Shown here: in pieces, positions 1-64,000 of the stretch
How positions within the stretch are numbered: the stretch's first letter is position 1
Layout: every line of letters begins with the position of its first letter
Origin: Raillietiella orientalis
Lineage: Eukaryota
Reading direction: 5' to 3'
Length of the DNA stretch: 64,000 bases
NCBI GenBank assembly: GCA_036172245.1
Contig: JAYWIR010000024.1
Coordinates: 1,736,001 to 1,800,000 of the forward strand
Position numbers and translations under genes: made by a program
Notes under the pieces: generated by a model
Seen by the model: only the letters and a program-made list of their open reading frames with translations
Told to the model about the DNA's origin: nothing
Databases searched by the model: none

Positions 1-480
1 CCCCTCGTTCCGGGGTCGACCCCTCCTTCTCACTCTCTCCGCCGCAGGCCTCCCCCCGCGTGCCAACGAAGGAGCCGTTCGAAGCGGGTCTGCGCGTGTG
101 GAAATGGGCAGAGACTGTTCGTCATGGCGATCGTGCTCCATGTTGCGCGCCAGCCGTTTGTTCCAGGTTCCTGGGGGCACTCGGGGGCCTTTGTTTATCG
201 AAAATGAGCAGCCGAACCTGGATGCCGCCCACCTTCCAGAGGTCCGACATGCCCTCGCAAAAGGACTTCCCAAAGAGCTCGCCACCTGCTCTCCGAGGAA
301 CGGTTCCATCTTCCGCATGTGGACGCGACCTTCTGCTACAGTCGTTTCGGGGTGCTTTCGCATCTGCGCTGGACGACGTCCAACACCAGCGAACGCATCA
401 GTTGATCTGCGTTCCCTGCTTACAGAGAACACCGTTCTTGGGATCCCGCGTTGGTCAGCGACCTTGCTATAACGAGAGGG
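1..480 (+). mobile_element. Degenerate ORF1 (gag-like) remnant of an L1/Tx1-type LINE
   Basis: Frame-shifted peptides LTLSAAGLPPRANEGAVR, GCFRIC and ICVPC resemble the RRM/zinc-knuckle layout of the ORF1 at 48954-49975; similarity is weak. Confidence 0.3.
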
Positions 481-1199
481 AATTCGAGTTCTTGGCTACA
501 GGAGACGGGGAGTGGTTAACCTCTTACCTCTTTCCTGCCTTCCCCCCTTTCTTTTCTTTTCCCTTGTTTCCTGGCTCCTCCTCCTCATCTGGTCTTCAAC
601 GCTTGCGAGTCGACGATTCCCGTTCTCGTCCAGAACGCAACTTTGGTATTAACCCAAAGGCCGAGAAGCCGTTATTCCAGAACTCCAAGGCTTGCATACG
701 AATCCTTCGTTTCCTGCTTCCTGTTTGTTGCTCTTCCTGCATGCTGCTTGTTGTTGTCCTTCCCGTGGGCTGATTGTTCTTCCTGCTTCCTGTTTGTTGC
801 TTCTACCGTTCTCTGTTCCTCTGTTTATTCTGGTTTATGAATGAATGACCGGAAATGACCGGCAGGCAATTCGGGATGCACGGAAAACCTCCAATCTCTT
901 TAGGGGCCCAACCCCAAGTAAACAGTGGAGGAACTGAGGAAGAATGTCCAGAGCCCCCCTATAACCAGTTATGTAACTGCCATATAAGCAATTAACTCGT
1001 TTGTATTTTCAAAGTAGGAAACACTTGGTGTTTTTTTACTTGAAACCGAAGCGTCATTTCCGTGGGCCTTTTCAGAGAATCCTTCATCCTAGGAAGGAAG
1101 GTTTGCCCTTTGAGGGAAATTCACGGCAGTTCGGGGGCGCATGAGGAACCTTAGTCGTGTACCCACACGGAGTCGCCTGTCCGTTCCATCCGTCTAGAT

Positions 1200-1910
1200 G
1201 CTCCATCCGTCTTGGAGGAACTGACGGCGAATGCTCTCCGGACGAAAAGCTTCCTCATGGCCATGACAGCCCAGCTGGAAGTTACTGCTGTGGACAGCCT
1301 GCTGCTTCTGTAGTGGCGTCTGAGAGGAAGAGTTCGCCGACGGGGCGCGTGGGCAAAGTGCTTGGTGCTATACGAGGTGCTAGAGGGCACGCGTTCCCTC
1401 AAGACACCCGCTGTCCCCTTCCTTTCCCTGGTCCTGACTGGGTGTCGGGAGCTTCGGTGTTGGACTCAGAGGGCGACTGTGAGCCCGGAAGCTGCAGCTT
1501 GCGGAACGATGCCTCTCCTCGGAAGGCGGCGATGTGGAGGCAGAGGAGCAGAACCCCTGAACAGGGGGTCTCTCCAGAAGTTACGCAGCTCCTTCACCCG
1601 TGCCTTCCGTTTCCGGTCGCCAAGGATACGCTGACGGGGCGCGAAACTCCCTGAGCATCCAGGCTCATCGAGCCACGGCGATACGACGGCAGTGCAGACC
1701 GCATGGATGGCATCGCTGCAAGGCACTTTCCATGCTGTTCCACGCGTTTGCACCTGGCGATGGGAACCGCCCAAGTCAGAGAAGACAATCGGAGCGCAAG
1801 GGACGCCGCTCCAGGACGGTTCCGCCTTTCCTACCCGTCCGGTGGTGGAAAGGGTTCTTCTTTCCCAGCCACGTCACCCGAGCACGACTATCTCCGGATC
1901 CTGGGCAAGC
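1200..1910 (+). mobile_element. L1/Tx1-type ORF2 C-terminal remnant
   Basis: Broken frames resemble the ORF2 C-termini at 56587-57022; it abuts a minus-strand 3' terminus at ~1918. Confidence 0.45.
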
Positions 1911-1914
1911 AAGT

Positions 1915-2930
1915 TTGCACCCGGTCACGCCTGGACATTCATTTAAAAACAAACCACAAACAAGGGGAACGGTGTTCCCTAAATACAGAATGTTCTAGGA
2001 AAAAAAAAAAAAGTTCGCTGGGGATGACCACCGGCAGCCAGGTCGGCTTCAGAATAAGTAGGGAACGAAGGGAAGGGATAATAAATAAAAAAAAAAGACG
2101 GAAGGATAAAGACTGGTTTTAATCTTTCCTTTCTTCCAAAAAAGCGAATGCGAATAGAGACGGTCTCCTTGGCGACTTCTGGGAGGTGAGTCCAACTTGC
2201 AGCCGTCCTCATCAGGGCGGCTGCTGTGCTGCTAGCGTTCCTTCACTTCAAACGAGACTCCTTCACAACGCGAACTGCCACCATGGCGCGGAGGCGGTCA
2301 CAGCGCCCCCCGTCAGATCGACTTCAGTGAAGAAGCTCAGCATCAAGTCCGAGGCGGTGACCTGCGGATGACGGACCGCCGAGGCTGGTCTCCGTCGCAT
2401 GCCCTCCAGCGCACTGCAGTCCAGGAGGTGCGGGAACGATTTCGTCTCCTCTTACCTGGAGCAGTTCGGGGAGACAACACCCCGGGGAACCAGGTGCCTG
2501 AGCCGGTTGAGCCGGAATCCCCAGCACAGAAACAGCAGAACGTCCCGTTTCCAACGGAGCAGGAACATGAAAGTGTCCGCACGCAGCGAACGAGTTCTTC
2601 GGGGACCACACTGAAAAGGTCGCTCCACCGAAGAAGTCCCTTCGCCCGGGAACGAGGAGCGGAGCCGTCCACCGGTCCACGCGTCTTGCAGCCGTCCAGG
2701 AGTTTCTCGGCTCCTGCAACTCTGCAGGAGAACTCCTGCTCCGACGGCTGGCTGCCGTCATCGCTTGCCCTGAGGGCAGGCAGTGCTGCAGCAAGGGACG
2801 AGGAGGCCATCCGGGAACGCTGCGTCCAATCCCTGCAGGAGATCTCCCAGCGGTTCGCATCGGAGTTCCCAGCGGTTCGACTCGCGGACGCAGTTCCTCT
2901 GGGCGCGCTTCCGGAGTGGCAACCCAGGAA
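1915..2930 (-). mobile_element. 5'-truncated LINE 3' fragment (subfamily B)
   Basis: Minus-strand peptides LAAALPALRASDD..GLLRWSDLFSVVPEEL, GVVSPNC..FPHLLDC (zf-RVT remnant) and MRTAASWTHLPEVAKE; degenerate terminal motif at 1918-1945. Confidence 0.7.
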
Positions 2931-3390
2931 TTCATTGCCTCCTGACGCCAGGTGTTTCAGTTTTAAGGGAGGCAGGGGATTCAAGACAGGGATTCCTGCA
3001 ATGAAGACAGTTGCTTTAGGAGAAAGCCGAATCCCGACGTCCTGTGTCGGCAGCGCGGTAGCAGCCAAAGAAGTCCTGCTCTTCCAGCGCATCGCCGGAG
3101 GATGCGGCATCCCGGGGCACACCGGTGACAAGTCCACGATTGGGCACAAAGGGTCGAAAGTCGGAGCTGCACCTGAAGTCCGATCTCGTGGGTGGTCAGG
3201 ATGCCGTCATGAGCACCAACCAATTCTTTCAAACGGTCCCGGGAACTCGCAGCACCCCACAGAAAGCGCTGCACCCGGATCTCCATCGAATAGGGGGGGA
3301 GGGAGCAAGCCAAAAAACAAGGGGCGGAGGAAGGGGGACAACAAAAATGTCTCAGATGGAGACCCGCTCCGGCAAGACGAACTTGCCGTT
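2930..3390 (+). mobile_element. ORF1 remnant with decayed zinc knuckle
   Basis: GFKTGIPAMKTVALGESRIP...GGCGIPGHTGDK, followed by a basic low-complexity tail. Confidence 0.35.
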
Positions 3391-3599
3391 TAGGAACGGG
3401 TTGATGGAAGGGAAGGTGACCGTGGCGGGGACGTCACGCGTCCCCCGAAAGGCGAAAGAACGGAGGGCAAGCGCCGAAGGTTGACTGCACTCGATCTCCG
3501 CAGGAGTGGCTCGCGGCAGTAGGAGAAGGTGCGTCTCAGCTTCCCTGAGATTCCGGGATCCCGCGAAGTACCGAGAGAAGATTCAAGCAACAGATTCCA

Positions 3600-5480
3600 G
3601 TGGCTTCTGTCATCGGTTGCCATGAGGGCAGGCAGTGCTGCGGCAAGGAGTACGATGGCTATCCGGGACCACTGAGAAAGCAGGCTGCTCTCTCCCTCGT
3701 ATTGCGACTTCCTGGAGAGTGTCCTTCATGGCACCGGATGCGAACTCCTGCGGCGTCTTGAAGCAAGACGAAGCAGTATTCGGACTTCTCGATGTCTTAC
3801 CCCCTTCCTCATCCTGATGGTGAGGAACACAAAATGTTGCGCGCGCCGAGCTACGTCACGGGGTGCCATGCCAAGATAACGAAGTGTTATTTTTCCTCTC
3901 GGCACACATCGCCTCGTCCGCCACCTCATCTGGCCACCGGAAACAAGCCTGAGCTTTCTGGGAGCTGGTGTCGGCGTTCGATTTCTGGGGACTGGCCAGT
4001 AATAATAGGATCTCATCCTTTCCCGGGTTTTGTGGTCCTTGAAGATCGAACCATCGCGAGTAGGTGGAGGCAGCACGAGACAAATCCCGATGCTCAGTCT
4101 CCTCCGGCTGAGATGCCGGGACGATTGGCGCGGAGGCGATCCCTACCGCCATTGGAATTGATTTTTGGAATTCAATGCACTCGTAGGCGCGCGACCCTCT
4201 TGAGGAGATCCAAGGAGGTGGCTGCGATGCCTCCTTCCACATCGCACCCCCGCTGAATTTCTTCTCTTTTTGTTCACCTCGATTTGCTAAACATGGTGGT
4301 CAAGGCATGTCCATGGTGTGGGTGGCGATTCTCCAAAGACTTTTCATCAGTCTTCTGTTGGTTGGCAACGAAAGATCGATAAGAAACTCTTTACGGGGAG
4401 CCCGAATCCTTGTGGGAACCAGGAGCTCTTTTGCTGCATGGGAGCTACAAACAGGCGGAGGACTGTCTCTCCAGAATCTGCGCAGCCTGTTTGTACAGCC
4501 AGCTCAACTTCTCTGCAGAGACGAGATTATGCCATCCACCCTGCGCTTCCAATATTTCGCCTCTAGGATGCCTTACTCATGCGCAGGTAAGCAGACCACA
4601 TCCTGTCTCGTGCAGCTCGCCTGTGTCTTCGGGGATCTCCAGCATCCCCTGCCTTCTTCGGCGTCCCATCATCCGGACCGGTCTGCAGTCCGCAAGGGGT
4701 TGCTTCTTCAGAGCAGCGACGGTTTGTCGGATGCTGCCGGTGAATGCTGAGAGAGTGCTGGGTGCTGAGAGATGCACCATCTCCTTCCTTCCTTACTTAA
4801 CCTGCTGTCCCCGTCCGCTTTCCCCCGGTCTCCTTTGCTCCGCCCAAAGCCGTCTTCGAAGGGACGTCCGGTGTGACGGCTTCCTCCTGGGTGACGGCGC
4901 CTCAGCGCCACAGTCACCCGCGTCAGGAAGAGGAACTCCCCGCAAGAAATCGCCACTGCGCAGGTCCGAAGATGCGATACCGGTGCCTTCGCCGTGAAGT
5001 GAACTCCAGCAGCGAACAAGTGGGTTGAAACGTCCCAGCCATTCGAGTCGCTCTTCCCCCTTCCCCTTCCCCAGGGCTTTGACTGAGCGCCGCTGCGGCA
5101 TTTTCGAATCGACATGCAGTGCGAAAATCCGACCGCCTTTTTCAATATGAGGTCAGACCGCAGAGTGTCCACGCCTTGCCACCAGGTCTGCAGCCCTCCA
5201 CTAGTCCTCCAATAGCAGCCTTTGTGGAACGTCGTGCCAAAGGGTCGCGGCCCGGTGCATGCAATGATTCAAGGTCACCTGGACATGTCTCGTCCCTCAC
5301 GTCCTGCGGCGCCAACGGGACCAGTCTCCTCTCTAGCCACGACTGGCGTCCAGGAACGGAGTTGCTACCTGCAGAGGTGAGGGCTTCGTCGGACGAGGTC
5401 GTGTCTCCCTTCTCAGCACCAGAGAAACTTTCGCCTCGAGGTCTGTCTCCGGTTCAAGGTTGGCGGACCTGACTGTGCCG
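3600..5480 (-). mobile_element. Heavily decayed LINE ORF2 (APE to RT to C-terminal region)
   Basis: Collinear remnants on the minus strand: LRSDLIL, WDV, AFTGSIRQTVAALKK, EKSL (KAFD-like), FQKSIPMAVG, LAAALPAL (3620-3650 repeats 2772-2800). Confidence 0.5.
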
Positions 5481-5499
5481 GCCTGCGCTCGCTCACCCG

Positions 5500-6470
5500 G
5501 TGCCTACAGAACCGCTCCCGCAATGTGCCGGACGGCGATGGAGGACCTCGCCATCCTTCGCGTTAGTCCCCTGAGAGTTTCTGGCTTTCTTGCAAGGCGA
5601 GGTTTTTCTTGGGATACAAGCTTCCCGGGAGGCCGACAGAAATCTCTCGAACTGGTGCTCGACTCGAGGAAGGCAGGCAGAAGACATCTTTCCCTCAGGC
5701 TCGCGCTGCATGAAGCCAACCAACGACAGGGAGATCCTCCGCCGTGTTTGCAGAATGGCTGTCCTCTCCATTTCCATCCAGAGGTCGGGAGACCTGGGGC
5801 CATGCAGTCATGACATCGAGTTTGAAGGTAAGACCATCAGGAAACCTGGAAACGATGCAAGTGCGAGAGGTCAGAATGTGAGATGACCAACAGCAGGAGA
5901 GCATCCGCAGCTCACCACTGCAAAGGGTCCGATGAATGCCTATCTAAAAGAGATAGGAAAGACTATCCAGAAAGTGTTGCCACGGAACGCAACCCTCCCT
6001 CAGAAGTGGGGTGCACAGGGGCGTCTGTATGTTCATCTCGGGGGCGCTCGACCAGAAGATTTCTCCGAGCAGCATAAACAAAGTTCTCTACGGGAGGAGG
6101 AAGATAGGTGTTCTGCTGCATCAAAGGCAGGAAGAAACTTCTGGGGGTGTGGGCAACTCGGAAAGTGATGGACAATGCGACCCCGAGTGCCCCGCCCTAG
6201 CATAGAAGTCCACGGACTTCTATGCTAGGGAGAGCTGTTCGCGATCCTTCCGGAGAACATGAAGTGGCCTCCAGCGTGCTGGAACAGTGGCTCCTTTCCC
6301 CTCGAGTGGCAGGAGTTGGCGTTGCTGGTGGTGCATGGGGAAATCCCGTGCAAAGAGCGCCTTCACCACCGGGCACGAGGGAGCGGGAACTCTCACTGCG
6401 GCAGGTGCGGGAAGAAAGAGACAATCGTAGTCTCTGTGGTTGGACCGGGAGTCCAGCAACGTGCGATTTA
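5500..6470 (+). mobile_element. Mosaic of LINE scraps: ORF2 3' end (5500-5830), ORF1 knuckle region (5830-6200), zf-RVT region (6240-6470)
   Basis: Peptides KPTNDREILRRVCRM, NFWGCGQLGK and FPLEWQELALLVVHGEIPC..CGRCGKKET. Confidence 0.5.
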
Positions 6471-7075
6471 ACGGGAGCCTGCCGGGTTACCGGTACGCAA
6501 ACCGGTGAGGTCCGTCATGGCAGCAGAGGGATGGGGGGAGGAAGCAAAAAGAAAAAGAAACAGAGATTAAAATAAGTAAATAAATTTGGGGGAAGGGGGG
6601 AAGGAAGGGATCACTGTCTGCTGGGGGGAGGTCCTCTGCATCCTTTCGAGATTGCTGGCAAGCTCTTGTTGTATGCTATCCTTCAAGTGGGGCCATCTCG
6701 TTGCAATCTTCATGAATCGCATGGCGGAGTGAATGTGGCATCCCTGTAGCTCCGCCCTTCCCTTGCATCCGCAGCGATGATTCCATGTGAGCAGCAGAGA
6801 GCTGCTAGCGAGGCTGCTGGCTGAAGGGAGTCGCGAAGGAGGAGGGGTCCTGAAGCGTCCCTGGAGTTGCCTCCGGGGAATCCCAGGTCGCGACAAAGCG
6901 TTCCCGGAGGAGCCGGCAACAACGCAATCCACAAGCAGGCGCGGGAGGGATTCACGCTTCCTGCCTCTGGCACAGCTTGGCTCCACACACCTCCTTGTCC
7001 AGTGATATCAGCAGGTGTTGCACGGGAGACCCCAATGCAGCAGTAGCAGCGCTGACTCCTGTCACTTTAAGGGGA
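6470..7075 (-). mobile_element. 5'-truncated LINE 3' fragment (subfamily A)
   Basis: QESALLLLHWG, CARGRKRESLPRLLVDC, MRFMKIATRWPHLKDSIQQEL, then the GTGATCCCT-led pyrimidine-rich 3' UTR shared with 56362-56500. Confidence 0.75.
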
Positions 7076-7079
7076 GGGT

Positions 7080-8960
7080 GTAGGTGTGTCCAAGAGCACC
7101 GAGGGCTTGGAAGGACATAGCTCCCGGACCGCGGATTCGTTCGCGCGGAAGACGGCTCGACTTGATGCGCGCGCCGACAGCGCCCCCAGGGATGACGGAT
7201 CCGGTCCACGTGCAGGAGGCGCGTGGTGGGGCGGGAGAAGTTCCTCGACTTGGCACGGAAGAACGACTATTGGGAGGCGCGAGGAACCTTCAGCTTTGGA
7301 TCGAGTGCCGATCCGAAGGAAAGTGGGTGCTTCTGAGGAAAGTACTTGGTGCAGCATGAAGATGGAGATGTGATCGCCGCGTCCGCCTCCTGCTACCATG
7401 GATCCTCTGCCGGGGGCACTACAAAAGGTGAGACGAAGTCTCGATCAGGAGAATAGCGCCCCCGGAAGATAGGTGAACTCGCAAACTTTTTCCCGGTGAC
7501 AGAAGGGAGAACCTGTCTGGAAGAGTGGGAGGAGCGACCAGGAATCCGGAACTCGCCAAGAGGAAAGGGGAAGTGGAACGGGCCCCATAGGCTGCTCTCC
7601 TGATCAGACAGAACGACTCCAAGCAACATGCACAAACAGCGGTCAAGGAAGGAGAGGGAAGCGCTTCCAGGTGCGACAGCGGCGCCGGCGACCACAGGCG
7701 AGGACACCGCTGGCAACGAAGAGCCTATCTGACTGAACCGAAGGGAACGTGGAAAGCGAGCCTTCGACCGAGTCTTCACCCAGGGATTCGCCAGACCGCG
7801 CAGAGAGATTGTGACCTGGGGAAAACATCGCTAAAAAAAAAAAAAACTGAAACCAGAACGACTATCGCTGGAAGTCCATGCAAACCTCCAGGGATGGAAA
7901 ATAGAACCGAAGATGGAGTCTGCGACTGAATAATCGGAATTGAAGGGATGGGAATGCGGCTAAGTGACCCTCAACAATTGCAATGATGAAAGAAAGAGGG
8001 AGAGCAGGCACAGAGGAGTGACTTTCCACGTTGTCGACAAACGGGAGGCGGCGTCCGTCGTCGGAGCGACCCTCTCACGACAACCCCATACCCGCATTGG
8101 TGGCCGCGTAGCTGCGGTCTCCGCTAGCGGCACAGAGCTCTGCGTGTTCGGATCCTCACGTGGAGAATTAATACCGAGAAATGAAGGGTGCGACGTGGCT
8201 TTCGAGTCCCCCCCCCCCCCCAAAAGATGACTCCAGGTGGCCTGTGGGCTTAGGAGACCGGAAACCCCTGGATGCCCACTTTGACTGGTCAGGACTGGAA
8301 GTCGACTCTTCGGGGTTTTTCCAGGAATCAAGTAGTCCTTTAGGGTTCACTTCGGTTGTGAAAATAGAGCCATTTCCCTCCCCCTTGGGGGGACCTTTAT
8401 CGCGTACCATGAAACTGGTTGATACCCTCCTCGAGGGGGTGGCTTCTCCAGAGTGTAAGAAGCACTCTACTGCCTTCAAAGGAAGAAGCAACGAGCGGTT
8501 CTCTTGCGATCTCCTTCCTAAGAATAAGTGACCCCTCCGTGGGTTCCTCCAAAGAGAATAAGGAAGAGAGTTCCCTTCGGGGTTCCTAGGTTTGCAGTGC
8601 CGGGCAAAAGAAGAGGGAAAGATTCAGAAAAAAATGATGACGAGATGTGAGCATTCAAGTGGCTCTGGTGGTTCCTCGCGATGGTTCTCTTGGCCATCCA
8701 GAGCCCTCGTCTTTTTCCTGTGCCGGAAGCATGTGCGATTCTCCAATCGTTTCCCAGGGAAGGATTTCCCCGGGTCGTCTGCCTCCGGGAACATCTAGGA
8801 GCAGCAGCAGCTCACGGCAACACGACCACTATCTACTCGGTCCCATCCCCAATCGTCCACTGTCTGCTCGAAGCACCCACGTGGAAGAGGACGCGGACCT
8901 CAACTGGAGAGACAAACATGCAAGTGATGTCACTCCTCTTTCCGCGTGAGAGCAACGGGT
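7080..8960 (+). mobile_element. Possible decayed ORF1 + APE N-terminus, interrupted by a SINE
   Basis: TLNNCNDERKRE at 7964 resembles an APE start; QHDHYLL..DLNW after the SINE; similarity is weak. Confidence 0.3.
8090..8590 (+). mobile_element. tRNA-derived SINE-like repeat, copy 1
   Basis: A-box-like TAGCTGCGGT (~8109) and B-box-like GTTCGGATCC (~8146), then a ~400 bp body shared with 10960-11430, 22490-23050 and 59310-59673. Confidence 0.7.
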
Positions 8961-8962
8961 AT

Positions 8963-10480
8963 TTTCATCCGGACACGCCGGGGCGTTTATTGTAAAAAAA
9001 AATTCGGTATAGAGAGATGATGTTAGGACGATACACCCACAGGACACGCGAAGTATTGATATACCACAATGACTTTACGTGGTCCAGGGTAACGAAGCAG
9101 AACCTCCGGAAAATCATAAAAGATCAAGTTCAAGACACCAGTGCCCTCCAAGAAGCAGCCGATCGTTACGGGAGTGACAGGATCAACCTGTTAGCGATCG
9201 GCACGACGCTCTGGAAGAGGGATCTACCGCCGGACACCCAGGATAACCTCCTGATGTTCTATCATGGAGGAATCCTGACTGGGTCCAGATTAAAGTATTT
9301 CACAAGAAAACGGGACGAAGAAGACTGCAAGGCATGTGGAGACACCGACACAAGACTACACATCTTGACGTGTCTCACATTGCTACGAGACTGGCTAATC
9401 CTGAAACGGATTATAGGAATGACCACCAGTTCCGTAATGGAAATTCTTGCCGGGATGTTTCAGGGAACTGAAAATGTTCCCTCCTACAATCCTATGGTAA
9501 GAACAACCATCGCTCTCTTGATCACCGCCATACTCGTGCGGTGGTAGAAGATGAGGCAAGCCAGAAGAGCCGCAACCCCGATGGAGATTCTGCAAGGACT
9601 CATCCAGAAGGAGATCGGTATCAGGAATTGTGGACGAGTGCCCGCCTGGACGTACCGATACATCCTGAAGAGGACGACGCCCGGGAAACAACAACGAGGA
9701 CCCCACCCTGAGTGCAGAACTTGTGACAGCCCCAAAGGAGTTCAAAGTGATAATACTGTGATAAAATAGTGTGAATGGAAATTGTAGTATGAATGTTTTA
9801 ATAAGAAAATAAATTTACCCCACCCCTTATGGGATCTGGGGAAAACTGTAAAAAAAAATTACAAAAAAAACGGTCACATAAAATATAAAAAGATGTCTTC
9901 CTTCGTGGTGGTTTCACAGCAGCAGCATCGCGCAGAGAGATGCCTCAGAGACGTTGCTTCTCGTGAACAGCAGACCCCTTGATGAGGACGAGAGAAGTGG
10001 GGAAGAGGTAAAACAAAAACAAAAGTCCAGTCAAAAAAATGTTGAGGGCGGAAGGGAGGGAAGGGATCACAGATTTCTTCCTGGTGTCCTCAGCATCTTC
10101 TGGAGGATGTTGACAACTTCCTCCTTCTGCTGACAGGGACGTGGCCGTCTTGTCGCCTTCCTCACGAAGGAGAAGACCATAATGACCCCAGGGGACGAAT
10201 CTCCTTGTCAGGGAAGAAGGAAGAGGTTGCCTCCACGAGTTGGCAGATGGGGCAAACGATGGGGCAAAGCCAGACTAGAAGTGTCGCCCGGGAGATCCAA
10301 GGCAGGGAGCGTAAATGAAGCTGGAAGAAAACCACTTCTTTCTCGCGCCGTCATGCGCTTCCGGTCGTCAGACTGGGGTGGTGATCAGCGTGTGTAAGTA
10401 GCGGAGGTCACCTTCATGAGTTGATCTTCAGAGCTGGAAAGGAAATCAGCGTCCCTCTCTCCCTGGCGAGCCACAAGAAG
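8963..10480 (-). mobile_element. LINE 3' end; host of the 9005-9846 insertion
   Basis: Reverse complement of AATAAACGCCCCGGCGTGTCCGGATG at 8966-8991; 3' UTR and GTGATCCCT motif resume at 9861-10070. Confidence 0.65.
9005..9846 (+). mobile_element. 5'-truncated L1/Tx1-type element of a distinct family (C), zf-RVT C-terminus
   Basis: ORF 9017-9769 with one in-frame stop and CKACGDTDTRLHILTC zinc finger; AATAAA at 9808; exact 14-bp TSD TGTAAAAAAAAATT at 8991-9004 and 9847-9860. Confidence 0.85.
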
Positions 10481-10959
10481 AGAAGGGAGAAAGGCACAGT
10501 CACCTGCAGTGGTGGACGCCACTGCGGGCGACCTGCGATCGTGGCAGGGCAGGGAGTGTCCCCGTCCCGAGGGACTGGGGTCTCGTGAAGATGCCGCTTC
10601 TGGCTACCCGGAAAGTTCACCCTCCGCTCCGTCCCTTCAGCCACAACGCTGCTGCATCCTTATCCTGATTCTCATTCTCATCCCCACCTCCTGCATCTTC
10701 GTCCTTCCTTTCCCTCCTCCCATTCTCATCGGCATTATGATGCCCATCATCATCCCTCGACCGTGTCTCAGATGGAGGGGGTCAAACGGAGGAGTTCACC
10801 CCTGGGGAGAGTCCACAGAAGAGGTAGAGCAAAAGAACTCATCCGGCGGATCTCGAAATCGTGCTCCAAGATCAGAAACTGTTCGCCTTAAGGGGGCTCT
10901 CGAAGCCCTTTAACACTGCCCACGCTACCCAGAGGTGCGTGTCAACTTTTCAAGTTAGG

Positions 10960-11550
10960 GAGTGCCCGGAGAAATTCAAGAAGGGCTCCGCAGGAAGGAT
11001 TCCATTCCTCTTGCGATTGGGAGGGAACCCCGAAGGGAAACCTCTTCCTTACGCTCTCCAGAGGGGTGCCCCAGAGGGGGTCACTTCTCGTTTCTTCTCC
11101 GAAGGGAACCTGAAAAGGGTCCGCTCCTGGTTTCCTTCTCTGCAGAGACCCTGGAGGATGCTTCCCAATTTTCTCTGAAAGATCGCTCCCTGAAGGAAGC
11201 AGAGCGCTTTCTTGGCACTCTGGAGAGGCGACTCCCTTGGAGGGTATCAACCAGCTCCTTGGTGCTCGATGATACCTGAAGGCTCCATCTCCACAACCGG
11301 AAGGGGAGCCCTGAAGGAAACCGACCGGCTCCTTATTTCCTCGGAGGGGGTCCACTTCCAATTCCGGTCCGTCAGCGGGAGGCATCCGGCTTCCCCTACA
11401 TACCAACCAGCTCCATCCTGCGAAGGAAACTCGAAATCCACGACGCACCCCCCATTTCTTGGTGTCGATCCTTCCCGAGCGGGATTCGAATCCTCGATGC
11501 TCGGTGCTACGAGCGGAGACCACAGCTACGCGGCCGCCAGCGCGGATCCT
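10960..11550 (-). mobile_element. tRNA-derived SINE-like repeat, copy 2
   Basis: Minus strand reads GGCGGCCGCGTAGCTGTGGTC...GGATTCGAATCCCG, followed by the shared body. Confidence 0.75.
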
Positions 11551-12169
11551 AGGCTCGGGGTACGAGCCAGGCGGCCCCACCCGGCCCACTCAACCGAAGC
11601 GGGGAGACGCGCGTTCGCTTGCGGGAACACGCAGAACGCGGACGCGAACCCTTCGCTCGGACGGGGGACGGCTGCGCGAGCGAGAGGTGAAACGCGGAGC
11701 TGCCCCCTGCCGCCTCCAGGACCCGTCGACCTCTCCCGACCATCTGCCCGACAATCCTCTCCCATACAGGGATGGACCCGCTGCCCCGAGATGCGCCACT
11801 CACCTGCTGGCCGGAGGACAGAAAGTCATCGGAGCGCCTTGGGGCCTGGTCTTCTCCCGGTGCGGGTTGTGACCCTTGCATCGCACTGCCCCTTTTCTCA
11901 CTTTCGGACTTGTGCGAGGCTGGCGGCGTCCTCACTCCGTTCGCAGGCCCACCGGGCGAAGAGCAGGGAGAGGGGCACCCCGAGCAGGGGCAGAGGGAGG
12001 GGGTACCGCAAGGGCCGAGGACTTCCGAGGCTTTTCGGGCCGCAGGGCGTCGAGGCTTGCTGAAGGAGGCCGAGTTCCATTCCGCACGACCCCCAGTCGC
12101 GTTCGCTCTTGCTCCTAGGCCGGGAAGGAAGGGTTGCAGCCCGTGGGGATGACGGTCAGAGAGTTCGCT

Positions 12170-12800
12170 GAAATTCCCAAGGAAGAGTACGGCCCATCAG
12201 TGGCTCCATCCCCGTGGAGACGGGCTCATCCTCTTCATCAACCCCTACCCACAGACACACATCAGTTCGGGCACCGTGGGGAGTAGAAAGGCAGATGGCG
12301 ATGTGAGAGATGACCTTTGGAGCGAGCACCGGCGGCAGCAAAAATTTGCTCTTTGACCGGCCCGGCTCAAGAGTGAAGAAGGTTGCAAACGAAGGCAGAA
12401 TCCAGCCGACGGGAACTGGATCGATTCAAAAGGGGAAAAAGGGAGTGAGGCAACAGGATCGAAAAGGACTATTTCTCGAGGGTCTTAGTACATTCGAACG
12501 TTCCAGGATCGTCCCTCGACCCTGCCCGGGGTCCAGACCCGAGTCTCTCGTGTCCTGATCTGCGTCCCCACATCGCATCGGTCACAAGGAACGCTTGACT
12601 CCGTTTCCGTGTGGTTCGAGCGCTCTACAATGCCGCGAGGCACTCGCGGAAGATAGGCTCCCGAATCCATCCCCAAAATTCGTACGCATCCACCCTTCCG
12701 CAGTCTCCCATCGAGCCTGGGGAGCTCTCGATGCCAAATATCATGGCTACCTGCCTGGCGGCCGACCCGCGTTCGCTCGGCCAAAACGGGAGAGGCCACG
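12170..12800 (-). mobile_element. ORF1 remnant
   Basis: WHRELPRLDGRLRKGGCVRILGMDSGAYLP...VPCDRCDVG. Confidence 0.3.
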
Positions 12801-12849
12801 GAAAGAGGCTGGGGAAGACCCGCTCCCTTGTGCCCTCCTCGCGTCATTC

Positions 12850-13560
12850 AGAGTGTGATGTCCACCACACGCGTTCCACGTCCATCACCGCCGCCACCGC
12901 CAACAGCGTAATGGCACCTGATAAATCGCATCGCAAATACCATAGCACCGCCATTCTTCCACGTGATGGAACAGTCTGCTCCCTATTAGCCCTGAAATCT
13001 ACGGACGTGAGCAATGCCGCTGCTCCCCCCAACCCTTAAACCCATCCCACCCCTTAAGCACACGGGCTCGCCTCCCGAGCCACTCGTGCACCAACCCGCT
13101 CGGAAGGAAAAACAGACCAGAAGATGCACATACACGAGCCATCGCAAGCAAAACGCTCTCCAGCCTTTCCGCCCACCCGCCCTCATGCGGCTCACTGAAA
13201 AATGAGCCACACTTACCTTGTAATCAACCTGCCGAAAGCATAACAGTCCCCTAATTGCACCACCAGCCATACCATCCTTCATAGCCCATACTCCACCACC
13301 AATCCCCACGTCTGCACTTCCTTAACTGCACCAAACCATAACCTCACAATTTTGCCATCGCCCTGCAAGAATTATGGAACCATAAGAAATAGGCTCTCTG
13401 CATTAGCTCTAAGAAGCCATAAATGAATCCCCACGCGGGCAATCTCCGCAAAGAGCACTCTTCGTAACAAGAAATCTTCCGTCCTCGTCTTTACCTCCGT
13501 CGACCTAGCAATTAATTTCATATCATCCACTACAGAAATCACAACAACAATTGGAATCCC
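12850..13560 (-). mobile_element. Old RT C-terminal fragment from a compositionally distinct LINE
   Basis: ISVVDDMKLIA (YADD-like) at ~13510-13540 and PVCLRGGMGLR (GGLG motif) at ~13030-13065; the + strand is C/A-rich, unlike its neighbours. Confidence 0.45.
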
Positions 13561-13579
13561 TTTCCCCCCGTCCCACCCC

Positions 13580-13980
13580 TTCTTCAGAGTGAGCGCTCTA
13601 GAGTCATTTCTGATACCCCGTTCACGCTGAAATCAATGCCCCAAGAAGACCCCAGCCCTATCGTCTGCGCAGGATGGCTCCGACTTGGTGAAAGCCAGTG
13701 GGGTGCTGCTTGGGGGAACACGACGGAAAAGATGCAGATCAACAGTTCCGAACGGACGCTGCCGAGCCTCGTCTTCTGGCGTCCACCTCTTCCCCTGCCA
13801 GCCATGCCCAACAGCCACAGGCAGGTCGAGAGACCATGAGGAGCTGCAACGTTGCTTGTGTGTGTCCGCCGTGGTCACTCGGAGCGACTGCCTTCCGCCC
13901 GAGGGCGCTTTTTGATATCGCCACAGAGGAGCCATCAACGGCTTTCTCTTCGCAGCTTCCGTTCACCTGTCAAACCGTGT
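13580..13980 (-). mobile_element. APE endonuclease N-terminal remnant
   Basis: TV*QVNG..., ADTH (ETH-like) and WGIDFS (GDFN-like) occur in the expected order. Confidence 0.35.
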
Positions 13981-15575
13981 TGCAGCGCAAGAGACTCCCA
14001 TCCCCCACGGAAGGAAAACTGGAGCGATCCTCTCCCCACGCCTGCTCCTCCTAGCACGAGCTCGCCGTTTCACAAGCAGCGGAGGTTCCGCCGTAGGGGA
14101 GAGCGTGGAACCACAGGAGGAGATGCGCGCCCTGGTGGGCTTCCTGCCAGCTCATCCTCGACTCACGGGAAGACCCTCATCGGCATTTTGTTGAATACGA
14201 AGGACGTTCGACTGGGCAGGGACCGACGGGAAGATATTAGCAATGCGAGTGCACGAAATCATGCTGGGAAGAAAACGCATAGCGGAAGAAGAGTAGATTC
14301 CGCCGTCTCCTGCGCCTGCCTCTTCTCTCCAGCCGCTCCCGTAAGTCCGAAGGTCATCCCGCTGCAGCTGGTGACCCACCCCAGAGTTTCCGGCGTCGTT
14401 CGACAAGCCCGTCGAAAAGCCGTTCTTCGATATTTGCTCTCGCCTCCCCTCCCTTTATATATACGTATATACACAGCAGAGATTTTTACTCCCATTCCGC
14501 TGTGCACAAATCATTGCTTCCTTTCTCGGGAGGAAGAAGAGAAACAAGAAAGCATCAGGCTTCTCCCCGCCATCTTTTCGCTGAGGGAGCAAAATCCGGA
14601 GAGCTCATCTCGTGGAAAGATTCCAAGCGTCTTCTGTCGCGGCGTCTCCGCCGCTCGTATCGGCAGAAGGACCGGAATCGCCGACTCTCTCTCTTGGATT
14701 TTCGAATCTGCCGTCTTCATCCTCGTCGCCCTGCATCCAAACGCACAACAAGCACGTAAAAGCCGGAAGCGACTCTGCTGAATGCGGCAGCAGGAGGCAC
14801 CTCATCCCATGGCACGCGCCGCCATTCCGAGGCTCCTGACGCGAATCCTCAATAACACTACTGAAATGATGATTGCGCAAACACGGGTAAACAAACAACA
14901 GTCAAAAGACAAAAGGAAAAGAAAAAAAAAAAAACAAAGGCAAAGAAACGAAACTACCGAAACGGATTGCTTCCGTCACAACACTCAGGTGTTCGCCCAT
15001 CCTAATCCATCCTTGGGATAAGATGGACCTTTTGTTCTACTTCCCTGCGATCGCTAATCAACACTTGGCGCAGGCCATACTGAGGAGCGCTTCGGCGCGC
15101 ATTGCTCGGACACACAGGCGCTCGAACCGGTTGGCGCGCGCGCCATTTTGAACTGCTTTCGGCATTAACGGCGAGGTCACCATCGCTGCCGGCGAAGAAA
15201 AAAAGCGTGTTCGCCGAACGCCATCCAAGACGTTCTCTCAGCGGATCGAAGTTCTCCATCCAGAGTGTGTGTGTGTGTGTGCACCCAGAAAGGGTGTTTA
15301 TCGCACGGCAGGGCATCCGTCGTGATGCACATTACCGGTTCGCCAGCGGCAATTTCGAAATTTTGGTGGCCATTAAGAGGAAACGGTCCGTCGCGGTCCG
15401 ACCTTGCAGGTGTCGCCGCTGCGTGCAGTCGCCTGGGAAGCACGCGGCGCGCGATCCGCTGATAAAAAGCGACCAGGATCTTGCAAAGTGTTTTGATACT
15501 TGGCTCCCTGCGTGCTGATGGCAAACACTGTTCCAAATCAAGCGACTCTCCTGCGAAGGAGACCTCCGAGACTGA

Positions 15576-15622
15576 AATCCGAAGCAGGCCCATTGGTGAA
15601 ACCAATGGGCCTGCTTCGGATT
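15576..15622. repeat. Perfect 22-bp inverted repeat with a 3-nt loop
   Basis: AATCCGAAGCAGGCCCATTGGT-GAA-ACCAATGGGCCTGCTTCGGATT. Confidence 0.95.
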
Positions 15623-16479
15623 AGTCCCCCTTCCTTGCTTGTGGGCCCTTCTTGCCATCTTCTAGTAAGCGGATGGTATATCAGTTTCGAAGAGCAGTGT
15701 CTTCCTTCTTTTCCATCCTGTTTCCTACTACCGCTGTTGAGCTCCCCCCCCCCCCCCCTTCTCCGATCAGCAGCTGCCGGAAGCGGAGCAGAAGCGTCGT
15801 TCGAGAGTCGGCCAGTGTTGCCAGAGCTCCTTCGGAAGGAGATTTTTTAAGGGCCTCCTCCCCACCCCCTCACTCTGCTTGGAGCGCGTGGCTTTTCGCC
15901 GTTCGTGAACGGCTGAGCCTGAGATCATGGCCTAGAGAAGGGATTGCAGAGGGACTTTGACCCGAACTCGTGGACTCAAGACGGACACTCTTTAATTTTC
16001 ATGAACAGTGGGAGGATTCGCGATTTTCCGGGAGAGGTACGGGACCTCCTCAGTTCCACACCCGACACCGTGAAAGATCCGGACAGCGCCTCTCGTCCGC
16101 GACCACCTCTTCTTCGGACTTCGAGCACGCAGACACGACAAGATTTTCCTTCGCTCTCATTTATTTTGATGCTGAGGAGGGACACGGGGTCACCTGCCGG
16201 AAGGCCACCCGCCTGCCCGCCCCATCCGGTGGCTCGAAGGGAGGCCCGGCAAGGAGAGGAGCGACCCTTTTCTAGGGAAACCGGTGAGTCCTCCAGTCCA
16301 GCGTGCGCCTCTTCCCCGGTCGCCGCTCGAGGGTGCGTGGGGGTTTGCCTCGGCCGGCAGGGAACGCCGTCCATCCTCGCGGCGCGCGCGTCCTCTGACG
16401 GCGTCAGGCCCAAGAGAGAGGGCTGCGTGCGCCATCTCCTCCCTGAGGGGCCCTGCTTGGCCCTGCGGGATTCCTAAGA

Positions 16480-19420
16480 TGGGTGCAGGGCCGAGAACGG
16501 GAGCTCCGGGTCTCCGCTAAAGTCTCCGTAGGGGGAAAGGGGACTCGAGGGGTCGTTCCTCTTCCTGCAGCACCGGACCCGTTACCGGGAGGACTCACGA
16601 GACCCCATTCCGGTCCGGTCCGCCGGATGTCGTCCCTCCGAGCTGCGAGGCAGCGCCCGCGAGATAGTCGGAACGCACCTGCCCCCCCCCGCCGGATGCC
16701 GCCCCTCCCCTACCCCGGACGTCCGGGAACCCGCGACGGGACCGAAGTTCCTCCTCTTCCTCTCGAAGGACAAGGGTGGACCTCAGACCGCCGTTCTGGA
16801 TCCGTGCTGCCACGACCGGCCGGTCCATTGCGACGATACCACGGGAAGCGGAGGCGGCGGCGTGGATTCCCTCCGCGGACGAGACGCGGGTAGTCCCGGG
16901 AACGCGCCCGATCCCGGGGAGACCGCGCAGGCCCCACTCGCCACGGAGGCGTGCGTGATGGACTCCAGGCAGTCGGGCCCGGGGCGGCTTCCGACTTCTG
17001 CGGGTGGTCTGATGGAAGATTCCCCTTCCTCCCCTCCCCCCCCCCGGCTCCCTCGTCCTCCCCTCGAGGTCCAGGTCTGAGCCTCGCCTTCCCTCTCAAA
17101 ACAGGAAGCCGCCCGCATTCCCTGATCCTCCTCCTCTCCCGGACTGCTTTGCGTTTTGTAAGGCATTGACCCTTTGCGGGCGCCTTCCTTAACCTCCGCG
17201 TCCCTTCGTTGCTCTGCCGGGTTTCCTGCAAATCCCGTCGGGGAGACGGTGCTCGCAATGGAGGGTGCCGCTGTTGGCACAAGCCCTCCGGCTGCGTTTT
17301 CTTTGCCCGCGACTCTCCGAAAGCCCTCGTGAGGGGTGGCTGCTGGAGCCGTTGTGGAGGGAGGTGGCACTGCGCCCAGTCGGTTCCGCAACCGGCTACT
17401 CCCCGAGGGTCGAATTTTGGAGTCGTTCTGATCTGCCGTGCTTCGCATCACATCCCACCGGGACGCATCGACGGCGAAGGAATACCCTCGTCGCTACAGG
17501 ATGCGTATTCTTCCCCCCCTTTCCCCGAGGCAGCTCGCCTCCCTCCCTCCTAGGGGTCCAACCATGGCTGCCAAACGAAAGCCGCGTTCGTGGCTTTCGT
17601 TTGGCGTGGGTTCGAATTTCGATGATCGCGCGAAAGAGGGAGGTCACCGCCCGCCTGCGCCACAATGCAGCCTTCGCAGCCACCAAGGACGGGTCACACC
17701 TCCCAGTGAGGCAGTACCTTGCTACTCCCTCCCCCTCTTGTGAGGCAAGCGCCCAGCCAAAGAAGGAGAGAGAGCAATCAGGGAGCGGAAGAAGAGAGCG
17801 GCAGACTTGGACCGAGTGGGTCCCGAGTGGACGCAATGACGGGCAGTTCTTCCCTGGAAGTCTCCTCCTCCCCCCCGATTCCCTCCTTCCCACCCCATCC
17901 ACCGGCCCCAGGCATGACGGGTGAGTCGCTTGTTTGGTTGCTGTTTGACTCCAGAGCCCTCGATCGTGACTGGTGCATCAGCCCAGCCATGATCGGGAAG
18001 TCGACCAACTTCCAGCACATCATCCACATCGACTTGGCGGACGCCCGTCTGGGTAGCAGCCAGCTGGTAGCCCTCCTGGATCACATGGGGAGCAAGGGAG
18101 GCTACGAGAGCTTCGTGTCTTTCCTGGTGCAGTCATGAAGCCAGAGATCCGAGAGGAATCGCGTCAGCAATGCGGACTCCGTGCTGCCACCACGCTTCGT
18201 CTCACGGAGACAGCTTCCCGACTGCCTATACACGGACTGGCTCTCCGGAAGCTTCGCGTGCGTTCCCTGCTCTTTCCATTATCTGGAAGGGGGGGAGTCT
18301 GCTCGATGAAGAACGCTTGCCGCCCGTGGATTGTCCACGCGGATGTGGTCCACGAGGGCGTCCTCGAGAAGAGGCGGCGTGGACCGAATGTGCAGGGTGG
18401 GGAAGAAGGGTCCCTCAACAGCGTCCTCGGTGGCTGCATCCGACCTGCAGTCTGATACTGCCGGAAGGCTCGAGGGTCGCCCGGAAGCGCTGGCAGCTGA
18501 AGGTCCCCAGCCAGCCTATTCCTGGGATGGACGCGAAGCTTCAGCGGGACCGGGTGCTCCAGAGAGGGGGTGGAAGAACAAGAGGATGATCTCCCTGGAT
18601 GCTGGAGGTGCGGGAGCGAAGGGGCTTTCCCACGCCTGCCTGTCCGACGTCGTCTAGGACTTGGGCACGGATGGGGACGAGTGGTGTTTCCTCCCCTCTC
18701 AGTCCCAGGAACCCACCACGTGGGTTCTTCGGCGAGTGCGGCGTGGCCCGAGACAACGGCCGTCTCTTGCGAGGGCTCTCAGGGGGCTGTGAGCAAAGAA
18801 AGCACAACCGGAGGGCGTGCATCAACCACAGCACCCCCCAGTTGCGAGCGCCGCCTCCCCGGAAGGATTTGCCGCGTTTCTGGGCTGCAGGGTTCTCCCC
18901 CGGAAGAGACGCAGCAGGCCTTCCCTCCCTTCCTGAAAAGCCGCCTCCCCGTGCTGCCGCAGCAGCGGGATGCACACCGGAGCACCGGAACCGGGGGCAC
19001 GAAGGCGCGCCCCCTCCGGGCTTGCGGGAGAGGGAGGGGACTCGAGCGGCCTCACCGAAATCGGGAGAGGTCGCGAGGCACTGGGCGCGAGTGCGAGCAG
19101 ACCCACGAGGCTCTCCGGAGACTTCCCTTCCTCCCCACGGAAGTCCCTACGAACTCTACCCACTCCCTAATGCCTCGCCTAGAGGGGTGCGCCTCGTCTC
19201 TTCCCCTCATAAAAAGCCAACGTCCTAGATAACGCAACTGGGCAACGGGGGAGTCGGGAACGCCCTCCCCGTCCCTGCCAGCGACGCTGCGACCCCCACC
19301 CCTGCAAACGGCTCCCGACGTGCTCATGCAGAACACCTTCGGGCATGCGCATATTAATTTATTGTGGGCCGAGAGGGCCTCTGGACTCTGGACGGAACAG
19401 AGAAATCTCCCCCTCGGAGG
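16480..19420 (+). mobile_element. Heavily decayed LINE (ORF1, APE, RT N-terminal half)
   Basis: Collinear remnants FRLAWVRISMIARKRE..GSHL, IGKSTNF, TASRL, FLKSRLPVLPQ (compare FRTARVRLLPK) and MQNTFGHAHINLLW (compare LHKAFDCVNQDLLL). Confidence 0.5.
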
Positions 19421-19769
19421 CGGCAGGTCGCGCCAGCAGCAACTGAAGTCGGGCGACACTGAAGTGGGCGCGATCGTAAAGAGAGGGAACGAGGGGGGTG
19501 GAGAAGGGATTGTCGTTTCTCATGGACTTTTATGGGCACGGAGCTCCCTGCGTCCGCCCGCCCCGCCTAGAAATGCGGGAAAAAGCGAAGCCGAGCGTGA
19601 CGGGGATCAGCGCCGGCAGTAGGGCGTCGCCCACGGAGCGGCTCCATAGGACTACCCGCAGCATTCCCCCCCTTCTTCCCTCCCCTACCCTCTCCGTCAA
19701 CGGAGCCGCTTCGAAGAAGAACAACAACAAAAGACAAAGAGCGACTGGCAGCATGCAGGCTGTCGTCAA

Positions 19770-21700
19770 GGGGAACGGGCAGCGCGCTCGCCACGATGCC
19801 GCCGTCGCCTGACAGCAGCGTCCCGCCGGCGCTGCTGTTGCCAAGATGCCGCTGTCGAGGCGGCCGGAAACGGCCGGCATCGACTTTTACGACCTGCGCT
19901 TACCGAGATGCCCTCGAGGCGAGCAGGAAGAGGGGGGAAAGAAAATGCCCTGAGGGCTGCCTCAGTTCCGGGGACCTCGGCGAGGAGCAGGAGATCCGAA
20001 AAGCCATGGAGGACGAGGCGTCGCGATCTCTGGCGAAGCAGCCTCGCACAAGAAACGAGCGTCACTCCCTCCTGAAATCCAGCCAGGAAGGCGCTTTTCC
20101 CTCGAAGCAGAGCGCTTCCTCGACTGAGATCCCTCGAGTTCGTTCTGGTCTCCTGCCGACGAGCCGAACCCTTACGGGAGGAGGGCAGCAGCCCTGCAGT
20201 TGCAAAGACTGTTCCGCCTCCAGGCGACCTCCTTCTTTTACCACCGTTGCTCTCGAAAGAAGGCACGGAGAGGTGCCAGACGAAAAGCCATGCCAAATGG
20301 TGGCAGCAGCTGGAACCAAGTGGACATGGCACGAAAGCTGAGGGGGTGGGAGTGGGGGCTCCGGCAGCAGCCGGACTCGGGAGCTTTTCGGAGGCCGCCC
20401 ACAGGGCACCTGGAGGTCGGGTTACCTCCCGTCGCATCTGGACGCGATGGATGCCCCAGCAAACACTCCCCGAGACGGTGGTCGCCAGCGTCGCTTTCAC
20501 GGGCACACTGCGGGCGTAAATTCACCTCCGGCACGCGTGCGCTAGCCGAAGCAGCGTGGAGCGAGGAGGTTCCCTTTGCTGAGAAACATGTCATGCATGG
20601 GCCAGGCCTTTCCTGCACGCAGAAGACATGCGATTCCCTTGCTCCGTGTTCCGCCCCAGCTTTCCGCGAGCGCGGGAGACGCGCGGCCTTGCGCGCTGCA
20701 GCGCATTCTCTCAGCCGCTAAGCCCCCGCATCCCGCTCTCGCTGGAGGCATCAGACAGGCATCCCGACGGTCCGGCGGACCGAGTCGACGGAGACGAGAC
20801 GGGAAGCATCGGCGGCCCGCAACGAGCCATCCGAGCCGCCGCGCCCTCTGGAGCACCACCACGCCTCGATGCTTGCCCATCCCACGTCGGAACGACCGGG
20901 GATCCACGGCTAAGGGGGAGCCGAAAAAACCATCCATCGGCTCCCCTCCAGGAGCGCCCGTGGCCGCCTGCACTACCGCCGCAAGGTCGTTGCCTGCGGC
21001 ACCGCCCAGCTGCCCCGCAGGCGGCTGAGGCCTTCGCGGAGCCGTCCGTCGAGACAGAGGTCGCGGCACCAAGACCTCCTTCCTTCCGCGCCCAGGTGGC
21101 ATCCCACCCTCCCAGTGCCCCAGAACGGGAGCACGCCGGCGCTTTACCCTCCTTCCACCCCCGTCTGTGGAGCCTCCGAGGGCCGCAGCAGCGGCCCTCG
21201 GAGGGGACAGACGGCGATCTCTGGTCCCTCTTCATGGGGCGCCAGTCTGGGGTGGGGCGTCGAGTCGACTCCAGGAGCGGACCGGCTGTGGAGGGTCCGC
21301 ACCAACCGAGACCGGGGGCCCTTCTGTGCCGCTTCTCCCTCCCTCACTCGTCGCTTGCCTGCTCCCGGCGGGCACGCGCCCGCTGTCCCGTCCCTCGGTC
21401 GATGGCCGGCCGGAGCCCTCGTGTGAATCCTCCGGGAAGCGGACTGCTGGAGCGGCAAACCGGAGCGGCACAGACGAAGTTTCGGGATCGCTTGTACCCC
21501 TCCGTGAGGTCGGCCCCCTCCGGGTGTCCCAGCACGCAGCCGGGGGCACGGCTGACCGCGTCAGGGAGCACCCGGGCCAGTCCGGGACGTCGAACACATT
21601 TGAGGGCTGCTCCAGTGCTTCCGAGCGGCTCCCTGGTCGAACTGTAGCAGGTCTTCACATCTTCCACGGGCGAGGCCGGAGCTGCCCGGACCGGATCAGG
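19770..21700 (+). mobile_element. Heavily decayed LINE RT region
   Basis: GDLGEEQEIRKAM, KLRGWEWG, MGQAF and GGIRQAS (GIRQG motif) occur in the expected order. Confidence 0.45.
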
Positions 21701-22489
21701 CGGACTCCACCCGGAAGGAGTTCGCAGGCTCCGCCACAATGAGGATAGTCCTCCTGAGGATGCAGAGTCGTTTCCCTGGACCAAAAGGTGGACCGCGAAA
21801 ATTGCTGAAGAGCAACATTTGTTTCGACGTTCAAAGGTATCGACCTCTCAAATGCTCGTCTCTGAACTGCTCCGGTTCGTTACGAAGTCGGCGTTTCCTC
21901 TGGAGCACGGGAGCTAAGAAGGGAGGGAGCAGATGGCTCCACGGTGTGCGGAATGTATCCGATTCGCCTCTCCCTTTTGTCGACGGAGGCGAAGAGTGGC
22001 ATCGCCCGTGAGAAAAGCGCAATGCAAAGAAGCGAAAGAGAGCCACGAAATCAATGGTGTGGGCGTCATCCCGTCGCTGGCAAACGGCCACTTTTGTGAC
22101 GGAGATTCCTCCTCCTCTTCGTCCTCGCCTTCGTTTCTGGTGCTTTCCCCAGCCAAAGGAATGGGGAGCGGACGGCGGCGGGGAAAGAAAGCGATGCGCG
22201 CGTTCGGAGCAGCCGAGCTCGGCTCCAGACGGAAACGTCCCTTCAGGAACTCTTTTCCTCCCAGCTGAATCTGACACTGATTTCCCGAAGAGACGTTTCC
22301 CTCTTCTTCTTAGGTGAATCTACCCAAAACTGAGGTTTCGTTCCTGGTATGAGCTCACAAGACGTCTACATCCGCGACGATGGAAATTCTTTGAGGATCT
22401 CCTGTTTTCGCGGCATCCCTCCCAGCTTTGTTCTTTTTGGGGGAGGAGTCGAGAAAGTGCTGAAGAACGGCTCGCCTCCTAAGAAAGAG

Positions 22490-23050
22490 CGGTATGGGGA
22501 GGATCACGATTCAACGCTCTCTACGCCACCCAAGGAGGCGTGTGGAATCTCCAAGCTACAGCGAATACCTCGGGAAGGGACTACTACCCTACCCTACCTT
22601 CTTCCAGGAATGCTCCGGAGGAAGGAGTTCATTCCTCTTGTACTTGAAAGGAACCCTGAAGGAAATCCTCACCCTGCTTGTTTTCGTAGGAGTCCCCTGG
22701 AGGGGGCCACCCCTTGTTCTCCGGAACCGTTCTTCTTACGGGAACCCTGAAGGGACGCTTCCCAGTTTCCCTGAAGGGCACTTCCGGAAGGAAGCAGAGC
22801 GATTCTTGAGACTGGGGAGGCATCAACTAGCTCCATGGAACGCGATGGAAGGTCTCCCCCTTCTCCTTTCCAAGGTGAGGGGACGGCTCCACTTTCACAA
22901 CTGGAGGGGAATTCCGAAAGGCTCCTTGATTCCTGGAAGGACCTCGGAGGGTCAACTTCCAATCCCGTCCAGTCAACGTGGTCATCCAAAGGTTTCCTGT
23001 TTCCACCAGTGCCGCACCTGAATGGGCCAACCGCGCGGTCCATTTTGGGA
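22490..23050 (-). mobile_element. SINE-like repeat body, copy 3 (head missing)
   Basis: Clear similarity to 8225-8590 and 59310-59673; contains an unoccupied CCAGTGCCGCACC site at 23006-23018. Confidence 0.7.
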
Positions 23051-24560
23051 TTGGCCGCGCGTATGTCCCGGCACACCTGCCGTCCCAGCATATGCGGACG
23101 ATCTTCTGCTGCTGCTCCCAGCGTCCACCTTGGCATGCGCACTGCACGGCTTCTTCGAGTTGCTCAGTCGTGGGACAGGTGAAGTCATTCATCGTTACAG
23201 CCTGGTCCGGCCGTCTTCAGAAAGCACTGTAGGCGCTCGGCCCGTTCCAAGAGGTAGGTTTTACCTGACGGAACGGACCGCGGTGTGGAACACGTTTGCA
23301 GCCCCTCTCCCCCGCTTTTTGCTTTTTGTTTGCCCCTCACCATGCAGCATTAGAAAGCGGACAAAGGACCTCCTCTGGATCGCCCTCTGAGCAAAGGGAG
23401 GCCCCGAGGCCACCTGAAGGACTTGTGTGCTCCGCGCCAGGACGGCTGCCTGGAATTCCTCCTGATGCTGGAGCGAATGAAGCTGCAGCTTCAGTTTCGG
23501 GCACTCGCCCTCGTGGAAAAATTACGGTGCATCACCTGGTGCCAACCTGCACGTCTTCTCGTCCAGCAAGACACCGGTAGAGTGGGATGCTAGTCCCACT
23601 CTACCGGTGGCCTTCCATGCCTTCTCAGCCTTCCATGCAGCCTCATCCATGGTGGACTGCATCTGCGACAGGTGGCCACGCTGGCGAAAAAAAACGGATG
23701 GATTTCGTGTCGCCCCGCGAAAGGAAGTGCCTAACTGCAAAAAACCGTTCGCACGTGGACGGGGAGTCAAGAGCGGAACAGGTGCGACGTTTCCTATACG
23801 CGCGCAACAACAACTGCACTCTCCGGGAGATCCTGGAAGATCCCGTGAAGAGTGAGTGGGCAAGCAGAAACTCCCTCGCTACTGCGCTGCCCTCCCTTAG
23901 GCAGCACATGGGCAGCAACCTCGCGGAAAAATAGGAGAGATTACTGCGGAAATCTTCGAAGAAGAGGACTGGGCGAGTGGACGACGGGCCGGCTTACTGA
24001 TACTGAGACCCCGAATGCTCGGACTTTTGCGCTGAGGCGTGGTACTGGGTATTCTGGAGGAAGACCTGCAGTAGACTCCGGTGCCCATGAACACCCGCAC
24101 CCTCCCTTCAAAGTGGCACGAGTCGGCATTGATGCCGCTGCACTGGGGCCTCCCGTGCAACTCCCTCCGGCACCTGTGGACACGGGGGAGGAGGTGGATC
24201 CAAACTGCAAGGTGCGGGAAAATAGAATCCCTTCTGCACCCCCTAGTGGACTCTGTTGCCCTACAACCCCTTCGAGGACGCTTTTCCGCCACCCTTTGAA
24301 CCCCCGGCGGAAATGCCAGAGACATTTAGAAGTGCCTCTTTCTGAGCGACGTCCTCACGCCGGCCGCATCCCCAGCAGCACTATCCTGTCCACCGGAGGG
24401 ACCATGGCCGTATGGAGCAACGCCAGAGGAGACCGGAACGACAGAGACGCCATCCATTTTGCTGTACTCTTCATGAGGATAACGTCAAAATGGTCTCATC
24501 TGGGAGTCATGAAACAGGAACTTGTGGCATCCTTACAAGGATTCAGAGACGCTCTCCAGC
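23050..24560 (+). mobile_element. LINE ORF2 fragment from the RT YADD motif to the C-terminus (subfamily A)
   Basis: PAVPAYADDLLLLLP, ERTAVWNTFAAP, KWHESALMPLHWGLPCN, ITSKWSHLGVMKQEL; frameshifted. Confidence 0.85.
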
Positions 24561-24564
24561 CTTT

Positions 24565-24683
24565 CATTTCGGTCTTCGCGCGTGGCACAAAATGTCGCGG
24601 GTTCCAATTCCACCCGGGAAAGAATCGACGCCGAGAAATGGGTATGCCGTGGGTTTCAAGTCCCCCTCCCCTTCAAGGTGACC
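24565..24683 (+). mobile_element. SINE-like repeat head fragment, copy 4
   Basis: GGGTTCCAATTCCACCCGGGAAAGAATCGACGCCGAGAAATGGG matches the B-box region of the other copies. Confidence 0.65.
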
Positions 24684-24714
24684 AGTCCCGGCTGTCTTTG
24701 ACAGCCGGGACTCA

Positions 24715-27700
24715 ACACTCGGCGCTCCTTCTACCAGCTGGCTCCGTGGCTGGACGCTCAAAGGACCGTCGAGCCACGCCGACAGGGACGACGGAGCTCT
24801 TCGAGCAGCGTTGCTCGCGACCGCCGTCGCCGCGAGTGACGCTGTCACGCGGCGGCGATCCATTCGATCCGAACGCAGACCAAACGTAGAGCAAATCCAG
24901 GCTTCCTCCCCCGCTGCCGAAACCACATGTTTTGCGGATGGGCGGCGAACCCACCGTCGTCCCAGTCCGTCGTCGTTCAAGCAGCGGGCGCCCCTCGGAG
25001 ACAACGCGGATGGCGCCAGTCGCACGGCAGCTCTCTCGGTGGCACAAACCGAGCACCTCGACGAACTTTCAGGATCCCCTTCCTCCTCCTCCACTACCAC
25101 CACCTCTTCCTCGCGAGAGCCAGCTGACGTCTGGGCGGTTCAAGGACAGCGGCCGCTCCTGCGCGTTTGCCACCGCGTGCTCCCAACCAAGTCCGGGCCG
25201 CTTCCGGTCGCCTCTCGTCCGTCCCAGCGAGAACTTTGTCGTAAAAGATAACGAAATTTTATGCGGGCATTAGCAAAATTAGCCTCCAGGACAACAGTCG
25301 ACCCTCTGACAAGTTCATTTGCATAATGATCCTCGGCCATTAAAAGGGAAGGTTGAAGATTTCGGAAAAGCAAAACTCTGCATGCTCGCTCGGGGAGACG
25401 CCACCTTGAATCAGGGTCAGGCAATGGCCAGGCAGCACGGATTCCTCCTCTGAAAAACGCCGCATAAGTGCAGCCCTAAATAGGAATGGGACGGAGGTCT
25501 TCCTCTCGCGAAAAGGTACCAACAAATGGATGGAGGGCATCGGACGTGCCAGGAGGCAAGCCTCCGCACCGCCACTGGCAGCGCCAAGCCAAGAGCATGG
25601 CTTGAGGAGAAACGCACGCCATCCGCAACGCCAGCGGTGCGGATGGAGTCGCCGCAAGAGCAACAGCACCGCGGTAACTCTCACGGTACACATCCGGCGC
25701 CGCCTTCCCGCACGTCCCGCCACCGACCTTTCGCCCCCGGCAAGCCGCTCCTTGCCTCCACACCCTTCTCGCTGGAGACGCCCACCGAAAGGCGCTCCTG
25801 AGCTCTTGGGCGCAGGTCTGACCTGGGCCCGGGATGGCGGTGTTGGCGCTGGACGATAGCAGCATACCATCCCGCGAGGCTTCTGGAGCGGGGAAACCCA
25901 CTGGCCTTGCCTTTGTGACCGCGGTCCGCTCGCCGGCGCACGAAGTACGTACTTCCTTTCTTCCTTCCTTCCGCGCTGGTGGACGCGGAAGAGCACCTCC
26001 CGCGCCTTCGGCGCGAGAGGGACAGAAGATCGGCGTCACTCCGGCCACCAGAGGGCGAGAATGCATTCCTGGACCCCTGTAAGCGCCCCCGGCTTGACCG
26101 AATCGGTGCTTGAGGCATCTGGAACTTCCCGCTTCCTAGCAGAAAGATGGGATGAAAGTTTGGAAGTCCGGTGGCCCGCCATCAATCCAAGCGGATGAGG
26201 AATGCGAGCGGAGCAATGGAACTCACGTATCGAGGCACACCCCACCAGGAAGAGGATTGGATCAGAAAGAACTCCACGCGGGTCTGGCGGCTGGGAGCGG
26301 CTGCCTTCAGGAAAGGCGGCTCCCGCTACGGTACTGTAGAGGGAGGCAGTGAGCTCCCGGACGATGAGCTCAGAAGACCGGAGGTCAACTTGAGCACTCC
26401 GCCGCCCCCCTGGTGCAAAGGGCCTTCCCGGGCCGCCTTCGTTCAGGAACGTCCGCTCTCGCGAAATCCCCCAGGAACGGGGGGAAAGCGGTAGAGCACT
26501 TCTTGAGTAGCCTTTCCGGCGCGAGAGGGCACATCTTCCCAGTCGATTTGCAAGGAATGTTCAGTCTTATCACTTCCTTTCCTTTTCGTCCCCCTATTCC
26601 CTTCCACATCCTCCTCTTCTTCACTTACTTCCGTCCATTTCCCTTTCTCCTTCTTCCTCCTCCTCTTCCTTCCTCCACTTCTCTCCCCTTCCTCGCTGAG
26701 AAAACTGTGGAACGAACGGTCAACCTCGATCAAGTACACGATGGCTCGCATCGGCACCCCCCCTGGCCAACAGAATCGCAGCCACCCGGTCCGCCCTCAT
26801 CTCGCGTCCCACATCCTCCCACATCTGGCTCTGCCCCCATGCACGCAGCCGCCATGTATGCCTCACAGGGAATCACCTTAGCCAGAGAGTGCGCCGCACG
26901 GAATTGCCTTCTCCTTCCATCCCTTCCGCACTCATGGGCACCGCATGCGTCGCATCCTTCATCGTGTCCCCACGCCTCCGATGCTGAGGAGGGAATGCGA
27001 GCGGACGGAAAAGAGAATTTTTCCAGCGTTGTCGCCGGTCTCTTCCATCCTTTCTCAGACTCCAGAAAGCCCCATGCATCATCCTACCTGCCATCCCTTC
27101 CCCCCCTCACCGAGGACACGCCCCTTCCGCGTTCGGTTGGCAGGAGTGTCCCGCAGCTCTTCTCCCTCGCCTCTCCTGGGAGCTCCTGCCGACCGCAGCG
27201 CTCGCCCGGATCGGGAAGAAGAAGAAAAAAGAAAGAAAGAAAGAAAAACAGAAGGGAAGAACCCCAGCCCGCTTCCGGGTTTTCGTGGGCACAATCGGAG
27301 GGCGCGCCCTCTTCCGAGGGTCCGGCCAGAGGGAAAGAGGGACCGCAGGATCCCGCGCTCAAGAAGAGGCTCTTCCGGGAGAGCGCCCCCGAACCGGTTC
27401 CGAGCGGCTCCTCCCCTTCGGGACCAGCAGGCGTCGGCATCGGCGTCCCCGAGGGTGGTTTGAGGCCTCGACCTTGGGAGCCAAGCGTCACGGCCCATCT
27501 TGGGCGGGACCAGCATTGCCAGGCATCTCCGAGGTAGCATCGTGGCCAATGGGGAAAGCCGCAGTTGCTCGGGGCCCCGGTTGCGTGGCAACCAGCTTCC
27601 GCTCGATTCCGTCGGTGCAGCTTTGACCGGATGGACTGCTCATCGCGAGACCACGCAGACTGACGGCGCGACCCCGTCTCCTAGGAGACCACCGGTGAAG

Positions 27701-28050
27701 CATTCACTGAAAATGACCCGCTTCCCCGCCATGGCAGGAGAGAGGTGGAAAAAAAAGGAGGAGGAGCCCTGAGGATGTTCACCGAAGCCACGGCGACGCT
27801 CTCCCTGCGCTTTGATCCTCACAATTTGCGAAGCCACGGCTCCCCTTCGCGCCGAGGCGCCGAACATTTCCATGGTCTGCAATGCCGGCTCCTCTGCCGC
27901 CGCCCGCTTCTGAAAACCCCAGACGCATCCCCCGATTGCCCAGGCTTGCCAAGTTCCTCCAAAAAGTTCTCTCCCGGGATCCTCCGACGGCACCCGTCCG
28001 CGGCTGGCGAGGGGGAACCGCAGCCGAAGGTTGCTTGAAACGGAAGACGA
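24715..28050 (-). mobile_element. Heavily decayed near-complete LINE (ORF1, APE, RT N-terminal half)
   Basis: Minus-strand collinear remnants: GGCVWGFQKRAAAEEPALQTMEMFG (ORF1), IGHDA / RRCL..KMGRDA (knuckles), FLGDF and TRVEFFLI (APE), AVRLAP and RRSFER (RT). Confidence 0.45.
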
Positions 28051-31000
28051 GGGATGGGCAGCAGCGAGAAGCCGAAGAAAACCTCAGTGGATGAGGCATC
28101 TGCACGAGAGCGCACCTGGATAAAAACGGAGGCTGCGAAGAAGCTCGGAGACTTCGAGCCTCCAAAAAAAAAAAAAAAACGCGCTCGTGAGCCTTCTGGA
28201 GGAAAAGCATCTCCTTTGTCGTCGGGAAAGTCATCCGCAGGTTGAGTCACACCTCCGGAAAAAAAAAAAAAAACAAGTGCAATAAAATCACTCAGAGACG
28301 TGTAAAGAGGAATTGTGCTGCCAGTGGACATCCGTAGTAAACGGCGTCCGTGAACCCATGTAATTTCCATGACCTGGAAGCCAACTACGTGTAACTTGGA
28401 AGGGAATATCGGGTGAATTTGAAAACACCTCTAGAAGAAGAAGAAGGAAAAAAGGGGGGGGAGGAGGGGGGGGGGAGAGGAAGGAAAGAATGAAGGAAAA
28501 ACAGTAACCTGAGTTTTCTTTTTTCTTTTATTCATTTATTTTTTTTTCTCTCGCAGCTTAAGCCGCGAGCGAGCACGCAAGTAAATATGGAGGCGGCGCC
28601 TCACGTGGAAACGCCGTTGCTATGTTGGTCACAACTTTCGTACGCACGTCAGGAATGCCAGGAATCCGATTTCAAAATAACTGCCCGTGACACGCCGCGT
28701 CTCAATGCGAGCGCGAACTTCTCTTGCGGATGTTCATTGGACCATTTTCTTCAGAAACAAGCTATTAATATAGGAGGAGTGTTCTGAAATTTGAGGGAAT
28801 GATTTGGCTTTAAAAAATAACTACCAGTTCGAATGCAATAACACTCCTCGAATGCATTCCTCGATATCTCTCTCCCTTACCCTTCGCAACATCTGTTCCT
28901 TGCAGGTCCACACGTCTTTGTTACCGGCAAGGGAAGGAGCATATGCACTCCGTAAAAAAGGAAAAAGAAAAAAAAATACTTAATGAAGCAGGAAGAGAGC
29001 GGGAGTTTTTGTGAGCGCCCGCGCGCGTTTCTCAAAACACAAACAGGTGAACGAGGATGCGAAACGACGCGTTGGGGGACCTCTCGTAGGCGTGAGGGAA
29101 GACCGCCGAGATGATAAGAGGAAGAAAAAAAAAGAAAGGAAGAAAAAAAAAAAAGGAGGCGCACGGGGAGATTGGACCGTTTGGATGGAGAATCTCGCGC
29201 CACGGCGACGCTCTTCGGCGATGCATGAGCAGCGGGAAAACGGACTGGACCGCGAGCGCGGCAGCCGTGTCGAGTCTCTTCGAAAGGAAGAGGGGGAGGG
29301 GGAAGGAGGGGAGGGGACGGAAATGCGGCCGTGCGGAAAGCCACGGGCCCTTCTCGCAGGCGTTCTTCCGCCGACCGCGCGCGAAAAGTGAAGGCACCAT
29401 CTCGCGTCGCAGCAAGCGACAAAACATGCAACCCCCCCACCCCCACCCACCCCCTCTTGCAGAAGCGGCTCCCGTCGCCGCTTTTCCCCGACCCTGGACC
29501 GGCTGCGGGCCGCACGGATAGGGGCCGGACCTGCCCCCGCTCGCTCCCCATAGAGCTCTGCCGCATTGCAAACGAAACCGCAGACTCGCAAGACGAGGTC
29601 TCAGTACGGGAGGGGGGGGGGGGACTTTCCACCCGCCCACCCCCTCCCAAGCCGTTTCCTTACGCCCCGTAACGCGGATGCTGCAATTCGCATCCCGGAT
29701 TCATGACACTCGAATTAACGACGTGCATCCTTCCTATCGACATCTTTTTTGTTTTGGTGAACGTTCGATTTCCCTCCCGTCCTTTTGTTCAACTTACTGC
29801 CCAAGGGGCAGTCCGTGGTCACGGAGCTCCTTCCGACACAAACTTTGATCAAGGGTGGAATTCGAACTGTTTCCATCCGAAGACGCCATCCCCAACGGGG
29901 AAGCTGTCGTCCTCCTTCCTCGAAGCCGTGCCGCGCGCGTGCAGCCGCACCGCGGTTCAGCGTATGACCGAGGAGAACACAAAAGTCTGTTCCTCGACGC
30001 GCGCATCCGAAGAATGGCGTCGGTGCTTCAAAAAACCGCTTTTGCTGCAAACCTTCCGCGCATGCCGCGGCTCCGAAACTGAGCTTCAGCGTAAATTGCT
30101 GCCAATACCATTCTTTTCCCAAAGAAATGCCTACTTAAGGGGGGCATAAAAAGCGTAAAATAGGTCACGATCTTTGGACGAATTCCTGTAATGGAAGATG
30201 AACAATTATCCTTTTATCAGATGCAAGAGGCTTATCGAACGTAGCCTGGAGCCATAGGAAAGCAATGCAGCCTCGTCTTGGTTCCCTTCTAAGCAATCAT
30301 TAATGACTAATAAATTCAACTCTCTTAAAGCAAAAATGTGTGATCTTGAAGCAAACTGTTATTCTTCGAAAGGTCAGGTGAGAAAACTGAGAGCTGGGGA
30401 ACAATTTTTCACGGAACCTCTTGCCGGACCTGCCTGAGAAAACGACGAAAATTCCACCCACTGGAAATATGAAAATGAATGCAAAGATTTGGAGGGAGGA
30501 GGGGGGGAGGGGAGGGAACTGCCATTCCGCTTGGAGGCTTTCCTATCCTGAAAAAACAGCGCCCTTAAACCCAAGCTCGCATCAGAATAAGCAGCAATCT
30601 ACAAAAAGTGCGACAATTTCGCTCCTTCGGACTCGGTGGGGAAGAAAGAAAGAAAGAAAGAAAAAGAAAAAAAAAGAATCAACCGGAAGCTGAACGCAGA
30701 TTCGAGCGAATCAATCACAAAACGATTTTTTTTTTTTTTTTTTTTTCGAGTGCCCTTGATGCTGAGAAACCAACTAAGAAACCCACTGCGATCAGATGAA
30801 AGACAAGGAAGAAAAGGGCAGCACTCGCAACTGTGGGCTCACTAGGATGGGCTTCTTGTTCAGCAGGCCCCGTGACCCAACAGAGAATTATTCAACCCAT
30901 TACGAGAGGACCCTCGAATATCCGCACCGGTGAAATAGTTGGCATTCCGACCTTCCACCTTTGCTTTCGATCTTTACGTGCCCCTGCACGTGGTCGAGCC

Positions 31001-32732
31001 TAGGGACCAGGTTTCAAGGAAGCGGGGTTTCGGGGAGCAAAGGTGAAACGGTTTGCTGCTGTGAATGCAACTTCAGAAACGGCATGCTGGGGTTTCGTTC
31101 TTCCGGCTGTGAATCAAATGAGTGTGCGGCTCTGGCGGATTGTTTTTTCATACGAACAGTGACCACCACCAACTGGGCGGAACCGTTTTCTTTTTAGCCT
31201 GCTTGTGGACTCCAGGTTTTGCGCTGCGCGTTTTGTTAACGGTCCAAAACGTCGAATGATTTCCACGCTCGTCCACGTCAGCTACCACAGATAGACAGAG
31301 ACGAGAGATGTTTACTTTCGTGCCGCTCGGCGCAATTTTGGTCTCGTGCCCTAACACAACGAGGCCTCATGAATGGTTCACTAGAACGAAAAGTCTCGAA
31401 AAGTGCCGCACTGCCACCGGTGGTAATGTGTAGCTTTTCAGGAAAAAATCGATGTTTAGATGAAAGTTGTAAAAAAATACAGCGGAGCACCTGCTGATCG
31501 TTGTTACGCCCACGACTGTCCGCAATGGATCCGCTTCAAAACCATCCAAAGTAGAATGTTAAGAATAAGTGGCTTTAACGAGTCTGCAGGCTAATCACTA
31601 CAGCCGAAAATTCATCCGAAAATGAATGTCTTAAAACAACGGAATCTCCTCGTCGCATTTCCTTTGCAGCTCCTCCGTGAGTCTGTCTCTCAGTCTCGAT
31701 TATTCACGGTGCAAAGTTCTTTTTACCATTTTTTCTTTTGCCTAGAAACTCAACATTATGAAATTCAGCATAGGTAAGCATTGTGTGAAGATCACTTTCA
31801 CGTGATTATCTGCTTTTCATCTACTTTAAATGTCGTTCCACCTTTGAGCTCGAACCCACAAATAAAATCTGTTTCTTTTATGGAGAGAGCCGAAAGAGAC
31901 AAACTGGTCCGTTCCAATGATGGTATTCTTTCAGGAACAGCAGAGGAAAGTCCACAGGCTCAGCGGCGCCTATTGTCATCTCCATGACATGGATATTTCC
32001 ACAGAAATATCTCATCAATTATGTGCCGGTCTTTGGATCGACCGACAGATTTAAATTGAGTTAGGGAAAAGCATTTTTCGAAATTTACCGGAATTATTAA
32101 AGTCTATATACATAATCGCAAAATTGATCGATTTTTCAGAATGTGGATGATTTCTTCGTTTCGTTAGTTCTTTCGGTTGTGCTTTCTCTTTTGAAATGCT
32201 AGAATCAACGTTTAGCTGCCATTTTAACCCTCATGCGTTCTGACTATCCTGCATTGTTCTGAACTCCTACATGTGGTACATAGTTATTTTTCGGAAATCA
32301 TAAATGCTGAGAAATTCCTCTATAGGCGCCTCTAATTAAGTCAAATAAATATGAAATACTGATAGATTTGTATTAAGCATAATCTTATCGTTTTCAGCTG
32401 AAATATGGGATCGCTATGAATATGAATTTATTCATTTCAAGTAATTTTACGGTAACTGCTGTCTGTCTTCTTTTTTTTATATATATATTGTTTGTATGTG
32501 CGCATGTGTATGTGTGTTTCACTACAGAAAAGTGAACTCTACGCGTGTAGCAAACAACATTGAAATCATACTCGTTCCATAAGAAATTAGGAACGCTTTA
32601 GTAAACAAGCAGATTGGTGTTGAGACGTAAACATATTTTGCATCTTTCAAGACAGGAGCTCACACTTTCAGATTCTCAGAACAGGCAGGATTGCCAGACA
32701 GAATGGACTTCAAAGCTGGCGCGCAGTTCCTT

Positions 32733-33184
32733 TTACGCTAGTGTTATTTCTTGCCACTCTTCATTGAGATGAGCCCTGAGCACGGATCGGAAGGTCTCGA
32801 GTCTTCGGAAGCAATGCTGAAAGAAAAGAAAAAAAAGGACAAATTCATGGATTTCAGCTCATCTACTCGGAAAAGAGCCTCGCAAACATGCTCGGGACAG
32901 GGAGCAGTCTTCATCCCTCATTACTCATTCACAAGCCACCCTCGCACAGATGCTAGTTTTCTCCAAGTACACAATAACACAACGCTGCAGAGTGTGTAAA
33001 CAGCTGCTGCTGCTCACTAATTCTAGAAGAATTAGGACCCAGTGTCAGCTCTGCACTCTCTCTCTGCTCCTATCGTTACTTCCAGGAAAGTAATTCTTCA
33101 CCTCAAAGTGAAGGGTAATCACCTGGGATTCGGGAAAGTAAACCGCCCTCGTGTAGTCGACGGCCCCACATCAGAACTTGCTTG
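32733..33184 (-). pseudogene. Two exon-like segments (33184-33102 and 32816-32733) of an unidentified gene or pseudogene
   Basis: Poly-T AG acceptors and a GT donor join in frame to SKF*CGAVDYTRAVYFPESQVITLHFE|HCFRRLETFRSVLRAHLNEEWQEITLA*; one internal TGA; no family recognised. Confidence 0.25.
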
Positions 33185-36100
33185 CTGCCAGAAAAAAAAA
33201 AAAAAAAAAAAATGCAAAATTCACCCCCTGCCAGGTGAAGAACTCGAAAACAAATGAGAAAACGAATTTTGAAATAAATATATTTAATTAAGGATTGGGA
33301 ATATGCGACAACGGCATTTTTTTTTATTGCGTTTACGGCTGCGTCTCCAGCATAAAGTGCATCGAAAATCATTTCATTCACTGAATAAATGTTTCTCTAT
33401 CAAATATGAAGCACCATGGGGTTTTCAAAGAATAATTGAACATTTCTTTTATTGCTCAAGTTGATGTTTTACTGAAGACGGGCCTGATGAACCGATCACG
33501 AAGGTCATGTGGAACCATAGATGCATTCATTACAAACTCTGCCCAGTAAGAAGTGCAAAAGGATAAGCTTTCTGGATAAAGCTTGCTGAAGTGCTTCAAG
33601 TCATTGATTTGTAAAATGGAGAATTTGGTTATCGGCACAGCAATGTACAGCTCGTGTACATTTTGCAGAGCAAAAATCAAATGGGTTTGTTGAGATTAAA
33701 ATTGTGGATAAATGTTTTGCCACCAAGACCATCAGAAATGTTTTGAGCTACTTTTTGATTCATGAAACACTATTACATAAAGTATAATGTGCAAATGAGT
33801 ATTTCTTAAACTGGAATGCAAAATGAGAATGAATTACAAACGATTATGAGAACTAGTTTTTACAAATGTTTGTGTGTTCATGTATTATGCCTTGAGAATA
33901 TTGGCATCTTTACAACAAACAATTACAAAAAGACAATAGAGAATCTTGTTAAGAATTTTCAAGGGAGCAGCTGGAAAGTGTAGATGGATGTGTTTTTATG
34001 TGTAGAAGGCTGAATAATTTCTGAGTAAGTGGTGAGTTAGATGCAGGGAGTAAAGGTGAATTAAAGGATGAATTTATCTTGGAATTACATGAAATCATGT
34101 TCGCATCATTGCCAAATGGATAGCAAGAGCAGCAAAGAGTCATTCAAATAATAGAGAAGAATTGACATCTAAATGAAGAAAGCTTAATGAGTTGGCATTT
34201 ATCTAGCATAAGATAAGAAACCATGGTTTATATAGAGAGAAAAATCAAGAATAGATGTATTGGAAAAAATATGATGCATTAGAGGGTTTCGAAAATTGTT
34301 TAAGTGTAAGGAGAGAAGCTGATTGGAAAGCATGGAGTTTGAGATTTAAGGATATGGGAAGGCACAGAAATCCAAAGGGAGTGGATGTAAAAGTAGTAGA
34401 AGGTATTAAGCACAGTAAAGTTTTACCCTTCATGTGCACATTAGTTAGCGATTTTTATCTGCAGTAGGCAAGTTTAAAATGATAATTAAGAATATGAGTT
34501 TGGACAATTTATGTGACATGAATGGTGTTGTAGGAGGTTGAAACAGATTGTTGCTTTCCTTATTATTAGAAACTTTCTAATTACTTTCATCTCGAACATT
34601 TTTTACAGGTCTGCATTCATCATGAATGTTTTATAAGTAAAGGTACTCCACATAGACAACAAGTAGTGTTTTTTAGTGAAACCAAATTTGCCCAATATTT
34701 TGGGACGTATTAATAATTGAAGAAACATGAGCACATTGATGTCAATTCTTGGAGTACATTTACGTCCATCACTAAGGTAATTATAGAGAAAGGAAAACAA
34801 GTAGATACTGTTTGAAAATTCTAAAGCAAAGCTTGACATTGAAACACAGTAGGCATCTCTTGATGCCTAATTGGATATTTATGTTCTTTATAACAGAATT
34901 ACTGTTTCAACTACATATTGCTACTGTGTACATAGATGCATTACTGAATCATTGAGTTGGAATTACCAGAAAAGTTCATGGTAACAAAGCAACTACTTGC
35001 TTTTTACCAAGCAAACTCTGTCACGGAACATACAACTCTGAAGCAAGAAAATTCAAAGTAGTTGATAATCTGCTGCTTGAGGTTGGAACTGAGAATGCAA
35101 AAAAGGAGAAGGGGACCTTTCTTTTGATGTTAATCTGTGATTTGCATTATGTGGTTTTCCATAATTATAAGCTTATTAACAGTGAAATATGATCTCAAGT
35201 AATTTTGAAATTTTTCATAAAATAACCTGAATGCATTATAGGTATTGAGGCAGATTGGTGTTTAAAACTACGAAAGAGAGCAATGGAAGCCACGTAGTTG
35301 AGTCAAGGGAGCATGAATGTTTGAAAACAGTGTTAGAATGAATGAAATGTTTGCTAGTGTTGAAAAAGTGAACTTGGGTGAATAATAAACCATTTTCCAG
35401 CTTATGTATGAGATAATTTATTTTTTGTTGTACCACAATATTTCGAGGTATACAAAAATGTTCCTCAAACTATTATGCTGCATGGGAACTGATGAACAAG
35501 GTGTGGGAGGCAAGAAAGTGAGATATTCATGTGAAATGCGTGAAGGTTCCCAAAGAATGAAGCATGTAGCAAAAGTAATAGGAACTTTCAGAAACATTTA
35601 GCAAGTATATTGGGAAAAAAAATGCATTCTTCAGTATATTGCACATAAGAGCACTTCAATGTAAAGGTGAATTTACATCACAATTATTCTGAAAGTAATT
35701 ATGAGATGATTCTGAATTGGGAATAAAAGAATAATGCTGATTGTATACATTGCCAAAGGAGTTCTAATACAAGGATGAAAATCCAAATGTGGCCACCAGT
35801 GAGATGAGTGGTGATTTACATGTGAGGGGATTTTAGAAAGAATCAGTTGAATGATCAAGTAAAAATCATCCTAAGTGAAATTGGTATGTGCTACATGTAA
35901 AAAGCGAGAGAATGGATCTCTACTACAGATTACTACAGTGGTCATCAGCTCAAATTGTGCCAAGCTTTCCAAGTGAAGTAAAGAAAACTTTGTGGAAATG
36001 TAGGAGATGCAAATTTTCAGAATGGTTGTGAGTGAGAGTGAATCCATCTTTGATCGACTGATGTCTTCATAAAAGAAGCATGAACACTTGAGCAATTTTC

Positions 36101-37673
36101 CGTTTTTCTTTTTCCACAAATTAGTTATGTGTAGCTGTATTGGTTAATACGAGGGTTTACATAAAAGTGAGGAAATATCTTCACTGTTGAGCATTAAGTA
36201 TTAATTACCCAGCAGAAATGAAGACTGTGTCAGAGGCCAGTGTTGCTGAGAATTTCCGATTAGGCCAAATGTTGAATTTAAAAAAGAAAAGATATTTTTG
36301 ATGCTTTCCTCTTCAGAAAGGTATCACATTACATGGAATATTGTGCAAAGAACAAAGGAAATGAGCAGGCTACTTGCAAGCCTAGGATTGCCCCTCCCAA
36401 TCAGACTGTGCATGTTCTTGTCTCTATTGAACATTAGTCCAACCCACGACCGTTAATAAGATTGATAAGTTATGTCCGGTGGAACTTCATACATATCAGT
36501 GTGATCAGATAACTAATTTGATGAAACTTTTCGTTGATACATGAATCCGAAGTAATTAATAGTCCAATGGCTCTTGAAAAAACAAAATGCTATTTATTGA
36601 TTTTTAGTCTCCAAAGCTCCAATGGATTTACTTATTCCAATTTTTCTTAAAACCCTATTTTCCTTTTTATTAACATTACGTTTTGCCTTAACACTTTGGA
36701 CACTACTCTCCCTAACAAAAAATCTTTTATTATATTTATTGGTTGAGGGCCAACAACTAGATTGAAATTAAAGAATGGGTTTCGGGGATTTTCCTTCATG
36801 AGGTGTGAAGTTTGGAAGCTGTGAAATCGCCCTCTGAAAGTTACCATCTGAATTTCCTCCCAAGTGCGGAAATGGATTTGTGATCCACTAAATTGTTCCT
36901 TCGCTCCATTTGTTGCCTTGGGCTACAGAAACATACTAAAGACCGGAAAGAAATTGGTCAGACTAAGTGACCATCTGAGTTTCCATTTCCACATAGCTGT
37001 TTGCAAAGCCGGGTTTAACATCTCCATGTTAAGTCAAGTAGCACAGCAACGCACTGGAAAATTCGGTTGGAGGATCGCGTGATTCTCTTCATGATATTCA
37101 TACAGATGATTGTGTGTTTTCCTTCCTCTATAAGACTGTGTTGTAATGCATAAGGATTATGCTTATTCGAAAGATTTTAGAAATCTCCTTCGATTCGACG
37201 TGTATTTTTGGTTGTCGAAGAATTTACTATACAGTAAATTTGAAGAAGAGTTCGTTGCCTCACTATCAATCTCGAAATGCAATACTTTGGAAGAAGAAAG
37301 AACCAAATTTCAAGCTTCAGTACCCGATGATTTTTGTCCACAAGTGTAAGAGAATGTCGTACACCTTATGTGTAGTTTGAAGCTTGAAGAACCAGGTACA
37401 CATTTTTTTTGTCAACATTCAAAAAGAACCGCTTTTACAAGGACCAACAGGATTTCCAAGCATGCAGTGATCCGTGGAAGTTGAAGCAAATCATTGCCGA
37501 AGATTCAGGTTCCTTAAATGAAGATGAACTTTAGCAAAGGCAGGAGACAAGCTCTGGATCTCATTAGTGCATTTTCTTCTGCATTTAGCGTATTGATATG
37601 CCCTCTCGTCTAATGAGCAGAGCTATGAGAAATGCAGACCGTGTCTTCAAATCGTGACCTTGAAAGTTCTTAT

Positions 37674-37835
37674 CTACATTCCTGGGAACTTGCGGAGCCA
37701 CTCACAGAACTCTGAAAACCACAAGTGAAAATTCTCGTCAGCCGGTTCTTCATCACATGGTTTACGAATCGCTGTAGTCCTTCTATACGCATAAGGTCGG
37801 GGTGCTAGTTCATGTACCAACTTTTGGAAAGCTTC
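37674..37835 (-). other. Possible terminal coding exon of an unidentified gene
   Basis: CTAATTTTGCAG branch/acceptor, then an open frame EAFQKLVHELAPRPY...WFSEFCEWLRKFPGM*. Confidence 0.25.
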
Positions 37836-39406
37836 CTGCAAAATTAGCCCAAAAAACGTAACCATGTTACGAAAAACTGTAACATGGTTACGCACTGTTA
37901 AGAGCATCAATTTTCTTAGAAAGGTGAAGAGCGGTGCGTGTTGCTCCGTTGATGAGTCTTTCGCTGCTGCGCTAGATACTTCTGCAGTTCCTCCAGAGAA
38001 GCTCCGAAACCAACAGTGTGGTGCCTTTCTGTTCTTTCAATGGACCTCTCTCTTGTTCCTCATGTACTCAGGATAGAGCTCGACGGTCTAGAAATGTTTC
38101 GAATCACCTCTTTTCTGACCTGTTAGTTTCGTTTTTCTGTCTATGGTTACGGTAAGCTAACATGTATTCTTCGATCCCTAGAGGAGAATTTTTGCGTTTG
38201 TCTATCCCTACGTACTTGACTTGAAATTTTATCGCTAAGCTGGAAATGGGGGGGGGGGGACCGTCAGTATTTGCAACGTGAAATGCCCCTTTCTTTCCTT
38301 CCCAGACATAGCGTTAGCTGTCTCACTTTCACTTTCCTTTTGAAGAGTCCACACTTCTTCATCTTACATGTGGGTCAGAACTCTTATCTTCTTGCCGGCT
38401 TTCCCCATCGACTTGGTTCCAGGCATAAGAAGGGGAAAAAAAATTATGTGGGAAGTGCCTTTAGAAGCCATTCCCTAAACAAATAATCCGGAACCGAACT
38501 TTTTAACTTGATACCGAGAATGACAATTTTTATTGAATCCAAACTTTCCTAACTGATAATGCTGAAAATGCACAATTGAGAATAATCATTTTGACCTATA
38601 CTTTAAGTGACATTGTAAATGTGCGAGATGTGCAAGTTTTAAGTGGGTGTGCACTGCCGCATTTATCTGGTGGTGACGTTTTAGAGTGTGGTAATAAAAA
38701 TGTCTCAAATATTTCTTATATCAAGTGATGCAATGTATAGTGTACAGAAATAAAATTCCTTGAAATAAAACTCTTTGAACTATGTATTTGAGGACTTCAG
38801 AAATTGGTCTGCATGAAAGCTTTACGCAATTCTGTTAGTACAGTACTTATAATAGGTGGTTTCACGGATTTCTTTACTTGGCTTGCTTTACCTGATTTGA
38901 TGAGAAAATATGCAAATCTCATCAAGCCCTTCGTGAAACCACTTTATTATTTCTCATATTCATATTCATTATTTGTCTACTCCGATCGTTGAAACAGCAG
39001 ATAGGTGGATCTTTCATTAGTGAAGCATGCGAAGCTTTAAATTACAGTGTTTTACCAAGGACAAGACATGAGCTTTATGAATGAGAATGAAAACTAAGAC
39101 AAAAACAACTTGAAAAATAAGAGATGGATGGCATTCCTCTAATGAACTGCAGAATTCTATGGTGGATCATTATTTCTAATGATATGCATGCATGCTCTTG
39201 CACGATCACTACACATTATCCATTGCTTAATAACAGAAAAAAATATAGTGAAAGCGAGGAGTACTGTACGTGATGAAGTAAACGAAGGATTTGCGATAAT
39301 TATATGTAAATGAAAAGTATAATAATGCTTATAGTAACCTGAATTTATAAACTAGACTTTGCCTTTTGTTTTGTGAATATATATTCTCTCTCTCTCATGT
39401 ATATGT

Positions 39407-39761
39407 AGTTTATACATACATACATGCATACATACATACATGCATACATGCATACATACATACATACATACATACATACATACATACATGCATACATACA
39501 TACATACATACATACATACATACATACATACATACATACATACATACATACATACATACATACATACATGCATACATACATACATACATACATGCATACA
39601 TACATGCATACATGCATACATACATACATGCATACATACATGCATACATGTATGTATGTATGTATGTATGTATGTATGTATGTATGCATGTATGCATGTA
39701 TGTATGTATGTATAAACTGTTAAGCTGTTATATATATATATATATATATAACAGCGTCTCC

Positions 39762-39792
<31 letters not shown>

Positions 39793-39836
39793 CAGCATAT
39801 ATATAAATATATGAGAGAGAGGGGGGACGCTGTTAT
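39407..39836. repeat. (TACA/TGCA)n microsatellite folded into a palindrome, followed by (TA)n tracts with inverted flanks
   Basis: (TACA)n switches to (TATG)n at 39648/39649; outer flanks are AGTTTATA and TATAAACT; a second inverted repeat pairs 39748-39776 with 39806-39836. Confidence 0.95.
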
Positions 39837-40354
39837 TTTGCTAGTAATTTTGCACTGATTACTAAACTTTATAGTGAGTTACTAAGTGCATTCAGTCATA
39901 AGTTTGCTGTTAGAAAACTAATCATGTTGAAAGGTCGATCTAAATTTTTGTTATCCAGGAAGTAACCGATAACTTAAAGGGCACTCTTAAATGAAATAAT
40001 TTGAGGAGCATTTTTGAAAAGTGAAAGATTCCAACTTTATGGACACTGATCTACAATGGATTTGAGAGTTTGTCTCTAGAATAATTTATGCTGATGAATA
40101 TGGAAATTGAGGTTCTGAGATGACTGTGGTCATCCAGTGCTCCAGGCACAAATTCAGCGTGGCACCGTGCACGTGTCTGTGCCGGTCCACAGTAAGTCTC
40201 ACCATTAATCTTTCAAGAGGGTCAATGTGATGGGAATTTGCTGATGTTTGGAGGGATCATTAGTGAACTTCTGAAGTGCATCGAATTGCACGTTGACACC
40301 ACTCAGTGAGGACCCTGTTCACATCGAAATCGAATGTTTTCCTTTCTTCGTAGG

Positions 40355-40397
40355 ATGAAACTCAGGACGCTTATCATGAGAAACCTTGAAAAACAAG
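40355..40397 (+). CDS. TIMM29: Tim29 coding exon 1 (MKLRTLIMRNLEKQ)
   Basis: Acceptor TTTCTTCGTAG ends at 40353, ATG at 40355, donor G|GTAAAG at 40398; phase 1 matches exon 2. Confidence 0.65.
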
Positions 40398-41779
40398 GTA
40401 AAGTAAGGTTCCATAAAAACGAAATACAATTGAAGATATTAAAGTCCAGGTGCAGAATTTGTGTATTGTGTTTCCCTTGATCATGAATTTTTTTTTTGCA
40501 TGTTTTTTTGAATTTTTTTTTTGCATGTTTTCATATTGCTGCTAAGGTAATCAGGCCCGTATTTGTATGAATTAACTTAAAGCAATTGTCTTGAGAAATA
40601 ATGATGCCGGTGGTACTTTACAATCGCTTATGGGTTTATCATACCATAGTTTTAGGTATTAGAATGCTTCATAAACTAAATCTAAAAATGTTTGATTGTT
40701 GAGTTTGAAGTCAGGATTTGGATTATTCATTCCCTAACTGTTGTATATGTTGTGCATTGTATGCAAGAATGAGAATATTAGGAGAAAGCATTGATTTTAT
40801 ATTATTTGGTATTAAACAACAACAAAATTTCACAGTGCCAGCAAGTAGTTTCCATAAAAATTGTCGCAAGATGATACATTAGTGTTAATTTCAATAATTT
40901 GACCTGCATGTGGCTTCAGTGACATACATGCCAAATCACTGAAATTTCCAAATAGGATTCAATTATTGAAATCTTATGGAATTCAGTTGTTTATATCCTG
41001 TATAATTTTGCGAATTTTTTCGTCACCAATTTGTTTTTACTTTGTGGAGTCAACTATAATGTGAATGAAGAGTGCGCTGTTTTAAAAATGGGAGGCAAGA
41101 ATCTTTGGAACAGAGATTCAGAAAAGTAGAAATGAATGCTTTTCCAAATGGATCTTCATCCTTCTTCTGATGTTTGTGTGAACAAGTATAAGGAATTATA
41201 TCTTTTATCCTCGCTATCCATTAATTTCAAATGAAAAAGAATTTCTTGTTTGATACTTAATATCTTGGAGTTACCGAAAAAATCCACTTTCTCGATGTAT
41301 AAAATTTTCAAAAAGTTTTAAAATCCAAAATTGGGGGGGGGGCATTTTATTTAAGTGCCGTAAGTTCTAAGCTGTTCTGCCAAACAGTCACAACCATGTT
41401 TTTCTTGAATGCATTACCCTTTAATCCTATAAGTCTTATCATCTTAAAAATTACCATGTGATGAAAATGTAGAAGTTTGTTGTTCTGCATCTGTTTGAAG
41501 CACAAAAATTGTTTATAAGTTTCTTGGAGTGCATATGTATTTTTTTTTTGAATTGCTTATGTTCAGTACTTGATCACTTTATAAGAATGCAAAGCTTGTT
41601 CTACAATGTAGATCAGATAATTCATTCCAAAATTTTTGCAAAACCAAAACAAACATAAGTAAAGCTTAGTTCATTGGAATGCTTATATGAAAAGACATGA
41701 CTGTATGTGGCATTTCTTTTGCATAGATCTAAGCTTCAGTCTTGTGATTTTTGGTAATTTTATTGTGATTTTTGTTTAG

Positions 41780-41881
41780 GGGCCCACTGGAAAGGAATTG
41801 CACAGGATTATTGTGATGTTTTGAGGGAAGCAGGAAAAGGAATCTATGAAAGACCCAAAAAAGCTCTAGGATACGTGCTTG
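41780..41881 (+). CDS. TIMM29: Tim29 coding exon 2 (AHWKGIAQDYCDVLREAGKGIYERPKKALGYVL)
   Basis: TTTGTTTAG acceptor and G|GTAAAG donor; W..I..DY....RP.KA motif preceding the Tim29 transmembrane helix. Confidence 0.88.
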
Positions 41882-41930
41882 GTAAAGGTTTTCAATTCTT
41901 GTTCATGAGGAAGGTCAAGCTTTTTTCCAG

Positions 41931-42292
41931 GTTTGGGAATACTTTCGTATTGTAGCATAACTACACCAACAGAAAGGGACTATTACGATGAAGTTATAAA
42001 TAAAATGAATCAATTACAGTTAGTGTATGGAGAAAAAAACCCAAGATCTGTTGAGCATTTGGAAACAGTTTTTAAACATGTGAATGACGGAACTCTTAAC
42101 TTTGCCAGCCTTGGTATTCTGTCATTAATGTGGAGATCAAACTACAGTTCAGAGTGTGGTATTTATAAGGCACAGTGTGGGTATATGAAACCAAAACTTC
42201 ATGAATATTTTAAAAACATTCTTGATGTTGGTTTTCTTGGACAGTGGATAAATTTAGAAAACAAAATGAAGGATTACGATGTCAGAGAGTAA
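41931..42292 (+). CDS. TIMM29: Tim29 (TIM22 complex subunit, C19orf52 homologue) coding exon 3; joined CDS is 507 nt / 168 aa
   Basis: Recognisable family motifs NPRS..H, SLGILSLMW, YKAQCGYMKP and ILDVGFLGQWINLENKMKDYDV; TTTTTTCCAG acceptor at 41930; TAA at 42290-42292. Confidence 0.92.
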
Positions 42293-45200
42293 TGGCTTTG
42301 GATTTGAATTCTGGAAACTTCATGATTAATGAAAATTCTGAATTAATTACTGCATAATTTGTATCAGGTGTCACATTAGATCCTACTGTAAATGGATGAT
42401 GAGCTTGAGTGCAAAACACTGTTAGCTGATTGATTTGTTATCTCAGTCAGAATAAGGACAGCGACCCAATCCTGGATTTTTCATTGGTAATCATGATTTG
42501 GCTCGTTATGGTACAAACCTGTTTTGCAGCTTGCAGACTGAAGCAAAAGTGATTATATACTAAAAGCAAGAATGAGGCGTATAGTTTCCAGTGGACTTAT
42601 GAAGTGATTACATTTATAATTATTTTTTTCCATCATATTAATAATGTTGATTGGCATTCTATGCATTCAGCCCAAGCAAAAACAAGATAAAAAGAAAGCA
42701 GTATTGCTTTTAGATTAAAGTGATCGTCCAGAAATTTTATACCAAAATCATTGTACATTACCATTGTATTGTTTGGAAATTATATTCATTTCTAAAGGAT
42801 GATAGTGTGTGAGGATTCCATTTGTTAGTTGTGTCCAATTGAATTGTCAGTCCAAACATGAATTTGAAATGAGTTTCTGGGGGTCGTTTTTCAGAGATAA
42901 TGTGAATTGGCATAGGTAGCAGCGTTCATGATTCGAATTGCACGTCGGTTTTCGAAAACGATTCACCCTCTTTGAGTTACAGAAAGCAAAGGTGGAGACA
43001 GCTGGAAAGAGTGGTAGAAACCAAAAGATTAAAGATTTCAAGGCCAAAGGATTCTTGAGAAATATTGTAAACCGTAAAATGAGGTTGTTACAAACTAATT
43101 TGGGGGAGTAGAGCAGCACACGGGTGCGAGTTTCTTCCCGTTTTCGTTCTTTTTTTTCACCGGAATCATTACTGTAAAGATAAATTTTCTGTGCAATACA
43201 AAGTAAACACAGTACTAAGTAATGAAACGGGACTATGTAATATTACCAAATGAACTCAGTTATTTCTATTGGCGAGATTCATAAAACCCGGAAGTCTTCT
43301 ACCTTGCGTCCTCTTCCAGTGTCTTAAACCAGAGTTGGCAGGCGCGTTATTCAATCTTAATAGCAGATTTTGTTATATATTGCATTCGATCTCGAATCAG
43401 CATGGTGTAAAACGGTGTACGAGCCCAAATGAGCCTCGATGAAAATTTCAAAAATTTCGTTGTTTTCCTTGTGGACTTTTCCGCTGCAGCCCAAGTGTTT
43501 CTCGACTTTGCTCGGTTGCTTGGCATGAGTTTTTTTTTCCAAGTTGCGACACTCATGAGACGAAGGATTTGCTCGAGACACGTTGAGCACGTTGCACAGT
43601 TCGTTGGTGGTAGCTCGGTGACAGGTGAAAGGATTCGTCATGCAGACTCCTGAATGTGAAACTGCGATGATAACCAGCACTCTGATGACGGTTCGACCCG
43701 TCGTCACCAGAGTTTTCAGCAGAACCGTTTCGTATGTGTGTGTGTCCCCGGCTGCGATCTCCCAAGACGCAGGAGCAAAGTCCAAAGATAGTCATTTCGT
43801 TCTGTCTCAACGCATTCGGATCCGTGCCGTTCAGCTTGACGGGGGAAGGGCTCTTGCTAGACGCATTCCCATGTCTGGATCAACGATTCCCGTCAGTATC
43901 TGAACCCTGCTCCTGATAAAATCTCCTTTGAAGATCAGACGCCTTTCCTTTGGACTGTGCTCTTGATGGAATGTGTTTGGCATTCCTGCGCCAAGCTTTT
44001 AATTTTTACCTGGGAAAAAAAATTCTTCCTTGTCAGACTTTGCATTATTTCTCAAGGGAATTTCATTTTACTTGTGCGTGCGTTTGGTTCCCGTTCACAC
44101 TACTGACGTAGGTGCGTCTGGATTCGAATCCGTCTAAATAACTCCAAACCCGCCATTTTGTTTCATCCCTTGGGACCTCTTAGTGATGTTTTGAAACTCC
44201 AGCGCGTTTCAGTGTACGCTAACGGTGCTCTCTCTCACGACCGGTTTCGTCGTCAAAGTTTCCTTTTTGATCTGAATTTCAAAGGGTGGTGCTCTTTCAA
44301 CTTTGGATTCTTTGGACTTCGAAAAAGAAAGAAAGATGTCAAACAGAAGAGACGAGCAATAACTCAGCACTTTCATTTGGAACGCAGAGGTCCCGTTTGC
44401 CAAGTAAATTTCGGTTGGGAAAAAAATGGAATATTGCATGTGACTCCAGCCTCATCCGGGGATGTTCACACTTGAAACCAAAGCCGGTTGCAGCGAAAAC
44501 TTTGCACACGGGGAAAACGCGCCAACTCTCCTCGTTGCCACGACAATGCGCTGCTGGCAAACTTTGCAGCCCCTGTGCGTACGCTGGTCCACGGTAGAGA
44601 TTGGCTCAGGAAGAGAAAATGGTCTTTCGTTTGCGCCAAGTTTTTTTCCTCTGACTTCTCAGGACCCGGATTCTTTCCTTCTTATCTGGGCAGCATGAAA
44701 TTTTCAGGGGCAAGGCTTATCAGCTCTGGGTAGTCGAGGCACAAAATTCCCAATTTGCACCCTTAGAAGACACGAACAAAACGGTTGGCAAACAAACTCT
44801 TAGTGCCACGAAATGACGTAATCTGATTCATTTACAAAATCCTTGTGTGTTCAGTTTTCGCTTTTAGATGCTTTATTGGGTTTATTTACCAAAGGCTTAC
44901 CAGTAGCTCATTCCTTGTGATTCTCCATCGTAAGCAACGCGTGGAGTGCTGAAGGAGTAGCTGAAAAGGTTAACCGACTTTAGTTCCATTCGTCAAAGAC
45001 ACGATTAAGGAGGGTAATTTTGGAGTACAGCTGGGAATTATCTCGATGCGAATCGGGGGGGGGGAACATATATAGCAGGTCTTTTCGTGAGCTGTACAAA
45101 GAAACCACCACCGAAATCAAGCCGTGTCGATTTTGATCTCTGGGCGATTTCGGTGGTGATAAACTCGAATGGTGCGTTTTCTTTTGTCACGAGTTTGGAT

Positions 45201-48200
45201 GGTATGGTAAGCAGCAGACGCGTTAACGTTCATACCTCCATGAGATAGAGATTTCAAAAGACGATCCAGTGCAGGGATTAAAGGGAAAACGAGCGTCTTC
45301 CATCCGTGATTGCGAATCGGTCGGCAAAAGTGCAAGAAGGGTGGTGACTTTGGGGGAGCGTTGCAGCAGAGCGCTCCGCGGGGCTTGCGTTTGGAAAAAT
45401 GAAAAAATTTCCTGAGATGATGCCTGTTCTCATCTTCCACTGCACACACATTGTAAATTTGCTTGTGTTTCGCAAGGGTGCACTGAGCTCGATGTCTCGA
45501 AGAGTGGAACCTGTCCCAAAAGCTGAAGCAGCAAAGGCTCATAAACAGTGATCCAGAAGAACTTGGGATTTCAACAAATTATGTGGATTGCAACCTACGT
45601 GACAGATGAGATCGAACCTACCTTGCTTTATGCTTTCTTACCTTATCAATTATCTGAAATTTTGGTCTTTTGCACCGAAACAGTGCTTATTAATGGCAGT
45701 TATTTGGAGAATAGGATGGCGACCGTGTCCTCTTTGTAGGCATTCGCAAATGAGTTATGCTTCAATTAAATGAGCTGTGCTCTGGAGCCAAGACGTAGAG
45801 GAAAAAGAAAGTTAAGATTGCTGATAGCATCTGTCATTACTGTCAATATATGTTAAAAGTGACTTGCATTCCCAAACGAAACTGCAGACGAAGAGCTGTC
45901 GGTCGTTTGGTACATAGGAATGTGTCCCGGATAAAGCTGAAGAACTAGTTCTATTTCCAGAAACAAAAGTGCTGGAATTCAAAATTACATTCCATCGTTT
46001 GAGGAATTTTTTTTTTCTGAAAAATAAGTCCAGTATCACGTCACAGCTGAACCAGAGTTTCATTGCTGCTTAACATGCAACGAATTATGGTATTCACGAA
46101 TACATTTTAGTTACATTCGTGTACAACATTCATTCTAGACAACCTAAACAAATTTCGTCACGAGCAAAAGAAAATGCTAAAAAGTAGCGATTTTCGTTTT
46201 TTACTTCAAGCGGTTTCTCTTCACTTGTCAAATTCTGTTTTGATCTGGGATGAAGAAGTTTCAGATTTTGGGGGTCAGATCTGACGCTGTGGACCTTACC
46301 TTGTACTTCGGAAACGCTTTAGAAAAAGGGAGACCTCTCCTTTTGTTCGCTCGTTCTGTTTGTGATCTTATCATCTTTCGTCTCAGCGCGGGCCACGGAT
46401 GCTGCGTGGACGGTTCCTCATCGTAGATGAGGATGCGAATGGGCATCGAAATCAGGGGCCTCGGATTCTTCGAAATGTCAGGGAAACACGCTGCGGATTC
46501 ACGTGCATTCATGATCCCATGTCCGCGAAGACCTCGAGATGCTGACAGAAATCTACCCGGGACCCATCGTTTGGAAGACCCTTTTCAGGTTCTTGTACGC
46601 GTCCTCCTACTTTGTGTGGAAAAAAGTAGTCGGACCACCGTTCTCATGATCCGAAGCAATCCCGGCCCTACTTTTCCTGAGCCTGCGTCTCGATCCGAAA
46701 TCAAAGCTGATTCGACTATCCCTTCTCCTTCTGCATCCTGGTTTCCAGCATCCGGAGTCGCAATACGCTGAGTAGTCTAGAAAACGAGACTATTCAGCGT
46801 TTCCTTGGTGTCAGCGTTGTCGTGTGTGCTCGTGATCTCTTAATTTCGGTGCTTAATTAAATTTCCGGACATGAAATCCCTTTGTGCGTCTGATGCGCGC
46901 TCGCCGCCACAAGACTGACTTGACTGCCTTGCAATCGGAAACGCGAATGCGAAATCCCGGATTAAGTGGGCCCCATGCAGCAGCCCTACAGCAGCACAGG
47001 GTCGTCGACCAAGGAGCACAGTCGAGGTGACCGCTGTAGAAAGGCGGCATGGACAATCGTTCCGTTTCAAAGGGTCGTGCGTCTGCTTCGGGGAATGCTG
47101 CTGCAGCTCGCAATTTTGGACACAGCAGACACCTTTTTTTTAATCTTTAAAAGACCATTTATATATTCGTTTAAGACAATTTCTCAAGTTGAGAATTTAT
47201 AATGGCCGTTTCCCCCCCCCCCCATTCAATTTCTCTGTGTTATGCAGCTGCCCTTTAATTTCACTGGTCAAGCTATTAGGTGTTATCTTCCTCGAGTTGC
47301 CAGCACTGGGGCTGTGCGCGCAAAGCAAAATGAATAAAAGAGATGGAAAAATAAGCTTCCGTTGCTACGCAACAATTCCGCTCATAAAGCAGGCAACTGA
47401 ACCATTACAGAGGTAAAAGCAAAACTTCCTCTCTTGCAACTCTCAATAAAGCCTTGGTAAACAGTTTTGGAGAGTAACCTTAACGCTTTTCGAATTCTTT
47501 GTGCCTTGTGGTGAAATGCCACTCCACGTTGCCTTTTTCCATGGTTGCAACACATTAACCACGGAGAATTCACCATATGGACTTCCCGTTTACCACCTGT
47601 GTGGAGAAGAGTGCTCCAGTCCAAACAGAACAAATAAACTTCCGCTGCTTACCGCACAGATCTCATTTCTCTCCCCCCTCCCCCTCCCATTACCGACACG
47701 TGATACTTCGGAAGAACACTGCTTCTATATAGATTACCAGCGTTATACTTGAGTTCCGGGATTCACACGAATTTCAGCTCACTCGCTTTACTTGCTTCGG
47801 CTATCCTCGAAGCCAGGATCAGCACGCGTGGTTAGGCAACTTTGGTGCAAAAGGCTTCCTCTGTAACAGCAAACAGTACTCTGTACATTTTCATTGTTTA
47901 CTTTTGTATGCCAGAAGTACGAGATTTACCTCACTGCGATCCTTGTGACGAAGGGGTTCGCTTCAATCGCGCAAAGATCCCCAAGGCCACAGAAAAGGGA
48001 GTCGCATGCGGCGTCCAGCAAGGGTTGGCCGCTGAAGGTTTAGATTGTACAGTTCTCGCTCTGGGGTGTTTCCTGGCCGTGCATTAGGCAAGCGATGCGC
48101 AAACTGATGCTTTGAATCTTCCGTTCCAAAGTTCCAAGAGCGTGGTTTGTGACCCGGTTACGCGTCAGAGTTTCTTGGAAAAGGAAACTGGAAGCTTGCG

Positions 48201-48310
48201 TAAAAGAGGGAAGCAAGTTTCCTCAGGATCAGACAGGGAAAATGCCCACGCAAGCTTTCCACTCAGGTAAGTATTGCATGATACCGCTACACCAGCGGTG
48301 CAAAGCTGTT

Positions 48311-48700
48311 TTCACCCAGTCACGCCGGGAGTTTATTTAATAAAAAAATAAAACATTTAAGAACACACTGGTTTCCGACCGAAGCTCAAGGAAAGAAAGA
48401 AGGGGAGGGCTCGCCGCCGACATGCAGGTCGGAACATGTAAAAATAGGGAACGGAAGGGAGGGGACAATGGATTAATAACTAAAGGGAGAATGGGGTAAT
48501 CGGTTTCATCCGTTCCTTCACTTTAGCACCGGCGCTGGACGCCGGCGATCTACGCCTCCATTTCTTCCAGGCGAGGCCACCTTCCAGCCCTCCTCATTCA
48601 GTCAGCTGCCATCACGGGGACCTCCCTTCGATACGCCTGCGTCTCCAGAACATGGCGGGCCGTGACAGTGGTGCGGATACAACCCACCCTTGCGATCACC
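48311..48700 (-). mobile_element. LINE 3' fragment (subfamily B-like) at the left edge of the right TE block
   Basis: Reverse complement of AATAAACTCCCGGCGTGACTGGGTGAAAA; peptide MRRAGRWPRLEEMEA. Confidence 0.7.
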
Positions 48701-48953
48701 GCGCCGGTCAACATCGGCAACTAGCGGCCGATTACTGTTGTAAATACAGACGCCAACGTTGCTGGTTGCCACCCGGTCACTCCAGGGCGTTTGTTATAAA
48801 GTCACTAATATTAGTGGTACGAGGCCCCACTACGGCCAACACAACAGGACCTGCAGCCGACCCCCCGCCATTGTTCGGACGTGCATTTTGGCGCTCCGGC
48901 TTTGGAGTTTTTGCGGTTGTTCTTTTTTGAGTTGGTGTGATTTCCATTTGGAA

Positions 48954-49975
48954 ATGAAGCCAATGCCTGCTTCAGTGGATCTGGAGGGATCCCCCTGCCC
49001 TACAGGACCTTTGTCAGAGGGAAGTGGAGCCTCCACCGTTCTTCTCTCGCATCCAGCGAGAAGTTTTGCCGCCGTTAAGACAGCGGCGGCTAACGGAGCG
49101 CCCCCGGACGAGGCAGAGCTGCGGGCATATGTAGCACAAGACTACAAGCCCGCGCTTTGCTACAAGGTCAGTGCCTTGTACTCGGACGGGATGGGTGACC
49201 AGCTCTGGAGTGAGCTGGAACGCGTCGGGGTCGGTGAGGACGATCTCCTGGCTTTAATGCCAGTGAGCGCTTTCGGGCATTGGGTGGTTCAATGCAAGGA
49301 TGCAGTCCTCGTCCAGCGCCTGCTCCGAACCCCCCTGAAAATCAGGGGTAAGGAGGTTGTCCCCGCGGCCCTCGACCATTCGTTCGTGGTCCAACTCTCG
49401 GCCATTCGGCCGGGAATCGTCGACCCCGACGTGATCGTTGCACTGGAGGCATTCGCCACCGTGCACGCATTGTGGAGGCGCGCGAACCGGTAAAAAAGGT
49501 TCCGCGCCTCTCTTGCGGACTCGCCACGGCACGCGTCACTATGGACAACCGAAGGCTGCTGCCTTCGCAGATCCATCTTGGTGACGCTGTCGTTTTTCTT
49601 CGGTTTGCCGGACAAACCCCGGCTTGCGGCAAGGAAGGCCACAGTCCGCGGAAGTGCCCTACACGCAGTTGCCGCTACTGCATCGCCCACTCAATTCATG
49701 AGTGTGCCGAGCTCAAAAGAAAAAGACGGGCTAGAAATCTCCCCGCAACTTCGCCGTCCGCGCCGAATCCAACCGTCCCGTCGTCGGGCAAGAAATCCGG
49801 CGCGAACGAGACTCCGCAGCAGAAAAGTGTGCCGAAGTCCGATTGCGCGGGCATTCCTGGGGGCAAAACAACCCAAAAGTCCGCGCAAAAGGGCAAAAAG
49901 TCACTGCACGCTGCAAAAAGCAAGCCCCGCGTGACGCCGCCTCCCGAAAACATCCGGAAAAAGACTGCACAATAG
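48954..49975 (+). pseudogene. LINE ORF1 (RRM-like region + two CCHC zinc knuckles), one frameshift near 49490; low-complexity tail probably extends to ~50760
   Basis: MKPMPASVDL...SFVVQLSAIRPGIVDPDVIVAL / RLLPSQIHLG...GQTPACGKEGHSPRKC..CRYCIAHSIHEC. Confidence 0.85.
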
Positions 49976-50759
49976 TCCCCGTTCGTTACCGCTCCGGAGC
50001 GAAATGGCGGTGGCCTGCGTGGGAAGACCACAGGAGCGCATAAAAAGCGATCGCGCGCCCTTCTGCTCGCGAAAGGCAACCCGTCCACGGCGAGCCCATC
50101 CGCGGGAAAGGCTGCAAAGCCTCGCGTGATTCCCCAGAATCCCGCCACTATGCCCGCACCTTCAGGTAAGGAGGTGCAAAAGGCAAGTGTGGCGAGGGAG
50201 CAACTGGCCGCGATCGCCCCTCAGGAGGCCCTCGAAAGGATACAAAGGACCCTGCAGGCTCTCGCAACCAGCCCAGGCAACCGAGAGGACAGCGAAGCAG
50301 GCTGGACTTTTGGGAGGGGAGGAAGAAGGAGAGGAAGCCCAGAGATCCTTCCCACTTCCTGATCATTAAGGTAGGTGGGGTGAAGAGGCAGCCCCGTGCT
50401 CCAAAGAAGGTGCACGAAAAAGCCTCCGCTACCGTTGTGCGAGCAGTCGCTGTCGCCCGCGGCGAGAAGGAAGCTGCCGACGCCGCTACCTCGAGAGGGG
50501 GATCGGCGCCAGCGGCACCCTCTATGAATGCTGGACCAGCTTCAAACTGCCAGCAAAAGAGCGGCAGGCAAAACGCCTGCCGCGCGCGTGAAATTCGGAC
50601 TACGAGATGGAGGCCGAGGGCAGCGCAAAGGCTCGCCAAGCCCCGGCTAAACCCAGGGCTGTGCGCAAGCCGAAACTTTCCAGGCGAGAGCCTGATGCCG
50701 GGAACGGTTCCCGATGCTCCTCGGAACCCGAGGCAATGGTCCTCGACTCCACTGACCCA

Positions 50760-53245
50760 GCCGTGTGCGACGCGGCGGAGACCGGGTGCGGTTCCACTCC
50801 CCAATCCGCATCTTCTTATTTTCCGGTCGAGGCACAGAAGAAAAGACGCGAGTCCTTCAGTCCCGGACACACGTCTGGCGAGGAGGCGGGCCGGAACGCA
50901 CCAAGGGGTGCTCCACATCTTCGCCGCGATGGCTAGGGTACGCCACCGCAGCTGTATTTCCACGCGCTCCAGAGTCAGGAGGCTGAGACCGCCGTCCCGA
51001 CGTGGAGCGCACAAGTCCATCAGAGGCACTCGGGACCTCCCTTTGCCCCAAAGGGCGATGCGCAGGAGGTCCTTCGTTCTCTTTTTCATCTCACTGGGTA
51101 CGGGGCAAACAAAAAGCAGGGGGCGAAGGATGGGGGCCGCGAACGCGTTCCACACCGCGGCCCGTTCCGGCAAGTGAAACTTGCCTTCCAGGAACGGGCC
51201 GATCGCTGACTCCACTTTCTGTAGACGACCTGACCAGGCTTCTGACTGGCAGAAGTCCCCCAACGGAACCCCACGGAGAGGTACTAAGTACCTCTCCGTG
51301 GGGATCCCCAGGCGGATCCAATCAGGTCATCCTGCCCACGTTGCACCAACCGCAACCAGCGACGACTTCGTCCTGTTCACCCGTAGTCCTGTCCCTCGGC
51401 TCAGCAAGTCGAAGAAATCCTCGACTGTCGAAGCCGGGGCGGACATGGGCAGCAGGAGCAAAAGATCGTCAGCATACGCCGACACGGCCGGAGTACCGGG
51501 GCACGAGCTTGGCAGGGCAGCCAATGTCACGCTGTATGCTCTCAGCACCAGTTCGAAATAGGTGCTAAAGAGCAGGGGACTCAGGCTGTCTCCCTGCCGG
51601 ATGCCGTGCCTTACCGGCACGCCGAACACGTTTTGTCCTCTGAAAAAAACGGTGATTATCGCATTGCGCCAGCAGGCGCGCAGGTAGGCCGTTAAGGCGT
51701 CCGGGAAGCCCATGCGATCCAGGAGCTCCAGAAGGAGTTCCTAGTCCACGCAATCGAACGCTTTATGCAGATCGACTGCGATCGCTAGAACCCCCTTCCC
51801 TCCCCGGTCGTCTCTTACTTGCCGCGCTGGAGCCCCCAAATCAGGGTTGCCGACATTTCGTCTTTCCTTCTTTTCTTCGCGTCGCACGGAACCATGTGCT
51901 GGCGAAGAACAGGTTTGCTTCCATGCTTCGCCCGGGAACAGCGTACGCCTGTTCCGGGCTGACGAAGCTGTCCGCTACCTGTCCCAGCCGCGCAGCCCAC
52001 AGTCCAGCCAACAACTTGGCGTCCGTATTCACAATCGTGATCGGACGCCAGTTGCTTAATTTCCTGAGGTCTCCTCCCTTCGGAAGGAGCCTCACCCTGG
52101 ATGACCGAAACGAGGTGGGAAGATCGCCTTCGTCTCGGATCAACCTTGTCAACTCGACCACCGGGGGGGTTAGCTCTGCAGCGAAGCACTGCAAGAACTC
52201 CGCCGGCAGGCCATCCTCCCCTGGCGCCTTACGCCTCTTGAGCCTTTTAATCGCGGTGATGATTTCACCGGTCGTAAAAGGCTCGTCGAGGCTTTCTTTC
52301 TCCTCCTCCCTTATGGCCAGGGCTCCATCTGGGAGCAAGCGCCGCGAGGCGTCCCACTCCGCAGGTGTCCTGGCGTACAGGGGGGAGTGAAATTCCCGCA
52401 CGAGGCGACGTATCGATGCCGGGTCCGAGTGCTCGTGGTCCAAGTCGTCCAGCACGCTGGGCGGCCCGGTTTGCCAGGCTTGACGCTCGGCTCCGGCTTT
52501 GTACTCGGCCAAGCGACGGACGTCAGAGGTCCTCGCGTAACGACGGGCGTGCAAATACGCTCTTTATTTGCGGCCTCCCTCACCAAATCCCCGGGGCAGG
52601 CGGTGCAGAGGGAACTCCTCGCAGAACTCGCGGACCCCGAGACCTTCATGCGGTCCCAGTCGTCGAGATTCCGGAGGATGACACCTCCCAGGAATTGGCG
52701 GAGATGTTCCGCCGCACCGGAGATGCGCGTCCAGTCCCCGGGCAGACGCCACGCCCTGGATGGTGGTCCTTTATCACGAGGCATAACCTCGAAAATGAGC
52801 CGGAAATGGACGACGGAAGTTTCCCTCGTCTGCCGACCCGTGGGAACAGGTCGGCGTCAAGGAAGACGTGGTCGATGCTTTGGACCATTTCCGGTAGGTC
52901 CCCCAACAAGTTGCGCGTGAGCATAGCAGCGCACTTGCGTCTTTTTGCCCGCAAGGCACACCGGAGAGCAGGTGGATGTTGAAATCCCCACCGATCAGAT
53001 GTGCCTTGCGTACGTTTGTATCAGCCAGCCAGTCGCGCTTCAGGGTTTCGAGGAACCGGGAACGTTCTCCTTACCCTCATCCGCCGCTCGGAGCGTACAC
53101 GTTCGTCACGACAAGGTGGATCCAGTCGGACCACCTAAGGATGAGCTGGCCAACCCGACTGTCGTTGTCGAAGCGTACGCCCTTGACGACGGCGTCGACT
53201 GCTGGCTTCATAAAAAACGCGACGCCACAGGTGTTGCGAGCGCCT
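50760..53245 (-). pseudogene. LINE ORF2 (APE endonuclease + reverse transcriptase), subfamily A, frameshifted, both ends missing
   Basis: CGVAF, NVYAP, IGGDFN (APE); KAPGEDG, NWRPITIVNTDAK, VDLHKAFD, GIRQGDSLSPLLF, AYADD, VNRTKS (RT). Confidence 0.92.
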
Positions 53246-53257
53246 CATTGCCAATAC

Positions 53258-53404
53258 AAACGACCCCCGCCATTGTTCAGACGTGCATTCTTGCGCTCCG
53301 TCTTTGGAGTTCTTTGTCGGTTGTTCGTTTTGGGTGTGGTGTAATTTTCAGATGAAAATGAAGCCGACAGCTGTGCTTATGGATGTGGAGGAGTCCCCCT
53401 GCCC
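53258..53404 (+). mobile_element. Second, diverged copy of the LINE 5' UTR and first ~15 ORF1 codons
   Basis: CGACCCCCGCCATTGTTCAGACGTGCATT...ATGAAGCCG...TCCCCCTGCCC aligns with 48858-48999. Confidence 0.85.
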
Positions 53405-55609
53405 GTTGCTTCGGTGAAGGCGTGGCCAACAGCAGAGCGTTTCTGCAGGCCTGCCGATTCTCCCGTTGCCTGGACGTCCGGTATCTTGCGGAGTACAAAT
53501 CCGAGCGCCAGTTCTGGCAGTCTGGAGTGGCTTGTCTGCTTGACGACCAGGACCTGGAATGTTCGGCGCGTCTTAAAGCGCTATTACTCCTCGTTTTCTG
53601 CAAGGGAGACGACGGAACGCAGTCTCTCCGAGCTGCTTCTGCCGGCGGATGCCCCTGCTGTCGACGAGGAGGAACGAATGACCTTGGATCTGCCCTTCAC
53701 GGCTGAAGAAGTGGCTTCTGCCATAGCGGGCCTGAAGAGGCGAGAGGCGCCAGGTGAGGATGGCCTGCCTGCGGAGTTCTTCCAGTGCTTCGTGGCGGAA
53801 CTCATCCCCCTGGTGCTGAGCCTTTCTACGCTGATGCGAGAGACGGGCAATGTTCCGGCCTCGTTTCGCACAGCAAGGGTGCGTCTCCTGCCGAAAGGCG
53901 GAGACATGCACCAATTAGACAACTGGCGTCCGATCAACTTGGTGAATTCGGGAGTCAAGTTGTTTTCCAGGCTCTGGGTCGCGCGCCTAGGTAGGATCGC
54001 GGGATCCGTGGTAAGTCCGGAGCGCTTCTACGCTGTTCCCTGACGGTCCATGGAGGCGAACCTGTTCTTCTCGCGCACGTGGCTCGAGCTGCAGCGATGC
54101 GTGGCGCACGACAGCCAGAGATCAGCAGCTACGGCTGCCTCGGCTAGGCGTAGGCGCATTCGGCCTGAGGAAACGCCGAGTGCCTTGGCGGTCGCGATCG
54201 ATCTCCACAAGGCGTTCGATTGCGTGAATCAGGATCTCCTTCTGGAGCTCCTGGAACGCCTCGGTCTCTCGTGGTCTATTTGCGCGCATTCTGGCGCTTC
54301 GCGCTCATCTCGATCTGTTTCAGCGGTTGCCATGTCTACGGCGTGCCGGTGCGGCGGGGCATCAGGCAGGGCAACAGTTTAAGCCCGTTGCTCTTCAGCA
54401 TCTTCATTGAGTTGGTGCTGAGGGCGTTGGTCCAACCTGCCGAGCTCTTGTCCCTGTACGCCGTCCGTGGCGACCTATGCCGATGACCTGCTTCTCCTTT
54501 TACCCATGACCACCCCGGAGTTCAGTCTCGAGGATTTCCTAGAGCTGATTCGCCGGGAAGGGACATGAGCGTAAATCGGAGCAAGAGTGTGGTCGTTCCT
54601 GTTGGTGCGGCGTGGGAGGGGCAGTCCGACTGGATCCGCCTAAGGATTCAGACCGCTACGTCTTTGAAGTGCTTAGGCGTCCCGCTGGGGGACATCAGTC
54701 CAGTGGAAGCGTGGTCGGACTGCCTTCGGAAGGCTGCCGGTGTTCTGAGCCCGTTCCACCTTGGCAAGTTCCTCCTGCCAGAGCGGACCTCCGTTTGGAA
54801 CACCTTCGTTGCCCCCTCTTACGCCCCTGTTTTTTGTTTGTCCGCCCCCCTACTCGGCCAAGCTCCAGGCACGAAGCCTGTTGAGAAACGCTCTGTGGGG
54901 ACCCGCGAGGTCCAGGATCGGCCTCAAAGACTTGGCGGATCCGCGTCGGGATGCTGGCTTGGGCATCCTGACGCTGGACATAATCGAGCTGCAGGTGCAG
55001 TTACGAATGTTGGTCCTGTGCGCCAACCTCTGGTCCACTCCGTGGTGTGTTCCCGCGCGCCTGCTACTGTGGCGCTGAACGGGCAGCGAAGGATTTCTCT
55101 CACTGCTGCCGCATACGGAGAGCGCCACGAGAAGCTTCGGTTTCCTTCTGAAACCCTTCTATCGGCTCCTAGTAGCCCACACATGGATCTCCTGCCACCC
55201 AACGAAATTTAACACCTGGCGGCAGAACCGTTGGATGCCTGGTCAAGGCAACAGGATGTTTCCCTTTTGGGACTCCGTTGCGTCAACTTCTCTCCATACT
55301 GTACGATGGAGGAGGTCAGGAACAACCAGGAGAAGTGGACTCGCCTGGCCGTCACGCCTCTCGCAGACGCGCTGTCAGCCCTCAGGGCAAGTGATGATAG
55401 TTGCCTACCGGCGAGGTGGCAGGTCGCCTGCAGGTCTCCTGCACCATCGCAGGAGCAACCCGACCCATAGGCGGCTGGAGGACTTGCGAGCTGGCAGACG
55501 CCGCCACGCCTCGCAACATCTCGAAGGGACTCCTTCGATGGAGCGAACATTTGAGTGTGCCCCCCGAAGAACTTGTGGTCCCTCCCTCCTGGTTGAACAC
55601 TTCTGTGTT
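53405..55609 (+). pseudogene. LINE ORF2 RT domain (subfamily B), frameshifted; C-terminus resumes at 56587-57022
   Basis: EAPGEDG, NWRPINLVN, IDLHKAFD, GIRQGNSLSPLLF, TYADD (ACCTATGCCGATGAC at ~54473), VNRSKS, KCLG. Confidence 0.92.
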
Positions 55610-56575
55610 TACGCTGCGGAACATGATCGAGTGTCCCGCCAGAAGCACGTGGGCGGAGACGACCCCACTGACCACGGCGCTGCCCTTCCTGAGAAGGGCG
55701 CTTCATAACAGCCGGAAACCGAGGTGGCAAGTCGCCTGCCGGATAGCGGGCAAGGAGAAGGAGTTAAGTGGGTGGACCATGAGGGAACTGGCTGACGCCG
55801 CGACCCCAAGCGTTCTCCCTCGAGGAATCCAGAGATGAGGCGAGCTGCTTGGCATCCCGCTGGATGACCTAAAGTGGCCCCCGTTATTTAGAGACGCATC
55901 CATTCTTCCCCTCAAGTGGCAGGAAACGGCTCTGCTGTTGTTGCACTGGGGTCTTCCCTGCAACGCGCGCCGCCACCACTGAACGTTGGGGAACGTGGGA
56001 CAGAACTGTGCAGTGTGCTGGGAGAAGGAATCCCTCCCCCATCTGTTTGTGGACTGCGCTGCCCTCCGACCCTTGTGGGAACGTTTTGCCACGACCCTCC
56101 GGATGCCTGTCGGCAGTACTCCCAGAGACGTTGTGAGACTCTTCTTCGTGCGAAACGCCCTGCCTCAACCGTGGCAGAGCTCTGCTGCCTCCGAGGGATT
56201 GTGGCTGCGTGGAGCGCAGCCAACAGAGGAAGCAGCGATAGGGACCCCATCGTACACGCGGGTCGCTACCTGCGAATCGCGATCGGCTGGTCCCATCTGG
56301 GAGCTATGACGAGGGACCTCGAGGGCATCCTGGAAAGGATGGTCTCTTCCTCCAGCGGGCTGTGATCCCTTCCCGGCCCTCCAAATAGTTTCTTTTTGTT
56401 TGTTTCATTTATTTTTCTTTTTGTTTTACCCCCTATCCCCTCCGCTGCCGAGGACAGTCAAGCCGGTCTGCGAATCGGCTTCTTGGCAGGTCCCATGAAC
56501 TATTGGCCGTAGCGGGGCCTAGTACCGGAAATGTAAAGTGTTTATTAATAAACGCCCCGGCGTGACCGGTTGAGA
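55610..56575 (+). mobile_element. Nested 5'-truncated subfamily A LINE
   Basis: CAVCWEKESLPHLFVDC zf-RVT; terminus AATAAACGCCCCGGCGTGACCGG at 56547-56569; 11-bp TSD ACTTCTGTGTT at 55599-55609 and 56576-56586. Confidence 0.88.
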
Positions 56576-58831
56576 ACTTCTGTGTTCCCCCTTTCTTGGA
56601 CGTCATCATGCTGGTGCATTGGGGTTTTCACTCCAACCAGTGGATGAACCGTGTTTCAGGGGGAGTTGTCTCCCCGAACTGCAAAAGGTACGGAGAAGTG
56701 GAAACGCTCCGGCACCTGCTCTTGGACTGCTGTGTCCTCCAAGGACTGGCGGAGGCTGGCCTCTGCCCTCCTGCTCCAGGGGGACACCGCAAGGGATTTG
56801 ATGCGCCGCTTCTTCCCGCCAGGCAGCCTATCGTTAGGTGCGGGGGTCGCAACGGTCTGTTGCACTCGCGCCATGGACAAGTCCCACCGACAGCTAGAGT
56901 ACCAGGCGATTGGTCGAGAGGCCACCGGAATAGCCGAAGACCACATCACGTCGGCTGCCGAGTGGGCCCATCTTCCGGAAGACGTGAGGAGCGAGATCTC
57001 CTGCATCCTCCGCCAGTTCTGAAGGAAAGGAACGGCCAAATCCAAAGACCCCTGTTCCCTACCCTCCTCATATCTTTATTTATGTTTTTTATATGAGCAC
57101 TTGTGGTTCCCTCCCTCCCGTTCCGGACTTTCGGTTTACCGACCTGCGTGTCGGGGATCCCTCCATTCGTTTTTCTGTGTCCCTTGTCCGGGGATTCTGT
57201 TCCCGGATAGTTTAGAAATAAACGCCCCGGCGCACCCGGGTGGGAAAGAACAGGACCTGCCAGGTCGTCGGTATGCAAACCGGAGCTACTCTCCACGGCA
57301 GCGGAAGGGGATGGGGGAAAAAACAAAAAGAAAATAAAGACTTTAGTGGGCCGGGAAGAGATCATACACCACTGGGAGGAGGGTCCATCCTTTGCAGGAT
57401 GCCGTCTAGATCCATCCGAATTCTGCCCCGCTGGGGCCATCTGGTCGCAATCCGCAGGTAGCGGACAGCGAGTTCGACGGCATCCTTCTCATTGCTTGGC
57501 GTTCTGACTTCACTCCAGCCAGTCACCATCCCTCGAACGCAGCAAAGTGCTCCTAGGGCTGCGGCTGGTTGCAGGGCATCCCGCACAAAGAGAAGCCGAA
57601 AAACGTCATGGGATGGTTGCCCATCGGCATCAGCAGGGAAGTACCCAGACGTTCCCAGATGGGGCGGAGGGCAACACAGTCAACAGTCAGGTGGAGGAGG
57701 GACTCCCGTTCTCCGCACCTGGCACACTCAGGAATCACTCGTCCCCTAGTCCGGTGGTGACGGCGTGCATTTCAGGGAAGACCCCAGCGCAACAGCAGAT
57801 GAGCCGACTCTTGCCACTTCACGGGGAGGAGGCTGATATCCTTGAACACTGGAGAGCAGTCCAGATCTTCTCTAGGAATGCCGGGTAGCTCGTCACAGCG
57901 CAGTATTCCTCGTGGCGGGACATTCGGGTTAGCAGCATCTGCCAGCTGTCCCGTGGTCCAACCACTCATTCCTTTCCTCCTGCCTGCGATATCTCAGGAG
58001 ATTTCCCACCTTGGCTGTTGACTGCTGCCATTGCCTTCTTCAGGGAGGGCATTGCACCAAGGGGGATTTTCTCCTCTCACTCGCTCATGCTGGGATTCTC
58101 CAGGATCTTCCGTAGTGGGCAGAGGACGTGGCTGTTGAGTCGCAGGCAGCTCCACGTCTCCGAGCTGAGCGCGTCTCACTTGGTCCACAGGCCAACAGCT
58201 TCCTCTATCCAGGCGCTGGAGTTGACGGGTCAGCAGGCCATGCAACCGTTCTCCTTCACCAAGGTGGACATGTGCCCGAGATGGCGACTGCATCTTCTGA
58301 CCTTCCGACCGGACCACAAAAGGTATGTTGCAAGCCCCTCCTTGCGTAACACACGTTGACTGGAGAAGAGACGAGCAGGAATGCACCAGGGGGCTCTCTC
58401 GTACTTCGCTGGGATGGCCATCGTTCTCCGACGCAGCTGGATGTCCATGCGCTCCAGAGCTAGGAGGCCGCGGACGCGGTCCGGACGCGGAGCGCAAGGT
58501 TCGTCAACCGGACTCAGGACTTCCCGTCGTCCCACAAGGCGATTTGCAGGCGGTCTTTCGCCCGCTTCTTCGCTTCTCGGGGGGAGGGGAGGGGACAAAC
58601 AAAAAGCAGGGGGTGGAGGAGAGGAGCCACGAAGGGTTCCATGCCGTGGCCCCCGTTCCAGCATGTAGAACTTGCCCTCCAGGAACGGGCTGAGTGCCGA
58701 CTCTACTTTCACGGAACGATCGGGCCGAGCTTCCACAGAGGGGGAATTCCTCCAACGGCGCGCCAAGGTACTTCAAGTGTCCGTGGGAATCTCCAAGCGG
58801 ATCCGGTGCGACCGTTCGGCCCACTCTTCAC

Positions 58832-59291
58832 TTTAAACCCGGTTCGCCGGGACGTTTATTTTGTCAACAAACTTATCTATATTGTGACTAAACCAGTAGT
58901 CCAGCCACGTCCTAGAAAGTAGCAGCTTGCCGGGCTACCGGTGCGCAGACCGGCGCGGTCGACCTCGGCAGCAGAGGGGAAAGGGAAGGAAACAAAAAGA
59001 AAACAAAAAAAAATAAACAAACTGGGGAGGGATCGGGAAGGGATCACTATCTTCTGGGAGGGTCCGTCATCCTCTGGAGGATGCCGGCAAGCTGTTGTTG
59101 AATGGTGGATGTCAGATGGGGCCATCGCGTTGCCATCCGCAGGAAGCGGGCGGCATACACGGTGGCATCCCTGTCGCTAGTTCCTCCCGTCGCTTTGCTC
59201 CATGCCACGACGATCCCTCGTAGGCAGCACAGGGCTGCAAGCGAGGCCTCTGGAGGCAGGGCGTCTCGGACGAAGAGGGGGCGCAAAGCGT
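58832..59291 (-). mobile_element. Nested short subfamily A LINE 3' end
   Basis: FLRMATRWPHL; terminus at 58836-58860; 8-bp TSD CTCTTCAC at 58824-58831 and 59292-59299, with host sequence continuing after it. Confidence 0.8.
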
Positions 59292-59686
59292 CTCTTCACC
59301 AACCGCTACTTTTTTTCTTTTTCTTAAAGGAACTTCTTCCTTATTCTCTCCGGAGGGACCCTTGGAGGGAAAGCTGCTCATTTCTTCTCCGAAAGGGACC
59401 CGGAAATGATCCTATCCTGGAATTTCTTTCCTGGAGAGAACTCCGAAGGTAACAGCGCTTCTTACAGTCTGGAGATGCAACCCCCAGAGTGGGGTGCCAG
59501 CCACAGCTCTGTAGTACGTGATGACGACTCCACTTTCACGAGCACAGGAGAACCCCTTAGGGTTCCTTGATTCCTGGGTTCCTTGATTCAAGGAACTCCG
59601 GAGGACCCCGCTATCCTCCGGAGAGTCCCAATCCTGGCGGTAAGTCAAGAGAGGCATCCGGCTTTCGGCTTCCCCAGTGCCGCTCC

Positions 59687-60002
59687 TCTTCATGAGGATA
59701 GGGTTAAGATGGCCCCATCTAGGGATCCTAAAACATCTTTACAAGGATGCAGAGGACGCCTTCCAGCACACAATGATCCCTTCCCGAAACCCCCCATATT
59801 TCTGACTGTATGTTTTATTTTTTGTCTTTTTTGTTTGTCTCCCCTTTCCCATGAGCTGCCGAAGCGAACCCCGCTATCCTGCGTGCGAGCTCCCGTCAGG
59901 TTCCTTCTCGTATTCATCAGTAATGCGGCAGGATCAAACGTTCCTGCCATAGACGTGTATGTTTATTTTGTAAATAAATGCCACGGCGTGAAGGGGGGTC
60001 TA
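59687..60002 (+). mobile_element. Short LINE 3' end inserted in the SINE
   Basis: Begins LFMRIGLRWPHL; TGATCCCTT 3' UTR; AATAAATGCCACGGCGTG terminus; flanked by CCAGTGCCG(C/A)TCC. Confidence 0.8.
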
Positions 60003-60015
60003 CCAGTGCCGATCC

Positions 60016-60695
60016 TGAGTGGCAGAAGTCTGCACTGATGCTGTTGTACTGGGCCTCCCGTGCAACGCCTGCTGGCATCATTGGATACGGATGTGTGTAA
60101 ACCCAAACTATGTCAGGTGGTGCGGGGAGCGGGAATCCCTCCCGCACCTCCAAGTGGACTGTGTTGCCCTCTGACCCTTTTAAAGAAGCTTTGCCGCGAA
60201 TCCTGGAACCCCCGGTGGCAACGCCAGAGAGATGATACAGCTTCTCTTTGTGCGGGACGCCCTGCAGCCAGTCGCAGCTCTGGCAGCACTTTGCTGTCCT
60301 CGTGGGATCTCTGCGACGTGGAAAGACGCCAACCGAGGAGCCAACGACAGGGACTCCATCCAATTCGTTCTTCGCTTTTTACGGATAGCGATCAGATGGC
60401 TCCACCTGCACATCTCCATGAAACAAGACCTTGCCGAGATCCTCCAAAGGATACAGAGGACCTCCCTCAACAGGTTGTGATCCCTTTCCGTAACCACCCG
60501 AAATTGTTTTATTTTCGTCTTTTTTATTATTTTTTTTTGTCCCCCCTGCTGCCTTGGTGGACCTCACTGGTCTCCGAACCGGTAACATGGCAGTATATCT
60601 ACAGAAAGGACGTGGTTGGACCAACGGTCCAACCACAAAAATGGGAAACGTTAATTTTATTTTGAATAAACGCTCCGGCTAACCCGGGTGGAAAA
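60016..60695 (+). mobile_element. Subfamily A LINE 3' fragment inserted in the SINE
   Basis: EWQKSALMLLYW...FLRIAIRWLHL; terminus AATAAACGCTCCGGCTAACCCGGGTG at 60665-60690; flanked by CCAGTGCCG(A/C)TCC. Confidence 0.85.
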
Positions 60696-61277
60696 CCAGT
60701 GCCGCTCCCGGATGGACCGACGAGTGTCATCTTGCGGGGGCACTCGAAACCCAGGATGCACCCCGTTCTCGGCGTCGATGCTTACCCGGGCAGGATTCGA
60801 ACCCGCTACTCTCGGTGACACGCGTGTAGACCGCAGCCACACGGCCGCCAACGTGGGCTCCCTCTCAAGAGGTGCTGCTGGTCTTGCATTGAGAAATCCC
60901 ATGCGAAGCGCAACTTCATCCACCATTCGGACCGGGGCGAGTGTGGGTGCGGAAGGCGGCAGGCGTGGTGTGAGGGAGACCCTCCCGCGCCTGCCCTCCG
61001 CCCCCTTTGAGGTCGCCTGGCTACGACTCTGTGAATCCCGGTGGGCGACACCTGGGACATTTTGAAACGCTTTGCGCATGCCGCACTGCCGCCAGCCGTA
61101 TCCCCCTCGCAGTCCTCTGCTGTCTTCGCGGTTTCATGGAGGCCTGGAACGCGAGAAGAAGGGCCAGAATGGAAGGGACGCCATCCACTGTTCGGAAATC
61201 TCGTAGACAACCATGAAATGTTCCCACCTGAGCGACATCCGGAACAAACTTGCGAGCATCCTGGACGGAATGCAGAG

Positions 61278-62288
61278 TTGTCATCCGGGTACTGCGAGGC
61301 GCGTATTTAGTATAAAAATAAGCGTCCGCAATTTTTGTAGTAAGACTGGTGGTCCAACCAAGTCCGTTTCATAGGGAACTTTCCGGGTAGCCAGTACGCA
61401 GACCAATGGAATTCGTCTCGGCAGCAGAGGGGAGGGGGCAAACAAAAAGAAGAAAAAATAAATAATTTGGAGCGAAGGGGGGGTGGGGTGCGGGAAGGGA
61501 TCATTTTCTGCTGGGGGCTGTCCTCTGCATCCTTTCGAGGATGCCGACAAGCTCTTGCTGGATGATGTTTCCCAGGTGGGACCATCTCATTGCCGTCCTC
61601 ATGAAATCGGACGGCGAAGTGGATGTTGCACTCCTGTCCTCCTCTTGCATTACTCAAGGACGTTCTCGCGTAGCTGGCAGAGAGCTGCTAGGGATGCTGC
61701 CGCCGGCGGCAGTACGTCGCTAACGAAGAGGGATTTCAGTGCGTCCCTGCTGCGTCAGCCTCTGGTGGTTTCCAGGGTCGCGGAAAAGTGTTCCTGGAGG
61801 GGCCAGAGAGCAACACTGCAATCCACAAGCAGGTGCGGTAGGATTTCGTGTTTCCAGCATCTGCCACAGTTCGGGTCTACACGCCCCCATGTCCAGTGAT
61901 GCCTGCGGTCGTTGTACGGGTGACCCAAGTACCGTAGTATCAACGCAGACTCCTGCCACGCCAATAGGAGGGTGTCCAGGAGCACTGGGGCCGCTTCAGA
62001 TCTTCCTCCCGAATATTCAGCAGTAGCCCGCGCCAGCGCAAAAGTTCTAGGGGTGCTTCACTAGGGGTTGCAGCGTCTGCAAGCTGACTCGTCGTCCCAG
62101 TCCTTCTCTCCTGCCGAAGATCTCTATGGATCCTCCCAACTTGCCGGAATGCCGCTGTCCATGTGTTCCCTCAGGAAGGGCAGAGCTGCAGCAAGGGAGG
62201 TTCTTCCTGCCTACGCACCCTTCAATAGATGTTCCAGGATCTCGCAGAGCAAGCAGCTCCTGTAAGGTCCATACAGGAATCTCTGGGC
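61278..62288 (-). mobile_element. Nested subfamily A LINE 3' fragment
   Basis: CGRCWKHEILPHLLVDC; TSD ACGG(A/G)ATGCAGAG at 61265-61277 and 62289-62301. Confidence 0.8.
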
Positions 62289-62431
62289 ACGGGATGCAGA
62301 GGGCGCCTCGCAGTGTGCAGTGATCCCTTCCTCAATTCTCTCCTCCTCCCCTCCCCTCTTCCCGAGAAAAAAATTTCCCACTCTTTTTGTTTCCTTTATT
62401 TTTATTTTCTGTTTCCCTTCCCCTTCTCTGC

Positions 62432-63061
62432 TTACCACCCGGTTGCACGGGAACGTTTATTCCAAAAAACGAACAAACCATTTGGGAACTCGGTTCCCAG
62501 AGAATGGAAAAGAAGTTCGATGGGGAAGGCGGCCCGACGCGCAGGTCAGGCACATTGAAAGTCCTCAACGTGAGAGAGGCAACCACAAATAGATATAAAA
62601 AATATGAAAAAAGATATGGAGCGAGTAGAGGACAGGGGTCTTTGGCTTTGGCCGTTCCATCGTTTCAGAGCTGGAGCTGAATACCCGGCTACCTCCTTCC
62701 TTGTTTCTTCCTTGAGGTGAGGCCACCTAGCAGCCGTCCTCGTGTTGGCACCTGCAATGCGGGTGACCTCCCTTCGTTCTGCTTGCGTCTCCAACACGTT
62801 TCGGGCCATGGCGATGGCGTAGATGCATCTAATCGTTGCGATATCCACGCCTAGCGAGAGGCTGCCACGCGTGAAGAACCACCGCATCACGTCGACGGCG
62901 GTGCCCTCCAGGTGCAGGAGCACTGAAGTCACCGCCCTTGGAGGGCACCGCAGCTCAGTAGAAGGTGCGGGAGCGATTCCACCGCTCCGTGCCTTCTACA
63001 GTTCGATGAGGCAACTCCCCCGGAAACCATGTGCGTGAGCCGATTGCAATGGGGACCCCTC
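62432..63061 (-). mobile_element. Nested subfamily B LINE 3' fragment
   Basis: TRTAARWPHLKEETRKEVAG; TSD TCCCCTTC(T/G)CTGC at 62419-62431 and 63062-63074. Confidence 0.8.
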
Positions 63062-64000
63062 TCCCCTTCGCTGCCGAAGTGGACCTCGACGGTCTGCGTG
63101 CCGGCACTTGGAAGGTTCAGTGGGTCTTTTCTTTTTAGCACGTGGCAGGACCACGTGTTCTGCCACAAAAAACGTGGTTTTATTATTATTACTTTTCATG
63201 GTGAATGCCCCAGCGAAACCAGGTGAAAACCCAGTATCACTGAGATGCCACCGGTTGGGTTCGTGGGAGGCCGTTGCGAAACCCATCCAGCGGCTAAAAA
63301 TGCCTGATCCCACCGAGCGGGAATTCTAGAGGTTTTGTAAACCAACGGCCTCCGAAGTTCACGGGTTTCTCATGGCTGCCAAGAAACTTCCCAAGCATGG
63401 ACGTCGTAAACAGTCTGAAGCAGTGGAACTCCGGATGTTTCGTCCGCCCCCCCGTTTCCATCTTGGCGCATGTGGCGTTGATAAAGCATCGCACTGTTCA
63501 TAGAAGATTGTGTAGAGAGGCGAACTCCTTATCTTCTTATTAAAATATTTTGATGTTTAAATTGTGGTTGCCGTAGGTGCAGCGGCAACTCGTTTGAGTA
63601 TTCCACTGCAAGTCACAGGCTTTTCCAACGTTCTCTTTTCACTGTAGCGGTAATGAGATGTTTGTAGGTGCGGCGCTCTCCTTCCAAACGTGTCGAACAC
63701 GTGCAAAAGTGGCTTCGTAACACAAATGTCACGTGGCCAACAATCCATTCTATTTGTGTGCTATGGAATCCCAAGATGAAGAGACGTCACGTATGTTGTA
63801 CGTGTTCTGTGCTATAGTGGGCATCAACACCTCGTGCTATGTTAAACTATTAGGTGTGTATTGTATTATTTTTATCTATTCTTTCATTCAATGTAATAAT
63901 AGTAATAGCCAATTCCCAAATATTAGAATGATGAGATTTTAGGGGGGGGGGGAGGGAAAATCGCGGATTTTCGAAGGCGGGATTCCATCGACTCCTGTTG

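Follow-up and report, generated by a model that had tools for sequence, protein, structure and literature searches.

The closest described parallel to the locus considered here comes from crocodilian genomes, in which, according to the account of Kojima (2015, Genome Biol Evol; PMC4494074), families of Tx1 LINEs favour defined positions in Mariner-N4_AMi, Harbinger and LTR elements and insert there in a fixed orientation. In that account the TSD of SINEU-3 is 16 bp long, tandem copies "sandwiching a TSD" are interpreted as sequential insertions, and the working criterion for target specificity is that more than 20% of the flanks be one kind of sequence. The same source names Tx1L of Xenopus laevis, which is directed to the Tx1D transposon, Keno, which is directed to U2 snRNA genes, and Kibi and Koshi, which are directed to microsatellites. 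More distant are the R1 and R2 LINEs of rDNA (PMC1919474, PMC4640811), as they are described in those reports.

Within the window, i.e., the whole 64-kb stretch of DNA that was analyzed, a LINE family shows comparable behavior. The locus is best read as the work of an L1-superfamily LINE with a partial but real target-site preference and a strongly favored site inside a SINE, a reading to which we give a probability of roughly 0.65. Two, and probably three, LINE copies used the same SINE spot independently, in one orientation and in two SINE copies.

Set beside the crocodilian Tx1-Mar/SINEU system as reported in PMC4494074, this is clearly a local example of a known phenomenon, with the same anatomy and with the SINE as a new target. 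Both systems have a non-absolute preference for defined transposon positions and a fixed orientation, and TSD-sandwiching tandems occur in both, with a TSD of 16 bp in the crocodilian case and of 13 bp here. The crocodilian families favor DNA transposons (Mariner and Harbinger) and LTR elements, whereas the present one favors a SINE whose promoter is of the tRNA type. Moreover, the crocodilian families were assigned to Tx1 by an RT tree and are represented by hundreds of copies, in contrast to the single 64-kb window here, and they are LINEs of the AP-endonuclease type, while here the AP endonuclease is known only from relatives (PMC4494074). Tx1L, Keno, Kibi and Koshi likewise have multicopy targets, and their specificity is attributed to the endonuclease; they are described in that source as target-specific, whereas here the SINE site accounts for 2 of 12 LINE termini (17%), and the preferred sites have only CCAG in common. 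The R1 and R2 elements share with the present locus variable 5' truncations against one constant target, but they differ in clade, in the restriction-like endonuclease of R2, in having a host gene as target and in their near-absolute specificity (PMC1919474, PMC4640811).

The target 13-mer CCAGTGCCGCTCC occurs three times in the interrupted SINE copy, designated copy A (Table 1). As the original prediction had stated, the outer two are exact and the middle one (CCAGTGCCGATCC) carries a single mismatch, a C-to-A difference, such that the three differ at 1 of 39 positions. When up to one mismatch was allowed, four matches were found in the window where 0.11 would be expected; 100 dinucleotide-preserving shuffles never yielded as many as four. 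The fourth match, CCAGTGCCGCACC, has 12/13 identity and lies in another SINE copy, D. Matches with two mismatches at 7302 and 21462 have neither LINE nor SINE context and look like chance. An origin of the 13-mer within the LINE itself was ruled out, as it is lacking at the homologous position in 4 of 4 other LINE copies. Since the sequence upstream of the insert-2 start in four other LINE copies is unrelated, the middle 13-mer is target sequence.

Between the three 13-mers lie two LINE 3' fragments of different 5' truncation and the same orientation, as expected, measuring 316 and 680 bp. Both finish in the conserved terminus of the LINE family, as detected by the profile search. Insert 2, the longer of the two, includes the 3' UTR as well as the C-terminal Cys/His region of ORF2 in degenerate form, and it is 65–69% identical to six other LINE copies by blastn. 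Near-identity of the inserts would have meant a local tandem duplication of one of them; across their common 3' part the mean column identity is 63%, versus 38 of 39 identical positions among the 13-mers, a contrast that cannot result from duplication on the spot and later decay. The inserts differ in length and share 63% identity, yet the 13-mers around them are nearly the same; the inserts were therefore already divergent on arrival.

Table 1. Positions of the LINE, SINE and target-site features in the window.
Feature	Position	Strand	Evidence and remarks
SINE copy C, uninterrupted, degenerate site CCCACAGGCCACC	8081..8620	+	nhmmer/alignment
SINE copy B, uninterrupted, degenerate site CCAGCTCC	11000..11580	-	nhmmer/alignment
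SINE copy D, body; old, independent copy	22628..23005	-	E 7.2e-50 by nhmmer, profile 2-433
Occupied target site of SINE copy D, 13-mer CCAGTGCCGCACC	23006..23018	.	sequence match, shuffle test
Third LINE, 5'-truncated mid-RT, at or adjoining the 13-mer	23019..24560	+	tblastn, blastp to copy X, translation, blastn
LINE 3' fragment "X3", short, followed by CCAG (48765-48762) in non-SINE DNA	48766..48860	-	3'-terminus profile
SINE copy A, left half: body and A-rich 3' tail	59311..59673	-	nhmmer, 59327-59673 = profile 45-433, E 1.1e-30
Target 13-mer, copy 1 (CCAGTGCCGCTCC)	59674..59686	.	sequence match, shuffle test
LINE insert 1, 316 bp, 5'-truncated 3' fragment, 3' UTR group 1	59687..60002	+	3'-terminus profile, E 5.4e-23; blastn to other LINE copies
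Target 13-mer, copy 2 (CCAGTGCCGATCC)	60003..60015	.	sequence match; not LINE-internal
LINE insert 2, 680 bp, 5'-truncated 3' fragment, 3' UTR group 1	60016..60695	+	3'-terminus profile, E 1.4e-23; blastn; ORF cluster
Target 13-mer, copy 3 (CCAGTGCCGCTCC)	60696..60708	.	sequence match, shuffle test
SINE copy A, right half: head with B box and A-box-like motif	60709..60860	-	nhmmer, 60715-60857 = profile 444-596, E 3.8e-21
3' end of LINE "KT", followed by CCAG in non-SINE DNA	63057..63230	+	5' part at 62260-62431, split by nested LINE

The host element was delineated with a profile made from the two uninterrupted SINE copies, B and C, and searched against the window with nhmmer. At copy A the left flank reaches profile position 433 (at 59673) and the right flank resumes at position 444 (at 60715), and excision of the inserts thus restores one collinear SINE. 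The restoration consists of dropping the two inserts together with two of the 13-mer copies, and copies B and C, which bridge both flanks, bear out the earlier proposal that a single SINE would result. A chimera of the U6/L1 type, composed of antisense SINE RNA and LINE, was also considered, but it fails to explain the collinear SINE head past the third 13-mer.

The SINE is roughly 550–600 bp long and is represented by copies A, B, C and D and by a head fragment, E, all of them dispersed and short and with a common 5' end. Pairwise identity among the copies is 61–68%, and A-rich 3' tails were seen in copies A and C. The sense strand at copy A is the minus strand. In the 5' head, an internal pol III promoter with an A box and a B box at tRNA-like spacing was found: the B box GGTTCGAATCC is present in the head of copy A (as the reverse complement, at 60793-60803), closely similar versions of it occur in B, C and E, and an A-box-like motif resembling TAGCTGCGG appears in the head alignment ∼40 nt upstream of it. 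The target site is located ∼97 nt downstream of the B box. Judged by these motifs, the SINE behaves as an element with a pol III type-2 promoter. The SINE had been described as tRNA-derived, a label of which the B box and A-box-like motif sustain one part, while no tRNA was recognized by ARAGORN at default settings (none in the window) or by Rfam (none in three heads, whether with the gathering threshold or with E relaxed to 10). Relaxed ARAGORN settings gave weak, over-long tRNA calls in three of four SINE heads. Descent of the SINE from a tRNA is thus plausible, not demonstrated.

The original prediction regarded the 13-mer of copy D as an unoccupied site. It is occupied, in the same orientation, by a third LINE, of which reverse-transcriptase sequence is present by 23052 and plausibly by 23020-23032. 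Copy D stops at profile position 433, exactly as does the left half of copy A, and is followed by CCAGTGCCGCACC. The identity of the LINE is certain from 23052, where the translation reads PRVCPGTPAV.AYADDLLLLLP (reverse transcriptase), and residues 315-588 of P0003, a related protein considered below, match 23055-23773 by tblastn. A start by 23020-23032 is plausible from a weak collinear match (RAVHFGIGR versus RAFRVTLGR), for which 34 of 500 shuffles were equally good, and the 33 nt that separate 23052 from the 13-mer show no DNA similarity by which they could be assigned to LINE or to SINE. Downstream, the LINE runs on to ∼24560, with 68% identity to insert 2 over 24112-24548; some 240 bp at its end are missing, together with the 3' junction. 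Past it, the SINE head fragment E begins at 24569 in the opposite orientation, and the sequence beyond 24731 is unassignable. Fragment E (24569-24731) was also considered as an empty or occupied site, but its homology fades ∼10 nt from the site, and it was kept out of the counts.

The LINE in copy D is an independent third insertion, since copies D and A (left half) are 62.5% identical, no closer than other SINE pairs, and since the LINE is truncated mid-RT. The same identity and the different points of LINE truncation argue against an origin of copies A and D by segmental duplication. The third LINE lies 0–33 nt from the nucleotide used in copy A and probably entered by the same nick. In all, LINEs with different 5' truncations (316 bp, 680 bp and mid-RT), all antisense to the SINE and distributed over two SINE copies, share a nucleotide of insertion, with the third junction resolved to 0–33 nt. 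That independent LINE copies used one SINE nucleotide repeatedly, as had been proposed, is borne out by this result, and more strongly than first supposed, the presumed empty site being a third occupied one. The uninterrupted copies B and C carry only degenerate versions of the 13-mer, an observation that is anecdotal with four informative SINE copies.

The preference was evaluated further at the other LINE 3' ends. A 3'-terminus profile gave 13 matches in the window at E <0.01, of which the 12 that reach the terminus were counted; the remaining match (6493-6423) stops short of the 3' end and was left out. The consensus of the 3' end, AATAAACGCCCCGGCGTGACCGGGTGAAAA, forms a short conserved stem-loop and lacks poly(A). 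CCAG directly follows four of the 12 termini, namely the two in SINE copy A and, as anticipated, those at 63230 (+) and 48766 (-). With a background of 0.0048 per position, the probability of 4 in 12 is 2.6e-7, and it is 4.6e-4 if the SINE site enters the count a single time and CCAG may lie 1 nt off; the bias at the nick site thus exceeds chance over this range. The termini with CCAG all fall in one of two 3' UTR groups, group 1 (seven termini), and none of the four group-2 termini is followed by CCAG. The flanks at 63230 and 48766 have no significant similarity to the SINE and are not hidden copies of it, and CCAG is not the end of the LINE itself, as 8 of the 12 termini lack it.

These eight termini have unrelated flanks. 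Unrelated TSDs were observed at the LINE at 58832-59291 (8 bp, GTGAAGAG) and at the LINE at 62432-63056, which is nested in the 3' UTR of another LINE (∼17 bp). With four termini followed by CCAG, eight without it and unrelated TSDs elsewhere, the preference is real but partial, and the earlier caution that it would not be absolute proved justified. The LINE family therefore inserts widely, with a marked CCAG bias and a hotspot inside the SINE. Termini at the SINE site amount to 2 of 7 (29%) within group 1; this is a small one-window sample, in which the family is borderline by the criterion of >20% of flanks (PMC4494074).

RVT_1 was detected in 3 of 67 window ORFs scanned (best E 2.2e-9). The closest relative, P0003 (619 aa), is 77% identical to the window copy, and a 132-aa fragment is 70% identical to P0003; apart from these two fragments, identity is ≤38% for all others among the 150 proteins listed, and the full-length relatives among them reach only ∼24–38%. 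The domain order of the best full-length relatives is AP endonuclease, RT and a C-terminal zf-RVT. Precomputed Pfam assignments for the best 10 relatives include PF03372 in 10 of 10 and PF13966 in 7 of 10, and a rescan of 11 relatives gave PF03372 in nine and PF13966 (zf-RVT) in eight. No endonuclease remnant was found in the window, in which nine full-length relatives gave no tblastn match N-terminal to residue ∼358.

In a comparison of P0003 with the PDB, the best matches were human LINE-1 ORF2p (8uw3, 8sxt and 8c8j; E ∼1e-39), and the R2 proteins listed in the same search had E values of ∼1e-17 to 1e-11. Human LINE-1 ORF2p is thus the closest solved RT relative of the window LINE, and the order of AP endonuclease, RT and zinc region is common to it and to the full-length relatives. 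The 3' end of the window LINE, a conserved stem-loop without poly(A), differs from that of human LINE-1. L1 nicks loosely at TTTT/AA (slashes here and below mark the nick). Since the RT is closest to L1-type enzymes and the relatives carry zf-RVT, the LINE family, as judged from these similarities, belongs to the L1 superfamily (L1/Tx1 group); its membership of the Tx1 clade, as originally suggested, is a guess, and the named relatives bear only generic or automatically assigned names.

Among genome contigs, P0003 is represented by one 26%-identical fragment, on a contig of 1801 bp, and no P0003-related loci were found in viral contigs. A match to the 3'-terminus motif in a metagenome contig (one locus) lies in coding-looking DNA without LINE context and was rejected as chance.

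The arrangement in copy A could be generated in the following manner. The endonuclease would nick the sense strand of the SINE after CACTGG (TTCC/CCAG on the top strand); for a + strand insert this is the bottom strand, at the point where the duplicated segment begins on the left, and reverse transcription would be primed at the nick from the 3' stem-loop of the LINE. A second cut 13 nt to the right, in the top strand after GCTCC (CTCC/CGGA), would give rise to the 13-bp duplication CCAGTGCCGCTCC. Each duplication would remake the site, and a second LINE, of a different subfamily, would enter one of the two copies, either of which could be recut because both are full and each retains one original flank. 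The outcome would be the observed order of 13-mer, LINE, 13-mer, LINE and 13-mer. The third LINE would have entered the same site, or within 33 nt of it, in another SINE copy. The sequence shows three insertions, independent of one another and alike in orientation and SINE position, with the same TSD at two of them, and an enrichment of CCAG where LINE 3' ends meet their targets; we infer the nicking chemistry, the AP-type endonuclease as the source of specificity and the order in which the two LINEs of copy A arrived. The original suggestion that the TSD remakes the site and thereby permits tandem arrays agrees with the Tx1/SINEU pattern as published (PMC4494074), while for the present locus it is a reasonable supposition rather than an observation.

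A more far-reaching version of the same reading is tentative, and we consider it rather doubtful. It holds that a deeply divergent L1-superfamily lineage, possibly outside the animal Tx1 clade, homes by sequence into the SINE as a multicopy safe haven, which is renewed by every 13-bp duplication, recognizing a CCAGYRNC core with one specificity on both strands, and that LINE arrays grow there. CCAGYRNC is the start common to all three preferred contexts, and the sequences at the two proposed nicks are alike, with CTGG/GGAA on the bottom strand and CTCC/CGGA on the top strand.

Among rival explanations, the one that survives best, and which is nevertheless unlikely, derives the tandem from one retrotransposition or recombination event, by unequal crossing-over, gene conversion or template switch. 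Exchange would take place between two SINE copies that each already had a LINE at the site, for which there are enough SINE copies; a template switch during reverse transcription would lead to the read-through RNA of another LINE, one that occupies this SINE site at a different locus, and carry the 13-mer along. That the only difference among the three 13-mers resides in the middle one, as if it came from another locus, speaks for such an event, but no flanking sign of exchange is evident, and copy D is occupied independently. In any case the preference for the site would stand, because LINEs at the same SINE nucleotide would be needed in at least two loci.

Still less probable is a position-specific tethering of the LINE machinery by the RNA polymerase III complex assembled on the A/B-box promoter of the SINE, with insertion at a given distance downstream of it. 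The TRE elements of Dictyostelium integrate in this manner near tRNA genes; in the 64-kb window, no tRNA genes were found for comparison (ARAGORN default). The distance of ∼97 nt between the site and the B box would fit tethering, as would the constant placement and orientation relative to the promoter in both occupied copies. Two insertions with a nucleotide-identical 13-bp TSD fit it poorly, as does CCAG after two termini in DNA without SINE similarity; and copies B and C, which have B boxes, are unoccupied and their 13-mers are degenerate.

Coincidence without any preference, or a repeat-joining artefact of assembly, has a very slight chance of being correct: LINEs are indeed densely packed between 55 and 64 kb, with at least nine fragments, some of them nested or abutting, but 12 termini (66 pairs) in 10 kb and two orientations lead to an expectation of ∼0.003 coincident pairs, the third junction is 37 kb distant and belongs to another SINE copy, the excess of CCAG does not depend on the tandem, and to our knowledge 13-nt overlaps are not used by assemblers for joining contigs.

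A partial target-site preference of an L1-superfamily LINE, with a favored site inside a SINE, thus remains the best explanation of the locus. The published LINE targets that were found, in the sources as consulted, comprise rRNA, snRNA and tRNA genes, microsatellites, DNA transposons and LTR elements, and the literature searched, from which Repbase Reports and subscription journals were outside the scope, yielded no description of a LINE homing into a SINE. Target-preferring LINEs show how a selfish element can keep the harm it does to a host in check, and their endonucleases might be put to use in directed integration. If the preference described here holds genome-wide, it would add the homing of one retroelement into another to these cases, and it would provide a short, testable recognition sequence, TTCC/CCAGTGCCGCTCC/CGGA, for an uncharacterized LINE lineage.

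The 3' UTRs of the 12 LINE copies (e.g., 60606-60695) fall into two deeply diverged groups (∼45% identity between groups), and the sole part common to both is the last ∼30 nt, which comprise a CCCGG-CGTGA-CCGGG stem-loop and GTGAAAA. The group 1 3' UTR carries an additional upstream hairpin of ∼9-11 bp. In an RNAalifold prediction from 7 sequences, two of the nine predicted pairs were changed on both sides. This suggests that the reverse transcriptase (RT) of the LINE recognizes the 3' end of its RNA, without poly(A).

The LINE lineage of P0003, a 619-aa close relative of the LINE RT, and of the copy at 50751-52455 (-) has hardly any members in public protein sets. When 1.84 billion representative sequences were searched, 40,601 RT relatives emerged; among the best 150 of these, a single sequence other than P0003 exceeded 38% identity, namely a fragment of 132 aa with 70%.

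The SINE body consists of degenerate units, each ∼30-40 bp long and with the pattern CTTCC...TTCTCCGGAGGGAACCC.GAAGG, owing to which it is partly self-similar on both strands. Weak matches to the SINE profile were detected on the reverse strand. In fragment E, a SINE head, an apparent insertion of ∼32 nt is a hairpin with a perfect 12-bp stem, GTCCCGGCTGTC TTT GACAGCCGGGAC. Elsewhere, a ∼380-bp tandem array of 8-bp period is also self-complementary: numerous inverted pairs occur in it alongside a direct family (D1).

Locations of LINE, SINE and array features in the window
Feature	Position	Strand	Detail
Group-2 LINE nested in 3' UTR of group-1 LINE KT	62432-63056 within 62260-63230	- within +	TSD ∼17 bp, 62415-62431 / 63057-63074
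LINE X / LINE Y inverted repeat	51889-52242 / 53732-54085	- / +	354 nt, 72%
LINE R / LINE KT	about 62262-62292	- / +	5' ends at most ∼30 nt apart
LINE Y / LINE Z junction	56578-56607, 56579-57246	same	Z (group 2) starts at most 29 nt past the Y 3' terminus (56578)
SINE body units	59311-59673, 11000-11400, 22628-23005
Weak SINE profile matches	11034-11166, 10095-10231	reverse
Hairpin in SINE fragment E	24685-24711
Tandem array	39348-39730

Several LINE copies lie within or against one another. LINEs Y and Z represent a second case of same-strand abutment in the window; since AGAAC is present at each end of LINE Z, this copy may have inserted into the tail of LINE Y itself. Two pairs (X/Y and R/KT) are arranged head-to-head with their tails outward, and LINEs X and Y are similarly 5'-truncated, ∼180 codons upstream of the RT. 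Conjecturally, such head-to-head pairs could possibly reflect two RNAs primed at the two nicks of a single target.
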